From assembly GCA_016932165.1 (NCBI GenBank), contig JAFGDK010000103.1:28068-92067 (forward strand): a DNA stretch of 64,000 nucleotides, read 5' to 3'. Positions within the stretch are counted from its first letter, which is position 1. Each line of letters starts with the position of its first letter. Positions 1-64,000 of this stretch are shown in pieces. The notes under the pieces are model-generated. The model had not been told where the DNA came from, ran no database searches, and saw nothing but the letters and a program-made list of their open reading frames with translations. The position numbers were made by a program, and so were the translations under genes. This DNA is from Anaerolineales bacterium (lineage in GTDB: Bacteria > Chloroflexota > Anaerolineae > Anaerolineales > UBA11579).

Positions 1-1157
1 ACAATCCCATCATGGGTTATATCTCTGACCGCACTAAAACTCGTTGGGGACGGCGTATCCCATACATCAAATTCGGTGCGGTTCCTTTTGCCCTGGCCCT
101 GATCTTCATCTGGCTTGCCCCATTCGATGGGGTTGAGCAACCTACAGCCTTGGCGCTGTGGATGATCTTCGTACCGTTTATCTGGGAAGGGCTGGGAACC
201 ATGACCACCACCGCCTATTACGCCCTGCTCCCCGAAATGTTCAATACCTACGAGGATCGCACCAAGGTGGCGGTGAGTATGAATATCATCCAGGTGGTGG
301 GCTTGTTCATCGGCATGGCTGGCACCCCAATCCTCACCGATACAATCGGATGGGTACCCACAGCTGCGATTTTCGCCGTGATCACCATCATTACCTACTA
401 TATCGGACTCCCGGGAATGTTCGAACGGGAAAGCTCAGTGAAAGCTGAGAGCATCCCTTTCTTCGATGCCTTGAAGTACACCTTCATCAACCGGAGCTTT
501 GTCAGCCTGGTGATTTCACAAACATTCCGTTTTGTTGGCACCGGTACGCTCACCACCGGTGTATTATTTTATGTCAAATACAGCCTGGAGGCGGATGAAG
601 GATTCGGTTCAGTGATTCTCGGGGTAGCATTCATTGTTTCTGCATTGTCCCTGGAATTGTGGCGCCGGGTGATATCCAGCCGCTTTGAAGCCCGCACCAC
701 CCTGATGATTGCCAATGCAGTGATGGGCATTTCTATCATCCCGATGGGCTTTGTCCGCAGCACGGTGACAGCAGCCATCGCGGCGGCTGGATTGGGATTG
801 GGTTTAGCGGGACTGATCCTAATGGGAGACGTGATCGTTGCCGATGTGATAGACGAGGATGAGGTGGTCACCGGGCAGCGGAGGGAGGGCATGTACTTCG
901 GCATGAGCAAGTTCATCATGAAATTAAGCGGGTCGATTGTCGCCCTGTGGTTCGGATGGATTGCCCCCGCATATGGATACAACTCCGCGCTGGAAGTCCA
1001 ACCGGAAACCGTAGGCGCCGGCTTCCGCGTCTTCCTCACCGCGCCTGTGGTGGTCAGCTCCATCCTGGCAATTATTTCCCTCTTCTTCTACCCGCTGTAT
1101 GGTGAGAGACTCAAACAAGTCAAGGAAACCCTGGCAGCTCGCCGCTCAATTGAATGA
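1..1157 (+). CDS. GPH/MFS-family glycoside:cation symporter (MelB-like), N-terminally truncated by the window edge
   Basis: 12 TM-like hydrophobic segments. The motif DRTKTRWGRRIPYI matches the GPH-family loop 2-3 signature D-R-T-x-T-R-x-G-R-R-R-P. The frame is open back to position 3, so roughly 60 aa of N-terminus lie outside the window. Confidence 0.7.
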   Translation, partial: NPIMGYISDRTKTRWGRRIPYIKFGAVPFALALIFIWLAPFDGVEQPTALALWMIFVPFIWEGLGTMTTTAYYALLPEMFNTYEDRTKVAVSMNIIQVVGLFIGMAGTPILTDTIGWVPTAAIFAVITIITYYIGLPGMFERESSVKAESIPFFDALKYTFINRSFVSLVISQTFRFVGTGTLTTGVLFYVKYSLEADEGFGSVILGVAFIVSALSLELWRRVISSRFEARTTLMIANAVMGISIIPMGFVRSTVTAAIAAAGLGLGLAGLILMGDVIVADVIDEDEVVTGQRREGMYFGMSKFIMKLSGSIVALWFGWIAPAYGYNSALEVQPETVGAGFRVFLTAPVVVSSILAIISLFFYPLYGERLKQVKETLAARRSIE

Positions 1158-1391
1158 CCCCCCAGTGAACTTCTAAAATTTACAGACAGTTTTCAAACTG
1201 TTTGCTGCCAGCTGACTGCTGCCAAAAACACCCTTCTCCCCACAGACAGGCTTGGGGAGAAGGGCTAAGTAAGGAGGGTCAGATTACCTGGTGGAGGGAC
1301 CAGTTCATCTTCTATTCAATTAAGTTCCAGCAGCCAAGACCCAGCACAAACATGCCCAGTCGAGCTGTTGATCAGATTCTGGCTAAAACTC

Positions 1392-2537
1392 CTACTTATC
1401 TACGCGCTTGCGTAAAAAGGTGGGGATATCCAGGTCTTCACGATTGAATGCAGCTGGTTCCAGTTCCAGCGGTTGGCGCACCTGTGTCGGGCGCTGCCCT
1501 TCCATCTGTTTGGGAACTACCATCTGCTGCCCGGCAGGAGCAGCCGCTGTCCGCTGTTGTCTTGGGACAACTCGCCGCGGCATGGCTGCCCGATCAAATC
1601 CGGTGGCGATCACAGTCACGCGGATCTCATCACCCATATCCGGGTCGATGACTGCGCCAAAGATCAGGTTTACATCCGGATGGGCAGTTTCCTTGATGAT
1701 CGCAGCCGCTGTGTTGACCTCAAACAAGGCCAGGTCTGGGCCGCCGGTCACATTGAAGAGAATCCCGCGGGCGCCGTCAATGGTGATATCCAACAGGTTG
1801 CTAGTGATCGCCATTTCGGCTGCCACCCGAGCGCGATCCTCACCTGAACCATGGCCGACAGCCATCAACGCGGCACCGCCCTCAGACATGATCGTCTTCA
1901 CGTCGGCAAAGTCCAGGTTGATCAACCCGGGGATGGTGATCAGTTCGGAAATACCCTGAATGCCCTGGCGTAGCACATCATCCGCCATCAAAAAGGCTTC
2001 GTTCAGGCTGGAACGTTTATCCACGATCTGGAGCAAGCGGTCATTGGGGATCACGATCAGGGTATCTACATGCTCTTTCAGTTTGGCAATCCCAGTCTCA
2101 GCGGTCTGCATGCGGCGCCCCCCCTCAAAGGTGAACGGGCGGGTAACCACACCGATCGTCAGCGCCCCGACTTCCTTGGCAATCTGGGCAACCACGGGGG
2201 CAGCGCCGGTACCGGTGCCTCCGCCAATCCCGGCAGTCACAAAGACCATGTCCGTGCCCTTCATGACTTCATATAATTCCTGGGCAGATTCCTCAGCCGC
2301 CTTACGACCATTTTCAGGGTTGCCGCCTGCGCCTAAGCCGCGGGTCAGCTTATCGCCAATCCTCACCCGGATTTGGGCCTCAGACTGCATCAGCGCCTGA
2401 GCATCTGTATTTATAGCGACAAACTCAACGCCTTGAAGACCCTCACGGATCATTCTTCCAACCGCGTTGCAGCCGCCGCCCCCTACGCCCACAACTTTAA
2501 TGCGGGCAAATGATTCTGCATTGTTCATTGTTTTCAT
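1392..2537 (-). CDS. ftsZ: cell division GTPase FtsZ
   Basis: N-terminus [12 protein letters not shown] and the tubulin signature [10 protein letters not shown]. The acidic/basic C-terminal tail ends DIPTFLRKR. Confidence 0.95.
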
Positions 2538-2622
2538 CGCGTACCTCCAAAAATACTGACTTCCTTACATATACACAATTTTTTATGTCTAATCGGCTAT
2601 TACCGCAAATTATTTTTCTATT

Positions 2623-3858
2623 CTACGGTAAAATCCGTTTTAGCACCTCTTTTAATTTAGCCCAATTTAATGGCCCCTTCATATCCGGCACATACTTCGG
2701 CATAACCACCGCTGAAGGATCGACGGCCTTCATTTGAACTGCATACTGCACCAGACCAACACTGGTAGAAAAAGACGGGGAATGCAGCCGGTCCACCATC
2801 CCGATCAAATTCTCCGGCCGGGCTACCCGGCATGGGAGACCCATCACCTGGCTGGCCAGTTCACGAATACCGGTCAACTGGCTGGATCCGCCGGTCAGCA
2901 CCAGACCGGCTGGCAGCAAACCATCATAGCCCGAACGTTTGATCTCCTGCATCATCAGGGCAAAAATCTCCTCCACGCGTGCCTCAATTATATGGCTGAG
3001 GTCATACCGGCTGACCTCCACAGGTTCCTCCCCGCCAAACGTACGAACCGGGAAGACTTCATCTGGTCTCACTGCGTTGGTCATCGCATGGCCATGGTTA
3101 ATCTTGACTTCCTCTGCCCGTGAAAACGGCAGCCGCAGCCCATGGGCAATATCAGAAGTAATGTGATTGCCTCCCACACCCAATACCATCGTGTGCCAGA
3201 CATCCCCTTCAATATAGATTGCCATGTCTGTGGTGCCACCGCCGATATCACACACCACCACGCCCATCTCTCGTTCAGTATCAGTGAGCACCACCTCCCC
3301 AGAGGCCAGCGGGTTGAGCACAAATCCAGAAACCTGCACGCCGGAGTTCCCCACCACCTGGCGGAGATTATCAACTGTGGAAGCCGCAGCGGTGATAATA
3401 TGTGCTTCTACTTCCATCCGGTAGCCATGCATCCCGATTGGCATCCGAATCCCATCCTGCCCATCTACAGTGAAGCCGCGCTGGATAACCTCAATCACTT
3501 CCCGGTTGTGCGGTATCGCTACCGCTCGGGCAGCGTCCATCGCTCTGAGCACATCCTCCTCATCAATCACCTGGTGATGAACGCCAACCACACCCCGGCT
3601 ATTGATGGAAGAAACATGCGAACCAGCCAGGCTGACCTTGGCGGAGTTAATCTCATAACCTGCGGTGCGTTCCGCCTTCTCGATCGAGAAACCAACTGCT
3701 TTGGTAGCAGCAGCAATATCTACTACCGTTCCCTTGCGAATACCCTGTGAGGGTTCAATCCCTACACCCAGGATTCGCATGCGGCCATCGCCTTCTTCTC
3801 GGGCGACAATCGTGCAAACTTTTGTGGTACCGATATCAATTCCTACATGGATGCTCAT
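2623..3858 (-). CDS. ftsA: cell division protein FtsA (actin-like ATPase)
   Basis: MSIHVGIDIGTTKVCTIV N-terminus. DIGGGTTD phosphate-2 motif. It sits immediately upstream of ftsZ. Confidence 0.9.
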   Translation of the reverse strand: MSIHVGIDIGTTKVCTIVAREEGDGRMRILGVGIEPSQGIRKGTVVDIAAATKAVGFSIEKAERTAGYEINSAKVSLAGSHVSSINSRGVVGVHHQVIDEEDVLRAMDAARAVAIPHNREVIEVIQRGFTVDGQDGIRMPIGMHGYRMEVEAHIITAAASTVDNLRQVVGNSGVQVSGFVLNPLASGEVVLTDTEREMGVVVCDIGGGTTDMAIYIEGDVWHTMVLGVGGNHITSDIAHGLRLPFSRAEEVKINHGHAMTNAVRPDEVFPVRTFGGEEPVEVSRYDLSHIIEARVEEIFALMMQEIKRSGYDGLLPAGLVLTGGSSQLTGIRELASQVMGLPCRVARPENLIGMVDRLHSPSFSTSVGLVQYAVQMKAVDPSAVVMPKYVPDMKGPLNWAKLKEVLKRILP

Positions 3859-3865
3859 AACTCAC

Positions 3866-4909
3866 CTAAGGTTCCATCCGGTAATAAGGTGCGTGAATGT
3901 ACTCAACGCTGATCAAGACTGGTTTGTGCTGCTTCTCTGTAAACATAGCAGCAATTTCTTCATAAATTTTCACTCGAAGCGTTGACTGATCCAACTGCTT
4001 GCCGAAAAACACCATCCAGTGATAGTTGGGGTCTTCCCAACCGAAGCCGTGATCCTGATCGTAAACAAGTTGACTTTCAGGGGGCAAGGAACGTGCCAAT
4101 GTGAGGATATTGGAGACCAATTCAGGGTCTAGAAGCTGTTCCCTGCCTTTGTCTTTATCCAAATCCTCCGGATTGATCTCCTCCGGCTCTTCGTCCGCAC
4201 TGCTGGCAATCAACAACTGGCGTGGAATTGGCGGATAACCATTTGCCTTCACATGCACCAGATTCTCAGAAGTGCCATAGGCCGGGAACAGTCGCCCTTC
4301 GAGATCCACCCAGGAAGGCTGGGGAAGCCCATCCTGATCCCAGATCAGGACCGGCACGCGTTCCATTGCCTTAATCACCACAGCGCCATTCATCTTGACC
4401 GAAACTTTTGCAGAGTCCAGGGCGGGAACGGCTTTGGGCAGCGATTCGACCAGCGATTCAGGAGAAATCAAGAATACTGGTTTATTAAGAATTCCAGATT
4501 TTGCCAGGATCAATTCCCGATCCACTCGTTCTAACCCATCTACCTGGATTCGATCCCCGGTTGCAGAATAAGCCGGGGAGTTTATCATCCAAAATAAGGC
4601 AAAGCTTAATAATAAAACCACTACCAGTGAGAATCCTCGCCCTCCCATTCTGGGTAGCGTCACTACTGGCAGCCGGATTTCAGCATTTCCAGCCCGGATA
4701 GGCAGATCAACCCGGCGGCGGCCGGTTGCCTGGGCTTTTCTACGCCTGTTTTCCTGCTCGTGTGCGACGGATACCATCCCCGTGCGCGAGACCATCGGGG
4801 GTATCGGACGTCCGGTATTCTTACGCGAGGCGCGAGACACCGACGCAGTGTTCTTACGCAGCCCGCGTCTGGCTCTCACAACTTCCGAACGTCTTTGCTC
4901 AGCGGTCAT
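3866..4909 (-). CDS. ftsQ: cell division protein FtsQ/DivIB with a long Arg-rich cytoplasmic N-tail
   Basis: Single TM (LVVVLLLSFALFWMI) followed by a POTRA-like region (DRIQVDGLERVDRELI). Position between ddl and ftsA. The first ~100 aa are highly basic and R-rich. Confidence 0.75.
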   Translation of the reverse strand: MTAEQRRSEVVRARRGLRKNTASVSRASRKNTGRPIPPMVSRTGMVSVAHEQENRRRKAQATGRRRVDLPIRAGNAEIRLPVVTLPRMGGRGFSLVVVLLLSFALFWMINSPAYSATGDRIQVDGLERVDRELILAKSGILNKPVFLISPESLVESLPKAVPALDSAKVSVKMNGAVVIKAMERVPVLIWDQDGLPQPSWVDLEGRLFPAYGTSENLVHVKANGYPPIPRQLLIASSADEEPEEINPEDLDKDKGREQLLDPELVSNILTLARSLPPESQLVYDQDHGFGWEDPNYHWMVFFGKQLDQSTLRVKIYEEIAAMFTEKQHKPVLISVEYIHAPYYRMEP

Positions 4910-4913
4910 TTCG

Positions 4914-6068
4914 TTACTCGTTCCTCATAAAATTTCGCTTGGTGGCATCCCGCTGCGCCTTCCTCGCCTGGGCAAATGCCACCAACCTATCTACCAATTC
5001 CTGATTTTCAACCCCGCTGGCCTTCCACAACATTGGGAACATGCTGATCGAGGTAAAACCAGGGATGGTATTCAATTCATTCAGATAGACCTCCCCGCTA
5101 TTCTTATCCAGGAAGAAATCCACCCGTGCAAGGCCGGCCAAATCGCAGGCTTTATAAGCCTTAACGGCCAGATTCCTGATCCGGTCAGCTACTGCTTCGG
5201 GGATCTCCGCGGGAATCAGCGTCTTTGAGCTGTGATCGTGATACTTGGCATCGTAGCTGTAAAACTCCTCCCCCGGAAGCACCTCACCGCAAACCGAGGC
5301 GACAGGTTGGTCGTTGCCCATCACGCTGACTTCGATCTCGCGCACCACGTGTCCCTTCTGTACAATCATCCGCCGGTCATAGGCGGATGCTTCCATCAGC
5401 CCCTCCAACAGATCAGACCGATTCTTCACCTTGCTGATGCCTACCGATGAACCCAGGTTGGCCGGTTTGACGAAGTAGGGATACTCGCCCAAGCCCTCCA
5501 CCCGGTTGATCACAGATTGCATGTCCGCTTCGATTTCAGAGCGCAGCACCAGCACGGTATCTACCACAGGAATCTGGTTGGCGCGCATCAGGTCAAAGAA
5601 AATCATCTTGTCCATCCCGGCAGCCGACCCAGTTACCCCGGAACCGACGTAAGCCAGGTCTGCCATCTCTAACAGCCCCTGAAGGGTGCCATCCTCGCCA
5701 AAGGTACCGTGCAGCACCGGGAAAACCACATCGATGTCTGTCACCTGTGACAATTGTCCAGTTTCCGAGATCACATTCAGCCCAGCATCTCCCGGCAGGG
5801 GCAGGATTACTGCCTTATCCAAACCAGAAAGGTCACCGGATTTCAATCGACCAAGCGCATCCTCACCCGTAAACCACTCGCCCTCACGGGTAATACCCAC
5901 CTGGGTAATCTCATATTTTTGCGGATCAAGTTGAGATAGCACAAACCCAGCCGATTCCAGAGAAACCGCATGCTCTCCAGATCGCCCGCCAAAGATCACT
6001 ACAATCTTGGTCTTGCTGCTGTTTTTCATGCTCCTCATCTCACTCATCCCACTCACCAACCAGCTCAA
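4914..6068 (-). CDS. ddl: D-alanine--D-alanine ligase
   Basis: KIVVIFGGRSGEHAVSLESA N-terminus and an ATP-grasp C-terminus (EVYLNELNTIPGFT). The true start is probably an internal Met at 6029-6047, just after the murB stop. Confidence 0.9.
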   Translation of the reverse strand: MSWLVSGMSEMRSMKNSSKTKIVVIFGGRSGEHAVSLESAGFVLSQLDPQKYEITQVGITREGEWFTGEDALGRLKSGDLSGLDKAVILPLPGDAGLNVISETGQLSQVTDIDVVFPVLHGTFGEDGTLQGLLEMADLAYVGSGVTGSAAGMDKMIFFDLMRANQIPVVDTVLVLRSEIEADMQSVINRVEGLGEYPYFVKPANLGSSVGISKVKNRSDLLEGLMEASAYDRRMIVQKGHVVREIEVSVMGNDQPVASVCGEVLPGEEFYSYDAKYHDHSSKTLIPAEIPEAVADRIRNLAVKAYKACDLAGLARVDFFLDKNSGEVYLNELNTIPGFTSISMFPMLWKASGVENQELVDRLVAFAQARKAQRDATKRNFMRNE

Positions 6069-6972
6069 TTTCCAGCTCCAGCCGTACGCCGAATTTCTCT
6101 TCCACCTTCTGACGGGCTGTTGAGATCAACCCAAATACATCTGCCCCGCTGGCAGCACCGTGATTGATGAAGAAATTGGCGTGCATCTCGCTGATCTGAG
6201 CGTCCCCAATGCGGGTGCCCTTCAACCCAGCTGCCTCGATCAATCGCCCGGCATAATCGCCCGGAGGATTTTTGAACATCGAACCCATGCTGGCCCCCAG
6301 TGGTTGTGTCCGCTTACGGAATTCAACCAATTCATCCATCCTCGCTCTGATCACTTCTGGCTCACCAGGTGACAAACTAAAGGTGGCAGAAAGTACTACT
6401 GCAAATTCAGATTTTGTTTTTAAGATGCTGGTACGGTAACCGTAAGCCAGGTCTTGCACCGTCAACGATTGCCGTCCTTTAGTATGGTGCAAGACTTCTG
6501 CCAAAATCAGGTTTCCGGCCGTATCGCCGCCATGCGCCCCGGCATTCCCAACTACCGCCCCGCCCACTGTCCCAGGGATGCCGGCGGCCCATTCCATCCC
6601 GGTAAAGCCTTTCCGGCCAGCCTGCCGGGCAACTGCGCCAAAATTGCTGCCCGAATCGGCAGTCACAGACGGGGTTAGCAAATCAAATTCCACCCGGCGC
6701 GCCCGGTTTAGGATCACCACCCCGCGTACGCCCTGATCACTGACCAGCATATTCGAGCCGCCGCCGATTAACAAATAGGGCAGCTCCTCTTCCCAAACCA
6801 GTAAGACCATCTCTGCCAGCTTCTCCGCAGATGGGGCTGTCAGCACCACATCTGCCGGACCGCCGATCCGGGCGGAGGTGTATTTTGCCAACGGTTGGTC
6901 AAATGCAGCCTGCTTGCCAAATGTTCTAGCAAGCCGTTTTCTGGTTTCCAGAGAGATGGGGGGGTGTATCAT
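6040..6972 (-). CDS. murB: UDP-N-acetylenolpyruvoylglucosamine reductase MurB
   Basis: FAD-binding region YTSARIGGPADVV...LLIGGGSNMLVSD and the C-terminal MurB domain. dcw context. Confidence 0.9.
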   Translation of the reverse strand: MIHPPISLETRKRLARTFGKQAAFDQPLAKYTSARIGGPADVVLTAPSAEKLAEMVLLVWEEELPYLLIGGGSNMLVSDQGVRGVVILNRARRVEFDLLTPSVTADSGSNFGAVARQAGRKGFTGMEWAAGIPGTVGGAVVGNAGAHGGDTAGNLILAEVLHHTKGRQSLTVQDLAYGYRTSILKTKSEFAVVLSATFSLSPGEPEVIRARMDELVEFRKRTQPLGASMGSMFKNPPGDYAGRLIEAAGLKGTRIGDAQISEMHANFFINHGAASGADVFGLISTARQKVEEKFGVRLELEIELVGEWDE

Positions 6973-8351
6973 CCCTGCATCTCCTGGTGCTTAAGCCGAT
7001 TAAACACTTCCTCACTGACCCGGGTAGCATCTCCAGCAGAAAAAATGATCACCAGATCACCTGGTTGAAGTTCCCGCAGTAGAAAATCTGTTACCAGTTG
7101 CAGGTCTTCAATCACACGGGCGCGGGTATCCCTGATTGCCCCAGCTACCTCTGCCAGATCAAATCCGGCCAGCTTCTTCTCCCGGGCAGCGTACACCCCG
7201 GTGACCACAATCTGGTCCGCCTGGGTGAAAGCTGCCCCAAAATCTTCAAGCCAGCTGATGGTACGGGAATAAGTATGCGGCTGCCACACCGCCCAGATAC
7301 GGGCTGCCGGATAGCTGGATCGGGCGGCTTCTAGGGTCGCCCGAATCTCGGTAGGATGATGACCGTAATCGTCGACTACAATCACACCACCGGCTTCTCC
7401 CAATCGCTCAAAACGCCGGCTTGCACCTCTAAATGTGGATAGGGCTCTACCCGCCTTAGCCAGGTCAAGGTTAAGCAGGTCTGCCGTGACCAAGGCGGCC
7501 AATGCATTAAGCACATTGTGCCTTCCGGGCACATCCAGATATACATTGCTGATCACCTGACTACCCCGGCGAGCCTCAAAACTGTATCCTGAACCGGGCT
7601 GCACCCTCAAATTAGCGGCTGTATAATCCGCATCTGGGCCTGCCAGACTGTAAGCCAGCCAGTGCTGTCCTTTGCTGCCGGCGTAAGCCAGCAGATGGGT
7701 TGCGCCGGGATCATCCACGCAGACCACCAGCGAGCCGTCCGGCCTGATCCGGTCTACAAAACCTTCAAAGGCGGCCATAAAATCTCTTTCAGTCGGGAAA
7801 CAGTCCGGGTGATCGTGTTCAATATTGGTCACCACTGCAATCGTGGGGGTCAGACCCCAAAACATATGGTCGTACTCATCAGCCTCGATCACAAATAATT
7901 CGCCGCCACCGGCTGCCGCATTCGTGCCCAGATTGCTGATTTCCCCACCGACAATGAAACCGGGATTAAGCCCTAACTCGTGGAGCATCCATACGATCAT
8001 CGAGGTGGTCGTCGTTTTGCCATGTGTTCCTGCCACCCCGATCACAAATTGGCCTGCCAGGAACTCTTTCAGATATTCCTCGCGCCGCACCACCGGCACT
8101 CCAGCCTGCAAGGCTGCCACTACCTCCACATTGGTATCCCGCACTGCTGACGAGCGCACGACAACATCTGCACCAGCCACATTTTCGGGATGATGGCCGG
8201 TGAATACCCGTGCCCCGGCAGCTTCGACCGCTTCTGCCAGCGGCGAGCGAACCAGATCTGAGCCGCTCACTTTCTCGCCGCGTTCAAGCAAAACCTTGGC
8301 AATTGCCGAGAGTCCTGTGCCGCCAATCCCGATAAAATGCGTGTGTACCAA
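6969..8351 (-). CDS. murC: UDP-N-acetylmuramate--L-alanine ligase MurC
   Basis: HFIGIGGTGLSAIAKVL N-terminus and the GTHGKTTTTSM P-loop. The Mur ligase middle and C domains are present. Confidence 0.9.
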   Translation of the reverse strand: MVHTHFIGIGGTGLSAIAKVLLERGEKVSGSDLVRSPLAEAVEAAGARVFTGHHPENVAGADVVVRSSAVRDTNVEVVAALQAGVPVVRREEYLKEFLAGQFVIGVAGTHGKTTTTSMIVWMLHELGLNPGFIVGGEISNLGTNAAAGGGELFVIEADEYDHMFWGLTPTIAVVTNIEHDHPDCFPTERDFMAAFEGFVDRIRPDGSLVVCVDDPGATHLLAYAGSKGQHWLAYSLAGPDADYTAANLRVQPGSGYSFEARRGSQVISNVYLDVPGRHNVLNALAALVTADLLNLDLAKAGRALSTFRGASRRFERLGEAGGVIVVDDYGHHPTEIRATLEAARSSYPAARIWAVWQPHTYSRTISWLEDFGAAFTQADQIVVTGVYAAREKKLAGFDLAEVAGAIRDTRARVIEDLQLVTDFLLRELQPGDLVIIFSAGDATRVSEEVFNRLKHQEMQG

Positions 8352-8371
8352 ACCAACTAACCTTTCAGAGC

Positions 8372-9064
8372 CTAAACGTAGACGATGACCACGAACAAGA
8401 AAGCGAAAACAATAGTGATAAAAATCACTGGGGCATCCAATAGGTATACAGGCGGCATTTTGGCCAACAGGTTTTCAGCTATAATCGCCAGATCGCTGCC
8501 CACTGTTGGCGGAACGATCACCTTGCTGAAATTTTCGTATCCAGCCTTTTCTAAAAACCACCAGATTGAACCGAAGATCAGGTACCCATTTGCAGAGCCG
8601 ACTACGCCGCCCAATAGGGCATCTCTCACTTTTTCTCGTCTTGCCCCTGCCTGGAATAATTTGATTGCCGGGGTCTGATAACCAAAGAATGCCAGCAATA
8701 GGATAATTGTAGTACTCGCCCAAAAACGGTTGGTCAACGGCTGATAACTTAGTTGGGAATTGACTGCCAGCTGGCAGTTTTCCACATCCACCACCAAGCC
8801 ATTTGCCTCAAGCATTTTGGGAACAGTGGTTCCCAGCTCTCTGGCCACATCCTCACAGGTATCTTCCGGTTTCACCACGTAGACCCTTGCTGGAGGGTTG
8901 ACAACCGCATCATAGACACCCACATAGGTCTCAAACACGAAGATGATGAAGATCGCCAGCAATGCACTGATCAACACTAGAATTTCTTTAGCCCAGCCGC
9001 GCACTGCCCCAATCGCGGCTGCCAGCCCAACGAATACATAGAAAACAAATACCATCGAGATCAT
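8372..9064 (-). CDS. CvpA-family membrane protein with an internal LysM-like segment
   Basis: N-terminus MISMVFVFYVFVGLAAAIGAVRGWAKEILVLISALL matches the CvpA N-terminal pattern. The central segment VYVVKPEDTCEDVARELGTTVPKMLEANGL resembles LysM. There are 4-5 TM segments. It is inserted between murC and murG. Confidence 0.6.
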   Translation of the reverse strand: MISMVFVFYVFVGLAAAIGAVRGWAKEILVLISALLAIFIIFVFETYVGVYDAVVNPPARVYVVKPEDTCEDVARELGTTVPKMLEANGLVVDVENCQLAVNSQLSYQPLTNRFWASTTIILLLAFFGYQTPAIKLFQAGARREKVRDALLGGVVGSANGYLIFGSIWWFLEKAGYENFSKVIVPPTVGSDLAIIAENLLAKMPPVYLLDAPVIFITIVFAFLFVVIVYV

Positions 9065-9151
9065 AGTAGACCACCTTGCACTTCAGGTTTGTCCGACCGA
9101 CTGACAATTTGACCAAATCTGGCTGTGACCCAGTTAAAATCGCAGCCCATA

Positions 9152-10261
9152 TCAGCCTCTTCCTATCTCATTCTTAGCAGATGTTGCCAATTCCTGCAGG
9201 AATTGAGCAATCTTATTTGCAGCATCAGGGACTACCAAAGAGTGCATCACGGCCTGCATCTGCTGCCTTTTTTCCGGTTTTTCGATCATTAGCTCCTGCA
9301 CAAGAGGAACCAATTTTGCCGATAAATCCTCATCCCGCAGCATTACAGCTGCCCCGCGTTTGGCCAGATACTCCGCATTTACCTTCTGGTACCGCCAGGC
9401 ATGCGGGTAAGGCACCAAAATGGCTGGCACGCCAAATGTGGGCAGTTCTCCCAGTGTAGATGCCCCGGCGCGAGAGATCACCAGGTCTGCTGCAGAAAAG
9501 GCTGCCCTCATCTGCTCATGCAGGTAAGGGAACGGGCGGTAATTCTTCGCCAGGGCTTCTGGCAGACTGGCATGTGCGGCCTCCACCTCCGGCCAGGTAT
9601 GTGTTCCGGTCAGGTGAATGATCTGAATTTCTGTCAGCAGCGCCTCGAGGCTGGCCGCGACCGCCTGGTTGATCGAGCGCGCCCCTAAACTACCGCCGGT
9701 TACCATTAGTGTCGGCTTTTCAGGGGAAAGATCAAAGACCGCCAGGGCTGTTTCTCGCGGCATTGGCTGCATGCTCGGGCGGGTGGGATACCCCACCACC
9801 TCGATGCGTTTTTCCGGCGGGAAATAAGCCCGGGATTCCTCCGCAGGAACCGCAATCAGGTCAGCCCGGCGAGAGAGGGTTCGCAGGGCCAGGGCTGGCT
9901 CAATATCCGGCAGGCACAGCACCATCGGCACCTTTCGTCCCGCAAATCCGGTGGGAATAGCCACATATCCGCCGGTAAAGAAAAGCACATCCGGTTTAAA
10001 CTCATCGATAATCTTCCGGGCGGCAAAATATCCGCGGGTAAGCTGCCATAAGCCAGAGATCGCCTTCAAGCCGACCCCATGCAGTCCGGCAGCGGGGATG
10101 GCTTTAAAGGGGATATCGGCCCGGGCTACCAGGTCGGTTTCCATGCCTTTTTCTCCCCCCACCCACAATATTTCTTCCGGGCTATCCCCGAGGGCTTGCA
10201 GAACGGCCAGCGCGGGATAGATCCCGCCCCCGCTCGCCCCTGCGGACACCAACAGGCGCAT
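9152..10261 (-). CDS. murG: UDP-GlcNAc:lipid I GlcNAc transferase MurG
   Basis: LLVSAGASGGGIYPALAVLQAL N-terminal G-loop and a GT28 C-terminal domain. The ORF is open to 10312. The Met at 10261 is preceded by AGGAAGGA and is the likeliest start; it overlaps the ftsW 3' end by ~80 nt. Confidence 0.85.
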   Translation of the reverse strand: MRLLVSAGASGGGIYPALAVLQALGDSPEEILWVGGEKGMETDLVARADIPFKAIPAAGLHGVGLKAISGLWQLTRGYFAARKIIDEFKPDVLFFTGGYVAIPTGFAGRKVPMVLCLPDIEPALALRTLSRRADLIAVPAEESRAYFPPEKRIEVVGYPTRPSMQPMPRETALAVFDLSPEKPTLMVTGGSLGARSINQAVAASLEALLTEIQIIHLTGTHTWPEVEAAHASLPEALAKNYRPFPYLHEQMRAAFSAADLVISRAGASTLGELPTFGVPAILVPYPHAWRYQKVNAEYLAKRGAAVMLRDEDLSAKLVPLVQELMIEKPEKRQQMQAVMHSLVVPDAANKIAQFLQELATSAKNEIGRG

Positions 10262-11420
10262 ATTCCTTCCTCTCATCTGTTTTTCTACTTGCTCTTGACT
10301 GGCGGGAGACATTCATCAAGATCCCGATCGAACTCAACGAAAACAGCATGCTCGTTCCACCAAGACTGACAAACGGCAACGCATTCCCGGCGAATGGCAC
10401 CAGACCAACCATCATCCCCATGTTGATCAATGCCTCCATCATCAGCCAGAAAGTGATCCCGATGGCCAGCAGCTGGCCGAGCATATCCGGCGCTTCTCTG
10501 GCAATCTTGAACCCCCGAAGGGTCAGGATCACATATAAGCCGATCATCACCGTTGTACCCAACAGCCCGGTCTCTTCTGCTGTGACGGCAAAAATACTAT
10601 CTGTGGGGGGAACCGGCAGTCCGTGAGTTTTGGTCTCTGATTTATCAATCCCCATCCCAAATAACCCGCCGCGGGCAAAAGCCTCGATCGAGCGCTGCAC
10701 ATGTGGATGGGCCTCACGCGGATCGCGCAGCCCCTGTAAATAATCACTAATCCGGTCTTGAGCTGTAGGCTGCACCTGGATTACCACCAAGCCAACCAGA
10801 AAAGTCACCGCCAACAGGATGAAAATCTGTTTTAAGTCGCCGCCGGCAACAAAGAACATGATCCCGCCGAGGATCACCAGGGTGAAAGCTGCGCTCACAT
10901 CCGGCTGGACGATGATCAACCCGGCCAGGAAGCCAATGATGATCGCCAGCGGGATAAGTCCAAATCCAACCTTATTCAGCTGGTGCCGCTTGTTGTATAA
11001 CCAGACGCTCAGATAGATGATCAAGACCAGCTTGGCCATCTCGGAAGGCATTCCCGAGCCCTCGTACAGGGTGCGCACCGCATTGAAACGCACGTTTTGC
11101 AGGATCTGCACCAAAATCAACAATCCAACTGTTGCCCCCATCAACAATAATGCCAGCCGGCGAAAATTGTGATAATCAAAATAGGCAGCCACAAATGCGG
11201 CAGCCACACCGACCAGAGTGAAGATCAACTGGCGGGTGAACATCTTGGTGTGGGAGCCTTCATACTCATAATAGGACATCTCCCAACTGGCTGAAAACAC
11301 CATCACGAGGCCGAATAGAACAAGAAAAACGATCGCGATCAACAGCACGGGATCTATCCCTAATTGGATTCCGCCTACCCCGCGCTTGCGGACAGGTTTT
11401 GCCTGATATGTCGTTGTCAT
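10182..11420 (-). CDS. ftsW: SEDS-family peptidoglycan glycosyltransferase FtsW
   Basis: ~10 TM segments. Conserved SEDS motifs (DFVFAVTAEE-like DSIFAVTAEETGL, PFVSLGGTS). Position between murD and murG. Basic C-terminal tail. Confidence 0.85.
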   Translation of the reverse strand: MTTTYQAKPVRKRGVGGIQLGIDPVLLIAIVFLVLFGLVMVFSASWEMSYYEYEGSHTKMFTRQLIFTLVGVAAAFVAAYFDYHNFRRLALLLMGATVGLLILVQILQNVRFNAVRTLYEGSGMPSEMAKLVLIIYLSVWLYNKRHQLNKVGFGLIPLAIIIGFLAGLIIVQPDVSAAFTLVILGGIMFFVAGGDLKQIFILLAVTFLVGLVVIQVQPTAQDRISDYLQGLRDPREAHPHVQRSIEAFARGGLFGMGIDKSETKTHGLPVPPTDSIFAVTAEETGLLGTTVMIGLYVILTLRGFKIAREAPDMLGQLLAIGITFWLMMEALINMGMMVGLVPFAGNALPFVSLGGTSMLFSLSSIGILMNVSRQSRASRKTDERKEYAPVGVRRGERGRDLSRAGRSASPRG

Positions 11421-12790
11421 TAGTCTCGCTCCTTCACCGGAAGATCGTTCACAAGTTGTTTAAAATGTCTGCCGCGTGCTTCATAATCAACATAATCATC
11501 AAAGCTGGTGCCGCCAGGAGCCAATAAAACCACATCGCCAGTTTTGGCGGCTTCAACTGCCAGCTCAACAGCCTGCTCCAACCCTTGACACACGGTCGAA
11601 TTGGGATAAGCCGCTGAAATGATCCCGGCCGCCTCGCCAAATGCAATCACCGCCCTGGCGCGCTTGGCTGCCTGGCGGGCAAATTCATCCCAGGGGAGTG
11701 CCTTATCCCGCCCGCCGGCCAGCACAACCAATCGCTCGCTGAAAGCCTGCATGGCAGTCACGGCCATCTCCGGGCTGGTGGCCTTAGAATCGTTGTACCA
11801 CTGCACGCCATTGATCTCACGAACAAACTCCAGCCGGTGTTCTACGCCGCCAAATCCCTGGATACCAGCCCGAATCACCTGCGCAGGCAGATCGAGCGCC
11901 AGGCTGAGGGCGCAGGCGGCCAGCACGTTTAACAGGTTATGGTCACCTCTCAATGAGATTTCATCTAGCGGTATCACCGCCTGTTGCTCTGCTCCCCGGC
12001 GCACCCAGATATGGCCCTCATGCACCAGGCTCCCAGATTGTCCATCCGGCAGTGCCCGGCCAAAGGCAAGCACTTCTCCATGCGCTTCTCCTGCCAATTG
12101 CCAGGCTCTTGTATCCTCAATTCCCAACACCAGGGTATTTGATTTCGTCTGGTGCGAGAAGATGTTCTTTTTCGCCTGGATGTAGGCCGCCATTGTGCCG
12201 TGGCGATCAAGGTGATTAGGGGAAAGATTCAAGATAGCGGCCACCTGAGGAGAAGATCGCATGATTTCCAGCTGAAAACTGGATAACTCCACCACCACCA
12301 GATCTTCAGGGCTAATTTGATCCAATTGACGGATCAGCGGGGAGCCGATATTCCCGCCGACAAATGCCTTGCGATACAAGCCGGCCTTTGCCGCCTGATT
12401 GGCGATCCGCCCCATCAGTGTGGTTGTCGTTGTCTTTCCGGCTGACCCGGTAATTCCCACCACCAAGCAAGGTGCCGCCTCAATAAAGATCTGCGAATCA
12501 TTAGAGAGCGGAATACCGCGTTTTTGGGCTTCCAATACCATCGGGATGGTCAGGGGCACACCCCCGGAGGGACATACCAGATCAGCGCCATCCAGCAGGG
12601 TTAGCGGATGCCCTCCGGTAACCCATTCCACAGACAGCCCTGCCAATTCCTCCCGGGCATTGATCAATTCTTCAGCAGGCTGCGCATCGGTTAATACCAC
12701 CTGGGCGCCTCTATTCACCAGGTAGCGGGTCAGCGCTAATCCCTGACGGGCAGCCCCAATCACAACCACACGCTTTCCGTTCCAACTCAT
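11420..12790 (-). CDS. murD: UDP-N-acetylmuramoylalanine--D-glutamate ligase MurD
   Basis: VVVIGAARQGLALTRYL Rossmann N-terminus and GITGSAGKTTTT P-loop. The ORF is open to 12841, but the Met at 12790 forms an ATGA overlap with the mraY stop. Confidence 0.9.
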   Translation of the reverse strand: MSWNGKRVVVIGAARQGLALTRYLVNRGAQVVLTDAQPAEELINAREELAGLSVEWVTGGHPLTLLDGADLVCPSGGVPLTIPMVLEAQKRGIPLSNDSQIFIEAAPCLVVGITGSAGKTTTTTLMGRIANQAAKAGLYRKAFVGGNIGSPLIRQLDQISPEDLVVVELSSFQLEIMRSSPQVAAILNLSPNHLDRHGTMAAYIQAKKNIFSHQTKSNTLVLGIEDTRAWQLAGEAHGEVLAFGRALPDGQSGSLVHEGHIWVRRGAEQQAVIPLDEISLRGDHNLLNVLAACALSLALDLPAQVIRAGIQGFGGVEHRLEFVREINGVQWYNDSKATSPEMAVTAMQAFSERLVVLAGGRDKALPWDEFARQAAKRARAVIAFGEAAGIISAAYPNSTVCQGLEQAVELAVEAAKTGDVVLLAPGGTSFDDYVDYEARGRHFKQLVNDLPVKERD

Positions 12791-13782
12791 ATTACCGCCA
12801 GCGCCACCCCGATCATCGAGGCAAGCAGTGTGATTAACCAAAAACGCTGTACCACCTGGGTTTCACTCCAACCAGACAACTCAAAGTGCAGGTGGAAAGG
12901 CGTCATCTTGAAAATCCGCTTTCCGCCGGTGAGACGGAAATACGTCACCTGGATGACTACACTGAGGATTTCACTCAGCGGAATCACCGCGATTACCAGC
13001 AGCAACAGCCACTGCCCGGTCATCAACGCTACCACGGCTAAAGCCGAACCCAGCGCCATCGAACCGGTATCACCCATGAACAACATGGCCGGGTGGACGT
13101 TAAACCATAGGAAACCAAACAGCGCGCCAACCAGAGTAAAACAAAATTGAGCCACATAGATCTGCCCCTGAAGTACTGCAATTGCCCCAAAAGCCGCAAA
13201 AGCTGTCGCTGAGATTAACCCGGCCATGCCGTCCAACCCATCGGTAAAGTTAACCGCATTGGCTTCTGACACTATGATGAACATCGCAATCGGGATATGC
13301 CACATCCCCAGGTCAATCTCAAAATTGATCCCCGGGATGAACATACGGGGCACATCCAGCACCATGTACAAACCATATGCAACCATCGCGGAGATCGCTG
13401 TCTGGATCAGGAATTTTGTGCGGGAGCGCATCCCTTCACCCTTATCTTTCTGGCGGAGTTTGGTCCAGTCATCCAGCGCCCCCAGAAGAGCAAACAGCGC
13501 CATCGTGCCCAAAGGCAGCAGAATCGAGCGACCCTCTGTTTTTCCACCCAGCAGCACAACCGCGTTATAGATCAGGGTCACAAGAATCGTGGGGAGCACG
13601 AACATCACCCCCCCCATGGTTGGAGTGCCCAGCTTGGCCAGATAGCTATCTGGCAGCTCCAATCGAATGCTGTCCCCTGCCTTCAATGAACGCAGCGCCC
13701 GAATCAAAGGTGGTCCCCAGATCACGGTCAGCACAAAGGTGATTCCCGATAAAACCAACGATAATACTGTCCGATCATTCAT
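12787..13782 (-). CDS. mraY: phospho-N-acetylmuramoyl-pentapeptide transferase MraY
   Basis: 10-TM protein with MraY motifs (NAVNFTDGLDGMAG, PGMLFMGDTGSMALG). Confidence 0.9.
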   Translation of the reverse strand: MNDRTVLSLVLSGITFVLTVIWGPPLIRALRSLKAGDSIRLELPDSYLAKLGTPTMGGVMFVLPTILVTLIYNAVVLLGGKTEGRSILLPLGTMALFALLGALDDWTKLRQKDKGEGMRSRTKFLIQTAISAMVAYGLYMVLDVPRMFIPGINFEIDLGMWHIPIAMFIIVSEANAVNFTDGLDGMAGLISATAFAAFGAIAVLQGQIYVAQFCFTLVGALFGFLWFNVHPAMLFMGDTGSMALGSALAVVALMTGQWLLLLVIAVIPLSEILSVVIQVTYFRLTGGKRIFKMTPFHLHFELSGWSETQVVQRFWLITLLASMIGVALAVI

Positions 13783-15193
13783 GCTTCATCTCCAAGGCAG
13801 GAGCAATCGTATCCATTTGCATCCCGCGGGAGCCTTTGATCAATACCACATCTTCCGGCCCGATGATCTCTGCCAGCACCTCGGTGGCCAGCTGTGTATT
13901 CTCCACACTGGTGATATAAGCGTTGTCCAGTCCGGCCTCCCTTGCCGCCCGGGCGATCACCCTGGCACGCTGACCAACCGTGATCAGCACATCCGCCACT
14001 TCAGCCGATCGGATGCCGATCATTTCATGTCCCTGGCGCTCATACTGGCCCAACTCAAGCATGTCACCAAGTACGGCGATCTTTCGGCCATCCAGCTCTT
14101 CCAATAAATTGAGAGCTGCCATCGTGGATTGCGGGGAAGCATTATAAGTATCATCCACCAGCAGCGCCCCGCTGGCGCTGCGGACAACCATCAATCTCAA
14201 CTGCATATGCCCCGATCGCAAACCTGAGATAATCTCCTCCCAAGCCAAACCTTCTGCCAACCCAACTGCTGAGGCTCGAAGGGCTGTATGAACAGAATGC
14301 CGTCCCAGCATCGGCACTCGCAAATGGAGCACCTCGTTGCCATAATGCAGCCGGAAGCGGATACCCTCTAATCCCAGACCTTCAATCTGATCCGCCCACA
14401 CATCCGCGTGCGGCTCCAGCCCGTAGTACATCACTCTGGCAGCGGTCATTTGGGCCATTGGGCGCACCCAGGGGTCGTCATAATTTAGAATTGCTACCCC
14501 GTCCTCTGGCAGCGCTTGCACCAATTCAGATTTTCCCGCCGCAATTTCCTCTTGTGAGCCAGCCCGTTCAGCATGGACAGTGCCGATATTGGTGATCACG
14601 CCAATCGAGGGGCGGGCGATCTCACACAGGAAGCTGATTTCGCCGGGTACATAGAAACCCATCTCCAGCACTGCCCGTCTGTGGCCTTCAGTTAGATTGA
14701 GGATGGTCAATGGCAGACCGATTTCATTGTTGTAGTTCCCTTCGTTCTTATGGGTGGGATAACGATAACTGAGCACGCCTGCGATCATTTCTTTGGTGGT
14801 TGACTTCCCCACCGACCCGGTGATTCCAATCACTTTTACATCCAGTTTGTTTCGCCAGAAACGGGCGGCTTCCTGCAGGGCATTGAGTGTATTTTCCACC
14901 CGCAGGCAGACTGGCAGATCCAGGCCTTCCAGACCATCCTCCGGCAGCGGCAGCCGCAGATCCAGCTGACGGAACTTAGCGGACATATCCTTCTCCACTA
15001 AAGCAAAGTCAGCTCCCTGATCGAATGCATGGCCGATAAAATCATGCCCGTCCACCCGTTCCCCTTTCAGAGCCACAAACAGGCAGCCGGGAATTGTGGT
15101 GCGCGAATCGATCACCGCCTGGGTAATCACATGCGTCTCCGTTGCAGGCCGCTGACCAGTCAGCGCCTCGACCACATCGGCCAATCTCAGCAT
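13775..15193 (-). CDS. murF: UDP-MurNAc-tripeptide--D-Ala-D-Ala ligase MurF
   Basis: DSRTTIPGCLFVALKGERVDGHDF, P-loop GITGSVGKSTTKEM (the MurF-type TGSxGKT..KE) and C-terminal GDMLELG. Judged MurF rather than MurE on these motifs. Confidence 0.8.
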   Translation of the reverse strand: MLRLADVVEALTGQRPATETHVITQAVIDSRTTIPGCLFVALKGERVDGHDFIGHAFDQGADFALVEKDMSAKFRQLDLRLPLPEDGLEGLDLPVCLRVENTLNALQEAARFWRNKLDVKVIGITGSVGKSTTKEMIAGVLSYRYPTHKNEGNYNNEIGLPLTILNLTEGHRRAVLEMGFYVPGEISFLCEIARPSIGVITNIGTVHAERAGSQEEIAAGKSELVQALPEDGVAILNYDDPWVRPMAQMTAARVMYYGLEPHADVWADQIEGLGLEGIRFRLHYGNEVLHLRVPMLGRHSVHTALRASAVGLAEGLAWEEIISGLRSGHMQLRLMVVRSASGALLVDDTYNASPQSTMAALNLLEELDGRKIAVLGDMLELGQYERQGHEMIGIRSAEVADVLITVGQRARVIARAAREAGLDNAYITSVENTQLATEVLAEIIGPEDVVLIKGSRGMQMDTIAPALEMKHE

Positions 15194-15210
15194 CGTTCTT
15201 CTTCCTTACC

Positions 15211-17025
15211 TCAATCAGACATTCCAATCTGCTCTCGTACCAAATCAGGGGGCAGCTTCATCATCACTACCAACCGTTGGGCAATCTGTGAAAATATTGG
15301 TGCGGCAATTGTGGAACCCCAGGCAGTATCAGAGCCTTCGGTTGGTTCTGGTTCCTCCAGCCATACGTAGATTACAAACTGCGGATCATCCACCGGCCCC
15401 CAGCCAATGAAAGATGCATTCGTCTTGTTCTTCAGGTAGCCTTCATCCCCAGGTATCTGAGCAGTGCCAGTCTTGCCTGCCATCCTGTAACCGGGTACCA
15501 GCGCCAGAGAAGCTTCATTCTCCAAAGAGAGTGCCAGCGCCTGGGTCATCGCCTGGGCAGTTTCCGGCCGGATCGGGTTCCCATAAACAGTCGGCCCGAA
15601 AGGCACCTGCACGCCATTATCCACCATCGCCTGGGTGACATGCGGCACCATCGTTTGCCCCTCATTGGCCAATGCACCCGCCGCAGTGACTACCTGCAAC
15701 GCTGTGACCGAAACGCCCTGCCCGAAGGTATTCGTCGCCAGGTCGGCGGGGTACCAGTCTGAATCACCGGGTTCTTTCATTCTTCCAGTGGCTTCATTCG
15801 CCAAATCTACGCTGGTGAAATGCCCGAAACCAAAGGCATCCATATATGTGTAAAACGCCTCTGCCCCCATCTCTGTGCCAACCCAGGCTAAACACACATT
15901 CGAAGAATGCTGCAAGCAGCCGATCATGTTCAACTTGCCGCCGGCCTGCCGGTTCCAGTTACGGATCGTGATCCCGCCGTATTCAAAGAATCCCGGATCA
16001 AAGAACTGTGTATCCAGTTCAACATCACCATTGTCCACTGCCGCAGCCATGGTAAATATCTTCATTACCGAACCCGGCTCAAATGTTTGGCTGATCAACC
16101 GGTTGAACGGCACTCCTTCAGGATAGACCTCTTTATAATGGTCGACATCATCCAGCCGGTTTGGATCCAGACGCGGTGAACTGGCCATCGCCCTGATTGC
16201 CCCGGTTTCAGGATCGAGGATAATTGCATTGGCCGACTTTGCCTTATATTCTTCTCTAGCCAAATCCAGAATATCTTCCACCATGGCTTGAATATCACGA
16301 TCCAGGGTCAAGATCAGGGTCGCCCCAGGAGGCACAGAGGGCTGCTCAGCGGCTTGATTGGGATTGAAAGGAACAAACATTTCACTGACCGCGCCAGACA
16401 ACTCTGAGTCAAAGCGCTCCTCCAAACCATGATAGCCGCGCTCATATTCACTAAAATCATCCATACCAACTAAACCAAGCACCTGCGACGCCAGATCGCC
16501 TTCCGGATAGGTCCGGGCCAAACGCGGGTAAAGCACCAAACCCATCAGGCTTTCTTTGGTTTTGCCTTCTTTGTATAAGGCCAGCCACTCATTATAGATC
16601 TCGATCAGCGCATTGGCCTCTTCAGATGAGACGGTTCTCGCCACTTGAGCATAGACCGCCTCAGGTGACGGAGGGATGCTGGCATAATAAAGCGCATCCT
16701 CATAGTTGAGGCCAATGGTAGCATTCAACACCTGGGCGATTGGTTCGGGTGTAACCACAGAGGGGAGATCGATTCCCACTTCGTAGACGATATGATTACC
16801 AGCCAGCAAATACCCATCCATATCATAGATCGGGCCGCGCGGTGGTTTGACCATCCGGACAAAGCCATCCATCTGATCGCCTCGCAGTCTGATCTCCTGA
16901 GCCTCCGGGATCAGCTGAAAGCTGACCGTCCAACCAAACACCAGCAGGCTGCTGATCAATAGGCCGGCCATCAACACCTGGATCCGCCAGGTCCTTACTT
17001 TGATCTGTGAACTCAGCTCAGTCAT
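15211..17025 (-). CDS. ftsI: class B penicillin-binding protein / transpeptidase FtsI
   Basis: N-terminal TM, PBP dimerisation domain, and transpeptidase motifs SVMK, SSN and KTGTA. The ORF is open to 17082. The Met at 17025 directly abuts the ftsL stop. Confidence 0.85.
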   Translation of the reverse strand: MTELSSQIKVRTWRIQVLMAGLLISSLLVFGWTVSFQLIPEAQEIRLRGDQMDGFVRMVKPPRGPIYDMDGYLLAGNHIVYEVGIDLPSVVTPEPIAQVLNATIGLNYEDALYYASIPPSPEAVYAQVARTVSSEEANALIEIYNEWLALYKEGKTKESLMGLVLYPRLARTYPEGDLASQVLGLVGMDDFSEYERGYHGLEERFDSELSGAVSEMFVPFNPNQAAEQPSVPPGATLILTLDRDIQAMVEDILDLAREEYKAKSANAIILDPETGAIRAMASSPRLDPNRLDDVDHYKEVYPEGVPFNRLISQTFEPGSVMKIFTMAAAVDNGDVELDTQFFDPGFFEYGGITIRNWNRQAGGKLNMIGCLQHSSNVCLAWVGTEMGAEAFYTYMDAFGFGHFTSVDLANEATGRMKEPGDSDWYPADLATNTFGQGVSVTALQVVTAAGALANEGQTMVPHVTQAMVDNGVQVPFGPTVYGNPIRPETAQAMTQALALSLENEASLALVPGYRMAGKTGTAQIPGDEGYLKNKTNASFIGWGPVDDPQFVIYVWLEEPEPTEGSDTAWGSTIAAPIFSQIAQRLVVMMKLPPDLVREQIGMSD

Positions 17026-17027
17026 GC

Positions 17028-17513
17028 TTATTCCCCTCCCACCCGGCGCACCCGCAGTCTGGAGATCGTCTCTTGAAGCCACTCAAACAAAGAAGTGGTG
17101 TATTCCTCCGGCAAACCAGTCTCTTCAACGATTGCCTGATGTGCAGCATTTGGTGGCGGAGCCAGCGCAAGCGTCGGTTCAGGATAATACCCCTCCACTT
17201 CCAGATAGCGGACCCGGTTAGGGTCAACCGGCTGATACCCCATCTGGGTTGCGCGTAACGCCAGGTTCTCATTGCTGGTCAGATCAGCCAGTTCAGCGTT
17301 CTTATCCTCGATATTTTGCTGGGCTGCCAGTGCGGTGGCCTGGTATTCCTGAACTTTTATCCCATATGTGCCTGCCTGTGAGGTCATCCAGGTATATACC
17401 ATCATCACCACGGCGGCCACCAGCCCCAACGCGGCCAACCGGCTGAGCATTTGCGTCTGCCGGCGCCAGGGAGTGTTGCGATAGGCTTGTAATATTTTCT
17501 GTGCTCTGTTCAT
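17028..17513 (-). CDS. ftsL: FtsL-like cell division protein (single TM plus coiled coil)
   Basis: Position between rsmH and ftsI. One TM (LAALGLVAAVVMMVYTW) followed by a coiled-coil region. Start taken at the internal Met (MNRAQK), 64 nt after the rsmH stop. Confidence 0.6.
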   Translation of the reverse strand: MNRAQKILQAYRNTPWRRQTQMLSRLAALGLVAAVVMMVYTWMTSQAGTYGIKVQEYQATALAAQQNIEDKNAELADLTSNENLALRATQMGYQPVDPNRVRYLEVEGYYPEPTLALAPPPNAAHQAIVEETGLPEEYTTSLFEWLQETISRLRVRRVGGE

Positions 17514-17577
17514 GTGCTTTCCTCTTATATAGGAAATTCTGCAAGACCTATGCCATACAGAAGGATGAACCAATTTT

Positions 17578-18519
17578 TTAAGATTTCTCCAGCACCCGCA
17601 GTTTTGCACTTCGGGCACGTGGATTTTTGTTAATCTCTTCCTCAGTGGGCAGCAAGGGTTTCCGCTGCACCAAACGAGTAACTGCCGGGCGGATCACCGG
17701 CGCCATTGGGTGAGACTCATCTCGCAGGTCCCGGCTGAAATCCCGGAATAGATTCTTAACGATCCGGTCTTCCAGCGAGTGGAACGAGATCACCGCCAGT
17801 CTGCCGCCCGGCGCCAGGGCGTCCACTGCCTGAGGGATCGTATCTTCAATCGCCTCCAGTTCACCATTAACCGCGATCCGCAGGGCCTGGAAGGTGCGTG
17901 TGGCTGGATGCACCTTGCTGCCTGGCACAGAACCGACTACCCCGGTAACCAGTTCCGCCAGTTCTTTGGTGGATTTCAAAGGCCGGGCGGCACAGATCGC
18001 CGCCGCAATCTGGCGGGACTTGCGCTCCTCACCATATTTGTAGATCACATCCGCCAGCGAGACTTGATCCCAGGTGTTGACCAAATCTGCTGCTGTCAGC
18101 GGGTTGCCGGGATCAAAGCGCATGTCCAGCGGTCCATCTTGCAAGAAAGAAAAACCCCTTGCCGGGGTATCAAATTGCATGGAAGATGCACCCAGGTCTA
18201 TCACGATCCCATCCACCTGGGACCAACCGACCTGATCCAGTTGCCTCTTCAGACTGGTGTGGCTGGCCTGTACGAGGATGACCCGCTCGCCAAACTCAGC
18301 CAGCCGTTCACCTGCCAGCACTATCGCCTGTGGATCAAGGTCCAAACCCAGGAGCATACCTGTGGGAGAACTCTCCTGCAAAATCCCCCAGGCATGCCCA
18401 CCTGCTCCCAGGGTGGCATCTACATATTTTTTTTCACGCTGCGGATTCAATGCGTGTATAATTTGATGGTAAAGTACCGGTTCGTGCGGGAGACGATCCT
18501 CCCCTGAGAATGAGTTCAT
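17578..18519 (-). CDS. rsmH: 16S rRNA (cytosine1402-N4)-methyltransferase RsmH/MraW
   Basis: HEPVLYHQIIHAL...YVDATLGAGGHA SAM-binding N-terminus. The start Met at 18519 makes an ATGA overlap with the mraZ stop. Confidence 0.9.
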   Translation of the reverse strand: MNSFSGEDRLPHEPVLYHQIIHALNPQREKKYVDATLGAGGHAWGILQESSPTGMLLGLDLDPQAIVLAGERLAEFGERVILVQASHTSLKRQLDQVGWSQVDGIVIDLGASSMQFDTPARGFSFLQDGPLDMRFDPGNPLTAADLVNTWDQVSLADVIYKYGEERKSRQIAAAICAARPLKSTKELAELVTGVVGSVPGSKVHPATRTFQALRIAVNGELEAIEDTIPQAVDALAPGGRLAVISFHSLEDRIVKNLFRDFSRDLRDESHPMAPVIRPAVTRLVQRKPLLPTEEEINKNPRARSAKLRVLEKS

Positions 18520-18965
18520 TCCTGGGAGGTGGAGAGGTCTAACCCGGCGAATCGTTGGGCATTGGCATCGGTATCCTGGAGGATGTTCATCCGCTGATCC
18601 CATTCATCCGGGGCCCAGATCTCGAAATAATCGCCCACGCCGACGAGGACAGCCTCGCCGTCGAGGTTGAACTGCTCACGCAGGAAGCTCGGGATCAGGA
18701 TACGGCCGTTGCCGTCTGGGGTGACCCTGTCTGCCCCGGAAAAGAGCAGACGTTTGAGGTCTCGCGCGGTTGGATCGGTGATCGAGTTGGTACTGACCTG
18801 GTTGGTCATCACGCTGAAACTGGCTTCGGTCATCACCATCAGGTTGCGGTCAAAGCCCCGGGTAATGATGGCACCTTCGTCAAGAACTTCCCGGAAGCGC
18901 GCCGGCACTGTCAGACGACCTTTTGGGTCTATGGTATGCCGGTATTGCCCCAGAAACATGAACAT
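18516..18965 (-). CDS. mraZ: transcriptional regulator MraZ
   Basis: MFLGQYRHTIDPKGRLTVPARFRE with duplicated MraZ/SpoVT-AbrB-like halves. First gene of the dcw cluster. Confidence 0.9.
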   Translation of the reverse strand: MFMFLGQYRHTIDPKGRLTVPARFREVLDEGAIITRGFDRNLMVMTEASFSVMTNQVSTNSITDPTARDLKRLLFSGADRVTPDGNGRILIPSFLREQFNLDGEAVLVGVGDYFEIWAPDEWDQRMNILQDTDANAQRFAGLDLSTSQE

Positions 18966-19016
18966 TTGTGCTATCTCTCCTTTTAACAGCGGCGGGGGAC
19001 GCTGCCAGGCAGCGCC

Positions 19017-19051
19017 CCCACTTTACACCACTTTAACCCACGAGTACCCAC
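19017..19051 (-). promoter_or_regulatory. candidate MraZ operator: four GTGG(G/T) direct repeats at exact 10-bp phasing, 50-90 nt upstream of mraZ
   Basis: On the minus strand the sequence reads GTGGGtactcGTGGGttaaaGTGGTgtaaaGTGGGggcgc. On the plus strand this is CCCAC/ACCAC at 19017, 19027, 19037 and 19047. A fifth GTGGG lies at 19089-19093. Confidence 0.55.
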
Positions 19052-19547
19052 ATTGTACCGAAAATGTACACTTAAATCAACCCCCAAACCCACCTTTTAG
19101 AGACTTTTGAGTTATCAATTATGCAAATTTACGCTAAAAATTAGAGATTAAGGGTCTATTTGCGCGAAATTGGCGGTTTTCACGTAAAAATGACCCCCAC
19201 TTCGCACCGCAGGATTTTTTCAGGATCCCATCCGTGTAAAAAGAACTCTGTTGTGGTATATTTAATGCTAATTCTACTTCCTAAAAGGCTTTAAGCTTTT
19301 CTTTAGCTCCAACAAAAACTTCACCAGCAGCTTCGACCCAAACACAATAAACATCGGTATTTACCCTGACCGGTGTCGCCCAGTTTACGGACCAGCCCAA
19401 CAGAGCGCTCCGTGGCAGCGTCCCAGCTTGAGGCAGGCCGCGCGCCGAGCTCTTCCTTACTCTGATCAGGCAATATCGGCGGCGCGGAGCGCAGGAATTG
19501 TGTATATAATCTATTTGTGATAAATATTACTTTATGACTTATGTCAA

Positions 19548-19575
19548 TTACATTTCCCAATATCCTCGATATACT
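19548..19575 (+). promoter_or_regulatory. possible sigma70-type promoter for the cytochrome operon (TTACAT-N16-TATACT)
   Basis: The hexamers sit ~50 nt upstream of the GTG start. A strong RBS GAGAGGAGGA lies at 19607-19616. Confidence 0.3.
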
Positions 19576-19623
19576 CAAAATAGATGAAACTAGGACGCAC
19601 AGGTAGAGAGGAGGAACTCATAA

Positions 19624-20181
19624 GTGAGTCAACCAAATCCCACTAAGAAGAGACCGAAATGGCTCTATTGGATTGGTGCTATCGCCGCACTGGGCTTGAT
19701 CTTCATCATCGCCTGGATGACCGTTGAGACTGGCATTGAAGTCACCTCGCGGGCTGATTTCTGCGGCGTATGCCATGTGATGGAACCGATGGTCGATTCC
19801 TACAAAGCGGCCATGCACGGCGGCAATAACCCGCGCGGCATCATGACCGCCTGTACGGACTGCCATGTCTCCCACGAAAATGTATTCGCCCACTTTGTCG
19901 GCAAAGCCCGTTCAGGCACCCACGATATTGTCGTCACCGCGTTCACCGATGAGCGCAACAATGACTGGCAGGCCCTGCGGGAAGAACGCGAGAGCTATGT
20001 CTATGATTCCGGCTGCCTAACCTGCCACCGCAACCTTGCGAATGTCGAGGGGGTCAACAAAGAGCACAACAACTATTTCGCCGGTCTGATCGAGGCCCAG
20101 TGCGTCACCTGCCACGAAGAAGTAGGCCACAACAACCTGAACAAATACCTGCTCTCGAACAAATATGAGAGCGAAAACTAA
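19624..20181 (+). CDS. NapC/NirT/NrfH-family membrane-anchored tetraheme cytochrome c (quinol dehydrogenase)
   Basis: N-terminal TM (WLYWIGAIAALGLIFIIAWM) plus four CxxCH motifs (CGVCH, CTDCH, CLTCH, CVTCH). 185 aa. GTG start with a GGAGG RBS. Confidence 0.85.
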   Translation: MSQPNPTKKRPKWLYWIGAIAALGLIFIIAWMTVETGIEVTSRADFCGVCHVMEPMVDSYKAAMHGGNNPRGIMTACTDCHVSHENVFAHFVGKARSGTHDIVVTAFTDERNNDWQALREERESYVYDSGCLTCHRNLANVEGVNKEHNNYFAGLIEAQCVTCHEEVGHNNLNKYLLSNKYESEN

Positions 20182-20199
20182 ACAAGGAAGAGGTGAAGG

Positions 20200-21516
20200 A
20201 TGAAAAAAAAGAAACTGATCGTACTCACAACTGTCTTGCTGCTGATCAGCTTTGTGTTTGCCGCCTGTTCGCAGCAAACTGAAACTGCCGAAACCAAACA
20301 AACCGCAGATTACTCAAAATTCACCGACGAAGCCAAGGAATGTCTGGAATGCCACGCACTAGAAACCCCCGGGATCGTCTCCGCCTGGGATGCCAGCGCC
20401 CATGCCATCGGTGAAGTCAGCTGCATCGACTGCCACCAGGTTGAGCCCGGTTCCCCAATGGAACTCAAAGGCATCGAAGACCACGAAGATCTGGATGTCA
20501 GTCTCTCGATGCTGGTGCCGGCGAATGTGTGCCAGGAATGCCACGAGGACCAGGTAGAGCAATTTCATGCCAGCGGCCACGAACGCGCCTACCTCCAGAT
20601 GGAAGCCAAAGAAAGCATGCAAGCCCTGATGTACTACCACGAGGGACAGCAGAACGAAGAGCTGGGCGGCGCTCCCGCTGAGACTGGCTGCTTCCAATGC
20701 CACGGCAGCAGAATTGAAGTTGACGAGACCGGCCACCCCACTCCTGATACCTACCCGGCATCTGGGATTGGCAATGTTTACCCCAACGGGGAAATCGGAA
20801 ACTGTGTGGTCTGCCACACCCGCCACAGTTTCTCGATCGCTGAAGCCCGTCGTCCGGAGGCCTGCGCGTCCTGCCACCTCGGCCCCGACCACCCGGACAT
20901 CGAGATCTATGAAGCCAGCAAACACGGACAGATCTATCATTCAGACGGCGACAACTGGGTCTGGGACCGGGCGCCCGGTGAATGGGAACCCGGCGACTAC
21001 ACCGCCCCGACCTGCGCTACCTGCCATATGTCCGGCATCGGCGACCTGGAGATGAGCCATAACATCACCGAACGCCTCTACTGGAACCTGTGGGCGCCGC
21101 TCTCCAAGCCACGCACAGAGGCGGATGTCTTCGATACCTATTATGGTGACGGTGAGAAGGGCCGGGAGCTGATGACCCAGGTCTGCCTCAACTGTCACTC
21201 CTCCGCCCTGGTGGAAGGTCACTTCGCCTCAAGTGACAAGGCCGTGGAACTCTACAACCAGGAATACTTCCTGGAAGCAGACGCCATGCGCACTGACCTT
21301 GCCGAGAAAGGGCTGCTGAATGACAATCCCTGGAAGGATGAATTCGAGGTTGTGTACTATTACCTGTGGCATCACGAAGGCCGCCGTGCCCGCCAGGGCG
21401 CCATCATGGCCGGGGCAGATTGGGCCCACTGGCACGGTTTCTTTGAAATAATGCAGGACATTTACAAGCTGGAAGAGTTATATAAGGAACGCATCGAGAC
21501 AGGTGCTGGCAACTAG
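20200..21516 (+). CDS. octaheme c-type cytochrome lipoprotein (HAO/ONR/OTR-like multiheme family)
   Basis: Lipoprotein signal with lipobox FAAC. Eight CxxCH motifs (CLECH, CIDCH, CQECH, CFQCH, CVVCH, CASCH, CATCH, CLNCH) and no CxxCK. 19 nt downstream of the NrfH-like gene. Confidence 0.8.
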   Translation: MKKKKLIVLTTVLLLISFVFAACSQQTETAETKQTADYSKFTDEAKECLECHALETPGIVSAWDASAHAIGEVSCIDCHQVEPGSPMELKGIEDHEDLDVSLSMLVPANVCQECHEDQVEQFHASGHERAYLQMEAKESMQALMYYHEGQQNEELGGAPAETGCFQCHGSRIEVDETGHPTPDTYPASGIGNVYPNGEIGNCVVCHTRHSFSIAEARRPEACASCHLGPDHPDIEIYEASKHGQIYHSDGDNWVWDRAPGEWEPGDYTAPTCATCHMSGIGDLEMSHNITERLYWNLWAPLSKPRTEADVFDTYYGDGEKGRELMTQVCLNCHSSALVEGHFASSDKAVELYNQEYFLEADAMRTDLAEKGLLNDNPWKDEFEVVYYYLWHHEGRRARQGAIMAGADWAHWHGFFEIMQDIYKLEELYKERIETGAGN

Positions 21517-21538
21517 CCCCCCTCAAGAGTGCTCAGCC

Positions 21539-21570
21539 AAAAATCCCCGCCAGGCTGGCGGGGATTTTTT
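21539..21570. terminator. bidirectional rho-independent terminator between convergent genes
   Basis: AAAAA-ATCCCCGCC-aggct-GGCGGGGAT-TTTTTT. A perfect 9-bp GC-rich stem flanked by an A-run and a T-run. Confidence 0.8.
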
Positions 21571-21612
21571 ATGTGTTTGTACCAAGAAACAAGGCAACCA
21601 CATCACAGGCAC

Positions 21613-23130
21613 TTACCGCTTCTTCTGTTTGTTGCTTCTGCTCCAATTTTCTCTCCGGCCAGAGCCCCGCCCCTTCTCCTGCCGGCCAGACCCGCCTTGC
21701 CCAGACCCAGAACGTCTCTGACCCCGCGGCTTGGACTCTTTCCGCTTGGCCTTGGTGCCCACCGCTTCCAGTTTGGGTGGGTGATGCATCCATTCGTGAT
21801 AGGTATCATCCAGCAGCATCGCCAGCAAGCTAATCCCTTCTTCGTCTTCAGCAAGTTCTTTCACCAACGGGAGGAAGCGCTGCATACGCTCAATCTGCAG
21901 CCGGTCGCGGTGGCGCAATTTTGCCTCCAGCTGCCCGATCAGGCGCTGGGAGACCAGGTTCTCCACATCCTCATCCTGGGGCAGCTTCCTTTCGGTGAAC
22001 TCGATCTTATAATGCGCCCCGATGCGGGTCAGTTGGCGTTCCTCATTGTAATTCACCAGCATGATCGCTGTGCCGCTGGCACCGGCCCGGCCTGTGCGCC
22101 CCGCCCGGTGGATATAGGCTTCCAAGTCCTCTGGCGGTTCGTACTGGATCACGTGCGAGAGGTCTGGGATATCAATCCCACGGGCGGCCACATCGGTCGC
22201 CACCAGAAAACGCAGCCGCCCCTCGCGCAGACGATTGAGCACCTCATCCCGGGCACTCTGCGAAAGGTCGGAACTGAGCTGGTCGGCATTGAAGCCGAAG
22301 CGCTGCAGCACGCGGGCCACGTAAAAGACCCGGTCCTTGGTATTGCAGAAGATGAGCGTCTGCTGCGGATTCTCCATCTCGATGATCCGCACCAGAGCGC
22401 GGTCCTTCTCCATCCCCGGCATAAGGTAAAAGACGTGCTCGGTATCCTCCACGTAGATCGTTTCGCGGCTCAGGCTGATGAACTCCGGCTCTTCCAGGAA
22501 GTAGCTGGTCAGGTGCATTACCTGGGCTGGGAAGGTCGCCGAGAACATCCCGGTCTGCACCGGTCGGTCGGGCAGGAACTCCTGTACCCGCAGCATATCC
22601 TCAAAGAAGCCCATCGACATCATCCGGTCAGCCTCGTCGAAGACCAGGATCCTGAGATCATCCAGTTTGAGATTGCGCTTGATCAAGTGATCGAGGATCC
22701 GCCCAGGCGTACCGACAACCAGCTGCACACCCTCCTTGAAAGCCTCGATTTGGGGCTTATAGCTGCTCCCGCCATACACGGAAACTACCCCAAAATTGGT
22801 ACCAGCAGCCAGCGCCGTGGCATCGCGCGCCACCTGCTGGGCCAGTTCCCGCGTCGGCACCAGGATCAGCGCCTGGCAGGCCTTCTTGTTGGTATCCACC
22901 AGCTCGAGGATCGGCAGGATGAACGCCCCGGTCTTGCCGCTGCCGGTCTGGGCCTGCACCATCAGGTCCACTCCCGCTCGGAAGTACGGGATCGCCTTCT
23001 TCTGCACCGGCATCAGCTCGCTCCAGCCCACCTGGGCAACAGCCTTCTGCATCACGGCGGGCATCTGGTCTATCGTGATCTCTGGTAAGGGAGTTTTGCT
23101 CTCTTCAGTCATTTTATACCTCTGTCTCAT
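21613..23130 (-). CDS. DEAD-box ATP-dependent RNA helicase with an RG-rich C-terminal tail
   Basis: Q-motif, AQTGSGKT, DEAD, SAT and HRAGRTGRAG motifs. The C-terminus is rich in RGG/RGS repeats. The true start may be the Met at residue 7. Confidence 0.9.
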   Translation of the reverse strand: MRQRYKMTEESKTPLPEITIDQMPAVMQKAVAQVGWSELMPVQKKAIPYFRAGVDLMVQAQTGSGKTGAFILPILELVDTNKKACQALILVPTRELAQQVARDATALAAGTNFGVVSVYGGSSYKPQIEAFKEGVQLVVGTPGRILDHLIKRNLKLDDLRILVFDEADRMMSMGFFEDMLRVQEFLPDRPVQTGMFSATFPAQVMHLTSYFLEEPEFISLSRETIYVEDTEHVFYLMPGMEKDRALVRIIEMENPQQTLIFCNTKDRVFYVARVLQRFGFNADQLSSDLSQSARDEVLNRLREGRLRFLVATDVAARGIDIPDLSHVIQYEPPEDLEAYIHRAGRTGRAGASGTAIMLVNYNEERQLTRIGAHYKIEFTERKLPQDEDVENLVSQRLIGQLEAKLRHRDRLQIERMQRFLPLVKELAEDEEGISLLAMLLDDTYHEWMHHPPKLEAVGTKAKRKESKPRGQRRSGSGQGGSGRQEKGRGSGRRENWSRSNKQKKR

Positions 23131-23234
23131 TTTCTATTGATGCTATTATAGGACAGTTAACAGTAATCGGCAGGCAGTTGCCAGCACACAAAGTCCGCCA
23201 TCGGCGGACGCCTTCTTTCAATTGTATTTAGCTT

Positions 23235-23651
23235 TTACATCAGTCCTTCAAGAAACGCGGCCGCATCCTCATTTAATGGCTGCGATTTTTTGGTTTCTCC
23301 ATTCATCTGCACGATCACAGTTTTACCGGTGGCCACACAGCGCCCCTCCTGGAACAGCCCCTGTTCAAAGGTGACAGAGCTCCGCCCGATCTTCGCAACC
23401 CGGGTACCGATCTCCACCCGGCCCGGCCAGCTGATCTCAGCCAGAAAATCCAGCGTCAGGTTGACGATCACAAATGAACAGCCCTCACTGGCTAGAGCTT
23501 TTTCTGGATTGTAAAGCGCCTCAACCCGGCCGGTTTCCAGCATGGTAGCAAAAACCGCATTGTTGACGTGCCCCTGACGGTCGGTATCGGCATAACGAAG
23601 CTTTTCGTAGGTCTTCAGCGGGAATTGGTCGAGTGTGGGTGTTGTCTCCAT
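23235..23651 (-). CDS. hotdog-fold acyl-CoA thioesterase (4HBT/YbgC family)
   Basis: YADTDRQGHVNNAVF motif. Start taken at the internal Met (METTPT), which is preceded by AAGGAG. The ORF is open to 23711. Confidence 0.7.
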   Translation of the reverse strand: METTPTLDQFPLKTYEKLRYADTDRQGHVNNAVFATMLETGRVEALYNPEKALASEGCSFVIVNLTLDFLAEISWPGRVEIGTRVAKIGRSSVTFEQGLFQEGRCVATGKTVIVQMNGETKKSQPLNEDAAAFLEGLM

Positions 23652-23862
23652 ACAATTCTCCTTAAAACCCCAATTATCTTCTCCTATCGTTACTAACACA
23701 GGATGAGGCAACAGATTCTCATCCTGCTAAACCGCAGTTCACCCTAATCACGAAGCGTCTAGGATCCGAATCCCTGACTTTTCTATCCGCGTCCAGCGTC
23801 ATTCATCTATGGAGAATTCGCGATTCCTAATCACTCGGTGCCTGGCCACTAATCACTGTCGT

Positions 23863-25656
23863 TTAATCCACGGTCAGCGTCTTGCTCAAATTCCTCGGAA
23901 AGTCAGGATCATAACCCCGGCCCAGCGCCAGGTGATAGGAGAGCAGCTGCAGCGGGATGACTATCAACAGCGCTTCGATCTCCGGGCTGTCCACCTTCGG
24001 GATGGTCAAAAAGTCGTCCCCGTTAGCGCGCAGGCGGGCATCTTCCGTACCCACCACAATCGCCCGCCCGCCCCGGCAGGTGGCCTCATTGATCCCGCTG
24101 ACGATCAGGTCTACATCCTCCTGACCGGCCACGAACACCACCGGGTAGCCCTCTTCCACTGCCGAAAGCGGACCGTGCTTGAACTCCGTTGAAAGGATCC
24201 CCTCACAGTGCTGGTAAGTGATCTCCTTGAGCTTCAATGAGCCTTCCAGCGCCACCGGGTAGGTCAACCCATAGCCCAGCTGGTACAGGTCGGGCACATC
24301 TACCAGCGCTTTGGCTAACTCGGCGGCCTGTCCATCGGTGGCCTCGATGGTTTGTTTCATCAGTTCGGGCAGCTCGTAGAGGATGTTGGTATCGTGCCCA
24401 CCCATGCGCAATGCCAGATACAGGAATGAGAGCACCTGATTGGTGAAGGTCTTGGTTGCTGGCACGCTGATCTCATAGCCGCAACCCAGGGGGATATGAT
24501 GGGTCGAGACGCGCATCAGCGTGGAACCGACGACATTCACCAGTCCCAGAACGCCAATTCCCTTTTGCTCCGCCAGTTCGATCGCGTTGAGCACATCCTT
24601 GGTTTCCCCGCTCTGGCTGACGAAGATCCCCACGTCATTTGGCCCCAATGTTGGGCCGTACTGCGCCATGAACTGGGTCGCCACCGCAGGGATGGTCGCT
24701 TTCCCGGCCAACCGCCCGAAATATACCGATCCCAGCAGGCAGGCGTGGTAGCTCGTCCCGCAGCCCACCAGGTAGACATGATCAGCAGTTTTCATCCGGG
24801 CCACAATCTGGTCCACATCCTCAGAATTATCCAGCAGGTGCAGTAGTTCCTCCGCCACCTTGGGCTGCTCGTGGATCTCTTTGAGCATAAAGTGAGCAAA
24901 ATTTCCCTTCTTGACAGCTTCCATGGTCTCGGTAATCTCTTCAATCTCTCGCTCGATCACACCCCCATCAGCCACGCTACGCAGTTCGATCTTATCAGGG
25001 GTCATGATCACGATCTCGCCGTCCTCGACCCGTACAATCCGGCGGGTCAACGGCAGCAGAGACGGCAGGTCTGAAGAAACTACAGTAGCCTCTTCCGCAT
25101 ACCCGGCCACCAACCCTGATCCCTTCTTGATGGCATAGAGCACATCTTCATCATCCTTGCCGATCACAAAGGAAAAATCACCTTCCAAATCCCCAGCGGC
25201 TTTACGGATCGCCTCGACCATATTGAAACCTCTGTCCACATAGCGCTCGACTGCGTGGATGCAGGATTCACCGTCATTCTCACTGCGCACAGTCATCCCC
25301 TCCGAGATGAATTCTTTACGCAGTTCGACATTGTTGACCACATTGCCGTTGTGCGCTCCCACCAAGTCTCCATCCGAATCGAGGTGCGGCTGGGAGTTCA
25401 CCTGTGATGGTGCGCCAAAAGTCGCCCAGCGCAGCTGGAGGATACCGCGTTTACCGGTCATCTCCGCAAAGTTATATTTTTCGGCCACCGTTTCCACCTT
25501 GCCGGCATCCTTGCGCAGATCAATCTCCCCTTCCTGGCTGATGGTGGCGCATCCCACAGAATCGTAACCGCGGTAAGAGAGCATTCTGCCTGCCTCGATT
25601 AAAGTTGGTCCAAGCAAGCGCTCTTCACTGGTGATGATCCCAAAAATTCCACACAT
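23863..25656 (-). CDS. glmS: glutamine--fructose-6-phosphate aminotransferase GlmS
   Basis: MCGIFGI N-terminal nucleophile (start taken at this Met), a class-II amidotransferase domain, and two SIS domains. Confidence 0.9.
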   Translation of the reverse strand: MCGIFGIITSEERLLGPTLIEAGRMLSYRGYDSVGCATISQEGEIDLRKDAGKVETVAEKYNFAEMTGKRGILQLRWATFGAPSQVNSQPHLDSDGDLVGAHNGNVVNNVELRKEFISEGMTVRSENDGESCIHAVERYVDRGFNMVEAIRKAAGDLEGDFSFVIGKDDEDVLYAIKKGSGLVAGYAEEATVVSSDLPSLLPLTRRIVRVEDGEIVIMTPDKIELRSVADGGVIEREIEEITETMEAVKKGNFAHFMLKEIHEQPKVAEELLHLLDNSEDVDQIVARMKTADHVYLVGCGTSYHACLLGSVYFGRLAGKATIPAVATQFMAQYGPTLGPNDVGIFVSQSGETKDVLNAIELAEQKGIGVLGLVNVVGSTLMRVSTHHIPLGCGYEISVPATKTFTNQVLSFLYLALRMGGHDTNILYELPELMKQTIEATDGQAAELAKALVDVPDLYQLGYGLTYPVALEGSLKLKEITYQHCEGILSTEFKHGPLSAVEEGYPVVFVAGQEDVDLIVSGINEATCRGGRAIVVGTEDARLRANGDDFLTIPKVDSPEIEALLIVIPLQLLSYHLALGRGYDPDFPRNLSKTLTVD

Positions 25657-25697
25657 GCAAGTCGTCTCCTGTATTTTGATTTGTGATTTCAAGCACC

Positions 25698-27395
25698 CTA
25701 CAAGACCACCCCATGCTGGTCTTTCAGAATCTCCAATGTCCGCGTGATCTCATCCTGCTTGAATTCCGCGGCCCATCCAATCGCCTGGGCAGCCACCGCT
25801 GCCAGCTCTTCCAGCGCGTCCATTGTCAGCAGCCCCAGCTTGCCAATCATCGTCCGCCGCAGGATCAGATCATCCAGGTGGAGCACATCCTCGTTTTTCG
25901 CGATGTAAGCAATTTCCTCAGGAGAATATTCCTCAAGTGACCAGTAACCAGTGGGTGAAACCACCGCCTCCTGTTTTAAAAATTCTTCGGCCGCGGTGCC
26001 GTAGCGTTCAACATAGCGGGATACGAGCGATTCAGGCGCGCCGGTTTCATCCACCAACCTGGCCAGATACATTTCCAGCTCCTTCTGCTCATCAGGCAAG
26101 CGATTCGATCCGCCGATTTTCAGATCTTTGGTATCCAGCTTGCGTTCATATCCCAGTTTCTCCAGGATCACATCTGTGGTCTGCTCCGAGAAAGCCCGGA
26201 AACTGGTCCACTTCCCCCCGATCATTGAATAGATTGGGAACTGGGCATTTTCACTCGGCGGCAGGTATTCCAACTTGTGGTCCCGGCTGATCTGTCCCGT
26301 GAAACTTTCTGGCGCATATGGTAAGGGTCGCACGCCCGAAAATTGATACACGATCTGTGAACGGTCCAGTTTGATCTCCGGGAAAATATGGGCTACCATT
26401 TCAAAGAAGTAATCAATTTCTTCTTCTGTGCAGCGCACACTGTCCGGGTCATCCACCCGGATATCGGTCGAGCCGATCATTACTTTGTCGGCAAGCGGGA
26501 AAATCAGCACAATCCGGCCGTCCTTATTCTCAAAGAAGATCTCATGACCCTTGATCTCATTCCGCAGTTCGGGATGATCCAGGACCAGGTGCGAGCCTTT
26601 CGTGCCGCCAATAAACATGGTTTGAGTCCCAAGATAATAGTTAGTGAAATCAATCCATGGCCCGGAAGCATTGATCACCACATCCGGGATCACCGAGAAT
26701 TGCTCGCTGGTGAGTTCGTCGACCAGCACCACCCGTTTTCCTTCCACCCGATCTGCTTTGACGTAATTGGCCGCGTAGGCCTTGTCAGAGGCTTTTAACG
26801 TATCCTGAAGCAATTCAATACAAATCCGTTCCGGACTGGGCATAGCGGCATCGTAATATGTGCCGGTAAACTGCACCTTCTTGTTCATTTTAGGGAATTT
26901 TTGCAGCGATTTGCGGCGACCAGCAAACACATGACCAGGGACGGTCTGCTGCTCACGGGTGAACATATCGTAGAAGCTCATCCCAATCTTGATGACTACC
27001 GCCCCACGCTCAGAGGGTTTGTCCAACAGCCCGAGGAATTTAAACGGCGCGTTCAGCAGCCCGGAAAACCACTTAAAAATCGGGAAGACTGTCGGCAGTG
27101 GTTTGACCAGGTGCGGTGTATTCTCAATCAGCCGGTTACGCTCCCGGACTGCTTCCCGCACCAGCCGGAACTCGCCATTTTCCAGATACCGGATTCCCCC
27201 ATGCACCATGTGTGAGGATGCTGCACTAGCGCCGGAACAATAGTCTCCACGATCCACAATCAGCACATCCACACCTTGCAATGCCAGATCTCTGAACGTG
27301 CCGATCCCGTTCACACCTGCGCCTACGATCAACACAGTCACATTGGGGTTTTTGAGAAAATAATCTATTGTTGCTTCACGATCCAATGAATACAT
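25698..27395 (-). CDS. FAD-dependent glycerol-3-phosphate dehydrogenase/oxidase (GlpD/GlpA-like)
   Basis: VLIVGAGVNGIGTFRDLALQG FAD fold. GASAASSHMVHGGIRYLE matches the GlpD signature. A C-terminal GlpD-type domain is present. Confidence 0.8.
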   Translation of the reverse strand: MYSLDREATIDYFLKNPNVTVLIVGAGVNGIGTFRDLALQGVDVLIVDRGDYCSGASAASSHMVHGGIRYLENGEFRLVREAVRERNRLIENTPHLVKPLPTVFPIFKWFSGLLNAPFKFLGLLDKPSERGAVVIKIGMSFYDMFTREQQTVPGHVFAGRRKSLQKFPKMNKKVQFTGTYYDAAMPSPERICIELLQDTLKASDKAYAANYVKADRVEGKRVVLVDELTSEQFSVIPDVVINASGPWIDFTNYYLGTQTMFIGGTKGSHLVLDHPELRNEIKGHEIFFENKDGRIVLIFPLADKVMIGSTDIRVDDPDSVRCTEEEIDYFFEMVAHIFPEIKLDRSQIVYQFSGVRPLPYAPESFTGQISRDHKLEYLPPSENAQFPIYSMIGGKWTSFRAFSEQTTDVILEKLGYERKLDTKDLKIGGSNRLPDEQKELEMYLARLVDETGAPESLVSRYVERYGTAAEEFLKQEAVVSPTGYWSLEEYSPEEIAYIAKNEDVLHLDDLILRRTMIGKLGLLTMDALEELAAVAAQAIGWAAEFKQDEITRTLEILKDQHGVVL

Positions 27396-27606
27396 CTTTA
27401 TCCTTAACTATTTATCATTGCTAACGTGGAACCACGATCCACATCGCTAAGAGTTTATCACCATTCCAGCAATTTTTGGAAATTGCCTCATAGCTTGCCT
27501 GAAGTAAGAGAAAGGCGAGCGCGCTAGTCAATACCACATAATTTTGATATTCTTTATCTTATAAATTACAATTTATTAATCAAGAAATTAAAAAGGAAAT
27601 ATAAAA

Positions 27607-28044
27607 ATGGAATTTTTTAACCGGTTGATACACGCACTCACCCAAAGCCACCCCATCCACCCGATGATCGTGCATTTCCCAATTGCCCTCAGCGGAGCAG
27701 CTCTGCTGTTCATTCTAATCGCCTGGGTAAGAAAAGACCGCAACTTTGAAATGATGGCCTTCGCCAACCTGGTGCTGACAGTGTTTGGCACTCTCGCCGC
27801 TGGACTCACCGGATTGTACGACAACAACCGGAATTACCTCGGAGAGGCCCCTAATGCCAACCTGAAAATTGTGCTGGCAATCCTGATGCTGGCGGTTTCA
27901 GCCCTTACCGCATTTTTGCGCATGCGCAGTCCTGAATTGCTCTTTTCAAAAGGGAAACTTTTATATCTTGCCGGTTATCTGATCAGTTTTTTGCTTGCCA
28001 TCACACTCGCCTTTTTAGGCGGCGTAATTCTATATGGCTTTTAG
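27607..28044 (+). CDS. DUF2231-family membrane protein
   Basis: HPIHPMIVHFPIAL motif and 4 TM segments. Family is commonly adjacent to cytochrome c genes. Confidence 0.6.
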   Translation: MEFFNRLIHALTQSHPIHPMIVHFPIALSGAALLFILIAWVRKDRNFEMMAFANLVLTVFGTLAAGLTGLYDNNRNYLGEAPNANLKIVLAILMLAVSALTAFLRMRSPELLFSKGKLLYLAGYLISFLLAITLAFLGGVILYGF

Positions 28045-28053
28045 GAGACAACC

Positions 28054-28566
28054 ATGAACTTTAAACATCGAATCATCACCCTTACACTGATTAGCCTGTT
28101 GGCCGTCTTAGTAGCCGGGTGCGGTGGGAAAACTGCTCCTGCCGCGAACCTGCCTGAAGAGAACCTGGCCTCTGATCCAGCGGAGATGCCCGTAGAAGAA
28201 GGCAATGTCAACCAGCCTGAAATCGAACCGGGGCCTGAACCAACGGAAGAACCAGCGCCCGCTGAAGAACAGCCCACTGTTGCGAGCGAAGTCAGCTTCG
28301 CGGCAGATGTGCTGCCCATTCTGGACAGCCGCTGCCTGAACTGCCATGGTGGCGAAAGAGTGGAAGGGGATTTTGTGCTCAGCACCTATGCCGAGCTGAT
28401 GGACGGCGGAGAAAGCGGCCCGGCAGTGATTCCCGGTGATGCTGATTCCAGCTACCTGGCTGAACTGATTTTGGCACAAGAAATGCCCAAACGCGGCCCT
28501 AAACTAACCCCGGTACAGACCCAAACGATCATTGACTGGATTAACCAGGGAGCCCCGAATAACTGA
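28054..28566 (+). CDS. lipoprotein with a single-heme PSCyt1-type (Planctomycete-type) cytochrome c domain
   Basis: Lipobox LVAGC. ADVLPILDSRCLNCHGGERVEGDFVL...GGESGPAVIPGDADSSYL...MP...LT..Q...I.DWI.QGA matches the PSCyt1 domain pattern with one CxxCH. Confidence 0.65.
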   Translation: MNFKHRIITLTLISLLAVLVAGCGGKTAPAANLPEENLASDPAEMPVEEGNVNQPEIEPGPEPTEEPAPAEEQPTVASEVSFAADVLPILDSRCLNCHGGERVEGDFVLSTYAELMDGGESGPAVIPGDADSSYLAELILAQEMPKRGPKLTPVQTQTIIDWINQGAPNN

Positions 28567-28576
28567 TCTAAAAAAA

Positions 28577-28599
28577 TCCCCTGACGGAATGTCAGGGGA
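28577..28599 (-). terminator. hairpin terminator (TCCCCTGAC-ggaat-GTCAGGGGA) followed on the minus strand by a T7 run
   Basis: Perfect 9-bp stem between convergent genes. The plus-strand A-run at 28571-28576 is a U-tract for the minus-strand transcript. Confidence 0.65.
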
Positions 28600-28619
28600 T
28601 GATCGTGACTCCCAAAAAG

Positions 28620-29876
28620 CTACACCGGCTTTAGCACCGCTACCGCCACCCCATGGATGCGGATGCAGTCTTCTTCTGCAAGCATCTGCTTGGGGAAAGC
28701 GACCTCGAAATCCTTGAAGGATGGATCTCTGCTTTCCGCCTTTATGATGATATCATCCTGCTGTTCGATATAACGTTTCAGGGTGGCTGGCAGTTTGTTG
28801 TCCACGCCTTCTACCGGGATCAATTTCGTTAATCCTTCGCTGATCTCGCCCTCCAGGCTTTGCGAGGTGAGGTCAAATACCAGCGCGGCAATATCCATAT
28901 GCAATGCAAAATTTTGCGCCCGGCAGACCACCAGATCACCATCATCGATCCCGGCAATATTCATGCTGGTCCCTCTGACTCGCAGGGCAAAATGCTCAGC
29001 GGATTGGGCCAGGTTGATCCGGCTTTCGCCCCGCTTGAGAGAGAGGACATCATATTCTTCCTCACCGATCCGCACCCGGGTGACTTCCACAAATTCATCC
29101 GGTTCCAGCCCGGGATGCACCGGATATTGAGCAGAGGGGACATAATCCAATAACGCCGAAAGTCCGGCAGGAATCTCCTCATAGACAGCAAAGAGTTCAA
29201 AAAAATTTTCAATCTTGATGGGAAATTCTGGTTTATGTTGTGAGGGCGATAGATCGGAGATCAGGTCTTCAGCAAAATCCAGTGATGTTGAGACCGTCAC
29301 GCCAGTCCCTGGAATCATATATAAATGAGGTAATTTATCATTCTCAATGGCGTATTCAAGCGCTTTGACCATAATCCTGATCTGTGACCGGTACCATTGG
29401 ATCTGATCCTTATTGGTCATGATGCTGGCGGCCAGGCTTTTAAAATGATTGATGCATTCCTGCCAGCGGTCGATGCCAACGTTATGCCTGCCGTGCGGCT
29501 GCAGCCACGATACAACTCCAAGCATCCAATTGACAACCGCAAAATAATGCACCTTCCCCCTGCCAATATCATGCATAGAAAAGTAGAACAGATCAGCCGC
29601 CTCGGAGATGTAGCCCAATTCCAATGCAATCTGGCCGCAGCGGCGCAGCGCCACCCCGCCCTCGAATTTATCCATCAATATCCGCTTGGATCTGATCCGC
29701 TCAATCTCCCGCCAAATCCGATCGGTATCATTGGATTTCTTTGCTTCTTCCAGGACCAGCAAAACTTGCTTGAGGTGTTCACTCAATCGGATTTTGTCGG
29801 TCACTAGGTCTGGGCTCCACCAGCGGGCTTCTGCAAATCCCACCCATTGATTGGCTATTTCCAGTTGGGTTGGCAT
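28620..29876 (-). CDS. protein with a C-terminal LexA/UmuD-like S24 serine autopeptidase domain and an uncharacterised ~280-aa N-terminal domain
   Basis: C-terminal LRVRGTSMNIAGIDDGDLVVC matches the S24 motif V-G-D/T-S-M-x-x-x-G-I-x-D-G-D-L-V-V. Downstream, DIAALVFD...TKL supplies the candidate catalytic Lys, and IHGVAVAVLKP matches the LexA terminal strand. I could not recognise an HTH in the N-terminal part. Confidence 0.6.
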   Translation of the reverse strand: MPTQLEIANQWVGFAEARWWSPDLVTDKIRLSEHLKQVLLVLEEAKKSNDTDRIWREIERIRSKRILMDKFEGGVALRRCGQIALELGYISEAADLFYFSMHDIGRGKVHYFAVVNWMLGVVSWLQPHGRHNVGIDRWQECINHFKSLAASIMTNKDQIQWYRSQIRIMVKALEYAIENDKLPHLYMIPGTGVTVSTSLDFAEDLISDLSPSQHKPEFPIKIENFFELFAVYEEIPAGLSALLDYVPSAQYPVHPGLEPDEFVEVTRVRIGEEEYDVLSLKRGESRINLAQSAEHFALRVRGTSMNIAGIDDGDLVVCRAQNFALHMDIAALVFDLTSQSLEGEISEGLTKLIPVEGVDNKLPATLKRYIEQQDDIIIKAESRDPSFKDFEVAFPKQMLAEEDCIRIHGVAVAVLKPV

Positions 29877-29877
29877 T

Positions 29878-31152
29878 TCATTCCTTCCCTTTCGTATCTT
29901 TCCTGTTTGAATCCTTCTTTGGATCCTTCTTCTCTTCTCCCCCAGTCATCTCACCGCTGTACAAACCAGACCAGGCATCTAGGATCTGTGCAGTACGCAG
30001 TTGAATCAGGGTCTCCAAATCCTCCGCATCGTCAATCCGCAGATCTTCCAACGCATCAATGATCCCTTTGGTCATCTCTGCCTGGGAAATTGAACGCACC
30101 GCATCCTGACGGGCGTATTCGTAAGCTTTGCCTTCCGCTTCAAGCACCATAATCTCTCCCTGCTTGGTTTTTTTCCAGCGGTTGAACCAGAAATCTTCAA
30201 TTTCTTGATCGTCGAATTTAAACACCGCGAATTCAACACTAAGCAACCGGGCCCCAATCTCCTTCAATTGCTCTCGCACTTCTGGTCCGTGCAACTCTTT
30301 GCGTAAAGCCTCCCGGGATGAAAGGGTGGCATCATGCGGGGTGAGAATTTGATCCACTGGCAAGCGATTGATATACTTTTTAATCGCCTCTTCGATAATC
30401 GTCTGGATCATCTCTGCCATCGTCAGATAAGATGTCTCAGATACAAGGCGGTTGGTTGCATATTTCCTGGCGGCCTCAACATAAGATTCGCCGCTGGCGG
30501 TATTCCCCCGGTCCTTGATCCAATCCGGCTCTCTTTCTCTCAGTTTAAATCTGAAGCGAACTCGGGGAACGATCACAGTGATCCCATCCATAGTAAGTGC
30601 CTTGATCTCATCTATCTCGTGGTAGTGATCATCAAGACTGAAGGTTTCCTGGATGAATTGATATCTGGTGATCGGATACTCGCCCTCCCCATAGACCTGG
30701 GATGTCCCCTCCAACTTTTCAAGAATAACAAGGTTTTGTGGAGAAACCTTCACATGCCCAGGACCGCCCATTTTGTCTATCAGGTTAACTTCACCGGCCT
30801 TGATCGCTTTTTTTCCGCGGTTGATCTTGATCGTTGGCTGAAGCGGGAAGGCCAATGTACAGTAAATGAAATATTCCAACGCCTCCCCCACCTTATCCAG
30901 CTCATACAGATCATTTAAATAACGGGCAGAACCGAACACAGAAACGCCCAAAGCGAGCAATACCACTGCCAGGTATCTTTCCAGCCTGAACCATGGCAAC
31001 CGCTGCCCAATGGAAAAGAATGAAATTCCAATCGCGATGAACACGGCAACAAATACTAAAATCCGCACAAAATAAGCCCCCATCCGGTCAGAAAAGAAGA
31101 ATTCAGGAATTGCGGTGGCCGCATTCTTAATAATAACTTTTACCCGGTTCAT
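29878..31152 (-). CDS. two-TM SPFH/band-7 family membrane protein (HflK/C-flotillin-like), paralogue 2
   Basis: Two N-terminal TM helices. An SPFH-like core (GGPGHVKV...ALTMDGITVIVPRVRFRFKL). C-terminal VLEAEGKAYEYARQDAVRSISQAEMTKGII resembles the HflK/prohibitin AEGEAEA coiled-coil region. A 1-nt gap separates it from the downstream gene. Confidence 0.55.
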   Translation of the reverse strand: MNRVKVIIKNAATAIPEFFFSDRMGAYFVRILVFVAVFIAIGISFFSIGQRLPWFRLERYLAVVLLALGVSVFGSARYLNDLYELDKVGEALEYFIYCTLAFPLQPTIKINRGKKAIKAGEVNLIDKMGGPGHVKVSPQNLVILEKLEGTSQVYGEGEYPITRYQFIQETFSLDDHYHEIDEIKALTMDGITVIVPRVRFRFKLREREPDWIKDRGNTASGESYVEAARKYATNRLVSETSYLTMAEMIQTIIEEAIKKYINRLPVDQILTPHDATLSSREALRKELHGPEVREQLKEIGARLLSVEFAVFKFDDQEIEDFWFNRWKKTKQGEIMVLEAEGKAYEYARQDAVRSISQAEMTKGIIDALEDLRIDDAEDLETLIQLRTAQILDAWSGLYSGEMTGGEEKKDPKKDSNRKDTKGKE

Positions 31153-32852
31153 ATGCTATCCCCTTGCTGCTTCTTCTCATCTGAAGAAAGTTTGAACCAA
31201 GCCCTAATATCTCCCAGCATCTTGACCATATTGGAGATTTCTTTATTGTTGGATCCTACTGTTGCCGCTTCCAGTGCCTGGAAGATCCGTAATATAAAGG
31301 CTGTTTTGGCTTTGTCGCTGGTAGTCAGCACATCACGCAGGGCATAGACAGTATCTTGCTGCACTCTCACTTTCGCCCGGCTGCGGATCAGGGCTGCCTC
31401 TTCCTGAAAACCGATCTCGGTCTTTGTAGCTTCTGAATTCCAGCGCGCTTTCAGGTTTTCAACAATCTGCGCCTTCACCTCTTGGTTATGCGGTTCAAGC
31501 GGACCAAAGCTGACGGATGTCACTGAAATTTCCCGTTTTCGCAGAGGACGAGGGAATTCGAGCCTGATCGGATTCTCAGTCAGCTCATGGAGATTGGAAA
31601 TCCGATCCCCCACCTTGACTTCCCCACCCCCAACCGGGACAACCAGTCTATACCCCAAAAAGCCGGATAGTTTTACTTCTTTTATAAAATCACGGCGAAG
31701 GTTTTCAATCGGGATTCGCTTCTTCTCTTCTAGCAAATCTATCGAGGAGATCCTGGTTTGGGCATCAACTGCCTCGTCATCTTCTAAAGGTTGTTCCATG
31801 TCCAAATAATCGGGGGGCGGCAGGAAAAGATCATCGAATGGATACAGGGCGATCATGTTGCTGAACTCTTCTATCGCCACCTGGATTGGCAGTTCGTACC
31901 ACATTACCATCTCACCGGTATCGGGCCGGCGCGGTTGATTCTTATAGCACTCCTGAACACGTTCCTGGTTGAACAATCCCGGGCTGTGGTAATCATCCAA
32001 CTCAAGGAGGGTGATCTCATCCAGATTTCCCGCTCTTAATTTCCGTACCACATTGATAACTTCGTTAAGCTCTTCATCTGGTAAACCACCCTGAACAATA
32101 TCGATGACCATATCCCCGCGCTCATCCAGCTCAAGGACACGCAAATCGTCCTTATCATCACCTTTTCCTGAGAGGGTCAGGTAAATGATCTCAGGCGGCG
32201 CACTGATAGAAAACTGTACCGAGATACTGGTATCAATCTCAATCCCATCTCGGGTCAGAAATGTCAGCGTGTCAGAAGTGCGGATCTGCTTACGCAGGTC
32301 CATGACCGCAGCAACCTTTTTCTTTGGCTGCCAGGTAAAGACCACCCCTGGACCATGCACCTTCGACCCAATCACCACCGCATTGTTGGAATACACCAGC
32401 GCCACACCAGGTCCTACTCTTTCTTTTTCACCCATGTGAGAGATGATCTTGCCGTCCTTCACAAAAATCAAAGGTCCGCGGTAGCCAATCATAAAGCCGC
32501 AAAAATTCAGGAACGCCTCCCAACGGTCTTTCCAGGAAGTTACCGGGAGCAGGAATTGAGAATTGAATAAATTGGCAACCAAAAGAGCCAGCATAAAAAT
32601 CCCTACTGCAGTCCACCATACCAGCCGGTATTCCCGGAAGACCTCCAGCTGAAGCAGCGAAGCGGGATCCCGAATACTGCGCAGACTTTTTACCGGATCA
32701 GCAAAAAATATCTTGGAGTTGATCATCCGGATCAGATTGTAGCGTGACAGATAGATGACCTCTTTGCCAAATAGAATCAAGGCAGCGATGATCCCCCCAA
32801 TCAGCCTGAGAATGAAATTCTTGATCCGCCGTATTCGTAGCCTTTTTTTCAT
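31149..32852 (-). CDS. two-TM SPFH/band-7 family membrane protein, paralogue 1 (long acidic C-terminal extension)
   Basis: Two N-terminal TM helices, then VGPGVALV...GPGVVFTWQPKKKVAAVMDLRKQIRTSDTLTFLTRDGIEIDTSISVQFSI. This matches the SPFH core pattern PGlhf.iP.....vd.r.q.....q...TkD.v.v.vd.vv.yrv. It overlaps the next gene by 4 nt. Confidence 0.5.
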   Translation of the reverse strand: MKKRLRIRRIKNFILRLIGGIIAALILFGKEVIYLSRYNLIRMINSKIFFADPVKSLRSIRDPASLLQLEVFREYRLVWWTAVGIFMLALLVANLFNSQFLLPVTSWKDRWEAFLNFCGFMIGYRGPLIFVKDGKIISHMGEKERVGPGVALVYSNNAVVIGSKVHGPGVVFTWQPKKKVAAVMDLRKQIRTSDTLTFLTRDGIEIDTSISVQFSISAPPEIIYLTLSGKGDDKDDLRVLELDERGDMVIDIVQGGLPDEELNEVINVVRKLRAGNLDEITLLELDDYHSPGLFNQERVQECYKNQPRRPDTGEMVMWYELPIQVAIEEFSNMIALYPFDDLFLPPPDYLDMEQPLEDDEAVDAQTRISSIDLLEEKKRIPIENLRRDFIKEVKLSGFLGYRLVVPVGGGEVKVGDRISNLHELTENPIRLEFPRPLRKREISVTSVSFGPLEPHNQEVKAQIVENLKARWNSEATKTEIGFQEEAALIRSRAKVRVQQDTVYALRDVLTTSDKAKTAFILRIFQALEAATVGSNNKEISNMVKMLGDIRAWFKLSSDEKKQQGDSI

Positions 32853-32915
32853 CTAAATAGTACTATCACTAGAGGCGCGCCAGACAGGTTGGTATTTCAT
32901 ACCGAATCAGAATAC

Positions 32916-32952
32916 CTGTTCTCATTTTAGGAAGATTTACCCCTTACGTCAA
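32916..32952 (-). promoter_or_regulatory. near-consensus sigma70 promoter TTGACG-N17-TAAAAT for the SPFH/S24 operon, followed by a 5'-UTR hairpin
   Basis: The minus strand reads TTGATTGACGtaaggggtaaatcttccTAAAATgag. -35 at 32947-32952 and -10 at 32924-32929. The inverted repeat CAGGTATT...AATACC..CCTG at 32880-32915 lies between the promoter and the start codon. Confidence 0.45.
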
Positions 32953-32985
32953 TCAAAACCAGCTTCCAGTTCTCCCCCAGATAAT

Positions 32986-34410
32986 TTACGAGACAAGCTT
33001 GAGCAGCGCCTGCCAGATGCGCACCATCGCCCAGGTGTCTAATTTGCAGTACGCCAGAAGGTGCTGCCGCATCTGATTATATGCAACTGAGTCCATTTCC
33101 CCAGACATCATCTCTGCCCAGGCCAGCATAGCAGCGTCCCCGCTGGAGATCACCAGCTCTTCATAGGACAGGTCTGGCGCCAGCACCGGAAGCACATTTT
33201 TAATCGAAGCGCTGCCATGGAAATCGGGGTGGAGATAATATCCTTTTGAAAAAACTTCCATCAGATCAAAAATCCGATCATTTGCCGAGTGCAGGCCTTC
33301 GGCATACTGGGGATGCAAAACCGCCATCTCCCGATTGCGTCCGGCCTCAAACGATCGGTTCCACACGATCACAGAGCCAGTAGGGCTTATCTTGTCCAGC
33401 AAATCAGCCGCCAGCCGCAGAGACGGGTCTTCTGGCTCCGTGGCCAGATACTCGTAATGAACTGGGGCAGACCCCAGCGCTTCAAATAGATGCAGCGAGT
33501 ATTGGAACACGATATGCTGGTGAGGTGCGTAGCCATCATACCAAGGTACAGCCGGGTTATAGGTCTCGTAGTCCAGAAAGGATAGCGGGAAAACCATCTG
33601 ATCCAGCGCCGCGATCAACTGATCATGGTCAATTACCGGCATTCCGGCCTTGACCACATCCGCGTGGCGCGCCTGGATTACGGTCAGATTAAAATCGGAG
33701 GGGATATCGACAATCGCGGTGATCCCGGCATCTCGCAAGGTTTTAGCCTTGCTCCCAATCCGAGGAAGATTATAGATGGAGTGGTTTGGCAGGTTTGGGT
33801 GACAGAGTTGCGGGCAAGGGCATTCTTTGGGTTTTAAACAGGTCTCAATCCCATCGGGAGAATCCGCCTTCGCTGTCTGCCAGGCCGCCTCCCGCCCTGC
33901 CTTAAGTTCCTCGCATAGTTCGATGATTGGGCCACTGACCTTCTCAATCACAAAAAGCGCGTCAAGTTCTACTTCTCCCTCCCGCCGGTACTGCTTGTTT
34001 AAGTGCAGCAAATAGGTATCCCGCACTTTGAAATTGGCTAATGCCACCAATCGCTGAAAAGCCGCATCCAGCAAGTGCTCCTTTCTGATCGAACTGCCGG
34101 ACTTGATCTCATAGATATCCCATGCATGCTCATCAGGATAATATACTGCCGCATCCAACCGGGCAAAAAAATGCCGGTCACCTAATTCGATCTCAAAATG
34201 CACCTGTGCATCGGGGTAGTCCTGACTGATTTTATTGCGCAAATAAACCTGGGCGCAATCCTGCACAGCCCGGCCCTGGGCCCTTAGATGCTGGTCAAAG
34301 GCTGAGGGTTCAACTTCTTCAAGCCGGTCGTGTTTTTCCGCCCACAGGTGCATGGGCGAGTCTAAATACAGCAGATAATCGGTTTTGGTGAGAATATTAG
34401 CCTTGTTCAA
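32986..34410 (-). CDS. DUF2779-family protein (PD-(D/E)xK nuclease-like N-domain plus a C-terminal exonuclease-like domain)
   Basis: N-terminus LTKTDYLLYLDSPMHLWAEKHDRLEEVEPSAFDQHLRAQGRAV matches the DUF2779 pattern SKSdfl.yl.CPk.LWL.kh.pe......e....f..G.evg. Length 474 aa. Confidence 0.55.
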   Translation of the reverse strand: MNKANILTKTDYLLYLDSPMHLWAEKHDRLEEVEPSAFDQHLRAQGRAVQDCAQVYLRNKISQDYPDAQVHFEIELGDRHFFARLDAAVYYPDEHAWDIYEIKSGSSIRKEHLLDAAFQRLVALANFKVRDTYLLHLNKQYRREGEVELDALFVIEKVSGPIIELCEELKAGREAAWQTAKADSPDGIETCLKPKECPCPQLCHPNLPNHSIYNLPRIGSKAKTLRDAGITAIVDIPSDFNLTVIQARHADVVKAGMPVIDHDQLIAALDQMVFPLSFLDYETYNPAVPWYDGYAPHQHIVFQYSLHLFEALGSAPVHYEYLATEPEDPSLRLAADLLDKISPTGSVIVWNRSFEAGRNREMAVLHPQYAEGLHSANDRIFDLMEVFSKGYYLHPDFHGSASIKNVLPVLAPDLSYEELVISSGDAAMLAWAEMMSGEMDSVAYNQMRQHLLAYCKLDTWAMVRIWQALLKLVS

Positions 34411-34798
34411 ATGCCGCTATCGCCTCCCGCCAGGATTCTGGCACTGGAATCGTCAGATCGTCTTGATAATCATATGCCACCAGCACGGTTTCAGCCGAGG
34501 CGTACAACGTCTTCTCCTCTAGGTCGACGATGCAGTGTTCAAAGGTCAGCGATTTGTTCCCGATGTAAGACACGCGTACCCCGACCTTGATCTGATCGTC
34601 CAGAAAGGCAGGTTTATGGTAGGTGATATGGATATCTACAATGATCACCCCGACATTGACAGACAGCCCCAGGCGCTTCCCATAGGCGATGCGGGCATCT
34701 TCCAGGAAGCTGAGGTATCGAGCATTGTTTACATGCTGACGCGTCCCCAAGTCAGCATAGCGTATGGCAACAGGATGGAAAAATTTAAACTCAATCAC
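34397..34798 (-). CDS. hotdog-fold acyl-CoA thioesterase (4HBT/YbgC family)
   Basis: FHPVAIRYADLGTRQHVNNARYLSFLE...thioesterase core. The ORF is open to 34939 with no internal ATG. The GTG at 34798 with upstream AAGG gives a typical ~134-aa product. 14-nt overlap with the DUF2779 gene. Confidence 0.6.
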   Translation of the reverse strand: MIEFKFFHPVAIRYADLGTRQHVNNARYLSFLEDARIAYGKRLGLSVNVGVIIVDIHITYHKPAFLDDQIKVGVRVSYIGNKSLTFEHCIVDLEEKTLYASAETVLVAYDYQDDLTIPVPESWREAIAAFEQG

Positions 34799-35203
34799 AA
34801 TATAGATTATACCTTGATCAATCTCACAACCTAGCAGCCTGATGGTGCTGGGACAGACAGCTGGTCTGATCCTCCTGCTCAATACCCGCGTTGCTGGGGT
34901 TCGCACTCTGGGGATGGCGACAATCACCTGGCTTTTCACCTGCGCCGACTGTTTATTTGCCGTCTGCTTTGCTGGATTGCTGAAAAAACGTGGGGGTGGC
35001 GCCCGCCGAACCCCCCACAGGTGCTGGTATTCATCATGGCTGCAATGATTCTATCCTGCACCTTTCAAATTTGTTAAGCCAGGGTTGATCACTGCCTACT
35101 ATAATAATCTATGCAGAGGGGGCATTTCTCTCAAATCGGGATTTATTCTGTATAAGCCCTCCCGTCTGACAAAACTATACGCAAATAATAGTGGAGGCAA
35201 GCC

Positions 35204-35353
35204 ATGAACGAGTTTGAACAGGTTGATGCACTGGTTGACCAAGTGAGAGGGAATTCATATTTCCTTCAGAAGATCCTCTTTGGAAGGGTGACCTTCATTG
35301 CACTGGGGATCGTTTCAGCTGTTTTTCTCATCGCTGCAATATCGACCCACTGA
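35204..35353 (+). CDS. possible 49-aa tail-anchored small membrane protein (below the ORF-track cutoff)
   Basis: ATG preceded by GTGGAGG at an 8-nt spacing. The product MNEFEQVDALVDQVRGNSYFLQKILFGRVTFIALGIVSAVFLIAAISTH has one C-terminal TM. A terminator lies ~95 nt downstream. Confidence 0.3.
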   Translation: MNEFEQVDALVDQVRGNSYFLQKILFGRVTFIALGIVSAVFLIAAISTH

Positions 35354-35447
35354 AGTTATCACTTAAGTTATTCAACATTTAGATTTACCATCCATTGTTG
35401 GGCAGTGAAACATGACACACCCCAAACTTAAACTTTGGGGAAATGAA

Positions 35448-35479
35448 ACGCACTGAGGTGATTTTCAGTGCGTTTTTTT
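35448..35479 (+). terminator. rho-independent terminator (ACGCACTGA-ggtgatt-TCAGTGCGT-TTTTTTT)
   Basis: Perfect 9-bp stem plus a T7 run. A second hairpin CCCCAAActtaaaCTTTGGGG lies at 35420-35440 just upstream. Confidence 0.7.
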
Positions 35480-36035
35480 GTATTTACAGCTTGATGCGCA
35501 GGTGCTAAATGCCCTGGTATAAATGTCAAGGTACGAAAAGGTTACAAAAGGTTACACTTTTTTATTATTTCTTGAAAGTTTTAAGCGGGTTGACTAACAC
35601 CAGGCTGGCTTTGTGGAATCCGGGGATTGAGGTTTGGGATTGGAAAGGGGCAGGAATGGCTGGCGATGAGGGATCCCGAACCTGATCCATATGCTGGTGG
35701 CGGAGAATCCATTGACTACATAACCCAATTTGCCACCTGAATACAAGCCTTAGCGATCCACCTGCTGCATCGGCCCCTCCCCCGAAGAAACTGGCATGCG
35801 CTTATGAACCATCTCCGGGGTGTGGGGTTGGGGTAAATCATGGGGCTCTCGCTTGTCTGGGATTAAATTCGGGGTGGGTCATGTTTAAATTCGTCTTAAA
35901 ACTCCAAATAAAACAACTATAATAGGAAACATTGGACAGCAGCCGGCAATCAGCTTGCGGGTTCAATCTTCCAGCTAAAGTGCCCACAGCCATTTTCCTC
36001 CGCGCGAGGACAAATACCGAGTTAAGCATAATACT

Positions 36036-36767
36036 ATGGATGAACAAAACCTGATCATTGAGACTTTCGAAGAACTTTCGCCACGCTACGAGCAGGTTGT
36101 TGATACAGAGTTAAGCCTATTTTGGGGATGGCGTTATCAAGACTTCGTGGAGACACTGCTTCGTGAAACTCCGATCACACCAAATGACCGCATCCTGGAT
36201 ATCGCCACCGGGACTGGCATGATCCCCAGAGCAATATCCCTGAATGGCTGCCCAGATAAACCTTTGCACGGCCTGGACATCACTTTCGGGATGCTCAATC
36301 GTGCCCGAAAGAAATTCAGCCAAGTAAATCCAGACGCCTCTTTCCAGTTGACCTGTGCATCGGCAATGGAAATGCCTTACGCGGCCAGCACGTTCAACCT
36401 GGCGATCTGCGGACTCGCCACCCACCACATGCATGTTCCAAGCCTGTTGTCCGAGATGTACCGAATTCTGGAACCTGAAGGCCGGGTTGCGGTTGCCGAT
36501 GTTGGCAGCTCTCCCCTTTGGAGAATTCCTGGGGTGAAACTCTTGCTCAGGATCGGTGCGCTGATCTTTTTCCTGATTAGAGAAAATTGGGAGCGCGCCT
36601 GGGCAGAAGCGCTGGCCGTTTCCAATATCCGCACCGGCGAGGAGTGGGCAGCCCTCCTTGCCGAGGCTGGCTTTACCATGATTTCAATTCAACGGCTGCA
36701 GTCAAAACACAGGTGGATCCCAGATCCATTGATCATGCATGCCCAAAAACCAGGGAGTGAGAAATGA
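36036..36767 (+). CDS. class I SAM-dependent methyltransferase (UbiE/COQ5-type, methyltransf_11-like)
   Basis: ILDIATGTGMIP motif I. LDITFGML and MYRILEPEGRVAVAD post-I/II motifs. Confidence 0.75.
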   Translation: MDEQNLIIETFEELSPRYEQVVDTELSLFWGWRYQDFVETLLRETPITPNDRILDIATGTGMIPRAISLNGCPDKPLHGLDITFGMLNRARKKFSQVNPDASFQLTCASAMEMPYAASTFNLAICGLATHHMHVPSLLSEMYRILEPEGRVAVADVGSSPLWRIPGVKLLLRIGALIFFLIRENWERAWAEALAVSNIRTGEEWAALLAEAGFTMISIQRLQSKHRWIPDPLIMHAQKPGSEK

Positions 36768-38365
36768 CCGAATCATACAAAATGCTTCGCGAGGGGAGAA
36801 AACAAGAGCTGTGGAACAAACATTGCGGCTATGTCACGCTGAAACCAAAAGATTTTTTGGAAATTCAAACCCGCTTGTTGCAAGAACAGTTAAAACTGAT
36901 TGGGGCATCACAGCTTGGACAGACGATCATAGGGGAACACCCACCGCAAACGGTGGAGGAATTCAGGCAAACAGTTCCCTTCACGACATATTCCGATTAC
37001 GAAGATTTGCTGGCTGAGAGAAATGAGGAAATCCTCCCGGTAAAACCTCATGTCTGGGCGCGCACATCCGGCAGGACCTCTGATAAAGGGCCCAAGTGGG
37101 TTCCCTACCCAAAACTGATGTACGAACGCCTAGGTGATGCTGTTGTCGGGGCCATGTTGATGGCCTCCTGTTCCTTTCCCGGAGATGTGCGGCTGGAACG
37201 CAACGATAAATTACTGCTTGCCACCGCACCCCCGCCCTATACTTCAGGCTACATCAGCCGCGCCTGCGAAGAGCAGTTGGAGGTCCAATTCCTGCCGCCA
37301 ATTGAGGAGGGCGAGAAGATGGACTACGGCACCCGGTTGGCGGCCGGCTTCCAACTGGCTATGCGCCATGGCCTGGACTACTTCATGGGGCTGGCCAGCG
37401 TGCTTGCCCGGATGGGCGAGCAGTTTGAATCAACCTCAGGCAGCACGACCAAACCCTCAAAGGACCTCCTCAACCCGCGCGTGCTGTGGCGTTTACTACG
37501 CGCCCTGATTATCACCAAAATTCAGAACCGCAATTTACTGCCAAAAGATATCTGGAAATTAAAAGGGATCATGTCGGGTGGAACGGATACAAACATATAT
37601 CGGGACAAGATTGAATATTATTGGGGCTTCAAACCACTTGAAGGGTATGCCACCACCGAATTCGGCAACCTGGCAATGCAGTCCTGGAATTTTAGGGGGA
37701 TGACATTTTTCCCGGATGCCGCTTTCTTCGAATTTATTCCTATAGAGGAGCACCGGAGGAACAAGGAAGAACCCAACTATATTCCAAGGACAGTCCTTTA
37801 CACTGACCTGGAACCAGGGATCTATGAAATTGTGCTGACCAGCTTCCATGGCGGCGTATTCCTACGTTACAGGATCGGTGACTTTTTTGAAGTCATATCA
37901 ATCGGAGACGATGAAATTAACTCCTCACTGCCTCAGCTCTCCTTTTACTCCCGGGTTACTGATATCATCGATATCGGCAATATTGCCCGTTTCACCGAGA
38001 GGGATATCTGGAAAGCGCTGGAGAATGCAAACCTGCCATACACAGATTGGATTGTTCGCAAAGAACACCTGAATGCACATCCCCAACTGCATATCTACAT
38101 CGAACCCAAGGCAGATGCAGCGATCGATTCAGTTGAAGCTAAACAGAAAATCGACAACCACCTTGGCAATCTGGTTGCTGAATATGAAGACCTAAAAACC
38201 ATGTTTGACTACGACCCGTTGGTGGTCAGCCTGCTGCCTGAGGGAGCTTTCCAGACCTATATGGCGGCGCAGGTGGCAGCTGGTGCTGATCTTGCACACA
38301 TTAAACCGCCGCATATGCAGCCCTCAGATCAAGTCATGTCGAGACTGAAAGAAGTCAAGGATTGA
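36764..38365 (+). CDS. GH3-family (auxin-responsive GH3-like) adenylate-forming acyl-acid amido synthetase homologue
   Basis: ARTSGRTSDKGPKWVPYP resembles the GH3 ATP/AMP motif (S-S-G-T-S-x-G-x-x-K-x-x-P). GYATTEFGNL is also present. ~530 aa. ATGA overlap with the methyltransferase stop. The alternative is another ANL-superfamily ligase. Confidence 0.45.
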   Translation: MTESYKMLREGRKQELWNKHCGYVTLKPKDFLEIQTRLLQEQLKLIGASQLGQTIIGEHPPQTVEEFRQTVPFTTYSDYEDLLAERNEEILPVKPHVWARTSGRTSDKGPKWVPYPKLMYERLGDAVVGAMLMASCSFPGDVRLERNDKLLLATAPPPYTSGYISRACEEQLEVQFLPPIEEGEKMDYGTRLAAGFQLAMRHGLDYFMGLASVLARMGEQFESTSGSTTKPSKDLLNPRVLWRLLRALIITKIQNRNLLPKDIWKLKGIMSGGTDTNIYRDKIEYYWGFKPLEGYATTEFGNLAMQSWNFRGMTFFPDAAFFEFIPIEEHRRNKEEPNYIPRTVLYTDLEPGIYEIVLTSFHGGVFLRYRIGDFFEVISIGDDEINSSLPQLSFYSRVTDIIDIGNIARFTERDIWKALENANLPYTDWIVRKEHLNAHPQLHIYIEPKADAAIDSVEAKQKIDNHLGNLVAEYEDLKTMFDYDPLVVSLLPEGAFQTYMAAQVAAGADLAHIKPPHMQPSDQVMSRLKEVKD

Positions 38366-38371
38366 TCTACA

Positions 38372-40318
38372 TTGATTAGCTGGTCGATAACAACCATCAT
38401 TCCACTCATTGCGTCGATAATCTATGGGGGATTATTCGTCATCGTCCTGCTGTCTGTTCCGCTAAACCGCCAGCGGCGGATTTTTGTTGTCTACCTGTTC
38501 TCAATGCTGATCTGGTCGACCAGTGCCTTTATGACTGTCTCTGGCCTTGTGAGTGTGCTGCCCTGGTTCAGGATCATGAGCACCGCTCCTATCCTGATGA
38601 TGATCGCGATCTTTTTCTTTGTCCAGGAGATCTTTGCCAAAAAGCGCACCTGGACCACATGGATCGTTTTGTATGCGATGATTACAACGGTTCTCTTCCT
38701 GGGCACCAATCTTGTGATCAAATCTGCCTCATTAGCGGAAGATTCAACCCTGGTATATGAATTTTCTAATTGGGTCTATCTGATTGCCGGCATCGGCTAT
38801 GCCCTGATCGTAATCAGCCAGATCGAACTCATCCAAGGTCTAAAGGAAACAGATAACCCCCTCCAGCGGACCCGCCTGCAATACCTGGTTATCGGCCTGT
38901 CAATCACCATCCTGGCCTCACTGGTAAATTTTACCCCGCTTGGCGTTTACCCCATTGATATCGCTGCCAACGGGATCACTGCAATTCTGATCGCTTACTC
39001 AATCACGCGCTATCAACTGCTTGAGATCCGAGTGGTACTCCGGGCCGGTTTGCTTTATACCATAATGACCACCCTGCTGGGCGCTATGTATTACCTGATC
39101 ATCTATTTCTCTATTTACCAATTTAATCTATTGTCGGGCCAATCGGTGCTCTCGATCTCGATCTTGATCGCCTTGCTGACCTCACTGACGCTGACACCAC
39201 TCAGAAACAGGTTCCAGAGCGTTATTGACCGGGTGTTTTATCGTCAGCGTTATAATGCCGGCTTGATGCTGGAAAGGCTTAGCGAAGCCACAGCATCCAT
39301 GCTGCACCTTGATCAGATCACCTCGGTGATTTTGGATGAGGTCACCGAGACGCTTTTCACCAATCACGCCGCCATCTATGTGAAAAAGAACTCCCCGGGT
39401 AATTACAAATTAATTGCAAGACACAATCTCAATCCAAAGGCACCTGCTGTATTGCGCAGCGACCACCCGATCATCCGGCAGCTCTCAAGCAGCCCGAACA
39501 TTATCACCCGCTTCGATCTATACAACCTGCCCACCTACCGGGGAATTTGGGCTGAAGAGCGAGAAGACCTGGAAATTCTACAAATGGACCTTTTTATCCC
39601 GCTGCAGGCCAAAGGAGAACTGGTTGGGATTCTAGGAATCGGGCCTAAACTTTCCAGGCAGGAATACTCCCAGGAAGACCAGCGAACCCTGACCACCCTG
39701 GGCAACCAGATGGCAGTAGCAGTAGAGAACGCCCGACTTTATGAGGAACTGGAAAAAACCTTTGTAGAAACGGTGGTCGCCCTGGCAAACGCCATCGACC
39801 TGAGGGACACATACACCAGCAACCACAGCCAGCAGATAGCGACGATGGCACGGGAAGTTGCCCGGCAACTCGAGCTTTCTGCCCAGGAAATTGAGGCGGT
39901 GTATTGGGGCGGGCTGCTGCATGATATCGGCAAGATCGGGATCCCCGATTCAATCCTGCAGAAACCGGCCAAACTCGATGAGAGTGAATGGAATCTAATC
40001 AAGACTCACCCTAAACTGGGTGCTGACCTGGTCGCAAAGATCCATAAACTTGAGCATATAGCTCCCTTAATAGAATTCAGCCATGAACGATTCGACGGTA
40101 CCGGATATCCCCACGGTGTAAAGGGGGATGAGATTCCCATCGGCGCACGGATTGTTGGTGTGGTGGATTCATTTTCCGCCATGATCGACGAACGCCCGTA
40201 TAAACCTCCTCTCAATGAAGAGGCAGCCCTTGAGGAAATAGAAAGGAATGCCGGCGTACTTTACGATCCCAAAGTGGTACAGGCGTTTTTCAGAGTATAC
40301 AATTCCACCAGCATTTAA
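38372..40318 (+). CDS. membrane sensor with an N-terminal multi-TM domain, a GAF-like domain and a C-terminal HD-GYP c-di-GMP phosphodiesterase
   Basis: Roughly 7-8 TM helices in the first 290 aa. HDIGKIGIPDSIL (HD motif) and FDGTGYPHG (GYP motif). TTG start as in the ORF track. Confidence 0.8.
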   Translation: MISWSITTIIPLIASIIYGGLFVIVLLSVPLNRQRRIFVVYLFSMLIWSTSAFMTVSGLVSVLPWFRIMSTAPILMMIAIFFFVQEIFAKKRTWTTWIVLYAMITTVLFLGTNLVIKSASLAEDSTLVYEFSNWVYLIAGIGYALIVISQIELIQGLKETDNPLQRTRLQYLVIGLSITILASLVNFTPLGVYPIDIAANGITAILIAYSITRYQLLEIRVVLRAGLLYTIMTTLLGAMYYLIIYFSIYQFNLLSGQSVLSISILIALLTSLTLTPLRNRFQSVIDRVFYRQRYNAGLMLERLSEATASMLHLDQITSVILDEVTETLFTNHAAIYVKKNSPGNYKLIARHNLNPKAPAVLRSDHPIIRQLSSSPNIITRFDLYNLPTYRGIWAEEREDLEILQMDLFIPLQAKGELVGILGIGPKLSRQEYSQEDQRTLTTLGNQMAVAVENARLYEELEKTFVETVVALANAIDLRDTYTSNHSQQIATMAREVARQLELSAQEIEAVYWGGLLHDIGKIGIPDSILQKPAKLDESEWNLIKTHPKLGADLVAKIHKLEHIAPLIEFSHERFDGTGYPHGVKGDEIPIGARIVGVVDSFSAMIDERPYKPPLNEEAALEEIERNAGVLYDPKVVQAFFRVYNSTSI

Positions 40319-40335
40319 CCCCAGCCCACGAGATG

Positions 40336-42006
40336 TTATCCCCGTTTGAGGGACCGGTATTTACGGCTGCCGCCCTGCCAGGCATCCCCGTGCATCTTGC
40401 GCTGGTATTCTTCGTAGTCTGTCCAGTTTCCCAGCACCAGGTCCAGCTTCCCATCCCCCTGGAAGGCAAGGATATGGGTGGCGATCCGGTCGAGGAACCA
40501 GCGGTCGTGGCTGACCACAATGGCACAGCCGGCGAAGGCATCCAGCGCGTCTTCCAGGGCGCGCAGCGTGTTTACATCCAGGTCGTTGGTCGGCTCGTCC
40601 AGCATAATCACATTCCCGCCGGCGATCATGGTCTTGGCCAGGTGAACCCGGTTGCGCTCACCGCCTGAAAGCGACTTGACCTGCTTCTGCTGGTCGGACC
40701 CTGTGAAGTTAAATGAGGCCACATAGGCCCGAGAATTGATCTTTCGCGCCCCCAGAGTGAGGATATCGGAGCCCTCCGAAATCTCCTCCCAGACGGTCTT
40801 CTCCCCATCCAGGTTGCGGAACTGGTCCTGGTAGGCCAGCACAACCGTCTCGCCGACCTTGATCGCGCCGCCGTCCGGGGTTTCCTGCCCGGCAATCATC
40901 TTCAACAGTGTGGACTTTCCCACCCCGTTCGGCCCGACCACCCCGATGATGCTGCCAGGCGGGATGGTGGCGGAGAAAGTGTCAATCAGGGTGCGCTCGC
41001 CGTAGCCCTTGGTGACCCCATCCAGCTCGATGACTGTCTTGCCCAAACGCGGCCCGGGCGGCAGGTAGATCTCCAGGTCTTCCCGGCGGGACTCAAATTC
41101 CTGACCGAGCAAGGATTCATAGGCATTCACGCGGGCTTTACCCTTGGCCTGCCGCGCCTTGGGTGACATCCGGATCCATTCCAGCTCGCGTTCCAACGTC
41201 TTCTGCCGCTTGGACTCCGATTTCTCTTCCAGGCGCAGGCGCTCTTCCTTTTGCTCCAGCCAGGAGGAATAATTCCCCTTCCAGGGGATGCCGTAACCGC
41301 GGTCTAGCTCGAGGATCCAGCCAGCCACGTTATCGAGGAAGTAGCGGTCGTGGGTCACGGCGATCACCGTGCCGCGATAGTCCTGCAGGTGACGCTCCAG
41401 CCAGGCGGTTGCCTCGGCATCCAGGTGATTGGTGGGCTCATCCAGCAACAGGATGTCCGGTTCGGTCAGCAGCAGGCGGGTCAGCGCTACCCGGCGGCGT
41501 TCCCCTCCCGAGAGTACCTTCACGGGGGTATCCGGCGGCGGGCAGCCCAGCGCTTCCATCGCAATTTCCAGGTGGTTATCCAGGTTCCAGGCATCCAGGC
41601 GGTCGATCTCCTCCATCAGTCTACCCTGCTCTTCCAGCAGGGCATCAAAATCGGCATCTGGGTCGCCAAAGCTGGCATTGACCTGATCGTAGCGGCTCAG
41701 CAGTTCCACAATTGGCTGCACCGCTTCCTGGACAGTCTCGTGGACGGTTTTGGTCTCGTCGAGCTCTGGCTCCTGCTCCAGGTAGCCGACCGTGTAGCCT
41801 TTGCTCATCGCAATCTGGCCGACATAGTCGGTATCCACGCCAGCCATGATCTTCAGCAAGGTGGACTTCCCGGCCCCGTTGAGACCCAGCACCCCGATCT
41901 TGGCCCCGTAGAAAAAGCCCAGCGAGATATCTCGCAATACCTGCTTGTTAGGAGGATAGATGCGCCCCACCCGCACCATCGAATAGATCACTTTTTCATC
42001 GTTCAT
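40336..42006 (-). CDS. ettA: ABC-F family energy-dependent translational throttle protein EttA
   Basis: 556 aa. N-terminus VIYSMVRVGRIYPPNKQVLRDISLGFFYGAKIGVLGLNGAGKSTLL closely matches EttA. Two ABC cassettes with an inter-domain linker. Confidence 0.85.
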   Translation of the reverse strand: MNDEKVIYSMVRVGRIYPPNKQVLRDISLGFFYGAKIGVLGLNGAGKSTLLKIMAGVDTDYVGQIAMSKGYTVGYLEQEPELDETKTVHETVQEAVQPIVELLSRYDQVNASFGDPDADFDALLEEQGRLMEEIDRLDAWNLDNHLEIAMEALGCPPPDTPVKVLSGGERRRVALTRLLLTEPDILLLDEPTNHLDAEATAWLERHLQDYRGTVIAVTHDRYFLDNVAGWILELDRGYGIPWKGNYSSWLEQKEERLRLEEKSESKRQKTLERELEWIRMSPKARQAKGKARVNAYESLLGQEFESRREDLEIYLPPGPRLGKTVIELDGVTKGYGERTLIDTFSATIPPGSIIGVVGPNGVGKSTLLKMIAGQETPDGGAIKVGETVVLAYQDQFRNLDGEKTVWEEISEGSDILTLGARKINSRAYVASFNFTGSDQQKQVKSLSGGERNRVHLAKTMIAGGNVIMLDEPTNDLDVNTLRALEDALDAFAGCAIVVSHDRWFLDRIATHILAFQGDGKLDLVLGNWTDYEEYQRKMHGDAWQGGSRKYRSLKRG

Positions 42007-42204
42007 GGGGTCAATTGTACCGTGAAACTAGCTGGGAGAAATTCTTGATTGACGGCGGTTGATCAAACTGATATAGTGATTGTATAAAATCATCACATCC
42101 CTCTCAACATTCCTGTTTCATCACCGAGGCACCCCTCACCCACCAGATGGAACTTATCCTGAGAAATCTCTCAACAACCCAATTACCTCAAAAGGAGAAA
42201 ATCT

Positions 42205-43569
42205 ATGCGACCTGTTTATGCTGTGTCAGGCGGGGTCTCTAAGTTTGCCAAAGCCCGTCCCGACAAAACCTTCCAGGCGATTGTCAAAGAAGCCTACGAC
42301 TATGCCATAGCAGATATCGGCCTGGATTTTCCAACCTTCACCTCCCTTGTGGATGGATCGGTGGCCTCCTATTTCTCGGACCATTTTTCCCGCCAGCTGA
42401 TGGCCGCCATCATGGCGCAGGATTACCTCGGTCTGATCCCCAAACCCAGCCACCGCGTGGAAGGCGGCGGGGCAACGGGCGGCTTGAACTTCCAGGAAGC
42501 ATGGAAATCTATCGCCTCCGGACACATGGATATCTGCGTCTCATACGGTTTCGAGACTATGAGCCATGTGGAGACCTGGAAAGGCAACGAGTTCATCGCC
42601 CTGGCCTCAGATGCCTCCTGGGATTATCCGGTTGGTGGGTTTTACTCCGGCTACTACGCCATGATGGTCACCCGGCACATGAAAGAATTCGGCACCACTG
42701 TCGAGCAGATGGCGCACGTCTCGGTCAAGAACCACATCAACGCCTACCATAACCCCTACGCCCAGAAGCGCAGCCGCTACACGATCGAGGACATCCGCAA
42801 TTCGCCCATGGTCGCCTGGCCGCTGACCCGGCTGGATATCTGCGTGATGTCCGACGGCGCGGCGGCCACCATCCTGGTCTCGGAAGAGGGTTTGGAGAAG
42901 CTTGAGAAAGCTGGCGCCAACATCCCCCGCCCACTGGTTCTCGTAACCGGGATCGGGCGCGGCACGGATGCCATGCGCATGTCCGACCGGCCGCACGCGG
43001 ATTACGACACCTTCATGCGTGATTACGCCACAGAGCAGGAGCGCGGATCGGATGAAACCAGAGCCTACTACCAAAAGCTCTGGGATCACGGCACCCGCTA
43101 CCCCGGGGTGCACTCTTTCCGTGCCGGGCGCACCGCGGGCAACATGGCCTACCAGCACGCCGGGATCAGCGACCCACTGGAAGAGCTGGACTTTGTCGAG
43201 CTGCACGATGCCTACACCTCCAGCGAGATCCAGACCTATGAAGACCTTGGCCTGTGCCGGTACGGCGAGGGAGGACCCTTCGCCGCTTCGGGGAAGGCAT
43301 TCATGCCCGGTGTGGACTACGGCCTGGACCTGGAGGATGATCCGGTCTGCCCGGTAAACCCCTCCGGCGGGTTGATCGCCTGCGGGCACCCTGTGGGTGC
43401 CACCGGTTTGATGCAAGCCGTCTTCGCCATCTGGCAGTTACAAAATTCAATTGAGAAACATTTCCAGGACAGCACACTTCAGCTAAAGGATGCCCGCAGA
43501 GGGGCAATCCATTCGCATGCCGGCACCGGCACTTACGTCACCGTCTCCATCCTGGAAAGGGAGGAGTAG
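42205..43569 (+). CDS. thiolase-fold protein lacking the nucleophilic cysteine (Ltp2-like aldolase / SCP-x-type thiolase-like protein)
   Basis: Thiolase-like N and C domains. The expected active-site block RVExACASG is replaced by RVEGGGATGG, so there is no nucleophilic Cys. Directly followed by a DUF35 gene. Confidence 0.6.
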   Translation: MRPVYAVSGGVSKFAKARPDKTFQAIVKEAYDYAIADIGLDFPTFTSLVDGSVASYFSDHFSRQLMAAIMAQDYLGLIPKPSHRVEGGGATGGLNFQEAWKSIASGHMDICVSYGFETMSHVETWKGNEFIALASDASWDYPVGGFYSGYYAMMVTRHMKEFGTTVEQMAHVSVKNHINAYHNPYAQKRSRYTIEDIRNSPMVAWPLTRLDICVMSDGAAATILVSEEGLEKLEKAGANIPRPLVLVTGIGRGTDAMRMSDRPHADYDTFMRDYATEQERGSDETRAYYQKLWDHGTRYPGVHSFRAGRTAGNMAYQHAGISDPLEELDFVELHDAYTSSEIQTYEDLGLCRYGEGGPFAASGKAFMPGVDYGLDLEDDPVCPVNPSGGLIACGHPVGATGLMQAVFAIWQLQNSIEKHFQDSTLQLKDARRGAIHSHAGTGTYVTVSILEREE

Positions 43570-43571
43570 TC

Positions 43572-44123
43572 ATGGCCAAGCTGACCAACAAACGCGAAGA
43601 AAACCTGGGCGGGTATATCGTTCACGGCATCCCGTTCCCCATCGAGACCGACCCGGACTCGCTCGCCTTCCTCAAAAAGATGGCGCCTATCCAGATCGAG
43701 CAGCCGTATGCGATCACCTACCTGCATTCCTACGGCCAGGACAGCCCCTGGTTTGCGGCAGTATCGAATAAAAAATTACTCACCACACAGGATCCGGAGT
43801 CTGGCTACACCTACGGCACACCACGCGGCCATGACATGTACAGCGGCAGTGAAACTGTCTGGATCGACATCACCGACCGCCCTGCCAAAGTTCATGCCTT
43901 CACCGTCTGCCACTTTGGCTCGGAGGAATTCCTGCCTGAAACGCCGTTTGTGCTGGCCCTGGTGCAGTTCGAAGGCGTCAATACTCTCTTCCTGACGCGT
44001 CTCTTGGGCGTGGACCCGGATGAAGCATCCCTGGATTGGATCGAGATGCCGGTAGAACCCCGATTTCTGCGCAACAGCAAGCTTAAACCAACCGATGTTT
44101 ATTTCGTCCCGGCCAGCGGATGA
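43572..44123 (+). CDS. DUF35 OB-fold protein with a degenerate (Cys-less) zinc ribbon, partner of the thiolase-like protein
   Basis: The OB-fold segment FTVCHFG...PFVLALVQFEG is typical of DUF35/ChsH2-C-like proteins. Only one Cys in the protein, so there is no Cys4 ribbon. 2-nt gap after the thiolase-like gene. Confidence 0.5.
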   Translation: MAKLTNKREENLGGYIVHGIPFPIETDPDSLAFLKKMAPIQIEQPYAITYLHSYGQDSPWFAAVSNKKLLTTQDPESGYTYGTPRGHDMYSGSETVWIDITDRPAKVHAFTVCHFGSEEFLPETPFVLALVQFEGVNTLFLTRLLGVDPDEASLDWIEMPVEPRFLRNSKLKPTDVYFVPASG

Positions 44124-44263
44124 CCAGATGATCTAAAAATTTGATCCCCACCCTGGCGAGGTTCACTGCCAGGGTGGAAGGTATTGCTGCACATCGCAGT
44201 CCTCAAGAATAAGTCTGATAGATCATGTGATGCAGGCAATCAAGGATAGAAAGGGTTAACAAA

Positions 44264-46213
44264 ATGGATGATGAAGACGACCGGGTTGTATGGCGTCCCT
44301 CTGAAGAGCAGATCGCGCACGCCAACGTCACCGCCTTCTTGCGGCAGATCGGCATCTCTGACTATTTTGAGATGATTGCCCAGTCCGCCGCAGACCCCGC
44401 CTGGTACACAGATCAATTACTAAAATTCCTGGATATCCGCTTCCGAAAGCCTTATCGCACTGTCCTTGACCTGCAGGACGGGATTGAATGGCCGCGCTGG
44501 TGTGTTGGAGGCGAGATAAACATCATCGACAACTGCCTCGACAAGCGCATGGAGACGGATACCGCCGATCAGCCCGCCCTGATCTGGGAAGGGGAGAACG
44601 GCAACACCCGCACTTTGACTTACCGCCAGCTTAACCACTTGGTCAACAAAACAGCCAATGCCCTGCGGAAGCTGGGTGTAAAAAAAGGGGATGCTGTCGG
44701 GCTGTTCCTGCCCATGGTCCCTGAAGTGGTGATTGCCCTGCTGTCTATCGCCAAGATCGGTGCGGTGATATTGCCGCTTTTCTCCGGCTACGGCGCAGCC
44801 GCGGTGCGGGACCGCATGGCGGATGCCAAGGCCCGCGCACTATTCACAGTTGATGGGGGATATCATAACGGCCGGCTGAACCCTCTCAAGGAAACTGCAG
44901 ACCAGGCCCTCGAGCCTCTGGGTCATGTAGAGCATGTCATCGTCGCCCGGTATGCAGAATGCTCAGTCACGATGCGGGCAGGGCGTGACCACTGGTGGCA
45001 TGACCTCGTTGATCCCCAGCCAGATGAGGCTGAAACTGAAAACACCTCAGCTGAGGATTTGATCATGCTGATCTACACCTCCGGCACCACCGGTAAACCC
45101 AAGGGAACGATGCACACCCATTGCGGTTTTCCGGTCAAAGTCACACAGGATGCCGCCTTCAACCAGGACGTTCACCCCGGCGAAGTGGTTTACTGGATCA
45201 CCGACATGGGCTGGATGATGGGCCCCTGGATTGTGTTCAGCACCCTGCTGTTGGGGGCGACTATGTTCATTTACAGCGGTTCTCCCACCTACCCCGACAT
45301 GGGGCGTATCTGGAAGATGGTGGAAAGACACCGGATCAATATGCTGGGCCTATCCCCCACCTTTGTCCGCGCCATCCGCCCCCACGGTACAGAACCAATC
45401 CGCAAATACGATCTCAGCAGCCTGCGCATGTTCTCCTCCACCGGCGAGCCGTGGACTCCCGAGGCCTGGAACTGGCTGTTCTACGAAGTGGGCGAAGGTA
45501 AACGCCCAATCATTAACTATACGGGCGGCACCGAGATCGGCGGGGGCATCTTGATGGATAGTCCGGTGCTGCCGATCAAACCGGCATCGTTTGCCTCTCC
45601 CTGCCCGGGGATAGATGCAGATGTGTATGATGAAGACGGCAAACCGGTGCGCGGCAAAGTTGGAGAACTGGTCTGCAAGTCGCCCTGGATCGGGATGACG
45701 CGCGGCTTCTGGAATGACCGGCAGCGCTATCTGGAGACCTACTGGACGCGCTGGCCTGGCGTGTGGGTGCACGGCGATTGGGCGCGCCTGGACAAAACCG
45801 GCACCTGGGAAGTTCTCGGCCGCTCTGATGACACCATCAAGGTGGCCGGTAAGCGGCTTGGCCCCGCCGAAGTGGAAGCGGCCCTGGATGGACATCCGAG
45901 CGTGGTCGAATCTGCTGCCATCGGTGTGCCGGATAAGATCAAAGGCTCAAGTGTGGTCTGCTTTGCTGTGCTTACTGACCCAGAAGAAGGCACAGAGGAG
46001 CTGCAATCAGCCCTTAAACAGCTGGTGATCGAACGTCTGGGAAAGCCTTTGGCGCCGCGGGAAATCATCTTCATCCGGAAACTTCCCAAAACACGCAACG
46101 GCAAGGTGATGCGCCGCATGATCCGGGCAGCCCACCTTAAGTTTGATCCTGGGGATACCTCAGCGCTGGAGGATCCCGCCGCACTGGCAGATATTCCCCC
46201 AATATCTAATTGA
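44264..46213 (+). CDS. AMP-forming acyl-CoA synthetase of the acetyl-/acetoacetyl-CoA synthetase family
   Basis: YTSGTTGKPKGTMHTH AMP-binding motif. The GDWARLDKTGTWEVLGRSDDTIKVAGKRLGPAEVEAAL A8/A10 region. ~650 aa with an ACS-type N-terminal extension. Confidence 0.8.
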   Translation: MDDEDDRVVWRPSEEQIAHANVTAFLRQIGISDYFEMIAQSAADPAWYTDQLLKFLDIRFRKPYRTVLDLQDGIEWPRWCVGGEINIIDNCLDKRMETDTADQPALIWEGENGNTRTLTYRQLNHLVNKTANALRKLGVKKGDAVGLFLPMVPEVVIALLSIAKIGAVILPLFSGYGAAAVRDRMADAKARALFTVDGGYHNGRLNPLKETADQALEPLGHVEHVIVARYAECSVTMRAGRDHWWHDLVDPQPDEAETENTSAEDLIMLIYTSGTTGKPKGTMHTHCGFPVKVTQDAAFNQDVHPGEVVYWITDMGWMMGPWIVFSTLLLGATMFIYSGSPTYPDMGRIWKMVERHRINMLGLSPTFVRAIRPHGTEPIRKYDLSSLRMFSSTGEPWTPEAWNWLFYEVGEGKRPIINYTGGTEIGGGILMDSPVLPIKPASFASPCPGIDADVYDEDGKPVRGKVGELVCKSPWIGMTRGFWNDRQRYLETYWTRWPGVWVHGDWARLDKTGTWEVLGRSDDTIKVAGKRLGPAEVEAALDGHPSVVESAAIGVPDKIKGSSVVCFAVLTDPEEGTEELQSALKQLVIERLGKPLAPREIIFIRKLPKTRNGKVMRRMIRAAHLKFDPGDTSALEDPAALADIPPISN

Positions 46214-46244
46214 TTGCTAAACCAAAGAATCAGGGAGTAAAAAA

Positions 46245-47393
46245 ATGGATTTTGAACTCAACCAAGAACAACGCATGTGGCAAAACACCGTCCACGATTT
46301 TTGCGACCAGCACATACGCCCCTATGCGGCGGAATTCGATGAAAAAGCCGAACCGATGAAAATGACCTTCAGAAAAATGGGGGCATTGGGGTTACTGGCG
46401 CTGAATATCCCTGAAGAATTTGGCGGCGCTGGTATGGATGCGGTCAGTGCAGCGATTGCGATAGATGAACTGGGGTACGCAGACGGCGGTACTGCCCTTT
46501 CGATCGCTGCCCACAATGGATTGGGGTGTGCCCCAATCTCAATGTTTGGCAGCCAGATGCAAAAAGAGGAATGGCTGCCCGGCCTGTCCAGTGGAGAAAG
46601 CGGACTGGGAGCCCTGGCCTTGACTGAACCGGGTGCTGGGTCTGATCTTGTCCGCGGGCTGTCTACCCGGGCAGAACTAGACGGCGATTCCTGGGTGATC
46701 AACGGCAGCAAGGCCTGGATCACCAATGCCAGCCTGGCCCCGGTGATCATCACCCTTTGCCGGACTGATCCAGAGGCTGGCACGGCCGGGTTCAGCCTGA
46801 TCCTGGTTCCATCCGGTACTCCCGGCCTGCATATCCATCCTTCTGAGAAAAAAATGGGGGTCCGCTCATCACCCACCCACGCGCTCACTTTTGAGAATGT
46901 CCGCGTCCCTGCAGCAAACGTGCTCGGGGAAGCCGGACAGGGGCTCTACCAGACCCTGCAAATCCTTGATGGAGGGCGGATCAGTATTGGGGCGTTATCG
47001 CTGGGAATCGCACGCGCGGCGCTGGATGAAGCGATCCGCTATGCCAAGGAAAGGGAACTGTTCGGCAAACAGCTAGCCGATCTGCAGGCCACCCGCTTTA
47101 AACTCGCCGATTGCCAGGTCGAGATCGATGCTGCCCAGCTTCTGGTCTACCGCGCTGCCTGGCTAAAGGAAGAAGGAAAACCTTTCACGCGTGAAGCCGC
47201 AATAGCGAAACTGTATGCCACGGAGATGGCTGAACGCGTCTGCCGGGAAGCAATCCAGATTCTCGGCTCTTACGGCTACAGCCGGGAATATCCGGTAGAA
47301 CGGATGTACCGCGATGCCCGTTTAATGACTATTGGTGAAGGCACCAGTGAGGTGCAGCGGATGGTTATTGCCAAGCGGGTAATAAGCGGTTAG
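46245..47393 (+). CDS. acyl-CoA dehydrogenase
   Basis: ACAD N, middle and C domains. Catalytic-base context YRDARLMTIGEGTSEVQRMVIA at the C-terminus. Confidence 0.85.
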   Translation: MDFELNQEQRMWQNTVHDFCDQHIRPYAAEFDEKAEPMKMTFRKMGALGLLALNIPEEFGGAGMDAVSAAIAIDELGYADGGTALSIAAHNGLGCAPISMFGSQMQKEEWLPGLSSGESGLGALALTEPGAGSDLVRGLSTRAELDGDSWVINGSKAWITNASLAPVIITLCRTDPEAGTAGFSLILVPSGTPGLHIHPSEKKMGVRSSPTHALTFENVRVPAANVLGEAGQGLYQTLQILDGGRISIGALSLGIARAALDEAIRYAKERELFGKQLADLQATRFKLADCQVEIDAAQLLVYRAAWLKEEGKPFTREAAIAKLYATEMAERVCREAIQILGSYGYSREYPVERMYRDARLMTIGEGTSEVQRMVIAKRVISG

Positions 47394-47452
47394 TTGCCAG
47401 TCAAATCGTCTATAAGTCAGCCAGCCTTTTGGGCTGAATGAAGAATATTCAT

Positions 47453-47824
47453 TCAGCCTTCCGGCTGTCGGACTAATTCATTCTGCTTTAAGATCAACAG
47501 CAGAAACAAAACAACATCCACCAGCACTGTGGCATAGTCCAACAAGCCCGCCTGGTCAGTGAAGGTGGCAATCATATTGATCACCAGCAGTACCAGGGCA
47601 AACAAATATCCCCAGATGGTGCGTTTGCCAAGCCACCAGGCAGCCAATCCCATCAAGACAGCATTCCCCAGCACCATCAGGGCGATCAGCAGTAAGGCGG
47701 TAGAATCTGCCCCACTATCCAGCCATACCAGACTGAACAACCCAATGACCAGCCAGATAACCATATTGAGCAGGAAAAGCCCCTGCGCTATTCTGACAAC
47801 CCTGTTTCTGGTATCTTCAGCCAT
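47453..47824 (-). CDS. small hypothetical membrane protein (3-4 TM)
   Basis: 123-aa hydrophobic protein with no recognisable motif. Confidence 0.4.
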   Translation of the reverse strand: MAEDTRNRVVRIAQGLFLLNMVIWLVIGLFSLVWLDSGADSTALLLIALMVLGNAVLMGLAAWWLGKRTIWGYLFALVLLVINMIATFTDQAGLLDYATVLVDVVLFLLLILKQNELVRQPEG

Positions 47825-47843
47825 GCTATAAGATGCTAACTAG

Positions 47844-48020
47844 TTAATTTTTCCATATTGAAACAAATAACATCACAATGAGAAGTGGAGAAAATCCGCA
47901 ACACACAGAGTAAGTATCGGAGAAAATGGTATCTTTAAACATACCACAGCCTGCCAGAGTTACAGATAACCCAACCACGAGCAGAGTTGTTGTCAACAAG
48001 ATTTTTAGTTTTTTAGTCAT
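47844..48020 (-). CDS. possible 58-aa lipoprotein (below the ORF-track cutoff)
   Basis: ATG preceded by GAGGAGGAG. The product is MTKKLKILLTTTLLVVGLSVTLAGCGMF... with lipobox LAGC. Confidence 0.35.
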   Translation of the reverse strand: MTKKLKILLTTTLLVVGLSVTLAGCGMFKDTIFSDTYSVCCGFSPLLIVMLFVSIWKN

Positions 48021-48050
48021 TCAAACTCCTCCTCAGACTTGGTGCCATTT

Positions 48051-50432
48051 TTATGGCACCCAGCCTTCCGCGTAATTACTGTTTATTCTCGCTGAGTTTC
48101 TATTCACACACAGCAGATCGATATCCCAGAACTCCTCATCACCATGGGTGCGGAAATTGGTATAAACATGCCAGTTATTATTCTTTATGTAAGGGTATGC
48201 CTCAAGGATATCTCCGGTATCATTCTCATTGATGTCGCCGTACAGGGCTTCCATTCCAACTATCCCGCAGGCCCACTGGGAAGCGTTCATCCCCGTGTCA
48301 CGGCTGACCCCGCCGCGGATCATTTCCAATCGGACTAACCTGAACACATTCGGATCATTGTGGACGCAAAGCACATCTACATCCCAGACCTCCGCATGAT
48401 CCCCATGGGTGTTGAAATTTGCGGTCAGTTCCCACTCGCCATCACTGTTTTTAGATGTAAATGCCTTAATAATATGTTGCCCTTGCCCATCTTCATTGAT
48501 ATTCCCATTCCAGGCACCAATCCCCACCACACCGCACAGCCGGTTATCGGGTATTCCGAGGCCGCTCAGACTGACTGTGTCGCTCCCATTTGGTTCTACC
48601 CGCACCCGCCGGTAGATATTGTACCCATCGGCATCTGCCTTGCGCATGCACATCACGGAGAAGTACCAGGTCTCTGAATTTTTGTGTGTCTTGAAATCAG
48701 CGTTCAGATACCAGGTATTGCCTTCAGGGAGCAGATTGGCATAGATGATATTGCCAAACCCGCCTTCCTCGATATCTCCATGCAAGGCAGCCATGCCAAC
48801 GATGCCGCACTCATGTTGCTCTGATGAAATTCCAGTATTCAGATGAACCGGCGGGTTTAAACCCGCGAAGGTAGTGAAGACAACCGAATTTGGTGGGAAA
48901 TCGGGTGTGGCTATCAGAAACATTGGAGCCATCTCCAAGATTAACGGGGAAAGAGGGATATACACCAAAGGCTGGTCAACGACAACCTCTCTGCTTGCCA
49001 AAGAAAAGCCCAGATCATTCTCCACCTTCAGACTGACTGAATAAGTTCCGGCAGTCTCGAAAGCATGATCTGCATCCTTGGTAAATACCGGCAAGCCTTC
49101 TCCGAAATTCCACGTCCAACGCAAGGGGTCACCCGAAGACGTATCCACAAAGGAAACTTCAAGAGGAGCATCTCCGGTTTCAGGCAGCATCACAAAGCTG
49201 GCTTCCGGCAGCGGGCCCGGGATCGAGACCACGGGGACAGGGATTGCATTCCGCGTGACAGAACTGGCCGGCACCCAAGCTTCTGTCCCATCATAATCAA
49301 TCTGGAACCAGCTGCCGTCCCCGTTCTGACCAAGCACCTCATACTGGGCGCCATTCTCCGCGCCGCCAATCACGTGATAGTTTGTTCCCGGCCCTTTGAG
49401 CACATCCACCGCAGGGGTATTGATCGTCAGCATGGCCACTGGCACTGCGGTCGGGATGATCTCTTGCCCGGGGAAGACCACGGAAAGCGCATTGGTGATC
49501 TCTGCACCAGGCCAGTGGAATACCACCCTGGACCGTTCGGGGACAGTGGAAAAATCAATTCCCTGCAAGTTCAGCTGTATCTGGTAGGGGCTGGTCAGGA
49601 AGGGGTACAGTGCGGCTGTTTCAACCTGGTTGCCGGCTTCATCCACGATATAGGCGGTGGGCAAATTGGCCTGCTCATAGTTGTAGCCGCTGATCTTGAT
49701 CACCGCGTCGGTGAAGACAATCACCTCTCCCACCTCTTCCAGGTTGACCTGATCGGGGATGATCTGGCAAACCCAGGGTACAGGAACGTCATCATCCGGG
49801 CTTTCACCTGATATGATCTCCCGCAATTGTCCCACCAGGGTGCGGCCGATAAACTCGTCCACCGTCTCCCCGGCACGCGCCCCGAGAAAATCCACGTTGC
49901 AGCGGAACTCGATGCCAACTGTGGCTACCACCTGTTGAGAATTTACCCTGGCATCTTCCATCAGCGCGCTGACCTCATCAGCGATATCCGAAGCTACATT
50001 GGAGGTCGAAGTCTCCAACACCTGGATGATCTCGGTCATTGTATCTTCCCACTGGCCAGGCATATCTTCGATCGTATCGATCAGGCTGTTGACGGTGGCA
50101 TTCGTCTCCGGGTCTAGCCCCAGCTTGATCCCCACACCTTCCTCAATGATACCCAGCAATGCGTCCACCCGGTCGAGAGTATTCTGCTTAAATCCAAACT
50201 CTAAACCTTCAGCAATGGTATCGTTGAGTTCCTCGATCATCGCCCGGGTTTCAGGGCCGATCTCTACCCCTCGGTCCAGCATCTCGTTGATGTCGTCAAT
50301 CCGGCTGAGGGTATCTGGACCCAACTCTGATGTGGTTTCGATCTCAAAATGGCTTGGCACAAGGTTGCAGGCTGTGGTTATTGCCAGGATCAACAGAATG
50401 GTGACAACTCGGAAAAAGATTTTCTCTCGCAT
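48051..50432 (-). CDS. large secreted lipoprotein with a PKD domain and three tandem ~85-aa Cys-containing repeats of unknown family
   Basis: Start taken at the internal Met (MREKIFFRVVTILLILAITTAC, lipobox). PKD-like segment PLEVSFVDTSSGDPLRWTWNFGEG. Three C-terminal repeats share the pattern CG[IV]VG[MI].A..G[DN]I.E.G.G.I......W.....F.TH......D...[MLC]C. Confidence 0.6.
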   Translation of the reverse strand: MREKIFFRVVTILLILAITTACNLVPSHFEIETTSELGPDTLSRIDDINEMLDRGVEIGPETRAMIEELNDTIAEGLEFGFKQNTLDRVDALLGIIEEGVGIKLGLDPETNATVNSLIDTIEDMPGQWEDTMTEIIQVLETSTSNVASDIADEVSALMEDARVNSQQVVATVGIEFRCNVDFLGARAGETVDEFIGRTLVGQLREIISGESPDDDVPVPWVCQIIPDQVNLEEVGEVIVFTDAVIKISGYNYEQANLPTAYIVDEAGNQVETAALYPFLTSPYQIQLNLQGIDFSTVPERSRVVFHWPGAEITNALSVVFPGQEIIPTAVPVAMLTINTPAVDVLKGPGTNYHVIGGAENGAQYEVLGQNGDGSWFQIDYDGTEAWVPASSVTRNAIPVPVVSIPGPLPEASFVMLPETGDAPLEVSFVDTSSGDPLRWTWNFGEGLPVFTKDADHAFETAGTYSVSLKVENDLGFSLASREVVVDQPLVYIPLSPLILEMAPMFLIATPDFPPNSVVFTTFAGLNPPVHLNTGISSEQHECGIVGMAALHGDIEEGGFGNIIYANLLPEGNTWYLNADFKTHKNSETWYFSVMCMRKADADGYNIYRRVRVEPNGSDTVSLSGLGIPDNRLCGVVGIGAWNGNINEDGQGQHIIKAFTSKNSDGEWELTANFNTHGDHAEVWDVDVLCVHNDPNVFRLVRLEMIRGGVSRDTGMNASQWACGIVGMEALYGDINENDTGDILEAYPYIKNNNWHVYTNFRTHGDEEFWDIDLLCVNRNSARINSNYAEGWVP

Positions 50433-50638
50433 CGGTGATTTCTCCCTTATCCCCAGAAAGGAACTTTGTGGTAATGATAATTGTGGTGTCTTTTTCACAT
50501 CATACACCAAATTTTGGTTGATTCTATAGTTCTGGAGTCAGGAATTGACATAAAACGGTGTGATAGCACTTACCCAGGTTAAAAAAATAGGGACAGGTTC
50601 CAACCTGCCCCTACACCTGTAAACCAGCATGGATTGCC

Positions 50639-52495
50639 TCACCCAGCCAATTTGGCCCTGATCCAATCCTCGATTGCAGCTTCCAGGGTCTCCAGCGGCA
50701 TACTGCCGTTATTCAGGATTACCGAATGGAACTCGCTGAGCACAAAATCATTCCCCAGGGATTCCTCGGCCTTCTCTCGCATTGCCATGATCTCGATCTT
50801 GCCCACCAAGTAGGCTGTGGACTGTGCCGGGTAGGCAATATAGCGCATGATCTGGTTTTCGGAAAAACCGCGAGAGAATCCTGAATTTTCCACCATATAA
50901 TCGACCGACTGGCTGAAATCCCATCCCATCATGTGGATGCCGGTATCCACCACCATGCGCACCGCCCGCAGGGCTTCGTACTGCAAGCGCCCCAGGTCAC
51001 CGTAGGGGTCATCGTCATACCACCCCAGGTCATAAGCCAGGTACTCAGCGTACAGCGCCCAGCCTTCCACAAAACCGGTGAAGTTCATCAAATTCCTAAA
51101 AAGCGGCAGGTCCGCCATCGCTGCCAGGGTGATCTGGTAATGATGACCGGGAATACCCTCATGATATGCCAGCGAGCGCATCTTATACACCGCTTCCGGT
51201 GCAGTAATCAGGGCATAAAATTTTCCAGGGCGGGAGCCATCCATCGAGCCGGGAGAATAAAACGCGCCTGCATTCCCACCAACGACCTCCAGCGCCCCTG
51301 CAGGGCGGGTCTCGAAATATGAAGGTACAAGCTGGTCAGCTTCTGCCAGAATGCGCTCATACTCAGTTGTGATCGCATCACCGGTTAGATAACCAGAGTC
51401 ATCTGCAAGCCGCTGGTAGAGCTGTTCAATACTCTCATTCTCCGGGTAGCCCAGGGCGACAAACCTCTCCCGCATTTCTTTCTGAATGCGCTCAACCTCT
51501 GCCAGTCCCCGCGCATGGATCTCCTCAGCGGTCATCTCAGTGGTGGTAAAATGACGCAGCTGCCGCTGGTAATACTCCGCGCCGCCATCGTAAGCCGAGA
51601 TCCCCAGAACATCAGGCGCCTGAGACTGAAGCGCAGCCAGCTTCTCATCCAGCCGATCAAAGGCAGGAAAGACTTCCTCCTCCAATGCTTGAATCAACTC
51701 CTCTTCCAACTTTGAATAGGTATTATCATCGAGCACAGATGGGGCCTTTTGCGAAAAGGCATACTTGAGCGGGGACGCAAGAGCGCTTCTGCCTAGCCAT
51801 TGTTTGAGATCCGAGCGGCCATATTCCAGTACAATGCGCGGCGGGATCACCCCGGCATCTTCCTGCACCTCAATCTGGGCGATCAACTGATCAATCTTTT
51901 CATCCAGCAGGTGGATCCGAGCCACATACCCCTCGGCATCTTGGGTGGAATTGAATGGATGTGAATCAGTAAAAAATATCAAATACAGCTGCGGGGCGCT
52001 ACGCACACTCATCGGGCTGACAAGGTATTTAAATTTGGCATCCTGATACAACTGGATGGCGTCTTCCAGATACCACTCAAATACCTGATAAGAAATTTGG
52101 TCCTCCGGTGTGAGAGATGCAAAATCATATTCCCGCAACAGATTCAATAATTCCCGGTTGATCTGGTCATCCACAGCCAGCGCTTGCGGGCTGACATCCG
52201 TCAATACCGGCTCCGAAGGACCGATCCCCTTCAGACCCAACTCCAGCACCAATTCCGGATCGCGCTCCAGGATGAGGTAAAATGCCTGCTGGTAAAAATC
52301 CCCAATGCTCAGCCCGGCCAGATGAGCAGTTAGTTCTCCGGCAACAGAGATCTGTTCTTCACTATCCTGACTGGATTGGTTATAATTTTCCCCCGGCACC
52401 TCTTCACTGTTAGGAGCAGGCGCACCGACCAGCTGACTGCTGCAACCAGCAAGCAAACCGAACAGGATCAGGATAAAAAGTGATTTCTTCAGCAT
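50639..52495 (-). CDS. DUF885-family lipoprotein (putative metallopeptidase-like)
   Basis: Lipobox LLAGCSS. Conserved HEGIPGHHYQ motif characteristic of DUF885. ~600 aa. Confidence 0.5.
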   Translation of the reverse strand: MLKKSLFILILFGLLAGCSSQLVGAPAPNSEEVPGENYNQSSQDSEEQISVAGELTAHLAGLSIGDFYQQAFYLILERDPELVLELGLKGIGPSEPVLTDVSPQALAVDDQINRELLNLLREYDFASLTPEDQISYQVFEWYLEDAIQLYQDAKFKYLVSPMSVRSAPQLYLIFFTDSHPFNSTQDAEGYVARIHLLDEKIDQLIAQIEVQEDAGVIPPRIVLEYGRSDLKQWLGRSALASPLKYAFSQKAPSVLDDNTYSKLEEELIQALEEEVFPAFDRLDEKLAALQSQAPDVLGISAYDGGAEYYQRQLRHFTTTEMTAEEIHARGLAEVERIQKEMRERFVALGYPENESIEQLYQRLADDSGYLTGDAITTEYERILAEADQLVPSYFETRPAGALEVVGGNAGAFYSPGSMDGSRPGKFYALITAPEAVYKMRSLAYHEGIPGHHYQITLAAMADLPLFRNLMNFTGFVEGWALYAEYLAYDLGWYDDDPYGDLGRLQYEALRAVRMVVDTGIHMMGWDFSQSVDYMVENSGFSRGFSENQIMRYIAYPAQSTAYLVGKIEIMAMREKAEESLGNDFVLSEFHSVILNNGSMPLETLEAAIEDWIRAKLAG

Positions 52496-52871
52496 TTTTC
52501 TCCTCTCAGACTGCCCCGTAGTGACTTGGTATATTCATCTTAGAGCACAAATACGGCGATCAAATTAATAATCTGATTAGAGTCTGGATTGATGCAAATG
52601 ACAGACACCCCTCCAAAGGGGGTAATGTTTTTTAATTATCTGTCAATAATACTAACGTGACAGAAATAACCCACACCTTTGTTCCGGGTGTTGAATGAAG
52701 GATTGCAAGTAATGAATTAAAGCCCATTGAACTCGATCAACAAAGAGAAAACCATGGACATGCAAACGGTCTACAACTTCGTAAGCCAATAAGATGCCCA
52801 ACACAGCCAGGAAGGCGTACAGAAGATGGTGGATGCAGGACAATCTGCAGAGAGCATCTAGCAAAATACGT

Positions 52872-55298
52872 TTATCGCTTCCGTGATCGGATCAATTCTC
52901 GCAAACCCTTGAAGAACCGCCCGTTCAACATCTCCAGCACAGATACCAACATTCCCCGGCTGATTTTATCCCCGCCAGCCATTAAAATCCCACGCAGGGG
53001 CATTTCCGCCATCATCGCTTCCATCAGTAAGGTTGTGGGGGAATCCTGATCATCGCCCATTTCTTTTTTACCAAGACTGCTGATCAGATTGAATAAGACC
53101 CGTCCGATAAACGAATCCTTCATATCTTTCAACGGGGTGTTCATCGTGAATTCACCCTTCCTGGGAAGTTGATTCACTGGCAGCGGCCGACCCAACAGGG
53201 CTTGAAACGCCTCCTGGCTAACCGGCGCTCCTTTGGGGAAGTTGTAATACACAGACAGATTATCTTTGTCCACATCTGGCGCTTCTGGTTGGGAAGATAC
53301 TACTTCCACTTCGCCTTTGAGGCGCAGATCCCTTGAAGATGCGCCTATCAGGATTTCGAAGCTACCCGATTCTACATGCCAGCGGTCCAATTCGGTGTTG
53401 TAAAAAGCAAACGCTCGTTGGCTTAGTTCAATGGAAATCTGTTTTTCCTCCCCTGGCTCCAGGCTGAGCTTGGCAAATCCCTTGAGTTCCTTTTCGGGGC
53501 GGAAGACGGTCGATTCTACATCCCGCACATACACCTGCACCACTTCCTTCCCGGCCAACCCGCCGGTGTTCTTCACCTTTAGACTGACGGTCAGATTTTC
53601 TGTGTCCGAGATCTGCGGACTGCTCAAAACCAGGTCACGGTATTCAAAAGTGGTATAACTCAGCCCATGCCCAAACGGGAAGAGCACTTCCTCGTTTACA
53701 CTATCAAAATAGCGGTAGCCCACATAGATGCTCTCGCGGTATTCTACGGTGGCGGGCCCCATAGGGAAGTATGGGTGTGAGGGGTTATCTTCCAGGTGAA
53801 TGGGAAAGGTTTCCGCCAATTTGCCGCAGGGGGTGACCCGGCCAGTTAAAATATCGGCCAGCGCACCCGCCCCGGCCTGCCCGCCGAGATAGCCTTCCAG
53901 GATAGCTGGCACATCGTCGACCCAGGGCATCTCCACCGGCGCCCCGTTGCTCAGCACTACCACCACTTTCTCAAATTCGGCTGCCAGCCTTTCGATCAAA
54001 GCATCGTGCCCCGGCGGCATCTTCATGTGTGTGCGGTCCAGCCCTTCGGTCTCATACAGATCGGTCAGTCCAGCGCAGACCAGGACCACATCCGCATCTC
54101 TGGCTGTATACACCGCCTCGGAAATTAAAATTTCGTCCGGGTAATCCGCCCTTTTGGTGTATCCCGGCGCATAGCTGACCTGCTCCTCGCCGACCAGCTT
54201 GACCAGTTCAGCGTAGAAATTATCCAGCCGGGACGGGTTCATCAGCGAGCTGCCCGCCCCCTGATAGCGTGGCTCTTTGGCAAACCGCCCGATCACGGCA
54301 ATCCTGATTCCCCCCTTCAGAGGCAGTAAGCCACCCTCATTTTTCAGCAGCACCGCCCCTTCCGCAGCCACGATACGAGCAAGCCGGTGATGTGTCTGGG
54401 CATCATAGACATAATCTTCTGACAGCGTCTTTTGTGCCTTGAAGATCATCGCAAGAATGCGTTCTACGGCTGCATCCAGCACGGATTCATCCAGAATCCC
54501 AGACTTCACCGCATCAACGATCAATTCATCGTTGCCGTTGTTTGCCCCGGGCATCTCCAGTTCCACCCCGGCTTTCAACGCCGGCACGCGTTCGTTCATC
54601 GCCCCCCAATCGGAGACCACCAGGCCCTCATGGCCCCATTCCTCCTTGAGGATCTCAGCCATCAAATGGGGGTGCTCGCAGCAGTAGGTGCCGTTCACGC
54701 GGTTGTAAGCGCCCATCACCGTCCACGGCTGGGCTTCTTTCACCGCGATCTCAAATCCCGCCAGGTAGATCTCCCGCAGGGCGCGCTCATCGACCAGTGC
54801 ATCGATCGACATGCGGCGGGTTTCCTGGTTGTTGACCGCATAATGCTTCAAAGATGTCCCCACCCCCTGGCTCTGCACCCCGTTGATATAACTCTTGGCC
54901 ATCTCTCCGCTCAGGTAGGGATCCTCAGAGAAATATTCAAAGTTACGACCGCATAAGGGCGATCGTTTGATGTTCGCCCCTGGTCCAAGGATCACCGACA
55001 CCTTCTCCTGGCGGCATTCCTCTCCCAGGGCTGCACCCACCTGATAGAGCAGGTCTCGATTCCAGGTTGCTGCCAAAGCTGATGCTGTCGGGAAACAAGT
55101 GGCAGGCAAGCTCTCGTTAAGGCCAATATGATCAGCCTGATCCAGTTCTTTACGCAGACCGTGCGGCCCATCGGCAACCATCACCCGAGGAATACCCAGC
55201 CGGTCAATCCCTTTCAACTCCCAGAAATTCTTACCAGAACAAAGTGAGGCTTTCTCCTCAACTGTCATCTGTGAAATAAGTCCTTTGATATCCCTCAT
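52872..55298 (-). CDS. glycoside hydrolase family 3 beta-glucosidase (BglX-like) with a C-terminal FnIII-like domain
   Basis: DGPHGLR, KHYAVNNQE and GLVVSDWGA (the SDW nucleophile region). 808 aa. Confidence 0.85.
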   Translation of the reverse strand: MRDIKGLISQMTVEEKASLCSGKNFWELKGIDRLGIPRVMVADGPHGLRKELDQADHIGLNESLPATCFPTASALAATWNRDLLYQVGAALGEECRQEKVSVILGPGANIKRSPLCGRNFEYFSEDPYLSGEMAKSYINGVQSQGVGTSLKHYAVNNQETRRMSIDALVDERALREIYLAGFEIAVKEAQPWTVMGAYNRVNGTYCCEHPHLMAEILKEEWGHEGLVVSDWGAMNERVPALKAGVELEMPGANNGNDELIVDAVKSGILDESVLDAAVERILAMIFKAQKTLSEDYVYDAQTHHRLARIVAAEGAVLLKNEGGLLPLKGGIRIAVIGRFAKEPRYQGAGSSLMNPSRLDNFYAELVKLVGEEQVSYAPGYTKRADYPDEILISEAVYTARDADVVLVCAGLTDLYETEGLDRTHMKMPPGHDALIERLAAEFEKVVVVLSNGAPVEMPWVDDVPAILEGYLGGQAGAGALADILTGRVTPCGKLAETFPIHLEDNPSHPYFPMGPATVEYRESIYVGYRYFDSVNEEVLFPFGHGLSYTTFEYRDLVLSSPQISDTENLTVSLKVKNTGGLAGKEVVQVYVRDVESTVFRPEKELKGFAKLSLEPGEEKQISIELSQRAFAFYNTELDRWHVESGSFEILIGASSRDLRLKGEVEVVSSQPEAPDVDKDNLSVYYNFPKGAPVSQEAFQALLGRPLPVNQLPRKGEFTMNTPLKDMKDSFIGRVLFNLISSLGKKEMGDDQDSPTTLLMEAMMAEMPLRGILMAGGDKISRGMLVSVLEMLNGRFFKGLRELIRSRKR

Positions 55299-55517
55299 CT
55301 TCTCTCCATGGTTTTTTTAAATTATCCCACAACTTTCAGCTCACATTCTGAAGGATCATATAAACACGAGGATACAGATTTGACCGAAGCACTTGCCTTG
55401 ATTAAGTAGATCACAGGTAATTTCATGGCAGCTGAAAGCGACTATTTGCTTGGTATGACCAGTGCTTATGTGCACATGAAAATTACTAATCACCATTATC
55501 GTTTAGGAGATTTCAAA

Positions 55518-56324
55518 GTGAAAGTTAAAGGTAAAGTATTTCTGGTAACAGGTGGGGGAAGCGGGATAGGGCGCGCACTGGTTATCGATTTAGTCAATCG
55601 AGGAGCAGAAGTTGCCGCTTTGGATATCAACGCTGACACCCTGGAGGAAACTAAAGCGCTGGCCGGAGAACTCGGCGACAAAATTTCGACCCACATCGTT
55701 AATGTCTCAGATCGGGAAGCCGTGGAAAAGCTGCCTGAAAAGATGATTGAAAAACACGGCGCCATCGATGGGATCATCAACAACGCGGGGATCATCCAGC
55801 CTTTCGTACCGGTAAAAGACCTGGATTATGAAACCATTGATAGAGTGATGAGTGTGAACCTTTTGGGCCCACTATATGTGACCAAGACGTTCCTCCCCCA
55901 TCTCCTTGTAAGGCCTGAAGGCCATATCGTGAATGTATCCAGCATGGGCGGGTTCTTCCCATTCCCCGGTCAAACCATCTACGGCGCGACAAAAGCAGGC
56001 GTGAAATTACTGACTGAGGGCTTGCATTCCGAGCTGAGTGATACCAATGTCAGGGTAACGGTAGTTTTCCCAGGTGCCATTGAAACCAATATCAACAAGA
56101 ATTCAGGGATCACCATGGAACGGCAATCCGAGAATGGGTCAAGCGCATTGAAACCGCTGCCGGCTGAAGAAGCGGCCAGGATGATCATTGATGGAATCGA
56201 GGTAGATAAATACAGCATTCTGGTTGGGAATGATGCCAAAGTGATGGATAAGTTCTATCGCATCAGCCCACGGCGCGCCGCTGGTTTTATCAACAAACAA
56301 ATGAAGGGTTTGATTGCTCAATAA
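55518..56324 (+). CDS. short-chain dehydrogenase/reductase (SDR)
   Basis: TGGGSGIGRA cofactor motif. NNAG. YGATKAG is the YxxxK catalytic motif. Start taken at the GTG at 55518 preceded by AGGAG; the ORF is open to 55425. Confidence 0.8.
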   Translation: MKVKGKVFLVTGGGSGIGRALVIDLVNRGAEVAALDINADTLEETKALAGELGDKISTHIVNVSDREAVEKLPEKMIEKHGAIDGIINNAGIIQPFVPVKDLDYETIDRVMSVNLLGPLYVTKTFLPHLLVRPEGHIVNVSSMGGFFPFPGQTIYGATKAGVKLLTEGLHSELSDTNVRVTVVFPGAIETNINKNSGITMERQSENGSSALKPLPAEEAARMIIDGIEVDKYSILVGNDAKVMDKFYRISPRRAAGFINKQMKGLIAQ

Positions 56325-56355
56325 GCTGAGTCAATCTGCTGAGATGGACTAAAAA

Positions 56356-56385
56356 GCGGACAACCTTGGCCAGGTTGTCCGCTTT
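56356..56385 (+). terminator. hairpin terminator downstream of the SDR gene (GCGGACAACC-ttggcca-GGTTGTCCGC-TTT)
   Basis: Perfect 10-bp stem with a short U-tract. Confidence 0.55.
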
Positions 56386-56864
56386 CATTAATCTGATTCT
56401 TTCCTGCCCGATTACATTTAGAACTTAATTCCCATCGTCAGAATGATCACTTACATGGATCTGGTAATATCATCAAGAAATTGTGAAACAACGATTGGAT
56501 AAACAAACATGGCAGATGATATTTATCTGCAGCCCTGCATTATAGCTGGGTTAATGTTTCCAGATGAATTGCTCACTATAATGGGGTCATGGCTTTCTCA
56601 AAGAAAGGAATTGTCGGCGATGATAAAAAACTCCCTAACCCCCTGCCCCCTTCCCCAGCAACTGTGTTGATGAGTGAGCGGTTGCAAGTTTGCCGGGGAA
56701 GGGGAAGGTAAGCGTGAGGATGATATCTGATACACTTGGTGGATGTGGGTTCTGAAACCAGATGAATTTCTCGATAGTTGTCAAGCGACTTTGCGAATGC
56801 CATAATAACAGGGTAACATCTTTATCTACAATCAGGCGAAATGATCAAATATAAAGGATTTCCT

Positions 56865-58133
56865 ATGAAAAATCGGCTCTCTGTAATCCTCTTATTGATA
56901 TTGACACTTACAGCCTGTATCCCTACTAACAAGAACCCAGAAAATGGTGCCAACCCGCCACCAGACAAATCACCAACCAATCCAATCAAAACTCAGCCGT
57001 TTGGTACACAAGACACATCCCCTGCCGCCCAGCCAACAAATATGGGCGATAGCCTTGAAGTTTCCTGGGTCAAATCCTTCACCGGGCCGGACTATGGCGC
57101 TTTCTTTGATCTGATCCGGGCAGAGGACGACAACCTGATTGTCGTCGGGGCCACAAACCACCGCCATATGCCGCCATATTCAGGCGACTCGCTGATCCTC
57201 AAACTCTCACCTGCAGGAGAAATCATCTGGGAAAAGACCTGGGGCGGAGAGGGATATGAGCAAGCATGGGAAATTTCTCCGGCAGAGGATGGCGGCTATC
57301 TGATCTTTGGCGAGACAGATTCCTACGGCGCCGGTGACCGGGATTTCTTCCTGCTGAAAACAGATCAGGAGGGCATTCAAGAATCGTTTCGCACTTACGG
57401 CGGATCCCTTCGCGAGTGGCCCTTCGGGATGCTGTCTCTCTCTAACGGAGATCTGCTGCTCTATGGTCTCACAGAATTAGATGATGGAACCGGCAGGAAC
57501 GAATATGCTGTCAGAGTGGGAAATTCTGGCGATGTGATCTGGGAGCATATTGGTGAGGGCTTGGGAGAAGAGCTTGTATTGGATGCCCTTGAGATCAGGG
57601 AAAACGAGATCATTCTGGTTGTCAGTGCAGATGAAGACGCCAAACTGGTCACCCTGGACAAAGATGGACATTTGCTGCGGGAAAACCTATTTGAGATCCC
57701 CGGATGGCAGTACTTTTCAACAATTGCACCAATCGACGGGGGAGATTTAATTCTAGCTGGATTCTGGATGAAGGACGGACCACCGCGCCAGGCAGATACC
57801 TGGCTGATGCGCTGCACTTCAGATGCAAAAGTGATCTGGGAGAAGACGCTTGGAGATCCGAAAAATGATGATTATGCCCAGTCGCTGATCCGCCTGGCGG
57901 ATGGCAACTTCCTGATCGGGGGATTGGGAGAAGGGATGCCTCTGACGCTTGTAGATGAGCATGGGGGAATCCTCTGGCAGCAATCGCTGTTGGGATCAGG
58001 TGTTTATCTCGCTGATGCCCTGCTTGAACAGGAAGCGGGATTTCTGGCAGCCGGGTTTGTCCAACTGATTAACGGGCAGTCCTACGATGCTATTTTGGTT
58101 CAGATGAATTTGGAAGAGAAGTTGGGAGAGTAA
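56865..58133 (+). CDS. lipoprotein with SBBP-type beta-propeller repeats
   Basis: Lipobox LTLTAC. Repeated units of the form G.T.S.G.GD.D..L.K.D..G...W..T.GG (SBBP-like). Confidence 0.55.
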   Translation: MKNRLSVILLLILTLTACIPTNKNPENGANPPPDKSPTNPIKTQPFGTQDTSPAAQPTNMGDSLEVSWVKSFTGPDYGAFFDLIRAEDDNLIVVGATNHRHMPPYSGDSLILKLSPAGEIIWEKTWGGEGYEQAWEISPAEDGGYLIFGETDSYGAGDRDFFLLKTDQEGIQESFRTYGGSLREWPFGMLSLSNGDLLLYGLTELDDGTGRNEYAVRVGNSGDVIWEHIGEGLGEELVLDALEIRENEIILVVSADEDAKLVTLDKDGHLLRENLFEIPGWQYFSTIAPIDGGDLILAGFWMKDGPPRQADTWLMRCTSDAKVIWEKTLGDPKNDDYAQSLIRLADGNFLIGGLGEGMPLTLVDEHGGILWQQSLLGSGVYLADALLEQEAGFLAAGFVQLINGQSYDAILVQMNLEEKLGE

Positions 58134-58224
58134 ACCAACCCGGGTAAATTTCTCATTGATCCCACCCCACCCAATTAGCATCCCTCGTGACTCGCAAGTG
58201 GCTGCCAATCAGTACGGCGTCTGA

Positions 58225-58521
58225 GAACATAAAAGCCAACATCATCCGTCACAGGGTGCCTGCTTTCTAAAACCCATTACCTTCTGATCCCATTCGTACA
58301 AGCACCTCATTCTGATCCACAAGCTTGTCTGCGGGGATCAGATTATCCGCCAACGCTTCGCCATTCAGGGTAACCGATGCAACTCCTTTGCATATACCTT
58401 CCGGATTCTGCACCTCAATATGTACCCACTTGCCCCGGAATCGGCGCACCGCCTTGAATCCCTTCCAATCCGAGGGGATGCACGGGTCAATCCGCAAGCC
58501 GTCAATCTCAGGCCGGATACC
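58225..58521. repeat. ~297-bp near-identical tract (about 95% identity by eye) shared with 60724-61020, covering the 3' ends and 3' UTRs of the two GH94 genes
   Basis: Direct comparison of the two regions shows only ~15 mismatches over ~297 nt, whereas the rest of the genes is diverged. Confidence 0.8.
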
Positions 58522-60672
58522 GAGGATGTACTGGGTAGCTGAATAATACGCCCAGGAAGCCGCACCGGTCAACCAGGAGGTACGAGCATTCCCCGCCCGC
58601 GGCGAGAAAGTTGAATAAGTCGTTTGGGCCTGCACGTAAGGCTCGCTCTGTCGCACCTCTGCCCGGTGGTTGTAGGCTGCCGGCATACTCGCCCGGAAGT
58701 ATTTATAAGCCCGGTCGCCGTTTCCGGTGATGCACTCTGCCATCACCCCCCAGCCCTGGGTATGGTTGAAGATCCCAGCATTCTCCTTGATCCCAGTGAG
58801 ATAGACCACAGAGCGCATCACATCCACCGGGGTCGTGACGAAAGGCGGCGCAGCCAGCATCAACCCATACGGAGTGAAGAGTTCATCTTCCACCACCTGC
58901 AGGCATTTTTCAGCCTGTTCCGCCGTAGCCGCCCCGCTGAGTACTGCCCAAACCTGGGTATTCAAGTAGATCTGGCCCTCTTCATACTCTCTTGTGCCGT
59001 AAACCGTGCCGTCGTCTCCAATCGCCCAGATGAACCACTCCCCGTCCCAGGCAATCCGCTGGATAGCCGCGTCCAGCAAATCGCGTTGGGCTTCTGCCCA
59101 GGCTTTCTCCACCGGCTTATCCAGCCTCTCAGCAATCCCGGCATACTCGGTCAGCCCCAGGCGAAGCTGGAAGGCCACAAACAGGCTTTCACCATAATAC
59201 CCCAGCCGCAAACAGTCATTCCAATCGGCCGAGAGGCCGCAGGGCAGACTGTGGGCGCCCATCCGTTCCAGGTTGAACTCCAGCGCCCGGCGCAGATGTC
59301 CAAAAACGGTATCCTGGCCCTGATCGGCATACGGCAGCACCTTGTTGTAGAAATCAACATCGCCGGTTTCTCCTACCAATGCTGGCACCGCGTTAAAGAA
59401 CCATAAGCAGTCATCCGAGCGGTATTCTTCCAACATAGGCGGTGATTCTTTACCTGGGGTGTGTTCAAAAGGCCTGATCACCGGAATCGCCCCGCCGTTG
59501 GCCAGCTGCCCGGTGAACATCAATTCCAGGCGCGCTTGCGCTTCTTCCGGAATAGCCGCTGCCACCCCCAGAATATCCTGCACTGAATCCCGGAAACCGA
59601 GCCCGTCTCGCTCGCCGTTGTACACCAGGCTGGCTGCCCGTGACCAGGCAAACGTGATCAGACAGTTATACACCCCCCACACATTCACGGTGTGATCGAA
59701 ATCCTCATCCGGCGTCTCCACCGACAGGCTCTCTAGTTTGGAATGCCAGTAATTTTTCAACCTGTGAAATTCTTGCTCTGCCCTTACCAGCGAACCAAAC
59801 TCAGCCATCTTCAACCTGCCAACCGTTCGGGCCTCGCCGACTCCCAACATCACCAGCAGCTGGCGGGATTCTCCGGGCTGAAGTTCTACATCAGCCTGCA
59901 ACGTGCCGCAGGCATTATCCCCATATGCCTCGCTGTTGGTGCACCGGCCTTTTACCACCACCTGCGGGTTGTGATAGCTGCCGTAGATGCCCAAGAAAGC
60001 TTCCCGGCTGATGTCATACCCGATCAGGTCAGCCCCTACCAGACCCATCCAGGTTTTCATCACACTATCACCCGGGTCATCCTCGTTAGAGGAGAGATGG
60101 TCGTGGATACCTATCCGGATGAGGTTATCCTCCATCTTACCGCGCACAATGAACAGCGAATACTGTAAGTTGACCCGGTCCTGGAATGTGATCCACTGAT
60201 TGGTGAACTCGCAGAACGAGAATATCGAAAGCTTACGCCTCACGTCGCTGGTATTGGTAACCTTCAAACGCCAATATTCAAAGGACTCCCCAAGTGGAAC
60301 AAAGTAAGTGCTTTCAGTTTCGATCCCGGCAAAGCGGCTCTCGATGATTGTGTAGGCGGTGCCATGCCGACAAACCGACTGATATTCCTCCAATGGCTTG
60401 CCCACCGGCTGCCACGAAGCAGACCAATAATCTCCCGATTCCTGATCGCGCAGGTAGAAGTACCTGCCCGGCTGGTCCATCGGGATACTGTTGAAATTCA
60501 ACCGCAGGAACCGACCGCGCGCCCCTGATTTATAAAACCCGTATCCGCCAGCGTTGTTCGTGATCACTGCGCCATACTCGGTGGAACCCAGATAATTGCT
60601 CCATGAAGCCGGGGTATCAGGCTGGGTGATCACATATTCCTTAGCCTGGTCATCAAAGTGTCCGTATTGCAT
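58267..60672 (-). CDS. GH94 glycoside phosphorylase (cellobiose/cellodextrin phosphorylase family), copy 1
   Basis: MQYGHFDDQAKEYVITQPDTPASWSNYLGS N-terminus is typical of cellobiose phosphorylase. ~800 aa. Start at the Met preceded by GAGGAG. Confidence 0.75.
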   Translation of the reverse strand: MQYGHFDDQAKEYVITQPDTPASWSNYLGSTEYGAVITNNAGGYGFYKSGARGRFLRLNFNSIPMDQPGRYFYLRDQESGDYWSASWQPVGKPLEEYQSVCRHGTAYTIIESRFAGIETESTYFVPLGESFEYWRLKVTNTSDVRRKLSIFSFCEFTNQWITFQDRVNLQYSLFIVRGKMEDNLIRIGIHDHLSSNEDDPGDSVMKTWMGLVGADLIGYDISREAFLGIYGSYHNPQVVVKGRCTNSEAYGDNACGTLQADVELQPGESRQLLVMLGVGEARTVGRLKMAEFGSLVRAEQEFHRLKNYWHSKLESLSVETPDEDFDHTVNVWGVYNCLITFAWSRAASLVYNGERDGLGFRDSVQDILGVAAAIPEEAQARLELMFTGQLANGGAIPVIRPFEHTPGKESPPMLEEYRSDDCLWFFNAVPALVGETGDVDFYNKVLPYADQGQDTVFGHLRRALEFNLERMGAHSLPCGLSADWNDCLRLGYYGESLFVAFQLRLGLTEYAGIAERLDKPVEKAWAEAQRDLLDAAIQRIAWDGEWFIWAIGDDGTVYGTREYEEGQIYLNTQVWAVLSGAATAEQAEKCLQVVEDELFTPYGLMLAAPPFVTTPVDVMRSVVYLTGIKENAGIFNHTQGWGVMAECITGNGDRAYKYFRASMPAAYNHRAEVRQSEPYVQAQTTYSTFSPRAGNARTSWLTGAASWAYYSATQYILGIRPEIDGLRIDPCIPSDWKGFKAVRRFRGKWVHIEVQNPEGICKGVASVTLNGEALADNLIPADKLVDQNEVLVRMGSEGNGF

Positions 60673-60723
60673 TCTCGACTCCTCAAGGTGGGGGAATAAT
60701 AATCTACCCCAATTGCTGAATGT

Positions 60724-61020
60724 GAACATAAAAGCCAGCATCATCTGTCACGATGTGCCTGCTTTCTAAGATCCATTACCCTCCGATCCCATTCGTACAA
60801 GCACCTCATTCTCATCCACAAGCTTGTCTGCGGGAATCAGATTATCCGCCAACGTTTCGCCATTCAGGGTAACCGATGCAACTCCTTTGCACGCACCTTC
60901 CGGATTCTGCACCTCAATGCGCACCTGCTTGCCCCGGAATCGGCGCACCGCCTTGAATCCCTTCCAATCCGAGGGGATGCACGGGTCAATCCGCAAGCCG
61001 TCCACCTCCGGCCGAATACC
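60724..61020. repeat. second copy of the near-identical GH94 3' tract
   Basis: See the 58225-58521 repeat entry. Confidence 0.8.
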
Positions 61021-63237
61021 CAATATCCATTGCGTGATCGCCACATAGTTCCAGGCAGCTGTCCCGGTCAGCCAGGAATTTTTGGCCTCACCATGTGTAG
61101 GCGCATCGCTGCCGGCGATCATTTGAGCGTAGACATACGGCTCACACTTGTGCACCTCACTGATCTCTTCACGATTTGATGGATTGATCCGGCGGTAATA
61201 ATCAAATGCCATCTCCGCCCGGCCAGCCACCGCTTCAGCGATCATGATCCACGGGTTGGTATGGCAAAAGATACCGGCATTCTCTTTATACCCCGGCGGA
61301 TATGACGAGATTTCCCCATATTCCAGGTAATACCGGGTATATGCCGGCTGGTGCAGCACAATCCCGTGCGGCGTGGACAGATACTTTGAAACTGAATTCA
61401 AGGCCTTTTCAGCCCTGCCGTTCTCCAGCCCCAACCCTGCCATGATGCAGATACCCTGCGGCTCAATGAAAATCTTGCCTTCTTCACACACTTTGGCCCC
61501 AATCGGTTTACCAAAATCATCGTATGCCCGACGGAACCATTCGCCGTCCCAACCAGCCGACCAGACCGACGCTTCGATTTCATCTATCGCCGAAGACAGC
61601 TTATTGATCTGGTGTTCATCACCCACATGGCGGGCGATCTGAAGCATCTCCTTGCTTGCCAGCACAAACAGCCCGGCAATGAAGACGCTCTCGGCCACCT
61701 TGCCGTCCTTGCTGGTCACCGTCTGGAACGATTGTCCTGGCTCAGAAGAAAAACAATTCAGGTTGAGACAGTCATTCCAATCCGCCCGGCCGATCAGGGG
61801 CAGGCCGTTTGGCCCGCGGCGGTCAATTGTATATAACAAAGCCCTTTGCAAATGATCATAGAGCGGCTGCTCGCTGCCGGGTTGGTTATCATACGGCACC
61901 GGCTCATCCAGGATTGACCAATCCCCGGTCTCCTTGAGATAAGCCGACACGGCTAAAACCAGCCACAGCGGGTCATCATTGAAATTACCGCCCACATCAT
62001 GGTTGCCGCGCTTGGTCAGCGGCTGGTATTGGTGATAGGCACCGCCGCTTTCCAGTTGGGTGGCCGCCAGATCAAGAATTCGCTCCCTCGCCCGTTCAGG
62101 GACCATCTGCACGAACCCCAACAAATCCTGGTTGGAATCCCGAAAACCCATCCCCCGCCCGATCCCGGACTCAAAATATGAGGCCGAGCGCGACATATTG
62201 AAAGTCACCATCGTCTGGTAGGCATTCCAGATATTGACCATCCGGTTGGTGTGTATATCAGGCGTTTTCACCTGGAAGATATCCAGCAGCTCCGTCCAGT
62301 TAGTCCTAAGCTCATGGAAAGCCGCTTGTACTGCCTCTGTTTGACAATATTTCTCAATCACCGGCAGTACGGTGCGCTTGTTGATCGTATTGCTGTTGGG
62401 CGGATCAAATTTCTGATCTCTGGGGTTCTCATGATAGCCTAAAAGGAAGATGATCTCTCTAGCTTCCCCCGGCGCAAGTTCAACCTTGATCTGCTGGACA
62501 CCCACTGGCTGCCAGCCGTGAGCGATTGATCCTCTCAATTTGCCTTTTTCCACACCCAGGGGCGCGTCCCAGCCCTGGTATGCACCCAGGAACGCCTCCC
62601 GCTGGGTATCAAAACCGATTACCGGTGTAGAGCAGGCCAGGAAGGCAAAATGGTCCCGCCGCTCACGGTATTCAGTCTTGTGGTAGATAACCCCATCCAG
62701 CACTTCCACCTCGCCGATTGAATAATTGCGCTGGAAGTTGGTAGCGTCATCCATCGCATCCCAAAGGTTGAACTCAACCGCCGAGAACACTGAAAGCAAC
62801 GCTGGTTCTGCCCGCTGATTGGTCAGCGCCAGCTGCCAGATTTCTAGGTTCTCACCCAGAGGGACAAAATAGCGGATTTGTGCCTCGATCTTCTTGTGGG
62901 CGGATTTTATTGTTGTGTACCCCAACCCGTGGCGGCATTCATAATCATCCAGTTGGGAACGCGTCGGCTGCCACGTTGGCGACCAGAAATCCCCCCCTTG
63001 GCTTCGATCGTCTCGGAGATAGATATACCGCCCGCTGCTGTCCAGCGGCGCATTGTTATAGCGGTAGCGGGTCAGGCGGCGCAGTCTGGCATCTTTATAA
63101 AACGAATACCCACCTGCGGTGTTTGAGATCAACCCAAAATAGGATTCAGAACCAAGATAGTTAATCCAGGGCAGTGGGGTATCCGGGCGTTTGATCACAT
63201 ACTCACGGTTCTTGTCGTCAAAATATCCAAATTTCAT
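60766..63237 (-). CDS. GH94 glycoside phosphorylase (cellobiose/cellodextrin/chitobiose phosphorylase family), copy 2
   Basis: MKFGYFDDKNREYVIKRPDTPLPWINYLGS N-terminus. ~50% identical to copy 1 except for a near-identical C-terminal tract. Confidence 0.75.
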   Translation of the reverse strand: MKFGYFDDKNREYVIKRPDTPLPWINYLGSESYFGLISNTAGGYSFYKDARLRRLTRYRYNNAPLDSSGRYIYLRDDRSQGGDFWSPTWQPTRSQLDDYECRHGLGYTTIKSAHKKIEAQIRYFVPLGENLEIWQLALTNQRAEPALLSVFSAVEFNLWDAMDDATNFQRNYSIGEVEVLDGVIYHKTEYRERRDHFAFLACSTPVIGFDTQREAFLGAYQGWDAPLGVEKGKLRGSIAHGWQPVGVQQIKVELAPGEAREIIFLLGYHENPRDQKFDPPNSNTINKRTVLPVIEKYCQTEAVQAAFHELRTNWTELLDIFQVKTPDIHTNRMVNIWNAYQTMVTFNMSRSASYFESGIGRGMGFRDSNQDLLGFVQMVPERARERILDLAATQLESGGAYHQYQPLTKRGNHDVGGNFNDDPLWLVLAVSAYLKETGDWSILDEPVPYDNQPGSEQPLYDHLQRALLYTIDRRGPNGLPLIGRADWNDCLNLNCFSSEPGQSFQTVTSKDGKVAESVFIAGLFVLASKEMLQIARHVGDEHQINKLSSAIDEIEASVWSAGWDGEWFRRAYDDFGKPIGAKVCEEGKIFIEPQGICIMAGLGLENGRAEKALNSVSKYLSTPHGIVLHQPAYTRYYLEYGEISSYPPGYKENAGIFCHTNPWIMIAEAVAGRAEMAFDYYRRINPSNREEISEVHKCEPYVYAQMIAGSDAPTHGEAKNSWLTGTAAWNYVAITQWILGIRPEVDGLRIDPCIPSDWKGFKAVRRFRGKQVRIEVQNPEGACKGVASVTLNGETLADNLIPADKLVDENEVLVRMGSEGNGS

Positions 63238-63450
63238 CTTGGTTCCTTCCACCTCACTGAGCGATCACTTCCATTTGCAGCCAATTATACAACCAGGCTC
63301 TCCAAGATGCGCTTATTCAATCGCCAGGTTTACACAGATGCAATCTGATTTAACTTTTGATACCAATTTGAGGGTAGATATATCCGATAAAGCTGCCAGA
63401 TTGAAAAACGGCTTGTGAATTACACGGCTGGATGGCAATCAAATCAACTA

Positions 63451-64000
63451 CTAATACCCAATATTCAACTGAAAATCATCGGAAGAAAGCGTCTTTTTAT
63501 CGAACAGGTCGGTGTGCAGGCCGCATTCAGTCTTGCCCTTGCCTGCCCAGCGACCAGCCCGGTCATCTTCACCAGGCTGCACCGCCCGGGTGCATGGCTT
63601 GCAGCCCACACTGGGATATTGCTCCACCGGCAACGGATGCTTAGGCAGGTTATAGTGATTGATGTAGGCGTCAATTTCAGCCCTTCTCCAGTTCAACATA
63701 GGCGCCACTCTGATCAGACCATCGCGCTTGATCTCCAGAATTTTCGCACTCGCCCGCTGATCTGTCTGATCCCGCCGGATACCGGTGATCCAGGCATCCA
63801 AGCCGGCGGTGGCGATCTGCATCGGCTGCACCTTGCGGATGTAGCAGCACAGGGTTGGGTTGGTCTCCGGCAAATCCTTTCCAAAGCGCTGCAGGAAGGT
63901 ATTCCAGCTTAAATCCCGCCGAAGATCGACAATGTTCAAGCCCCAGAGCTGCTCCAGCTGCTCCCTGAACATCAGAGTGTCCCAAAAATGATATCCCGTT
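63451..64000 (-). CDS. cysH: phosphoadenosine phosphosulfate / APS reductase family protein (CysH-like), 5' end outside the window
   Basis: C-terminal KTECGLH motif and a PAPS-reductase fold segment. The ORF is open to the window edge. Confidence 0.6.
   Translation of the reverse strand, partial: TGYHFWDTLMFREQLEQLWGLNIVDLRRDLSWNTFLQRFGKDLPETNPTLCCYIRKVQPMQIATAGLDAWITGIRRDQTDQRASAKILEIKRDGLIRVAPMLNWRRAEIDAYINHYNLPKHPLPVEQYPSVGCKPCTRAVQPGEDDRAGRWAGKGKTECGLHTDLFDKKTLSSDDFQLNIGY

What the first reader, a model, noticed from the sequence alone, without database searches (positions are those of the whole stretch)
19624..21516. NapC/NrfH-type quinol dehydrogenase plus a lipoprotein octaheme cytochrome c (HAO-family-like): a compact respiratory reductase module next to the dcw cluster
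The first gene has one TM and four CxxCH motifs (NrfH/NapC/CymA architecture). The second is a lipoprotein with exactly eight CxxCH motifs, no CxxCK and no obvious molybdopterin or Fe-S partners. That pattern fits the octaheme HAO/epsilon-Hao/ONR/OTR clade, not pentaheme NrfA. Such pairs act as quinol-oxidising reductases for nitrite, hydroxylamine, tetrathionate or sulfite in other lineages. The substrate here is unknown.
Basis: partly seen in the sequence, partly recalled or inferred. Interest (0 to 1): 0.6.

Follow-up and report, generated by a model that had tools for sequence, protein, structure and literature searches.

The report
Quinol-linked octaheme nitrite reductase (εHao-type) operon
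This is a two-gene operon in an Anaerolineales (Chloroflexota) genome that pairs a membrane-anchored, NrfH-type four-heme quinol oxidase with an eight-heme enzyme of the hydroxylamine-oxidoreductase family; the enzyme lacks the tyrosine cross-link of nitrifier enzymes, so it most likely reduces nitrite or hydroxylamine to ammonium, making it an ordinary new member of a known enzyme family.

Summary
ORF1 (19624-20181) has one transmembrane helix and four CxxCH motifs. It keeps the three NrfH quinol-site residues Met53, Lys94 and Asp101. ORF2 (20200-21516) is a lipoprotein with exactly eight CxxCH motifs and no CxxCK.

ORF2 belongs to the HAO family (PF13447). All eight heme motifs align one-to-one with Nitrosomonas HAO, and the catalytic Asp-His pair is invariant. 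There is no tyrosine in the region that carries the cross-linking Tyr467 of nitrifier HAO. Instead it has the Met403...Trp411 pair reported as the signature of reductive εHao.

It is 47-52% identical over its full length to homologues in Campylobacter, Arcobacter and Helicobacter, the phylum in which εHao was characterised. Its closest solved structure is the Ignicoccus nitrite reductase IhOCC.

An NrfH-like gene sits directly upstream in 71 of 74 related loci across many phyla. In Chloroflexi relatives nothing else in the neighbourhood is conserved.

Best reading: a menaquinol:nitrite/hydroxylamine oxidoreductase that produces ammonium, analogous to NrfHA. ONR, OTR, MccA, NrfA and oxidative HAO are excluded as families. 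The product (ammonium, NO or hydroxylamine) cannot be decided from sequence. The dcw neighbourhood is incidental. This is a new member of a known kind and of low to moderate interest.

The parts
19534..19547 (+). Candidate Crp/Fnr-type palindrome ATGACttatGTCAA. Its centre lies about 41.5 nt upstream of a transcription start inferred from the -10 hexamer. This is weak, inferred evidence.
   Evidence: Sequence read. The same TTGAY-N4-RTCAA type of box is found upstream of nrfH-hao in 9 of 73 related loci, against 3.7 expected from shuffles. Only one other Chloroflexi locus has it.
19547..19575 (+). Sigma-70-like promoter candidate (ATTACA, 17 nt spacer, TATACT)
   Evidence: The number of such matches in the region is no more than chance gives, so this is a consensus match only.
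19606..19616 (+). Shine-Dalgarno sequence GAGAGGAGGAA for ORF1
   Evidence: It lies 7 nt upstream of the GTG start at 19624.
19624..20181 (+). NrfH-type membrane-anchored tetraheme cytochrome c, the predicted menaquinol dehydrogenase (185 aa). It has a TM helix at about residues 13-34 and heme motifs at residues 47, 77, 131 and 160. The first motif is CxxCHxM (Met53). Lys94 and Asp101 match D. vulgaris NrfH Lys82 and Asp89.
   Evidence: Pfam PF03264, E 2.3e-23. PDB 2J7A_C NrfH, E 1.6e-9, with an alignment showing Met49, Lys82 and Asp89 conserved. Across 57 partner genes, Lys and Asp are conserved in 57 of 57 and Met in 52 of 57.
20186..20199 (+). Shine-Dalgarno region GGAAGAGGTGAAGG for ORF2, within the 18-nt intergenic gap
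20200..21516 (+). Octaheme cytochrome c of the HAO family, εHao-type (Tyr-less, predicted reductive), 438 aa
20200..20268 (+). Lipoprotein signal peptide with lipobox F-A-A-C; the Cys23 codon is at 20266-20268
   Evidence: A lipobox is present in 116 of 117 close (55-78% identical) homologues. It is absent from most homologues in other phyla.
20689..20703 (+). Fourth heme motif, C164-F-Q-C-H168. It aligns with the catalytic (P460) heme 4 motif CTMCH of Nitrosomonas HAO.
   Evidence: MAFFT alignment. That this is the catalytic heme is inferred by homology.
20887..20892 (+). Asp230-His231, equivalent to the distal-pocket catalytic pair Asp267-His268 of Nitrosomonas HAO
   Evidence: Alignments. 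Invariant in 117 of 117 and 57 of 57 family members.
21406..21432 (+). Met403...Trp411 segment (MAGADWAHW). This region corresponds to the cross-linking Tyr467 of nitrifier HAO. It contains no Tyr and carries the Met and Trp-eight-residues-later pair described for εHao.
   Evidence: The NeHAO C-terminal sequence was verified against 4FAS. The signature is described in PMC8940962, which cites Haase 2017.
21539..21569 (.). Bidirectional intrinsic-terminator-like hairpin (14-bp stem, 7 G-C pairs, flanked by A-run and T-run). It lies between ORF2 and the convergent DEAD-box helicase gene.

Best explanation
The two genes encode a membrane-bound menaquinol:nitrite (and hydroxylamine) oxidoreductase of the εHao type. 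It is functionally analogous to the NrfHA nitrite-ammonifying complex.

ORF1 is anchored by one N-terminal helix, with its four hemes on the outer face of the cytoplasmic membrane. It oxidises menaquinol at the heme 1 site, which is defined by Met53 (CxxCHxM), Lys94 and Asp101, and passes electrons along its hemes. ORF2 is held at the same face by a lipid anchor, which is the usual solution in a lineage without a conventional periplasm. It receives the electrons through its chain of bis-His hemes and delivers them to heme 4 (C164xxCH). There, the conserved Asp230-His231 pair supplies protons for reduction of nitrite and/or hydroxylamine, most likely to ammonium.

Because the tyrosine that cross-links heme 4 in nitrifier and anammox HAOs is absent, the enzyme is expected to run in the reductive direction only.

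Shown here: the architecture, family membership, motif and residue conservation, absence of the Tyr, and conserved gene pairing. Inferred: complex formation, the quinol donor, five-coordination of heme 4, trimeric state, substrate and product.
For: (1) Family. PF13447 scores 113 bits. The best solved relatives are all HAO-family proteins, led by the nitrite/hydroxylamine reductase IhOCC.

(2) All eight CxxCH motifs align one-to-one with NeHAO. The heme 4 motif is aligned, and the Asp-His pair is invariant.

(3) Residues 400-415 contain no Tyr. Met403 and Trp411 are invariant in 117 of 117 and 57 of 57 relatives. This matches the εHao signature quoted in PMC8940962.

(4) ORF2 is 47-52% identical over its full length to homologues in Campylobacter concisus, Arcobacter and Helicobacter suis. 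εHao enzymes from Campylobacterota reduce nitrite and hydroxylamine with negligible hydroxylamine oxidation (PMC8042395) and mediate respiratory nitrite reduction to ammonia (PMC9938260).

(5) An NrfH-like tetraheme gene lies immediately upstream in 71 of 74 evaluable loci across at least 8 phyla. In Chloroflexi relatives it is the only conserved neighbour.

(6) ORF1 keeps the D. vulgaris NrfH residues Met49, Lys82 and Asp89.

(7) The genes have tight operon structure with their own terminator.

(8) The model shows three long, high-confidence C-terminal helices (335-369, 381-402, 406-434). These match the oligomerisation helices of this cytochrome group (PMC9250108).
Against: No activity data exist for any Chloroflexi member. 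The Campylobacterota homologues retrieved here are not the four proteins that were assayed (C. fetus, C. curvus, Caminibacter mediatlanticus, Nautilia profundicola).

Product specificity cannot be read from sequence. The Tyr-less anammox HAOr makes NO, and Nautilia physiology was interpreted as nitrite to hydroxylamine.

No nitrate reductase, hcp or cytochrome c maturation genes lie in this 64-kb window, so there is no physiological context.

ORF1 scores 75.9 bits against the NCBIfam NrfH equivalog, below its cut-off of 134.2.

The AlphaFold model lacks hemes and superposes poorly as a whole (TM 0.38), so no residue-level structural inference was made.

The register of the Tyr467 alignment is ambiguous and gives W408, H410 or W411. 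No register gives a Tyr.
Confidence: 0.7

Rival explanations
1. NO-forming nitrite reductase, like the Tyr-less anammox HAOr (Kustc0458). It would carry out one-electron reduction of nitrite to NO rather than six-electron reduction to ammonium.
Against: Identity to Kustc0458 is about 40% over the core only, against about 50% over the full length to the Campylobacterota εHao group. HAOr works with a diheme partner (Kustc0457) in a large soluble complex, not with an NrfH-type quinol dehydrogenase. No NO reductase gene is nearby.
Confidence: 0.1
2. Nitrite-to-hydroxylamine reductase or hydroxylamine/nitrosative-stress detoxifier (the 'reverse HURM' scheme proposed for Nautilia profundicola). It would serve assimilation or detoxification rather than energy conservation.
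For: The same protein family is implicated in the Nautilia pathway, together with Hcp (PMC8940962). εHao enzymes reduce hydroxylamine in vitro (PMC8042395). The operon is a stand-alone unit among housekeeping genes with no nitrate reductase nearby.
Against: No hcp gene is in the window. Purified εHao enzymes form ammonium from nitrite, and εHao is cited as supporting respiratory nitrite reduction (PMC9938260). Strict coupling to a quinol dehydrogenase in 71 of 74 loci fits a respiratory chain at least as well.
Confidence: 0.13
3. Oxidative hydroxylamine or hydrazine dehydrogenase, as in nitrifiers and anammox bacteria. It would feed electrons into the quinone pool through the NapC/NrfH-type protein (forward HURM).
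For: It belongs to the same superfamily and shares the Asp-His pair. Nitrifier cytochrome cM552 is also a NapC/NrfH-family protein (established knowledge). JGI auto-annotation calls homologues 'hydroxylamine dehydrogenase'.
Against: The cross-linking Tyr is absent in every alignment register. No cytochrome c554, amo or hzs genes are nearby. The NCBIfam HDH equivalog scores 78 bits against a cut-off of 900. Tyr-less HAOs tested so far lack oxidative activity (PMC8042395).
Confidence: 0.02
4. Electron-transfer-only multiheme protein, or a reductase for another acceptor (sulfite, tetrathionate or metals) at the cell surface.
For: Weak Pfam hits to MtrC/MtrF domains and DmsE-type decahemes. Relatives of this superfamily, such as MccA, OTR and OcwA, use other acceptors (PMC9250108).
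Confidence: 0.05

Closest known systems
εHao (HaoA) of Campylobacterota with its NapC/NrfH-type partner (Haase, Hermann, Einsle & Simon 2017, Mol Microbiol 105:127; known here through PMC8042395, PMC8940962 and PMC9938260)
   Same: Both have eight CxxCH motifs. Both keep the Asp-His pair. Neither has the cross-linking Tyr. Both have the invariant Met and Trp-eight-residues-later pair. Both share a roughly 28-residue insertion between heme motifs 4 and 5 relative to NeHAO. Identity is 47-52% over the full length to Campylobacter, Arcobacter and Helicobacter homologues. Both have an upstream NrfH-like gene.
   Different: This one is from Chloroflexota. It has a lipoprotein anchor instead of a plain signal peptide (116 of 117 close homologues). 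Position 408 is Trp here, where 48 of 57 members from other phyla have Tyr. It has never been assayed.
IhOCC, the octaheme nitrite/hydroxylamine reductase of Ignicoccus hospitalis (PDB 4QO5)
   Different: Identity is only about 43% in the core and 28% in the C-terminal part. IhOCC has Val where this protein, NeHAO and Kustc0458 have the catalytic His (CHLDPDVP versus CHLGPDHP). It has Phe rather than Trp eight residues after the conserved Met.
NrfHA cytochrome c nitrite reductase complex (e.g. Desulfovibrio vulgaris, PDB 2J7A)
   Same: The operon logic is the same: an NrfH-type quinol dehydrogenase gene next to a multiheme nitrite reductase gene. ORF1 keeps the NrfH residues Met49, Lys82 and Asp89. 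The predicted overall reaction is the same.
   Different: The catalytic subunit here is an octaheme HAO-family protein with a His-ligated CxxCH active heme. It is not a pentaheme NrfA with CxxCK. The NrfA Pfam model scores below its cut-off (19.3 against 24.1 bits).
Kustc0458/0457 HAOr of Kuenenia stuttgartiensis (PDB 6H5L)
   Same: It is a Tyr-less HAO-family reductase with the same GPDHPD active-site segment.
   Different: Its partner is a diheme protein in a large soluble complex, and its product is NO. It has His, not Met, at the position equivalent to Met403. Identity is about 40% over the core only.
Nitrosomonas europaea HAO (PDB 1FGJ, 4FAS)
   Same: The eight-heme scaffold, the Asp267-His268 pair and the C-terminal helical module are shared.
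   Different: NeHAO has the Tyr467 cross-link (P460) and Tyr334, where this protein has Trp298. In NeHAO heme motifs 4 and 5 are only 5 residues apart. It is an oxidative enzyme that works with cytochromes c554 and cM552.

Membership tests
HAO family (Pfam PF13447; the HAO/HDH/IhOCC clade of octaheme cytochromes) | Eight CxxCH motifs alignable one-to-one with a reference HAO | tested here: met
   Eight motifs are present. MAFFT aligns all eight with the NeHAO motifs.
HAO family (Pfam PF13447; the HAO/HDH/IhOCC clade of octaheme cytochromes) | Profile score above the curated threshold | tested here: met
   PF13447 scores 113 bits against a cut-off of 21.9, E 1.9e-32.
HAO family (Pfam PF13447; the HAO/HDH/IhOCC clade of octaheme cytochromes) | Fold similarity to solved HAO-family structures | tested here: met
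HAO family (Pfam PF13447; the HAO/HDH/IhOCC clade of octaheme cytochromes) | Distal-pocket Asp-His pair after heme motif 6 | tested here: met
   Asp230-His231 align with NeHAO Asp267-His268 and are invariant.
HAO family (Pfam PF13447; the HAO/HDH/IhOCC clade of octaheme cytochromes) | Seven bis-His hemes plus one five-coordinate catalytic heme 4 | tested here: inconclusive
   Ten invariant non-motif His residues are present among close homologues. That is enough for seven distal ligands plus the catalytic His, but coordination cannot be read from sequence or from a heme-free model.
HAO family (Pfam PF13447; the HAO/HDH/IhOCC clade of octaheme cytochromes) | Homotrimer formed through C-terminal helices | not testable with these tools
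   Three long C-terminal helices are predicted with pLDDT 92-98. Oligomeric state was not modelled.
εHao / HaoA (reductive, Tyr-less HAO with an NrfH-type partner) | Absence of the cross-linking tyrosine (NeHAO Tyr467) | tested here: met
   Residues 400-415 (GAIMAGADWAHWHGFF) contain no Tyr. The alternative registers give W408, H410 or W411. The NeHAO sequence was verified.
εHao / HaoA (reductive, Tyr-less HAO with an NrfH-type partner) | Trp at the Tyr-equivalent position and a conserved Met eight residues before it (as reported in PMC8940962 citing Haase 2017) | tested here: met
   Met403 and Trp411 are invariant in 117 of 117 and 57 of 57 relatives.
εHao / HaoA (reductive, Tyr-less HAO with an NrfH-type partner) | Full-length similarity to the Campylobacterota proteins | tested here: met
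   Identity to C. concisus, Arcobacter and H. suis homologues is 45-49% by tblastn and 49-52% by pairwise alignment. The four assayed proteins themselves were not available for comparison.
εHao / HaoA (reductive, Tyr-less HAO with an NrfH-type partner) | Adjacent upstream gene for a NapC/NrfH-type tetraheme cytochrome | tested here: met
   ORF1 is present here. The same arrangement is found in 71 of 74 evaluable loci.
εHao / HaoA (reductive, Tyr-less HAO with an NrfH-type partner) | Nitrite and hydroxylamine reduction to ammonium, with negligible hydroxylamine oxidation | not testable with these tools
   This needs an enzyme assay.
NrfH (ORF1) | N-terminal membrane helix plus four CxxCH motifs in about 150-200 aa; PF03264 | tested here: met
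NrfH (ORF1) | Heme 1 CxxCHxM methionine, plus Lys82 and Asp89 of the D. vulgaris NrfH quinol site | tested here: met
   Met53, Lys94 and Asp101 align with Met49, Lys82 and Asp89.
NrfH (ORF1) | NCBIfam equivalog TIGR03153 above its cut-off | tested here: not met
   It scores 75.9 bits against a cut-off of 134.2. ORF1 is NrfH-like, but it is not the NrfA-partner orthologue.
Oxidative HAO/HDH (P460 enzymes of nitrifiers and anammox bacteria) | Tyr cross-link to heme 4 | tested here: not met
   The HDH equivalog scores 78 bits against a cut-off of 900.
ONR (octaheme nitrite reductase, TvNiR type) and NrfA | CxxCK active-site heme motif; sequence or fold similarity | tested here: not met
   No CxxCK is present. 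ONR structures score Foldseek E of 7.9 or worse. NrfA gives only a local hit (E 0.0024), and PF02335 is below its cut-off.
OTR (octaheme tetrathionate reductase) and MccA (sulfite reductase) | Sequence or fold similarity; active heme in the N-terminal module | tested here: not met

The most novel reading that the evidence does not exclude
In Anaerolineae, which are abundant in sediments, digesters and anammox reactors, this lipid-anchored εHao-type module could be the main, so far uncounted, route of nitrite ammonification or nitrite/hydroxylamine turnover. Surveys based on nrfA and onr would miss it, and KEGG-style pipelines would mislabel it as 'hydroxylamine dehydrogenase'. The Chloroflexi-specific features (lipid anchor, Trp408 instead of Tyr) might also come with a different product spectrum, such as NO or hydroxylamine release that feeds anammox partners.
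Probability: 0.25. Interest if true: 0.45.

Novelty: new member of a known kind. Interest (0 to 1): 0.25.

Why it matters
The window protein is annotated 'hypothetical protein'. Several close homologues are even named 'beta-ketoacyl-ACP synthase' in GenBank, and JGI calls others 'hydroxylamine dehydrogenase'. Naming it correctly as a Tyr-less, quinol-linked reductive HAO gives a nitrite/hydroxylamine-reducing capacity to a widespread heterotrophic lineage. It also flags a gene pair that nitrogen-cycle surveys built on nrfA, nirK/S and onr do not count. It does not reveal a new kind of enzyme or mechanism.

Tried and rejected
(1) An exact-sequence contig look-up for ORF2 found nothing on record. 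The organism label came from the 100%-identical cluster instead.

(2) HMMER local alignments of the family profile to NeHAO stop at about residue 375 and mis-register the N-terminal hemes. I therefore did not use them for Tyr467. Instead I used a MAFFT L-INS-i alignment that included Campylobacterota homologues and a NeHAO sequence verified against the PDB. The register still differs by up to 3 residues between methods, so I report only the register-independent fact that no Tyr is present.

(3) The AlphaFold2 model (pLDDT 82) superposes poorly overall (TM 0.38, rmsd about 18 Å) because multiheme proteins are modelled without their hemes. I used it only for hit ranking and for the C-terminal helices.

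(4) I looked for a conserved regulatory box. A Crp/Fnr-like palindrome is present here at a class-II-like distance, but enrichment across loci is weak (9 of 73 against 3.7 expected) and it is nearly absent from other Chloroflexi loci. It is reported as a lead only.

(5) An Rfam scan of the intergenic regions found nothing above gathering score. Only the terminator hairpin appeared.

(6) Pfam scans of about 30 further window genes found no nitrate reductase, hcp, NO reductase or cytochrome c maturation genes.

(7) Literature searches found no paper specifically describing the Chloroflexi or Anaerolineae εHao-type operon. The primary Haase 2017 paper is not held, so its content is cited second-hand.

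Full report
**1. Observation**

ORF1 (19624-20181, + strand, GTG start, 185 aa) begins MSQPNPTKKRPKWLYWIGAIAALGLIFIIAWMTV. This is a basic N-terminus followed by one hydrophobic helix. It carries four CxxCH motifs at residues 47, 77, 131 and 160.

ORF2 (20200-21516, + strand, 438 aa) begins MKKKKLIVLTTVLLLISFVFAAC, a signal peptide ending in a lipobox with Cys23. It has exactly eight CxxCH motifs at residues 48, 75, 111, 164, 202, 222, 272 and 329. It has no CxxCK. Its 17 cysteines are the 16 heme cysteines plus the lipobox Cys.

Shuffling ORF2 20,000 times gave a mean of 0.03 motifs and a maximum of 2, so the pattern is not chance.

Each gene is preceded by a strong Shine-Dalgarno sequence, and the genes are 18 nt apart. 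A 14-bp-stem hairpin with flanking A and T runs lies at 21539-21569, between ORF2 and the convergent DEAD-box helicase gene. The pair is therefore a self-contained operon.

It is transcribed divergently from the dcw cluster (mraZ, rsmH, ftsL, ftsI and onward, on the - strand) across a 658-bp AT-rich spacer. The window is 100% identical at this protein to GenBank 'MAG: Anaerolineales bacterium', locus JW757_11665, annotated 'hypothetical protein'.

**2. What ORF2 is**

Pfam assigns ORF2 to PF13447, the HAO family, with 113 bits against a cut-off of 21.9. The NrfA model PF02335 is below its threshold.

Against all PDB sequences, the only significant full-domain hits are HAO-family proteins. These are IhOCC of Ignicoccus hospitalis (4QO5; E 4.5e-40, or 1.4e-55 with a profile of 117 homologues), the reductive anammox HAOr Kustc0458 (6H5L), Nitrosomonas HAO (1FGJ, 4FAS, 6M0P), the anammox HOX proteins (4N4J, 6T5E) and hydrazine dehydrogenase (6HIF). 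ONR, OTR and MccA do not appear.

**3. Active-site and cross-link residues**

I aligned ORF2 with twelve homologues from other phyla and with NeHAO residues 74-504. The NeHAO sequence was checked against the printed PDB alignment, and its C-terminal 100 residues were verified as 100% identical to 4FAS residues 405-504.

In this alignment all eight heme motifs pair one-to-one. The fourth motif (C164FQCH) aligns with the catalytic P460 heme motif CTMCH.

ORF2, the Campylobacterota proteins and IhOCC share an insertion of about 28 residues between motifs 4 and 5, relative to NeHAO.

Asp230-His231 (CHLGPDHP) align with the NeHAO distal pair Asp267-His268. They are invariant in 117 close homologues and in 57 homologues from many phyla. 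NeHAO Tyr334 corresponds to Trp298.

The cross-linking Tyr467 of NeHAO sits in GGWTY467TEGWG. The corresponding segment here is G400-AIMAGADWAHWHGFF-415, which contains no tyrosine. Depending on the register, Tyr467 faces W408, H410 or W411 (and manual anchoring).

PMC8940962, quoting Haase et al. 2017, states that εHao proteins have a Trp at the Tyr-equivalent position and a conserved Met eight residues before it. Here these are Met403 and Trp411, both invariant in 117 of 117 and 57 of 57 relatives.

According to the literature, the Tyr cross-link tunes HAO toward oxidation, and Tyr-less HAOs tested so far act only as reductases (PMC8042395).

**4. Relatives and gene pairing**

More than 6,600 database clusters match ORF2. 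The 120 best are 55-78% identical. The few of these that carry an organism name are Anaerolineae or Chloroflexi MAGs, and 116 of 117 carry a lipobox.

A scan of one genome per species found at least 586 relatives:
- Chloroflexota: 56-72% identity.
- Kiritimatiellia, Verrucomicrobiota and Gammaproteobacteria (Marinobacterium litorale, Pseudohalioglobus lutimaris, Lamprobacter modestohalophilus): 52-56%.
- Desulfobacterota: 43-50%.
- Campylobacterota (Campylobacter concisus, Arcobacter, Helicobacter suis and H. baculiformis): 45-49% over the whole length, or 49-52% by pairwise alignment.
- Planctomycetota and others: about 40%.

By comparison, identity to IhOCC is 43% in the core and 28% at the C-terminus. 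Identity to Kustc0458 and NeHAO is about 40% over the core only. ORF2 therefore belongs to the εHao-type family rather than being an outlier.

At 50% clustering, the whole HAO superfamily comprises 1,340 representative clusters at E of 1e-3 or better and 137 at 1e-30 or better.

In 71 of 74 loci with enough upstream sequence, a tetraheme ORF of about 180-260 aa ends right at the start of the HAO-like gene. It usually carries CxxCHxM. In three Chloroflexi relatives examined with precomputed annotation, the two genes are the only conserved neighbours. Their flanks are unrelated housekeeping genes. The dcw neighbourhood here is therefore incidental.

**5. ORF1**

Pfam PF03264 (the NapC/NirT family) matches at E 2.3e-23. 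The only solved relative is D. vulgaris NrfH (2J7A_C, E 1.6e-9).

In that alignment Met53 of CGVCHVM matches Met49. Met49 is the unusual proximal ligand of NrfH heme 1 (established knowledge from the NrfHA structure). Lys94 matches Lys82 and Asp101 matches Asp89. Across 57 partner genes, Lys and Asp are invariant and Met is present in 52.

The NCBIfam NrfH equivalog scores below its cut-off (75.9 against 134.2 bits). ORF1 is therefore NrfH-like in design, but it is not the orthologue that partners NrfA.

**6. Mechanism**

This section is inference by homology.

Menaquinol is oxidised at heme 1 of the membrane-anchored ORF1, on the outer face of the cytoplasmic membrane. Electrons then run through its four hemes into the bis-His heme chain of the lipid-anchored ORF2 and reach heme 4. 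There nitrite and/or hydroxylamine is reduced, with Asp230-His231 acting as the proton relay.

The characterised εHao enzymes reduce nitrite and hydroxylamine and hardly oxidise hydroxylamine (PMC8042395). They are cited as mediating respiratory nitrite reduction to ammonia (PMC9938260). εHao is listed among the known dissimilatory nitrite reductases (PMC10949509).

The lipid anchor is the main lineage-specific adaptation. It fits the view that Chloroflexi lack a conventional outer membrane; this is background knowledge and was not tested here.

**7. Rivals**

- NO-forming nitrite reductase of the HAOr type. It has a similar active-site segment, but a different partner and lower similarity.
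- A nitrite-to-hydroxylamine or detoxifying role, as in the Nautilia 'reverse HURM' proposal (PMC8940962). No hcp gene is in the window.
- Oxidative HAO. The Tyr is absent, and no c554 or amo genes are present.
- An electron-transfer-only role or a non-nitrogen acceptor. The invariant catalytic pair argues against this.

The window contains no nitrate reductase, hcp, nor or cytochrome c maturation genes, so the physiological context cannot be settled here.

**8. Regulation (a lead only)**

A palindrome, ATGACttatGTCAA (19534-19547), lies about 41.5 nt upstream of the transcription start implied by a TATACT -10 hexamer (19570-19575). Boxes of the TTGAY-N4-RTCAA type occur upstream of the operon in 9 of 73 loci, against 3.7 expected, mostly outside the Chloroflexi. 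One relative carries a NarL-type two-component system directly upstream. Rfam finds no RNA element.

**9. Verdict**

This is a new, unassayed, lipid-anchored Chloroflexota member of a known enzyme system. I found no paper in the searchable library that describes the Chloroflexi version. Automated pipelines already label homologues 'hydroxylamine dehydrogenase', and some GenBank records mislabel them 'beta-ketoacyl-ACP synthase'.

Interest is low to moderate. Its value is mainly in annotation and in nitrogen-cycle gene surveys.

Noticed in passing
window 27607-28566 (+): A second small membrane/cytochrome pair lies about 6 kb downstream. It consists of a DUF2231 membrane protein (27607-28044) followed by a 170-aa lipoprotein mono-heme cytochrome c (28054-28566; PF07635 PSCyt1, E 1.8e-13).
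   Followed up: no
homologues P0059, P0074, P0090, P0113: Several 56-61% identical homologues of ORF2 are named 'beta-ketoacyl-ACP synthase' in NCBI records. This is an evident misannotation of an octaheme cytochrome. The window's own protein is 'hypothetical protein', and JGI names others 'hydroxylamine dehydrogenase' or 'formate-dependent nitrite reductase cytochrome c552 subunit'.
   Followed up: no
L083 4433-7223 and L084 4187-6977: In one Chloroflexi relative, a sensor kinase (Tll0287-like, HAMP, GAF and HisKA_3 domains) and a NarL/GerE-type response regulator sit directly upstream of the nrfH-hao pair. They may form a dedicated regulator. Both are absent from the window.
   Followed up: no
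window 19534-19547: A Crp/Fnr-like palindrome, ATGACttatGTCAA, lies at a class-II-like distance from the predicted -10 hexamer. Similar boxes occur upstream of the operon in Campylobacteraceae, Arcobacter, Desulfobacteraceae and Maridesulfovibrio loci, but enrichment overall is weak (9 of 73 against 3.7 expected).
   Followed up: partly
ORF2 residue 408 (window 21421-21423) and family alignment: Position 408, three residues before the invariant Trp411, is Tyr in 48 of 57 family members from other phyla. It is Trp in the window protein and in 8 other members, and nearly always Trp (DWAHWHG) among the 117 close homologues. Its structural role is unknown.
   Followed up: partly
ORF2 residue 68 (window 20401-20403) and family alignment: The conserved His after the first heme motif (SAHA, presumably a distal heme ligand) is replaced by Met in 19 of 57 family members from other phyla. 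This suggests a His/Met-ligated heme in those lineages.
   Followed up: no
PDB 4QO5 alignment: IhOCC, the closest solved structure, has Val where ORF2, NeHAO and Kustc0458 have the catalytic His (CHLDPDVP against CHLGPDHP). It is therefore an imperfect active-site template for this protein.
   Followed up: no
window 52872-63252 (-): Two tandem GH94 phosphorylase genes (58267-60744 and 60766-63252) and a GH3 glycosidase gene (52872-55298) are present. Fatty-acid beta-oxidation-type genes lie at 42205-47393. Together these are consistent with a saccharolytic heterotroph.
   Followed up: no
window 21529-23088 (+): A 519-aa ORF lies antisense to the DEAD-box helicase gene (21613-23130, -). It is almost certainly a spurious shadow ORF, because the helicase has strong Pfam support.
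   Followed up: partly

Follow-up and report, generated by a model that had tools for sequence, protein, structure and literature searches.

Two SPFH-type membrane proteins and a soluble TPR–S24 protein are encoded by a conserved three-gene operon of Chloroflexota

Three adjacent genes, here called A, B and C, form a self-contained operon with conservation in Chloroflexota, for the most part in MAGs that bear the name Anaerolineales. A and B encode membrane proteins of the SPFH type, B as judged by its modelled fold and A probably so from sequence comparison, and C encodes a soluble protein that joins a TPR domain to an S24 peptidase domain of the LexA/UmuD type with an intact Ser/Lys dyad. 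In this anatomy, by which we mean the identities of the parts and their belonging together, we have high confidence. Our best reading is that the trio is a variant of the theme of SPFH protein plus protease, in which the pairing with an S24 protein is without earlier description in the literature searched. Throughout, "the window" is the whole stretch of DNA analysed (64,000 nt), and positions and strands follow its numbering (Table 1).

The genes run in the order A-B-C and are tightly packed between a promoter and a terminator, with a 4-nt overlap at the A/B junction and a 1-nt gap at the B/C junction; all three open reading frames lie where a sequence-only reading of this DNA had placed them. 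A G+C-rich hairpin followed by a run of T residues begins 20 nt past the stop codon of C and marks the end of the operon. The same gene order was seen in nine or more distinct genomic contexts, of which all the named ones are Chloroflexota MAGs, and the trio is colinear at every locus with enough flanking sequence. Junctions are always 61 nt or shorter and are often ATGA overlaps. Protein identity across the loci, where it was reported, ranges from 27 to 56%, with L003 and the P0034 locus at the distant end (27–31%); L017–L021 are additional remote loci. The proposal that two SPFH membrane proteins and an S24-domain protein make up one conserved operon is supported. At 50% identity the family falls into at least 61 clusters, and it appears to be confined to Chloroflexota.

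Table 1. Positions of the operon, its parts and its upstream neighbours in the window
Feature	Position	Strand	Basis or remark
DUF2779 gene, upstream of A	32986-34410	-	
Thioesterase gene, upstream	34397-34939	-	
Conserved promoter block	32909..32972	-	sequence, promoter scan, comparison of related loci
Near-palindrome AGAACAGGTATTCT	32922-32909	-	candidate operator around transcription start
Gene A, 567 aa	31149..32852	-	ORF; Pfam Band_7; hhalign to B
Gene B, 424 aa	29878..31152	-	ORF; AlphaFold model; Foldseek
Gene C, 418 aa	28620..29876	-	ORF; AlphaFold model; orthologue alignments
C residues 1-180, TPR domain	29337..29876	-	eight helices forming four TPR repeats
C residues 181-263, variable disordered linker	29088..29336	-	pLDDT; alignments
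A237-G238, predicted self-cleavage site in E-E-I-P-A-G	29168-29163	-	conservation in linker
C residues 264-418 and stop codon, LexA/UmuD-type S24 beta-domain	28620..29087	-	
Catalytic Ser304 in G-T-S-M	28967-28965	-	invariant in alignments
Catalytic Lys367 in T-L-K-R	28778-28776	-	invariant in alignments
Terminator-like hairpin and TTTTTTT	28576..28600	-	10-bp stem, 6 G-C pairs

Family profiles of A and B searched against PDB sequences gave no SPFH match and only chance matches to PDZ domains, so that structure prediction was needed to recognize the SPFH fold. The AlphaFold model of B (mean pLDDT 78) consists of a hydrophobic helical hairpin (helices 24–51 and 57–82, coinciding with hydropathy peaks at residues 31–49 and 57–75), an SPFH alpha/beta domain at about residues 105–310, and long coiled-coil helices (316–370 and 376–399) that lead into a disordered charged tail. 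The best 50 Foldseek matches of this model in the PDB comprise nothing but members of the SPFH family and the SPFH-like major vault protein; they include erlin, HflK/C, prohibitin, stomatin, flotillin and QmcA, with E values from 1e-9 and a probability of 1.00. The best of them align over 280–310 columns, coiled-coil helix included, and helices 316–370 and 376–399 of the model align with the coiled-coil regions of HflK/C, prohibitin and erlin. The predicted fold confirms B as an SPFH protein, and its modelled coiled-coil helices appear to be of the kind typical of SPFH proteins that form cages or rings.

Gene A is a more divergent case. Its product has a basic N-terminus followed by hydrophobic segments at residues 10–28 and 77–95 in a hydropathy scan, and a divergent SPFH-type domain interrupted by two large insertions (about residues 230–300 and 345–435). 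Against Pfam Band_7 it gives a partial match of 27.5 bits, above the cut-off of 23.6, but B, at 23.5 bits, falls just below. A and B show no similarity in a pairwise BLASTP comparison (E 2.5). At the profile level, family A aligns with family B, for which 26 homologues were collected, over 303 columns (hhalign probability 97.9%, E 5e-13). These comparisons confirm the two as very distant paralogues, their kinship being detectable only between profiles, and this homology to B together with the one partial Pfam match identifies A as a probable SPFH protein. Each protein has a predicted N-terminal membrane anchor of two hydrophobic segments, called by a crude hydropathy scan and supported by extended orthologous reading frames, in which the Arg/Lys-rich N-terminus and first segment of A are kept, and in B also by the modelled helices. 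The description of A and B as a paralogous pair of two-TM SPFH proteins is confirmed for the fold of B and supported for the membrane segments, with the correction that the paralogy is very distant.

The product of gene C had been proposed to end in an S24 domain, and it does. Pfam Peptidase_S24 matches at 33.3 bits, over residues 290–333 only; the family profile finds LexA among PDB sequences (E 7e-15), and the S24 core resembles LexA and UmuD most closely. The AlphaFold model resolves the 418 residues into a TPR domain, a disordered linker (pLDDT below 50 at residues 193–263) and a LexA-like beta domain with the S24 fold. Ser304 and Lys367 do not vary in alignments A1, A4 and A6, and the motifs G-x-S-M and [ST]-L-K-[RL] occur in all 15 orthologues; the S24 domain also carries a lineage-specific insertion at about residues 333–362. 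Conserved positions of the TPR domain are W11, C80, H110, W117, G120, W124, W138, W161 and Y162. No HTH was found in residues 1–180, nor any DNA-binding domain elsewhere in C, and the hydropathy scan detected no hydrophobic or TM segment. C is a soluble TPR plus S24 protein with its dyad intact.

Within the otherwise hypervariable linker of C one feature is invariant or nearly so, an A-G pair. In 13 of 15 loci it stands in the motif I-[PSA]-A-G, similar to the sites at which LexA (VAA|GEP) and lambda CI (VQA|GMFSP) are cut. From this conservation we predict A237–G238 as a candidate self-cleavage site of C. In LexA, CI and UmuD, A-G lies some 35–38 residues before the catalytic Ser, whereas in C the spacing is 52–68 residues, longer because of an extra beta-hairpin. 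C differs from these S24 proteins (MEROPS S24) also in having a four-repeat TPR domain at its N-terminus in place of a winged-helix or HTH domain, and, in the loci seen, in lying always beside two SPFH genes and never beside SOS or phage genes. The motif is missing from C of L011 and L016, both of which retain the dyad, so self-cleavage either is not family-wide or uses another site there.

With the SPFH–NfeD/STOPP operons (P. horikoshii PH1511–PH1510, E. coli QmcA–YbbJ, and B. subtilis YuaG/FloT–YuaF and YqfA–YqeZ) the trio shares a membrane-anchored SPFH scaffold whose gene stands in an operon with that of a dedicated partner, the long form of which bears a Ser-Lys dyad protease domain (PMC4208085, PMC2636767), and QmcA (8z5g) and stomatins superpose with the B model. 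It departs from them in that C has neither the NfeD OB-fold nor a ClpP/S49 fold, being instead a soluble protein of TPR and S24 (LexA-fold) domains that carries a self-cleavage motif; in that there are two paralogous SPFH genes, not one; and in that A and B resemble Pfam Band_7 in sequence only at or near the cut-off. Associations of SPFH proteins with NfeD and with FtsH are established (PMC2636767). Here, no member of the NfeD/ClpP family was matched in C or any neighbour at E values up to 1, and no FtsH gene occurs in or beside the trio at any locus examined, although an FtsH encoded elsewhere may still work with it; the place that NfeD or FtsH has in known SPFH systems is taken by C, as the sequence-only reading had pointed out.

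The adjacency of two paralogous SPFH genes recalls HflK/HflC–FtsH, PHB1/2, erlin1/2 and flotillin1/2, and by analogy we presume for A and B an alternating hetero-oligomeric cage with coiled-coil walls, working with a protease. Foldseek E values of B against HflK/C structures 7vhq, 7wi3 and 9cz2 run from 2e-9 to 1e-7. HflK and HflC, however, have one TM segment and periplasmic SPFH domains, whereas in A and B the hydrophobic segments number two and the SPFH domain is predicted to lie in the cytoplasm, and C, in contrast to FtsH, is an ATP-independent, predicted self-cleaving partner. NCBIfam gave nothing informative for A, B or C and no HflK/HflC match for A or B. B. subtilis PspA–YdjG/H/I (SamGHI) and other Band-7 stress operons likewise place an SPFH protein in a small operon with putative membrane-stress signalling (bioRxiv 10.64898/2026.02.06.704340); the trio has no PspA, YdjG/H or zinc-ribbon partner, and those systems are not known to include an S24 protein. 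The combination of SPFH and S24 proteins, flagged beforehand as unfamiliar, is not described in PADLOC, NCBIfam, Pfam or the literature searched, which was queried also for TPR-S24 proteins, SPFH defence and LexA-like proteins lacking a DNA-binding domain.

We propose that A and B together build a hetero-oligomeric SPFH scaffold after the manner of these known pairs; the frequent 4-nt overlaps suggest coupled synthesis. The SPFH domains of both would face the cytoplasm, since A begins with a strongly basic stretch, after which come two membrane passes (positive-inside rule). C would dock through its TPR domain on the A/B assembly or on a client held there, and its S24 domain would cut its own linker at A237–G238, as LexA, lambda CI and UmuD cut themselves, parting the TPR tether from the protease core. 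The linker is modelled at low confidence, and the docking of A237–G238 into the active site is part of the proposal. LexA reaches its cleavable conformation only with RecA*. Cleavage of C may, by analogy, be gated by a partner, for which the state of the A/B scaffold and a ligand of the TPR domain are candidates. The result would be an irreversible switch at the membrane or, alternatively, a regulated adaptor and protease serving the scaffold, with C in the role that NfeD/STOPP or FtsH have for other SPFH proteins. For anatomy and mechanism blended—an SPFH hetero-oligomer that faces the cytoplasm and has a dedicated S24 partner, tethered through its TPR domain and processing itself—we consider the chances even. 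The mechanism by itself, scaffold-docked and partner-gated self-cleavage, we hold only tentatively, as a possibility. The idea of a stress- or damage-triggered switch is plausible; its most specific form, in which the A/B cage, in a defined assembly or stress state (from membrane damage, lipid perturbation or overload with clients), would serve as the co-protease that licenses cleavage of C as RecA* does for LexA, is on balance unlikely.

Were the scaffold to act as co-protease, this would be the first case of S24 autoproteolytic signalling gated by the state of the membrane and independent of RecA, and the first in which an SPFH complex has an irreversible read-out of its own. SPFH proteins occur throughout cellular life as HflK/C, prohibitins, stomatins, flotillins and erlins, and the function of their cages and their cross-talk with proteases are still debated. 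If the proposal is true, the module offers a simple system for questions about SPFH signals, with a single cleavage event as a read-out that is easy to score, and the use of LexA-type autoproteases would extend beyond DNA-binding repressors and UmuD. Chloroflexota are hard to culture, which limits the immediate reach of the family.

The Ser/Lys site of C might instead work in trans. C would then be a processing protease for the scaffold akin to NfeD/STOPP, its TPR domain binding A or B and its active site trimming their tails or insertions so as to control assembly or disassembly, with self-cleavage secondary or absent. UmuD is capable of intermolecular cleavage, A and B offer disordered charged tails and, in A, large insertions, and the dyad persists in L011 and L016 where the A-G motif is absent. 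To our knowledge, however, every S24 member characterised so far essentially processes itself; in the linker of C nothing is conserved more strongly than the LexA/CI-like A-G motif, and the variable tails of A and B showed no conserved A-G or similar motif. There is precedent in PH1510: its Ser-Lys dyad protease domain cuts the stomatin encoded in the same operon, PH1511, in the C-terminal region (PMC4208085). On this evidence we judge a trans-acting protease to be unlikely.

The block upstream of A is ordered as GAACTG...TTTTG, a −35 element TTGACG (32952-32947), a 17-nt spacer, a −10 element TAAAAT (32929-32924) and the near-palindrome AGAACAGGTATTCT. Promoter-like matches are frequent in the region (18 observed against 9.3 expected from shuffles), so a lone match carries little weight. 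The promoter that had been called from the sequence (TTGACG-N17-TAAAAT, 32952..32924, minus strand) has comparative backing: TTGACG-N17-TAMAATGA is identical, base for base, upstream of A in nine related loci (L001, L002, L008, L009 and L012–L016), and the flanking blocks are conserved there as well. The near-palindrome has diverged in L008, L012 and L016. A search of the window and 276 kb of loci found no other full copy of it, the sole additional site being a one-mismatch match inside L020, and Rfam gave no match in the whole window or in the leader of gene A. The near-identical promoter and candidate operator suggest control by some DNA-binding regulator outside our model of the trio.

That regulator would be LexA if the operon belonged to an SOS-type response, with C cut on RecA* filaments and LexA repressing through the palindrome, and DNA damage would thereby be coupled to a membrane or cell-envelope response. 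We regard this as decidedly unlikely. It would suit the nearness of the S24 core to LexA and UmuD, and directly past the −10 box AGAACAGGTATTCT reads GAAC-N4-ATTC, one base off the LexA box GAAC-N4-GTTC, a consensus of Firmicutes and Actinobacteria that may not be that of Anaerolineae, variants being reported for Chloroflexi (PMC4951493). The divergence of the near-palindrome at three loci speaks against it, and the operator could be accounted for just as well by a repressor specific to the operon, there being no further full copy in the 276 kb.

At loci of 40–56% identity the trio lies in conserved synteny with glmS, a glycerol-3-phosphate-dehydrogenase-like DAO gene and a cytochrome pair, housekeeping surroundings that fit vertical descent and not a mobile island. 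The DUF2779 and thioesterase genes do lie upstream on the same strand as claimed. As parts of the module they were rejected, being absent from L003, L008, L009, L014, L017–L021 and the P0034 locus; they reflect lineage synteny and are missing from most contexts. Other candidates for a shared partner or effector (ORFs of about 150 aa, a 590-aa ORF and downstream genes at L003, L014, L017, L019 and L020) have no domain in common. The suggestion of a defence-like module fares poorly against this background. It is very unlikely that the trio serves in anti-phage defence or abortive infection, its S24 switch sensing infection and its SPFH proteins acting on the membrane: A, B and C have no match in PADLOC-DB 2.0 at E values up to 1, the trio contains no nuclease, toxin, pore-forming or other effector or output domain, its G+C content is unremarkable, and its auxiliary neighbours differ from locus to locus. 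S24 switches are nevertheless common in phage–host conflict, and some individual neighbours speak for this reading, namely a KAP-family NTPase gene directly upstream in L021, a MoxR-DUF58 pair upstream at the P0034 locus and the DUF2779 gene with its weak Cas4-like match.

Finally, that C is a LexA/CI-type transcriptional repressor lying beside two membrane proteins by chance, as annotations such as 'LexA family protein', 'SOS-response transcriptional repressor LexA' and 'phage repressor protein C with HTH and peptidase S24 domain' would have it, is so improbable that we consider it all but ruled out, because its N-terminal 180 residues form a TPR domain. Such names amount to a recurrent database misannotation, in which family members are called 'LexA repressor' although they carry no DNA-binding domain.

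Three minus-strand genes of the window encode two SPFH (Band_7) membrane proteins, A and B, and a third protein, C, that joins a TPR domain through a linker to a LexA-like S24 domain. The genes are packed as tightly as the sequence-only reading of this DNA had claimed, with a 4-nt overlap between A and B and a 1-nt gap between B and C. The G+C content of the operon (48-51%) is near that of its flanks, and C is 100% identical to the hypothetical protein JW757_11700 of an Anaerolineales MAG. The finding is real and was described largely correctly.

Features of the operon, its products and its surroundings in the window and in related loci
Feature	Locus	Position	Strand	Remarks
DUF2231 membrane protein; PSCyt1 c-type cytochrome	window	27607-28044; 28054-28566	+	convergent, downstream of C
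G+C-rich hairpin with T-run	window	28600..28576	minus	20 nt past C stop codon
Gene C	window	28620-29876	minus	ORF, 418 aa
C, N-terminal eight-helix domain (TPR)	window	residues 1-180		AlphaFold2, pLDDT 80-95
C, disordered stretch	window	residues 193-263		AlphaFold2
C, C-terminal beta-rich domain	window			AlphaFold2
Gene B	window	29878-31152	minus	ORF, 424 aa
Gene A	window	31149-32852	minus	ORF, 567 aa
Promoter-like site TTGACG-N17-TAAAAT	window	32952..32924	minus	consensus scan
Conserved promoter block	window	32909-32972	minus	GAACTG (32972) through AGAACAGGTATTCT (32922-32909)
Same block	L001; L009; L014; others	4954-4997; 711-754; 5046-5089		near-identity
DUF2779 gene	window	32986-34410	minus	DUF2779 and RNase-H-like C-terminal part
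Thioesterase ORF	window	34397-34939	minus	180 aa as given, GTG start
C orthologues with long linkers	L011; L016	1518-3140; 8334-9893
Distant-subgroup extra genes	L017/L018	1-2986; 3182-3658	minus; +
Distant-subgroup extra genes	L020	1-2956; 3169-3624
KAP-family NTPase gene	L021	1887-3146
MoxR and DUF58 genes	P0034 locus	320-2565		JGI 3300075153
Split DAO-family gene and glmS	L001/L013	10460-14086

Related loci (L001-L021) were gathered through homologues of C, homologues of B, a genome scan and distant TPR-S24 proteins. Every locus with enough flank keeps the order A-like, B-like, C-like, confirmed by tblastn and family HMMs (E 1e-60 to 1e-220), and the junctions among the three genes are at most 61 nt in all loci, often as 4-nt overlaps. 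Linkage of A, B and C is obligate. Their surroundings differ. A thioesterase and a DUF2779 gene lie upstream in the window, L001, L012 and L016, with a cytochrome pair downstream followed, except in L016, by a DAO-family gene and glmS. Elsewhere the neighbours are phoU and pho4 (L008, L011); SnoaL, carboxyltransferase and oxaloacetate decarboxylase (L009, L010); rpoC (L003); a large TPR protein and ferredoxin (L014); MoxR and DUF58 (the contig carrying the homologue P0034); a divergent third paralogue (L017, L018, L020); a histidine kinase and TetR (L019); or a KAP NTPase and an ECF sigma factor (L021). Because the surroundings vary in this way while the junctions stay so short, A-B-C is the unit; the DUF2779 and thioesterase genes, noted earlier immediately upstream on the same strand, do not belong to it. 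Wherever a source record bears a name, it is a Chloroflexota MAG (Anaerolineales, 'Chloroflexia' or 'Chloroflexi bacterium'), and as far as seen the trio is confined to that phylum.

The Pfam Band_7 matches of the membrane proteins are borderline: A reaches 27.5 bits (cut-off 23.6) over residues 146-230 only, and B, at 23.5 bits, falls just short. Since neither protein has a match in NCBIfam or PADLOC and their family profiles found no SPFH protein among PDB sequences, it was a structure prediction that decided the question of fold. In an AlphaFold2 model of B (21 homologues, mean pLDDT 78), two long hydrophobic helices at the N-terminus (24-51, 57-82) come before an alpha/beta domain, and further helices span 316-370 and 376-399. 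Without exception, the top 50 Foldseek matches of the model in the PDB belong to the SPFH family or are the SPFH-like major vault protein; among them are erlin1/2, HflK/C, prohibitin, stomatin, flotillin and QmcA. E values start from 1e-9 and the best matches align over 280-310 columns, coiled coil included. The predicted model shows the domain architecture of B, and that of A is suggested by its partial Pfam match and its homology to B.

The claim that A and B are a paralogous two-TM SPFH pair is borne out by the fold of B and by a simple hydropathy scan, in which A and B of the window have two hydrophobic segments each, and its paralogy holds at the level of profiles but not of BLASTP. Pairwise BLASTP finds no similarity (E 2.5), whereas the family profiles align over 303 columns (probability 97.9%, E 5e-13), with two large insertions in A relative to B; we therefore regard the two as distant paralogues. 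When orthologous A proteins are read from upstream starts, an Arg/Lys-rich N-terminus precedes TM1 in every closer Anaerolineales locus, so that by the positive-inside rule the N-terminus and SPFH domain of A would be cytoplasmic.

Structure prediction for C (AlphaFold2, 8 sequences, mean pLDDT 71.5) gave a TPR domain, a disordered linker and a beta domain. The S24 assignment made for the C-terminus stands: the domain there is beta-rich, and the catalytic Ser (G-T-S304-M) and Lys (T-L-K367-R) never vary across three alignments and occur in 15/15 loci. Within the hypervariable Pro/Ser/Gly-rich linker an I-[PSA]-A-G motif (A237-G238 in the window) is conspicuous, lying 52-68 residues N-terminal to the catalytic Ser in 13/15 loci. 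LexA is cleaved at VAA/GEP and lambda CI at VQA/GMFSP (slash at the cut), sites that we take the motif to resemble. The domain architecture of C is clear, with catalytic residues and cleavage-type motif intact. The motif is absent from the C orthologues of L011 and L016 (520-540 aa), which keep the Ser/Lys dyad and whose very long, strongly acidic linker exceeds that of the others by more than 100 residues; this subclade may use another cleavage site or may not self-cleave.

A 2009 survey of prokaryotic SPFH proteins distinguished twelve subfamilies, with NfeD (with or without a ClpP-like domain) and FtsH as conserved partners, and mentions neither S24 nor LexA (PMC2636767); S24 is also unmentioned in a survey of PspA-associated Band-7 operons. 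The sequence-only reading had not recognised the arrangement, and the full-text literature searched, beyond which reports may exist, yielded no link between SPFH and S24/LexA proteins and no TPR-S24 proteins. The so far uncharacterised arrangement fits best as a variation on the SPFH-plus-protease theme, with TPR-S24 as a new partner type. The closest functional precedent for an SPFH operon with a protease partner is PH1510/PH1511, in which the long NfeD/STOPP protein PH1510, a Ser-Lys dyad protease, cuts its operon partner, the stomatin PH1511 (PMC4208085).

We propose a hypothetical mechanism in which A and B would form a cytoplasm-facing hetero-oligomeric SPFH scaffold, C would attach to it through the TPR domain, and C, once licensed by the state of a partner, would cleave itself in the linker, between A237 and G238. 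Such a module would work as a switch or as a regulated adaptor, in a role comparable to that of NfeD or FtsH elsewhere among SPFH proteins. That C instead trims A or B in trans we consider unlikely.

A consensus promoter match is by itself weak evidence, and the region holds 18 such matches against 9.3 expected from shuffles. The near-consensus promoter noticed earlier is nevertheless present and phylogenetically footprinted: TTGACG-N17-TAMAATGA is identical base for base 5' of gene A in nine related loci (L001, L002, L008, L009, L012-L016), where protein identity to the window is only 35-56%, and about 64 nt of intergenic DNA around it is kept almost base for base. Directly 3' of the -10 box, AGAACAGGTATTCT forms a near-perfect 6-2-6 palindrome, AGAAYA-NN-TATTCT, that is perfect in L001. 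A search of the window and of 276 kb of related loci turned up no further copy except a single match with 1 mismatch inside L020, and we regard the palindrome as a candidate operator. Its being one base off the GAAC-N4-GTTC LexA box could point to an operon under the control of SOS and of activated RecA filaments, but this box is of the Firmicutes/Actinobacteria type and may not be the host's, and we hold such control to be distinctly unlikely. Variants of the box have been reported for Chloroflexi (PMC4951493). The binder could be either LexA or an operon-specific regulator.

The suggestion of a defence-like module is weakened by stable synteny with housekeeping genes, by the absence of an effector domain and by the absence of a PADLOC match, and we find it improbable. 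The DUF2779 protein has a weak Cas4/PD-(D/E)xK-like match at its N-terminus (PADLOC Cas4, E 0.0035); its gene accompanies that of the thioesterase in L001, L012 and L016, and only in some loci does it lie near the trio. The thioesterase stop overlaps the DUF2779 start by 14 nt, and its N-terminal extension of ~45 residues is absent from the 138-aa orthologues of L001 and L002; the true start is probably further downstream.

The DUF2231/cytochrome pair, whose PSCyt1 cytochrome has a lipoprotein-like signal and a CxxCH motif, adjoins the trio in L001, L004, L005, L008-L012 and L016, even where the genes beyond change (DAO/glmS, phoU/pho4, carboxyltransferase), and is absent from L003, L014 and L017-L021. 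Either a functional tie or merely slow decay of synteny may lie behind this. In the MAG behind L001/L013 the DAO-family gene and glmS are each broken up into several ORFs; both are intact in the window and L004, and the DAO gene is also intact in L002. Frameshifts from assembly or sequencing, rather than pseudogenes, probably account for the broken genes. In the distant subgroup (L017/L018, L020) a third A-like SPFH paralogue (546-551 aa, E 1e-30 to 1e-35 against the A profile) is transcribed divergently and followed by a gene of ~590-606 aa, and an ORF of ~150-158 aa lies directly 5' of gene A, the latter two without a Pfam match. The KAP-family P-loop NTPase gene of L021 ends 4 nt 5' of gene A, beside a divergent ECF sigma/anti-sigma pair, and at the P0034 locus genes for a MoxR AAA+ protein and DUF58 precede a 761-aa A-like gene.

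C matches no HTH family and scores 25 bits against the NCBIfam lexA equivalog model (cut-off 111), and is therefore not a LexA/CI-type repressor; that it is a misplaced repressor is scarcely credible, being excluded by its fold. Homologues P0005, P0045, P0165, P0166 and P0128 are publicly named 'LexA family protein', 'SOS-response transcriptional repressor LexA' or 'phage repressor protein C with HTH', names that are probably misleading because the N-terminal domain is TPR and an HTH is undetectable. Searched alone against 1.8 billion cluster representatives, the TPR domain matched 127 clusters: 61 are TPR plus S24 and the rest TPR-only proteins or fragments. Among the roughly half without S24 (P0044, P0047, P0055, P0059 and others), many proteins are of ~330 aa with a similar TPR region at the C-terminus, and others are of ~170-190 or ~650-660 aa.

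Follow-up and report, generated by a model that had tools for sequence, protein, structure and literature searches.

A TPR-like domain fused to a LexA-type S24 peptidase domain and encoded behind paired SPFH genes in Chloroflexota

Introduction

What might a LexA-type autopeptidase domain control when the protein that carries it has no recognizable DNA-binding part? S24 domains are known as the switch that inactivates repressors binding DNA (LexA, CI, and relatives) and UmuD. The question is raised by a gene in the Anaerolineales DNA analyzed here, a stretch of 64,000 nucleotides that we refer to in its entirety as the window. An earlier note, made without database searches, had described the product as a C-terminal S24 domain preceded by an unrecognized 280-aa N-terminal domain without an apparent helix-turn-helix (HTH), that is, as an autopeptidase with a cargo of unknown function.

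Results

The open reading frame was confirmed. It starts with ATG, ahead of which lies the SD-like GGGAAGGA, and its product is listed by NCBI as the hypothetical protein JW757_11700 of an Anaerolineales MAG. We refer to it here as the TPR-S24 protein. The gene, the parts of its product and the residues discussed below are as follows, with verified coordinates for the codons of A237-G238, S304, and K367.

28620..29876, minus strand: TPR-S24 fusion gene, 418 aa
29322..29876, minus strand: residues 1 to 185, TPR-like domain of eight helices
29211..29321, minus strand: residues 186 to 222, variable Pro-rich disordered linker (pLDDT < 50)
28623..29210, minus strand: residues 223 to 418, S24 module (cleavage-site region, extra hairpin, and catalytic core)
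29163..29168, minus strand: A237-G238 codons, predicted scissile bond in EEIPAG, paired with LexA A84-G85 by global hhalign
28965..28967, minus strand: S304 codon, nucleophile (GTSM), aligned to LexA S119 by hhalign, conserved in 65/65
28776..28778, minus strand: K367 codon, general base (ATLKRY), aligned to LexA K156 by hhalign, conserved in 65/65

The proposed 280-aa N-terminal domain thus held only in part, as this region really comprises a folded helical domain (residues 1 to 185), a linker (residues 186 to 222) that differs in both sequence and length among relatives in alignments A1 and A3, and residues 223 to 285, which are part of the S24 module and contain the cleavage-site region and the extra beta-hairpin. 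No hydrophobic segment was found in the protein, which is accordingly predicted to be soluble. A weak match to Pfam DUF3545 (16.5 bits against a cutoff of 25) was taken as noise, and no second S24 or LexA gene was found elsewhere in the 64-kb window.

In its C-terminal half, the protein carries a true Peptidase_S24 (LexA/UmuD/CI) domain with a strongly conserved dyad; autocleavage itself is inferred. Pfam Peptidase_S24 matched the protein with 33.3 bits (cutoff, 23.3; E value, 4.4e-8), the match being limited to residues 290 to 333 because of insertions, while relatives of the protein reached 45 to 64 bits. The family profile matched the C-terminal domains of LexA in the PDB with an E value of 1.8e-11, and hhalign against E. 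coli LexA gave a probability of 98.8%. The module satisfies the criterion of an S24 beta-fold, and the closest matches of its core are LexA C-terminal domains. The lexA model TIGR00498 was not satisfied (25 bits against a cutoff of 111), and only the S24 part was covered. The conservation counts come from 65 diverged family representatives, at most 50% identical to one another, all of which retain both S304 and K367; the context of the latter, ATLKRY, corresponds to VTVKRL in LexA. The S24 assignment of the earlier note therefore held, with a Pfam score above the curated threshold and with the dyad and Ala-Gly site conserved, and so did its choice of the GTSM serine and of the terminal strand IHGVAVAVLKP, both of which are present and conserved. 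Its candidate for the catalytic lysine, in a TKL motif, failed: this residue (K351) lies within a 25-aa insertion ahead of the catalytic lysine that is restricted to the window protein's own subclade and not shared by most relatives, whereas the lysine that never varies is K367.

An Ala-Gly or Cys-Gly-like bond 20 to 40 aa upstream of the serine had also been anticipated. A candidate for such a bond could be located, A237-G238 in EEIPAG, but the expected distance was not met, since insertions place it 66 residues upstream of S304. The motif resembles VAAG of LexA, and A237 is kept in 63 and G238 in 61 of the 65 representatives, with one relative (P0110) carrying LPVIGEIPAGTPL at this position. 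The pairing of IPAG with VAAG rests on the global hhalign alignment alone, with low per-column confidence, and was not reproduced by local alignment; a local hhalign run with low mact set the cleavage-site region against the N-terminal domain of LexA, which we judged to be spurious. Because only the global alignment pairs the two motifs, we regard A237-G238 as the probable cleavage site, inferred from sequence alone and not proven. Nor does the AF2 model show the Ala-Gly region docked in the active site, owing to pLDDT values below 50 for residues 193 to 263.

Fold searches identified residues 1 to 185 as a stack of helix-turn-helix hairpin repeats, i.e., the TPR fold. No HTH match was found in the N-terminal part with Pfam or NCBIfam models or with sensitive sequence and fold searches, and the absence of an HTH claimed earlier thus held. 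Two findings had been named beforehand as refuting the original interpretation, namely, detection of an HTH and lack of any alignment to Peptidase_S24; both were checked, and neither was met. The N-terminal domain is thus, by its fold, a TPR-type helical-repeat domain without a DNA-binding domain, and its protein-binding function is inferred. No Pfam TPR model matched the window protein. Among its relatives, P0014 matched TPR_12 (39.6 bits against 30.1) and P0095 matched TPR_2 (30.8 bits against 27), while most others remained below threshold, and neither Pfam nor NCBIfam holds a model dedicated to this domain.

A search for related loci with alignment A1 returned five full-length relatives together with generic LexA-like S24 genes. 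In an exhaustive profile search, the TPR-like domain family grew to at least 448 cluster representatives, the named members of which all belong to Chloroflexota. Roughly half of the family is fused to S24, the remainder being tandem duplicates or stand-alone domains; among the top 155 representatives, 68 were N-terminal domain-S24 fusions, 41 were tandem, and 42 were single. The cargo, to which no function had been assigned before, is now identified as a TPR-type domain of a large family that is, as described below, genetically tied to an SPFH pair, a context that the earlier note had not noticed.

Upstream of the TPR-S24 gene, the operon contains the following features.

31149..32852, minus strand: SPFH1, 567 aa, two N-terminal TM helices (residues 10 to 28 and 77 to 95) and an SPFH/Band_7 domain
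29878..31152, minus strand: SPFH2, paralogous membrane SPFH protein of 424 aa, with a 4-nt overlap with SPFH1
32924..32952, minus strand: promoter-like TTGACG-17-TAAAAT, 10/12 matches in a consensus scan

Downstream, it is followed by a single feature.

28576..28600, minus strand: intrinsic-terminator-like hairpin, 10-bp stem with six GC pairs and a T7 tail, 20 nt past the stop

The promoter-like site sits in the 133-nt gap between a DUF2779 gene and SPFH1; it is a consensus match only and no proof of function. Taken together, the 4-nt overlap, a 1-nt gap, the SD-like sequence, the promoter-like site and the terminator show, as signals at the DNA level, that three genes form an operon, SPFH1-SPFH2-(TPR-S24), which ends with the TPR-S24 gene.

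SPFH1 and SPFH2 are distant paralogues. SPFH1 exceeded the Pfam Band_7 cutoff of 23.6 bits with a score of 27.5, and SPFH2 fell marginally below the same cutoff (23.5 bits), with its orthologues at 46 to 55 bits. The AF2 model of SPFH2 (pLDDT 78) includes a long C-terminal coiled-coil/cage-wall helix and was matched by Foldseek to erlin1/2, HflK/C, stomatin, prohibitin, QmcA, and flotillin, with E values of 6e-10 to 1e-6 (6e-10 to 5e-8 for erlin, HflK/C, stomatin, and PHB). Each of the two proteins has two hydrophobic segments, and the N terminus of SPFH1 (MKKRLRIRRIK) is positively charged. Hydrophobicity and the positive-inside rule, on which the prediction rests entirely, suggest that the N terminus is inside and that the SPFH domain and the long coiled-coil helix are cytoplasmic. 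The predicted topology is supported by SPFH1 orthologues, which occupy the equivalent place in L001, L003, L011-L014, L051, L053, L054, and L055: in three of these loci (L011, L012, and L054), an LVIVD beta-propeller of ∼1000 aa is inserted exactly between TM1 and TM2, in the loop connecting them. Beyond generic Band_7 matches of the SPFH genes, no specific family model or curated name was found for the proteins of the module, and none of the three operon proteins matched NfeD or S49 in Pfam or NCBIfam.

In all non-redundant loci for which upstream DNA was available, with all three architectures included, the TPR-like gene lies directly behind two paralogous membrane SPFH/Band-7 genes (14/14). 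These loci include relatives at 26 to 31% identity in differing neighborhoods, and relatives without S24, with a tandem or lone TPR-like domain, occupy the same operon position. It is thus the TPR-like domain and not the S24 domain that invariably accompanies the SPFH pair in these loci. No extra conserved accessory genes were found near the module, the flanks being unrelated housekeeping genes (psuG/psuK-like, glycosyltransferase, and DUF362).

Discussion

How the S24 domain might act in this setting can be proposed only from the genomic link, with no binding, co-folding, or cleavage data, and we consider the following adaptor/autocleavage model as likely to be wrong as right. By analogy to HflK/C, prohibitin 1/2, erlin 1/2, and flotillin 1/2, SPFH1 and SPFH2 would probably alternate with each other in a hetero-oligomeric ring or cage at the inner membrane face. 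The TPR domain would dock onto this assembly, making the TPR-S24 protein a cytoplasmic adaptor, and the S24 domain, if it dimerizes as LexA, CI, and UmuD do, which is assumed here, would render the adaptor bivalent. Tandem-TPR relatives would reach equal valency within one chain. However, stand-alone single-TPR relatives such as that of L053 exist, and bivalency is therefore not obligatory. Self-cleavage between A237 and G238 would part the TPR domain (∼27 kDa) from the dimerizer (∼20 kDa), and the resulting collapse of avidity would irreversibly switch the SPFH complex or release the TPR part. The logic of LexA and CI, in which a DNA-binding domain is cut from a dimerization domain, would in this way have been moved to a membrane scaffold. 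The stimulus may come from the SPFH assembly when it changes conformation, perhaps driven by the extracytoplasmic loop that holds the LVIVD propeller in some orthologues, or it may be RecA*. Pairing of SPFH proteins with proteases has precedent in PH1511 with the Ser-Lys protease PH1510, in NfeD operons, and in HflKC-FtsH (PMC3795559, PMC2636767, and PDB entries). A bolder reading, which we regard as no more than possible, is that LexA-type autoproteolysis in Chloroflexota serves, independently of DNA binding, as the output switch of an SPFH1/SPFH2 membrane sensor cage and in some variants frees a TIR NADase. In this reading, S24 self-cleavage of the TPR adaptor would be set off by a signal sensed at the membrane or across it, by cages of which some bear the extracytoplasmic LVIVD propeller.

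Among the alternatives, the S24 domain might act as an SPFH-specific protease in trans, with the TPR domain recruiting SPFH1 and/or SPFH2 and the Ser-Lys site cutting them, e.g., in their C-terminal regions. In function, the protein would then correspond to the STOPP/NfeD protease PH1510, which cuts the stomatin PH1511, and its internal Ala-Gly would serve for self-inactivation only. SPFH operons classically bear a partner protease, and PH1510-N likewise has a Ser-Lys dyad (PMC3795559 and PMC2636767); moreover, the dyad is invariant in the family (65/65), and the operon lacks an NfeD-like gene. As UmuD illustrates, trans cleavage between dimer partners is possible for S24 sites. Yet, to our knowledge, no characterized S24 member cleaves beyond itself or its dimer partner, and the internal Ala-Gly motif is nearly as conserved as the dyad, which is what a self-substrate should show. 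Since S24 is missing from about half of the family while the linkage to SPFH is kept, SPFH proteolysis is excluded as the core function. We therefore consider a trans-acting protease unlikely. Less likely still is an S24 domain that is only a catalytically silent dimerization module. S24 domains are known to serve in dimerization, and the tandem-TPR relatives suggest that valency counts, but conservation of Ser and Lys in 65/65 and of Ala-Gly in 61 to 63 of the 65 representatives at ≤50% identity is hard to explain without catalysis. Even less probable is that the protein regulates transcription in the ordinary manner of LexA or a phage repressor, through a DNA-binding domain that has diverged beyond recognition, a reading favored by the NCBI name "LexA family protein" on one fragmentary relative and opposed by the TPR fold and the HTH-negative searches described above.

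Two further readings were considered. In an SOS-coupled membrane response, RecA*-stimulated cleavage would let DNA damage remodel the SPFH assembly. In its favor are the S24 core, nearest to LexA C-terminal domains, the presence of recA-recX 2 to 3 kb from the module in L053, and a Cheo-box-like GAACaggtATTC 69 nt upstream of SPFH1. However, recA was found near the module only in this single instance and on the opposite strand, and the Cheo-like site (GAAC-N4-GTTC-like) has one mismatch, with ∼0.04 such sites expected by chance in the 133-nt gap, and has no counterpart ahead of SPFH1 at 10 further loci. We thus rejected this lone, unconserved site as an SOS box, as it fits chance, and we doubt the SOS reading as a whole; RecA-independent S24 regulators, e.g., IrvR, are known (PMC7101444). 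The overall interpretation of the earlier note is supported, but the RecA* dependence that it merely implied has no test data behind it. The module might alternatively be an anti-phage or conflict system, in which infection or damage to the envelope is detected by the SPFH pair and an effector or adaptor is freed by S24 autocleavage, the window locus being a minimal, effector-less form. This reading draws on L055/L056, where a gene for a KAP-family NTPase overlaps SPFH1 by 4 nt and a second paralogue has a TIR domain inserted after the TPR domain and ahead of the Ala-Gly site; in P0122, TIR lies at the linker position. The TIR domain matches the PADLOC models for short-pAgo TIR, SAVED-TIR, and ThsB, and the NTPase matches PDC-S20, QatA, and PifA. 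Against it, neither the three window proteins nor the SPFH proteins of other loci matched any PADLOC-DB v2 model, so that the window operon was rejected as a known defense system, and TIR was seen in only 1 of ∼25 members scanned. Furthermore, synteny of the window locus extends to related Anaerolineales, its neighbors are housekeeping genes (e.g., glpD-like, glmS-like, thioesterase, and ABC-F protein), and no integrase or mobile-element signature was found among the annotated genes around the module in the window or in L001/L002. We consider the reading of the module as a defense or conflict system improbable.

We found no description of the SPFH1-SPFH2-(TPR-S24) module in the literature searched or in profile libraries; in particular, no paper in that literature couples SPFH with S24/LexA, or peptidase S24 with TPR or SPFH. 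If the adaptor/autocleavage model is true, the LexA paradigm would reach beyond gene regulation to a complex of membrane proteins, through an S24 switch that controls a TPR domain. If the bolder reading is true, the module would represent a new class of SPFH-gated proteolytic signaling or defense and the first S24 switch with a protein-interaction cargo. The function of most prokaryotic SPFH subfamilies is unknown, and SPFH biology would gain a tractable three-gene system with an easily assayed cleavage readout, for which SPFH1 with the LVIVD propeller and the TIR/KAP-NTPase locus provide testable hypotheses on input and output.

In comparison with known systems, the TPR-S24 protein shares no homology beyond the generic TPR fold with TPR-CHAT/Csx29 or with the RRNPP proteins PlcR and Rap, and it has no HTH, CHAT domain, or peptide-pheromone locus. 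Its closest likeness is to LexA, lambda CI, and UmuD (MEROPS S24), with which it shares the beta-fold, the Ser in GxSM and Lys in (T/V)xKR, a probable upstream cleavage motif (I/V)xAG, and the GVAVxVxK strand, as well as, by inference, the logic of a functional N-terminal part followed, after a linker, by a self-cleaving, dimerizing C-terminal domain. However, this N-terminal part is TPR rather than the winged or lambda-type HTH of LexA and CI, and it is not the short tail of UmuD. Compared to all three, it has two extra insertions, one of ∼18 to 30 aa that separates the predicted cleavage site from the Ser strand and, in the subclade, one of 25 aa before the Lys, and the context is a membrane SPFH operon, with no conserved operator found, rather than autoregulated SOS or prophage immunity.

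The SPFH-NfeD/STOPP systems (P. horikoshii PH1511/PH1510 and E. coli QmcA-YbbJ) resemble the module in that an SPFH scaffold is co-transcribed with a partner that has a Ser-Lys peptidase domain, this partner being conserved throughout the family. Here, in contrast, the peptidase is of the S24 type (clan SF) instead of the ClpP-like S49 fold, the TPR-S24 protein is soluble and without the NfeD OB-fold or a membrane anchor, and there are two paralogous SPFH genes, with the TPR domain constant and the peptidase optional. Paired SPFH paralogues and an association with proteolysis are likewise features of HflK/C-FtsH and of prohibitin 1/2-m-AAA, and the SPFH2 model fits the protomer of HflK/C, PHB, and erlin, including the long wall helix. 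While HflK/C faces the periplasm, SPFH1 and SPFH2, each with two predicted TM helices, have an SPFH domain predicted to be cytoplasmic, and, unlike in both HflK/C-FtsH and prohibitin-m-AAA, the putative client of the assembly is a small, presumably self-cleaving protein rather than an AAA+ protease.

Operon structure and flanking genes

The open reading frame at 28620..29876 (-) was confirmed to be real, with a 418-aa product and an ATG start preceded by GGGAAGGA. An identical protein from an Anaerolineales MAG is annotated in NCBI as a hypothetical protein. Within the operon SPFH1-SPFH2-TPR-S24, the gene comes third.

Features of the operon in the window
32952..32924, minus strand: promoter-like site upstream of SPFH1
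31149..32852, minus strand: SPFH1, with a 4-nt overlap with SPFH2
29878..31152, minus strand: SPFH2, with a 1-nt gap between its stop codon and the TPR-S24 ORF
28620..29876, minus strand: TPR-S24
28600..28576, minus strand: strong terminator hairpin after TPR-S24

AGAACaggtATTCT (32908..32922, -), which directly follows a -10-like hexamer and lies 69 nt before the SPFH1 start, matches the Gram-positive/Chloroflexi-type SOS (Cheo) box with one mismatch. Ten other loci lacked such a site ahead of SPFH1, and the match is therefore probably fortuitous. Immediately upstream of the operon lies a gene (32986..34410, -) for a 474-aa DUF2779 protein (131 bits); its N-terminal part weakly resembles Cas4/RecB (PADLOC Cas4, E = 0.0035), and its C-terminal part is RNase_H-like. 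The gene keeps this position in the homologous loci L001 and L002 but not in distant loci, and is thus probably an unrelated neighbor. A gene pair convergent on the S24 gene (27607..28566, +), encoding a DUF2231 membrane protein and a lipoprotein-like PSCyt1 (Planctomycete cytochrome c) protein, is also found downstream in L001, L004, L005, and L009; this conservation is within-clade synteny, the pair being outside the module in distant relatives. The 64-kb window yielded neither tRNA nor tmRNA genes with ARAGORN and no Rfam match at or above the gathering score; its GC skew was negative in 29 of 32 two-kb bins.

Domain anatomy of TPR-S24

The C-terminal part of TPR-S24 is an S24 domain, as the earlier note had claimed. 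Residues 290 to 333 matched Pfam Peptidase_S24 with 33.3 bits (gathering score, 23.3), and a profile built from the eight nearest homologues matched LexA C-terminal domains in the PDB (E = 1.8e-11). Comparison of a 50-sequence family alignment with E. coli LexA (sequence identical to 7b5g_A) by hhalign gave 98.8% probability, pairing GTS304M with GMS119M, ATLK367R with VTVK156R, and the terminal strand IHGVAVAVLKP with IEGLAVGVIRN; in a global alignment, EEIPA237-G238 was paired with LexA GRVAA84-G85. Conservation was counted over 65 cluster representatives (≤50% identity) that carry S24: S304, K367, G302, and M305 were each conserved in 65/65, A237 in 63, and G238 in 61. Since both the Ser-Lys dyad and the Ala-Gly motif are nearly invariant, cleavage is likely to be functional, by inference from conservation alone. 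The lysine of a TKL motif, previously proposed as catalytic, is K351, which lies within a 25-residue insertion restricted to the window's own subclade and was rejected.

The 280 residues preceding this domain had been described as one unrecognized domain without a helix-turn-helix (HTH), which held only in part. Residues 1 to 185 do form a domain of eight predicted helices (pLDDT, 80 to 95), for which Foldseek matched a consensus TPR and the CHIP TPR. Residues 186 to 222 are a Pro-rich variable linker predicted with low confidence, and residues 223 to 285 already belong to the S24 module, contributing the putative cleavage-site region and an extra hairpin. The absence of an HTH was upheld, none being detected by any sequence or fold method applied.

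An exhaustive HMM search with the N-terminal domain alone recovered 448 cluster representatives at E ≤ 1e-3 (284 at ≤ 1e-10), and the TPR-like domain is therefore a genuine domain family, one for which neither Pfam nor NCBIfam has a model. Some relatives pass the Pfam TPR_12 or TPR_2 thresholds. In the best 155 of these representatives, 68 combine TPR with S24, 41 carry two TPR-like domains in tandem without S24 (about 330 aa), and 42 have only one TPR-like domain, in many cases with a length of about 170 aa. All organism-named members are from Chloroflexota, with Anaerolineales predominating.

Conserved linkage to two SPFH genes

An SPFH2 orthologue lies directly upstream of the TPR-domain gene, on the same strand, in 14/14 nonredundant loci with upstream DNA (the window, L001, L003, L004, L005, L011, L012, L013, L014, L051, L053, L054, L055/56, and L057), and an SPFH1 orthologue precedes it wherever the contig extends far enough. 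The linkage persists at 26 to 31% identity, in differing neighborhoods (rpoC in L003; psuG/psuK-like in L011, L012, and L014; recA/rny in L053), and in the S24-less tandem, stand-alone, and 415-aa architectures. What stays constant is therefore the SPFH1-SPFH2-TPR unit, to which S24 is often added at the C terminus.

Further neighbors were observed at single loci. In L013, from Anaerolineaceae, the gene just ahead of SPFH1, in the same orientation (1186-3045, +), encodes a 619-aa TrkA_N + RyR protein. In the tandem-TPR locus L051, a DUF3891 gene (4006-4689, +) follows the TPR gene after 15 nt, with a large double-AAA ATPase gene convergent to it. In L053, recA and recX (10234-12144, -) lie 2 to 3 kb downstream of the stand-alone-TPR module on the opposite strand, a single occurrence.

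SPFH1 and SPFH2 are distant paralogues with Band_7 scores of 27.5 and 23.5 bits (the latter marginal), compared with 46 to 55 bits for orthologues in other loci. The AF2 model of SPFH2 (pLDDT, 78) matched erlin1/2, HflK/C, stomatin, prohibitin, QmcA, and flotillin protomers (E = 6e-10 to 1e-6), including their long wall helix. Each protein has two N-terminal hydrophobic segments, and the SPFH1 N terminus is predicted to be inside the cell because the sequence begins MKKRLRIRRIK. In three loci (L011:1955-6595, L012:2050-6606, and L054:2017-6594), SPFH1 reaches 1,518 to 1,546 aa and carries about 1,000 residues of LVIVD beta-propeller repeats (Pfam, 169 to 211 bits) exactly between TM1 and TM2, where the window SPFH1 has a 48-aa loop. 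Inferred from sequence alone, the TM1-TM2 segment could be an extracytoplasmic loop or sensor, with the SPFH domains cytoplasmic, and the LVIVD repeats may represent such a sensor domain. TPR-S24 has neither a signal peptide nor a hydrophobic segment, so that cytoplasmic SPFH domains might be within its reach, although no binding data exist.

A putative adaptor switch and its alternatives

Every SPFH pair of known structure assembles into an alternating ring or cage. Several SPFH assemblies enclose or regulate a protease: FtsH for HflK/C, m-AAA for PHB, and NfeD for stomatin. A Ser-Lys dyad is also found in the NfeD protease PH1510 (PMC3795559, PMC2636767). We propose that the TPR domain would dock on a cytoplasmic SPFH1/2 assembly as an adaptor dimerized by the S24 domain, by analogy with LexA, CI, and UmuD; tandem-TPR relatives would reach the same bivalency within one chain. 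Self-cleavage between A237 and G238 would subsequently separate the TPR domain from its dimerizer, acting as an irreversible switch whose stimulus is unidentified. Taken as a whole, this reading rests on inferred function, and we consider it as likely to fail as to hold.

NfeD-like cleavage of the SPFH proteins in trans appears unlikely, because about half of the family lacks S24 yet keeps the SPFH linkage. A role in defense or conflict is suggested by a variant locus on two JGI metagenome contigs (L055:3-7022 and L056:2199-3713; Ga0105091_10003224 and Ga0209077_1004087), in which a KAP-family P-loop NTPase gene overlaps SPFH1 and is followed by SPFH2, TPR-S24, and a further paralogue of 504 aa (P0122) with the architecture TPR-TIR-S24. 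Its TIR domain (TIR_2, 84 bits) lies between the TPR domain and a putative LPVIGEIPAG cleavage motif and matches the PADLOC models pAgo-TIR, SAVED-TIR, and ThsB-like; the NTPase matches PDC-S20, QatA, and PifA. However, the window's proteins have no PADLOC match and its locus is syntenic in a housekeeping setting, and we doubt this explanation.

Coupling of cleavage to RecA* is also improbable, the sole hints being the nonconserved Cheo-like site and the one recA neighbor. Least plausible are a cryptic repressor, which the TPR fold contradicts, and an S24 domain serving as a silent dimerizer, which is at odds with the dyad and Ala-Gly conservation. The adaptor switch remains our preferred reading.

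Comparison with known systems

Databases label the family proteins "hypothetical," except for a single fragment named "LexA family protein," and the full-text literature searched contained no paper linking SPFH with S24/LexA or S24 with TPR. TPR-S24 meets the sequence, fold, and dyad criteria of peptidase S24 membership but lacks the DNA-binding domain that defines LexA-family repressors. Although its logic recalls that of SPFH-NfeD operons, the operon is not one of them, since NfeD is absent and the peptidase belongs to a different clan. The domain anatomy and the SPFH linkage are solid and unexpected; what is new is an S24 module, a putative autoproteolytic switch by inference only, that carries a non-DNA-binding TPR cargo and is encoded in an SPFH operon of a new type.
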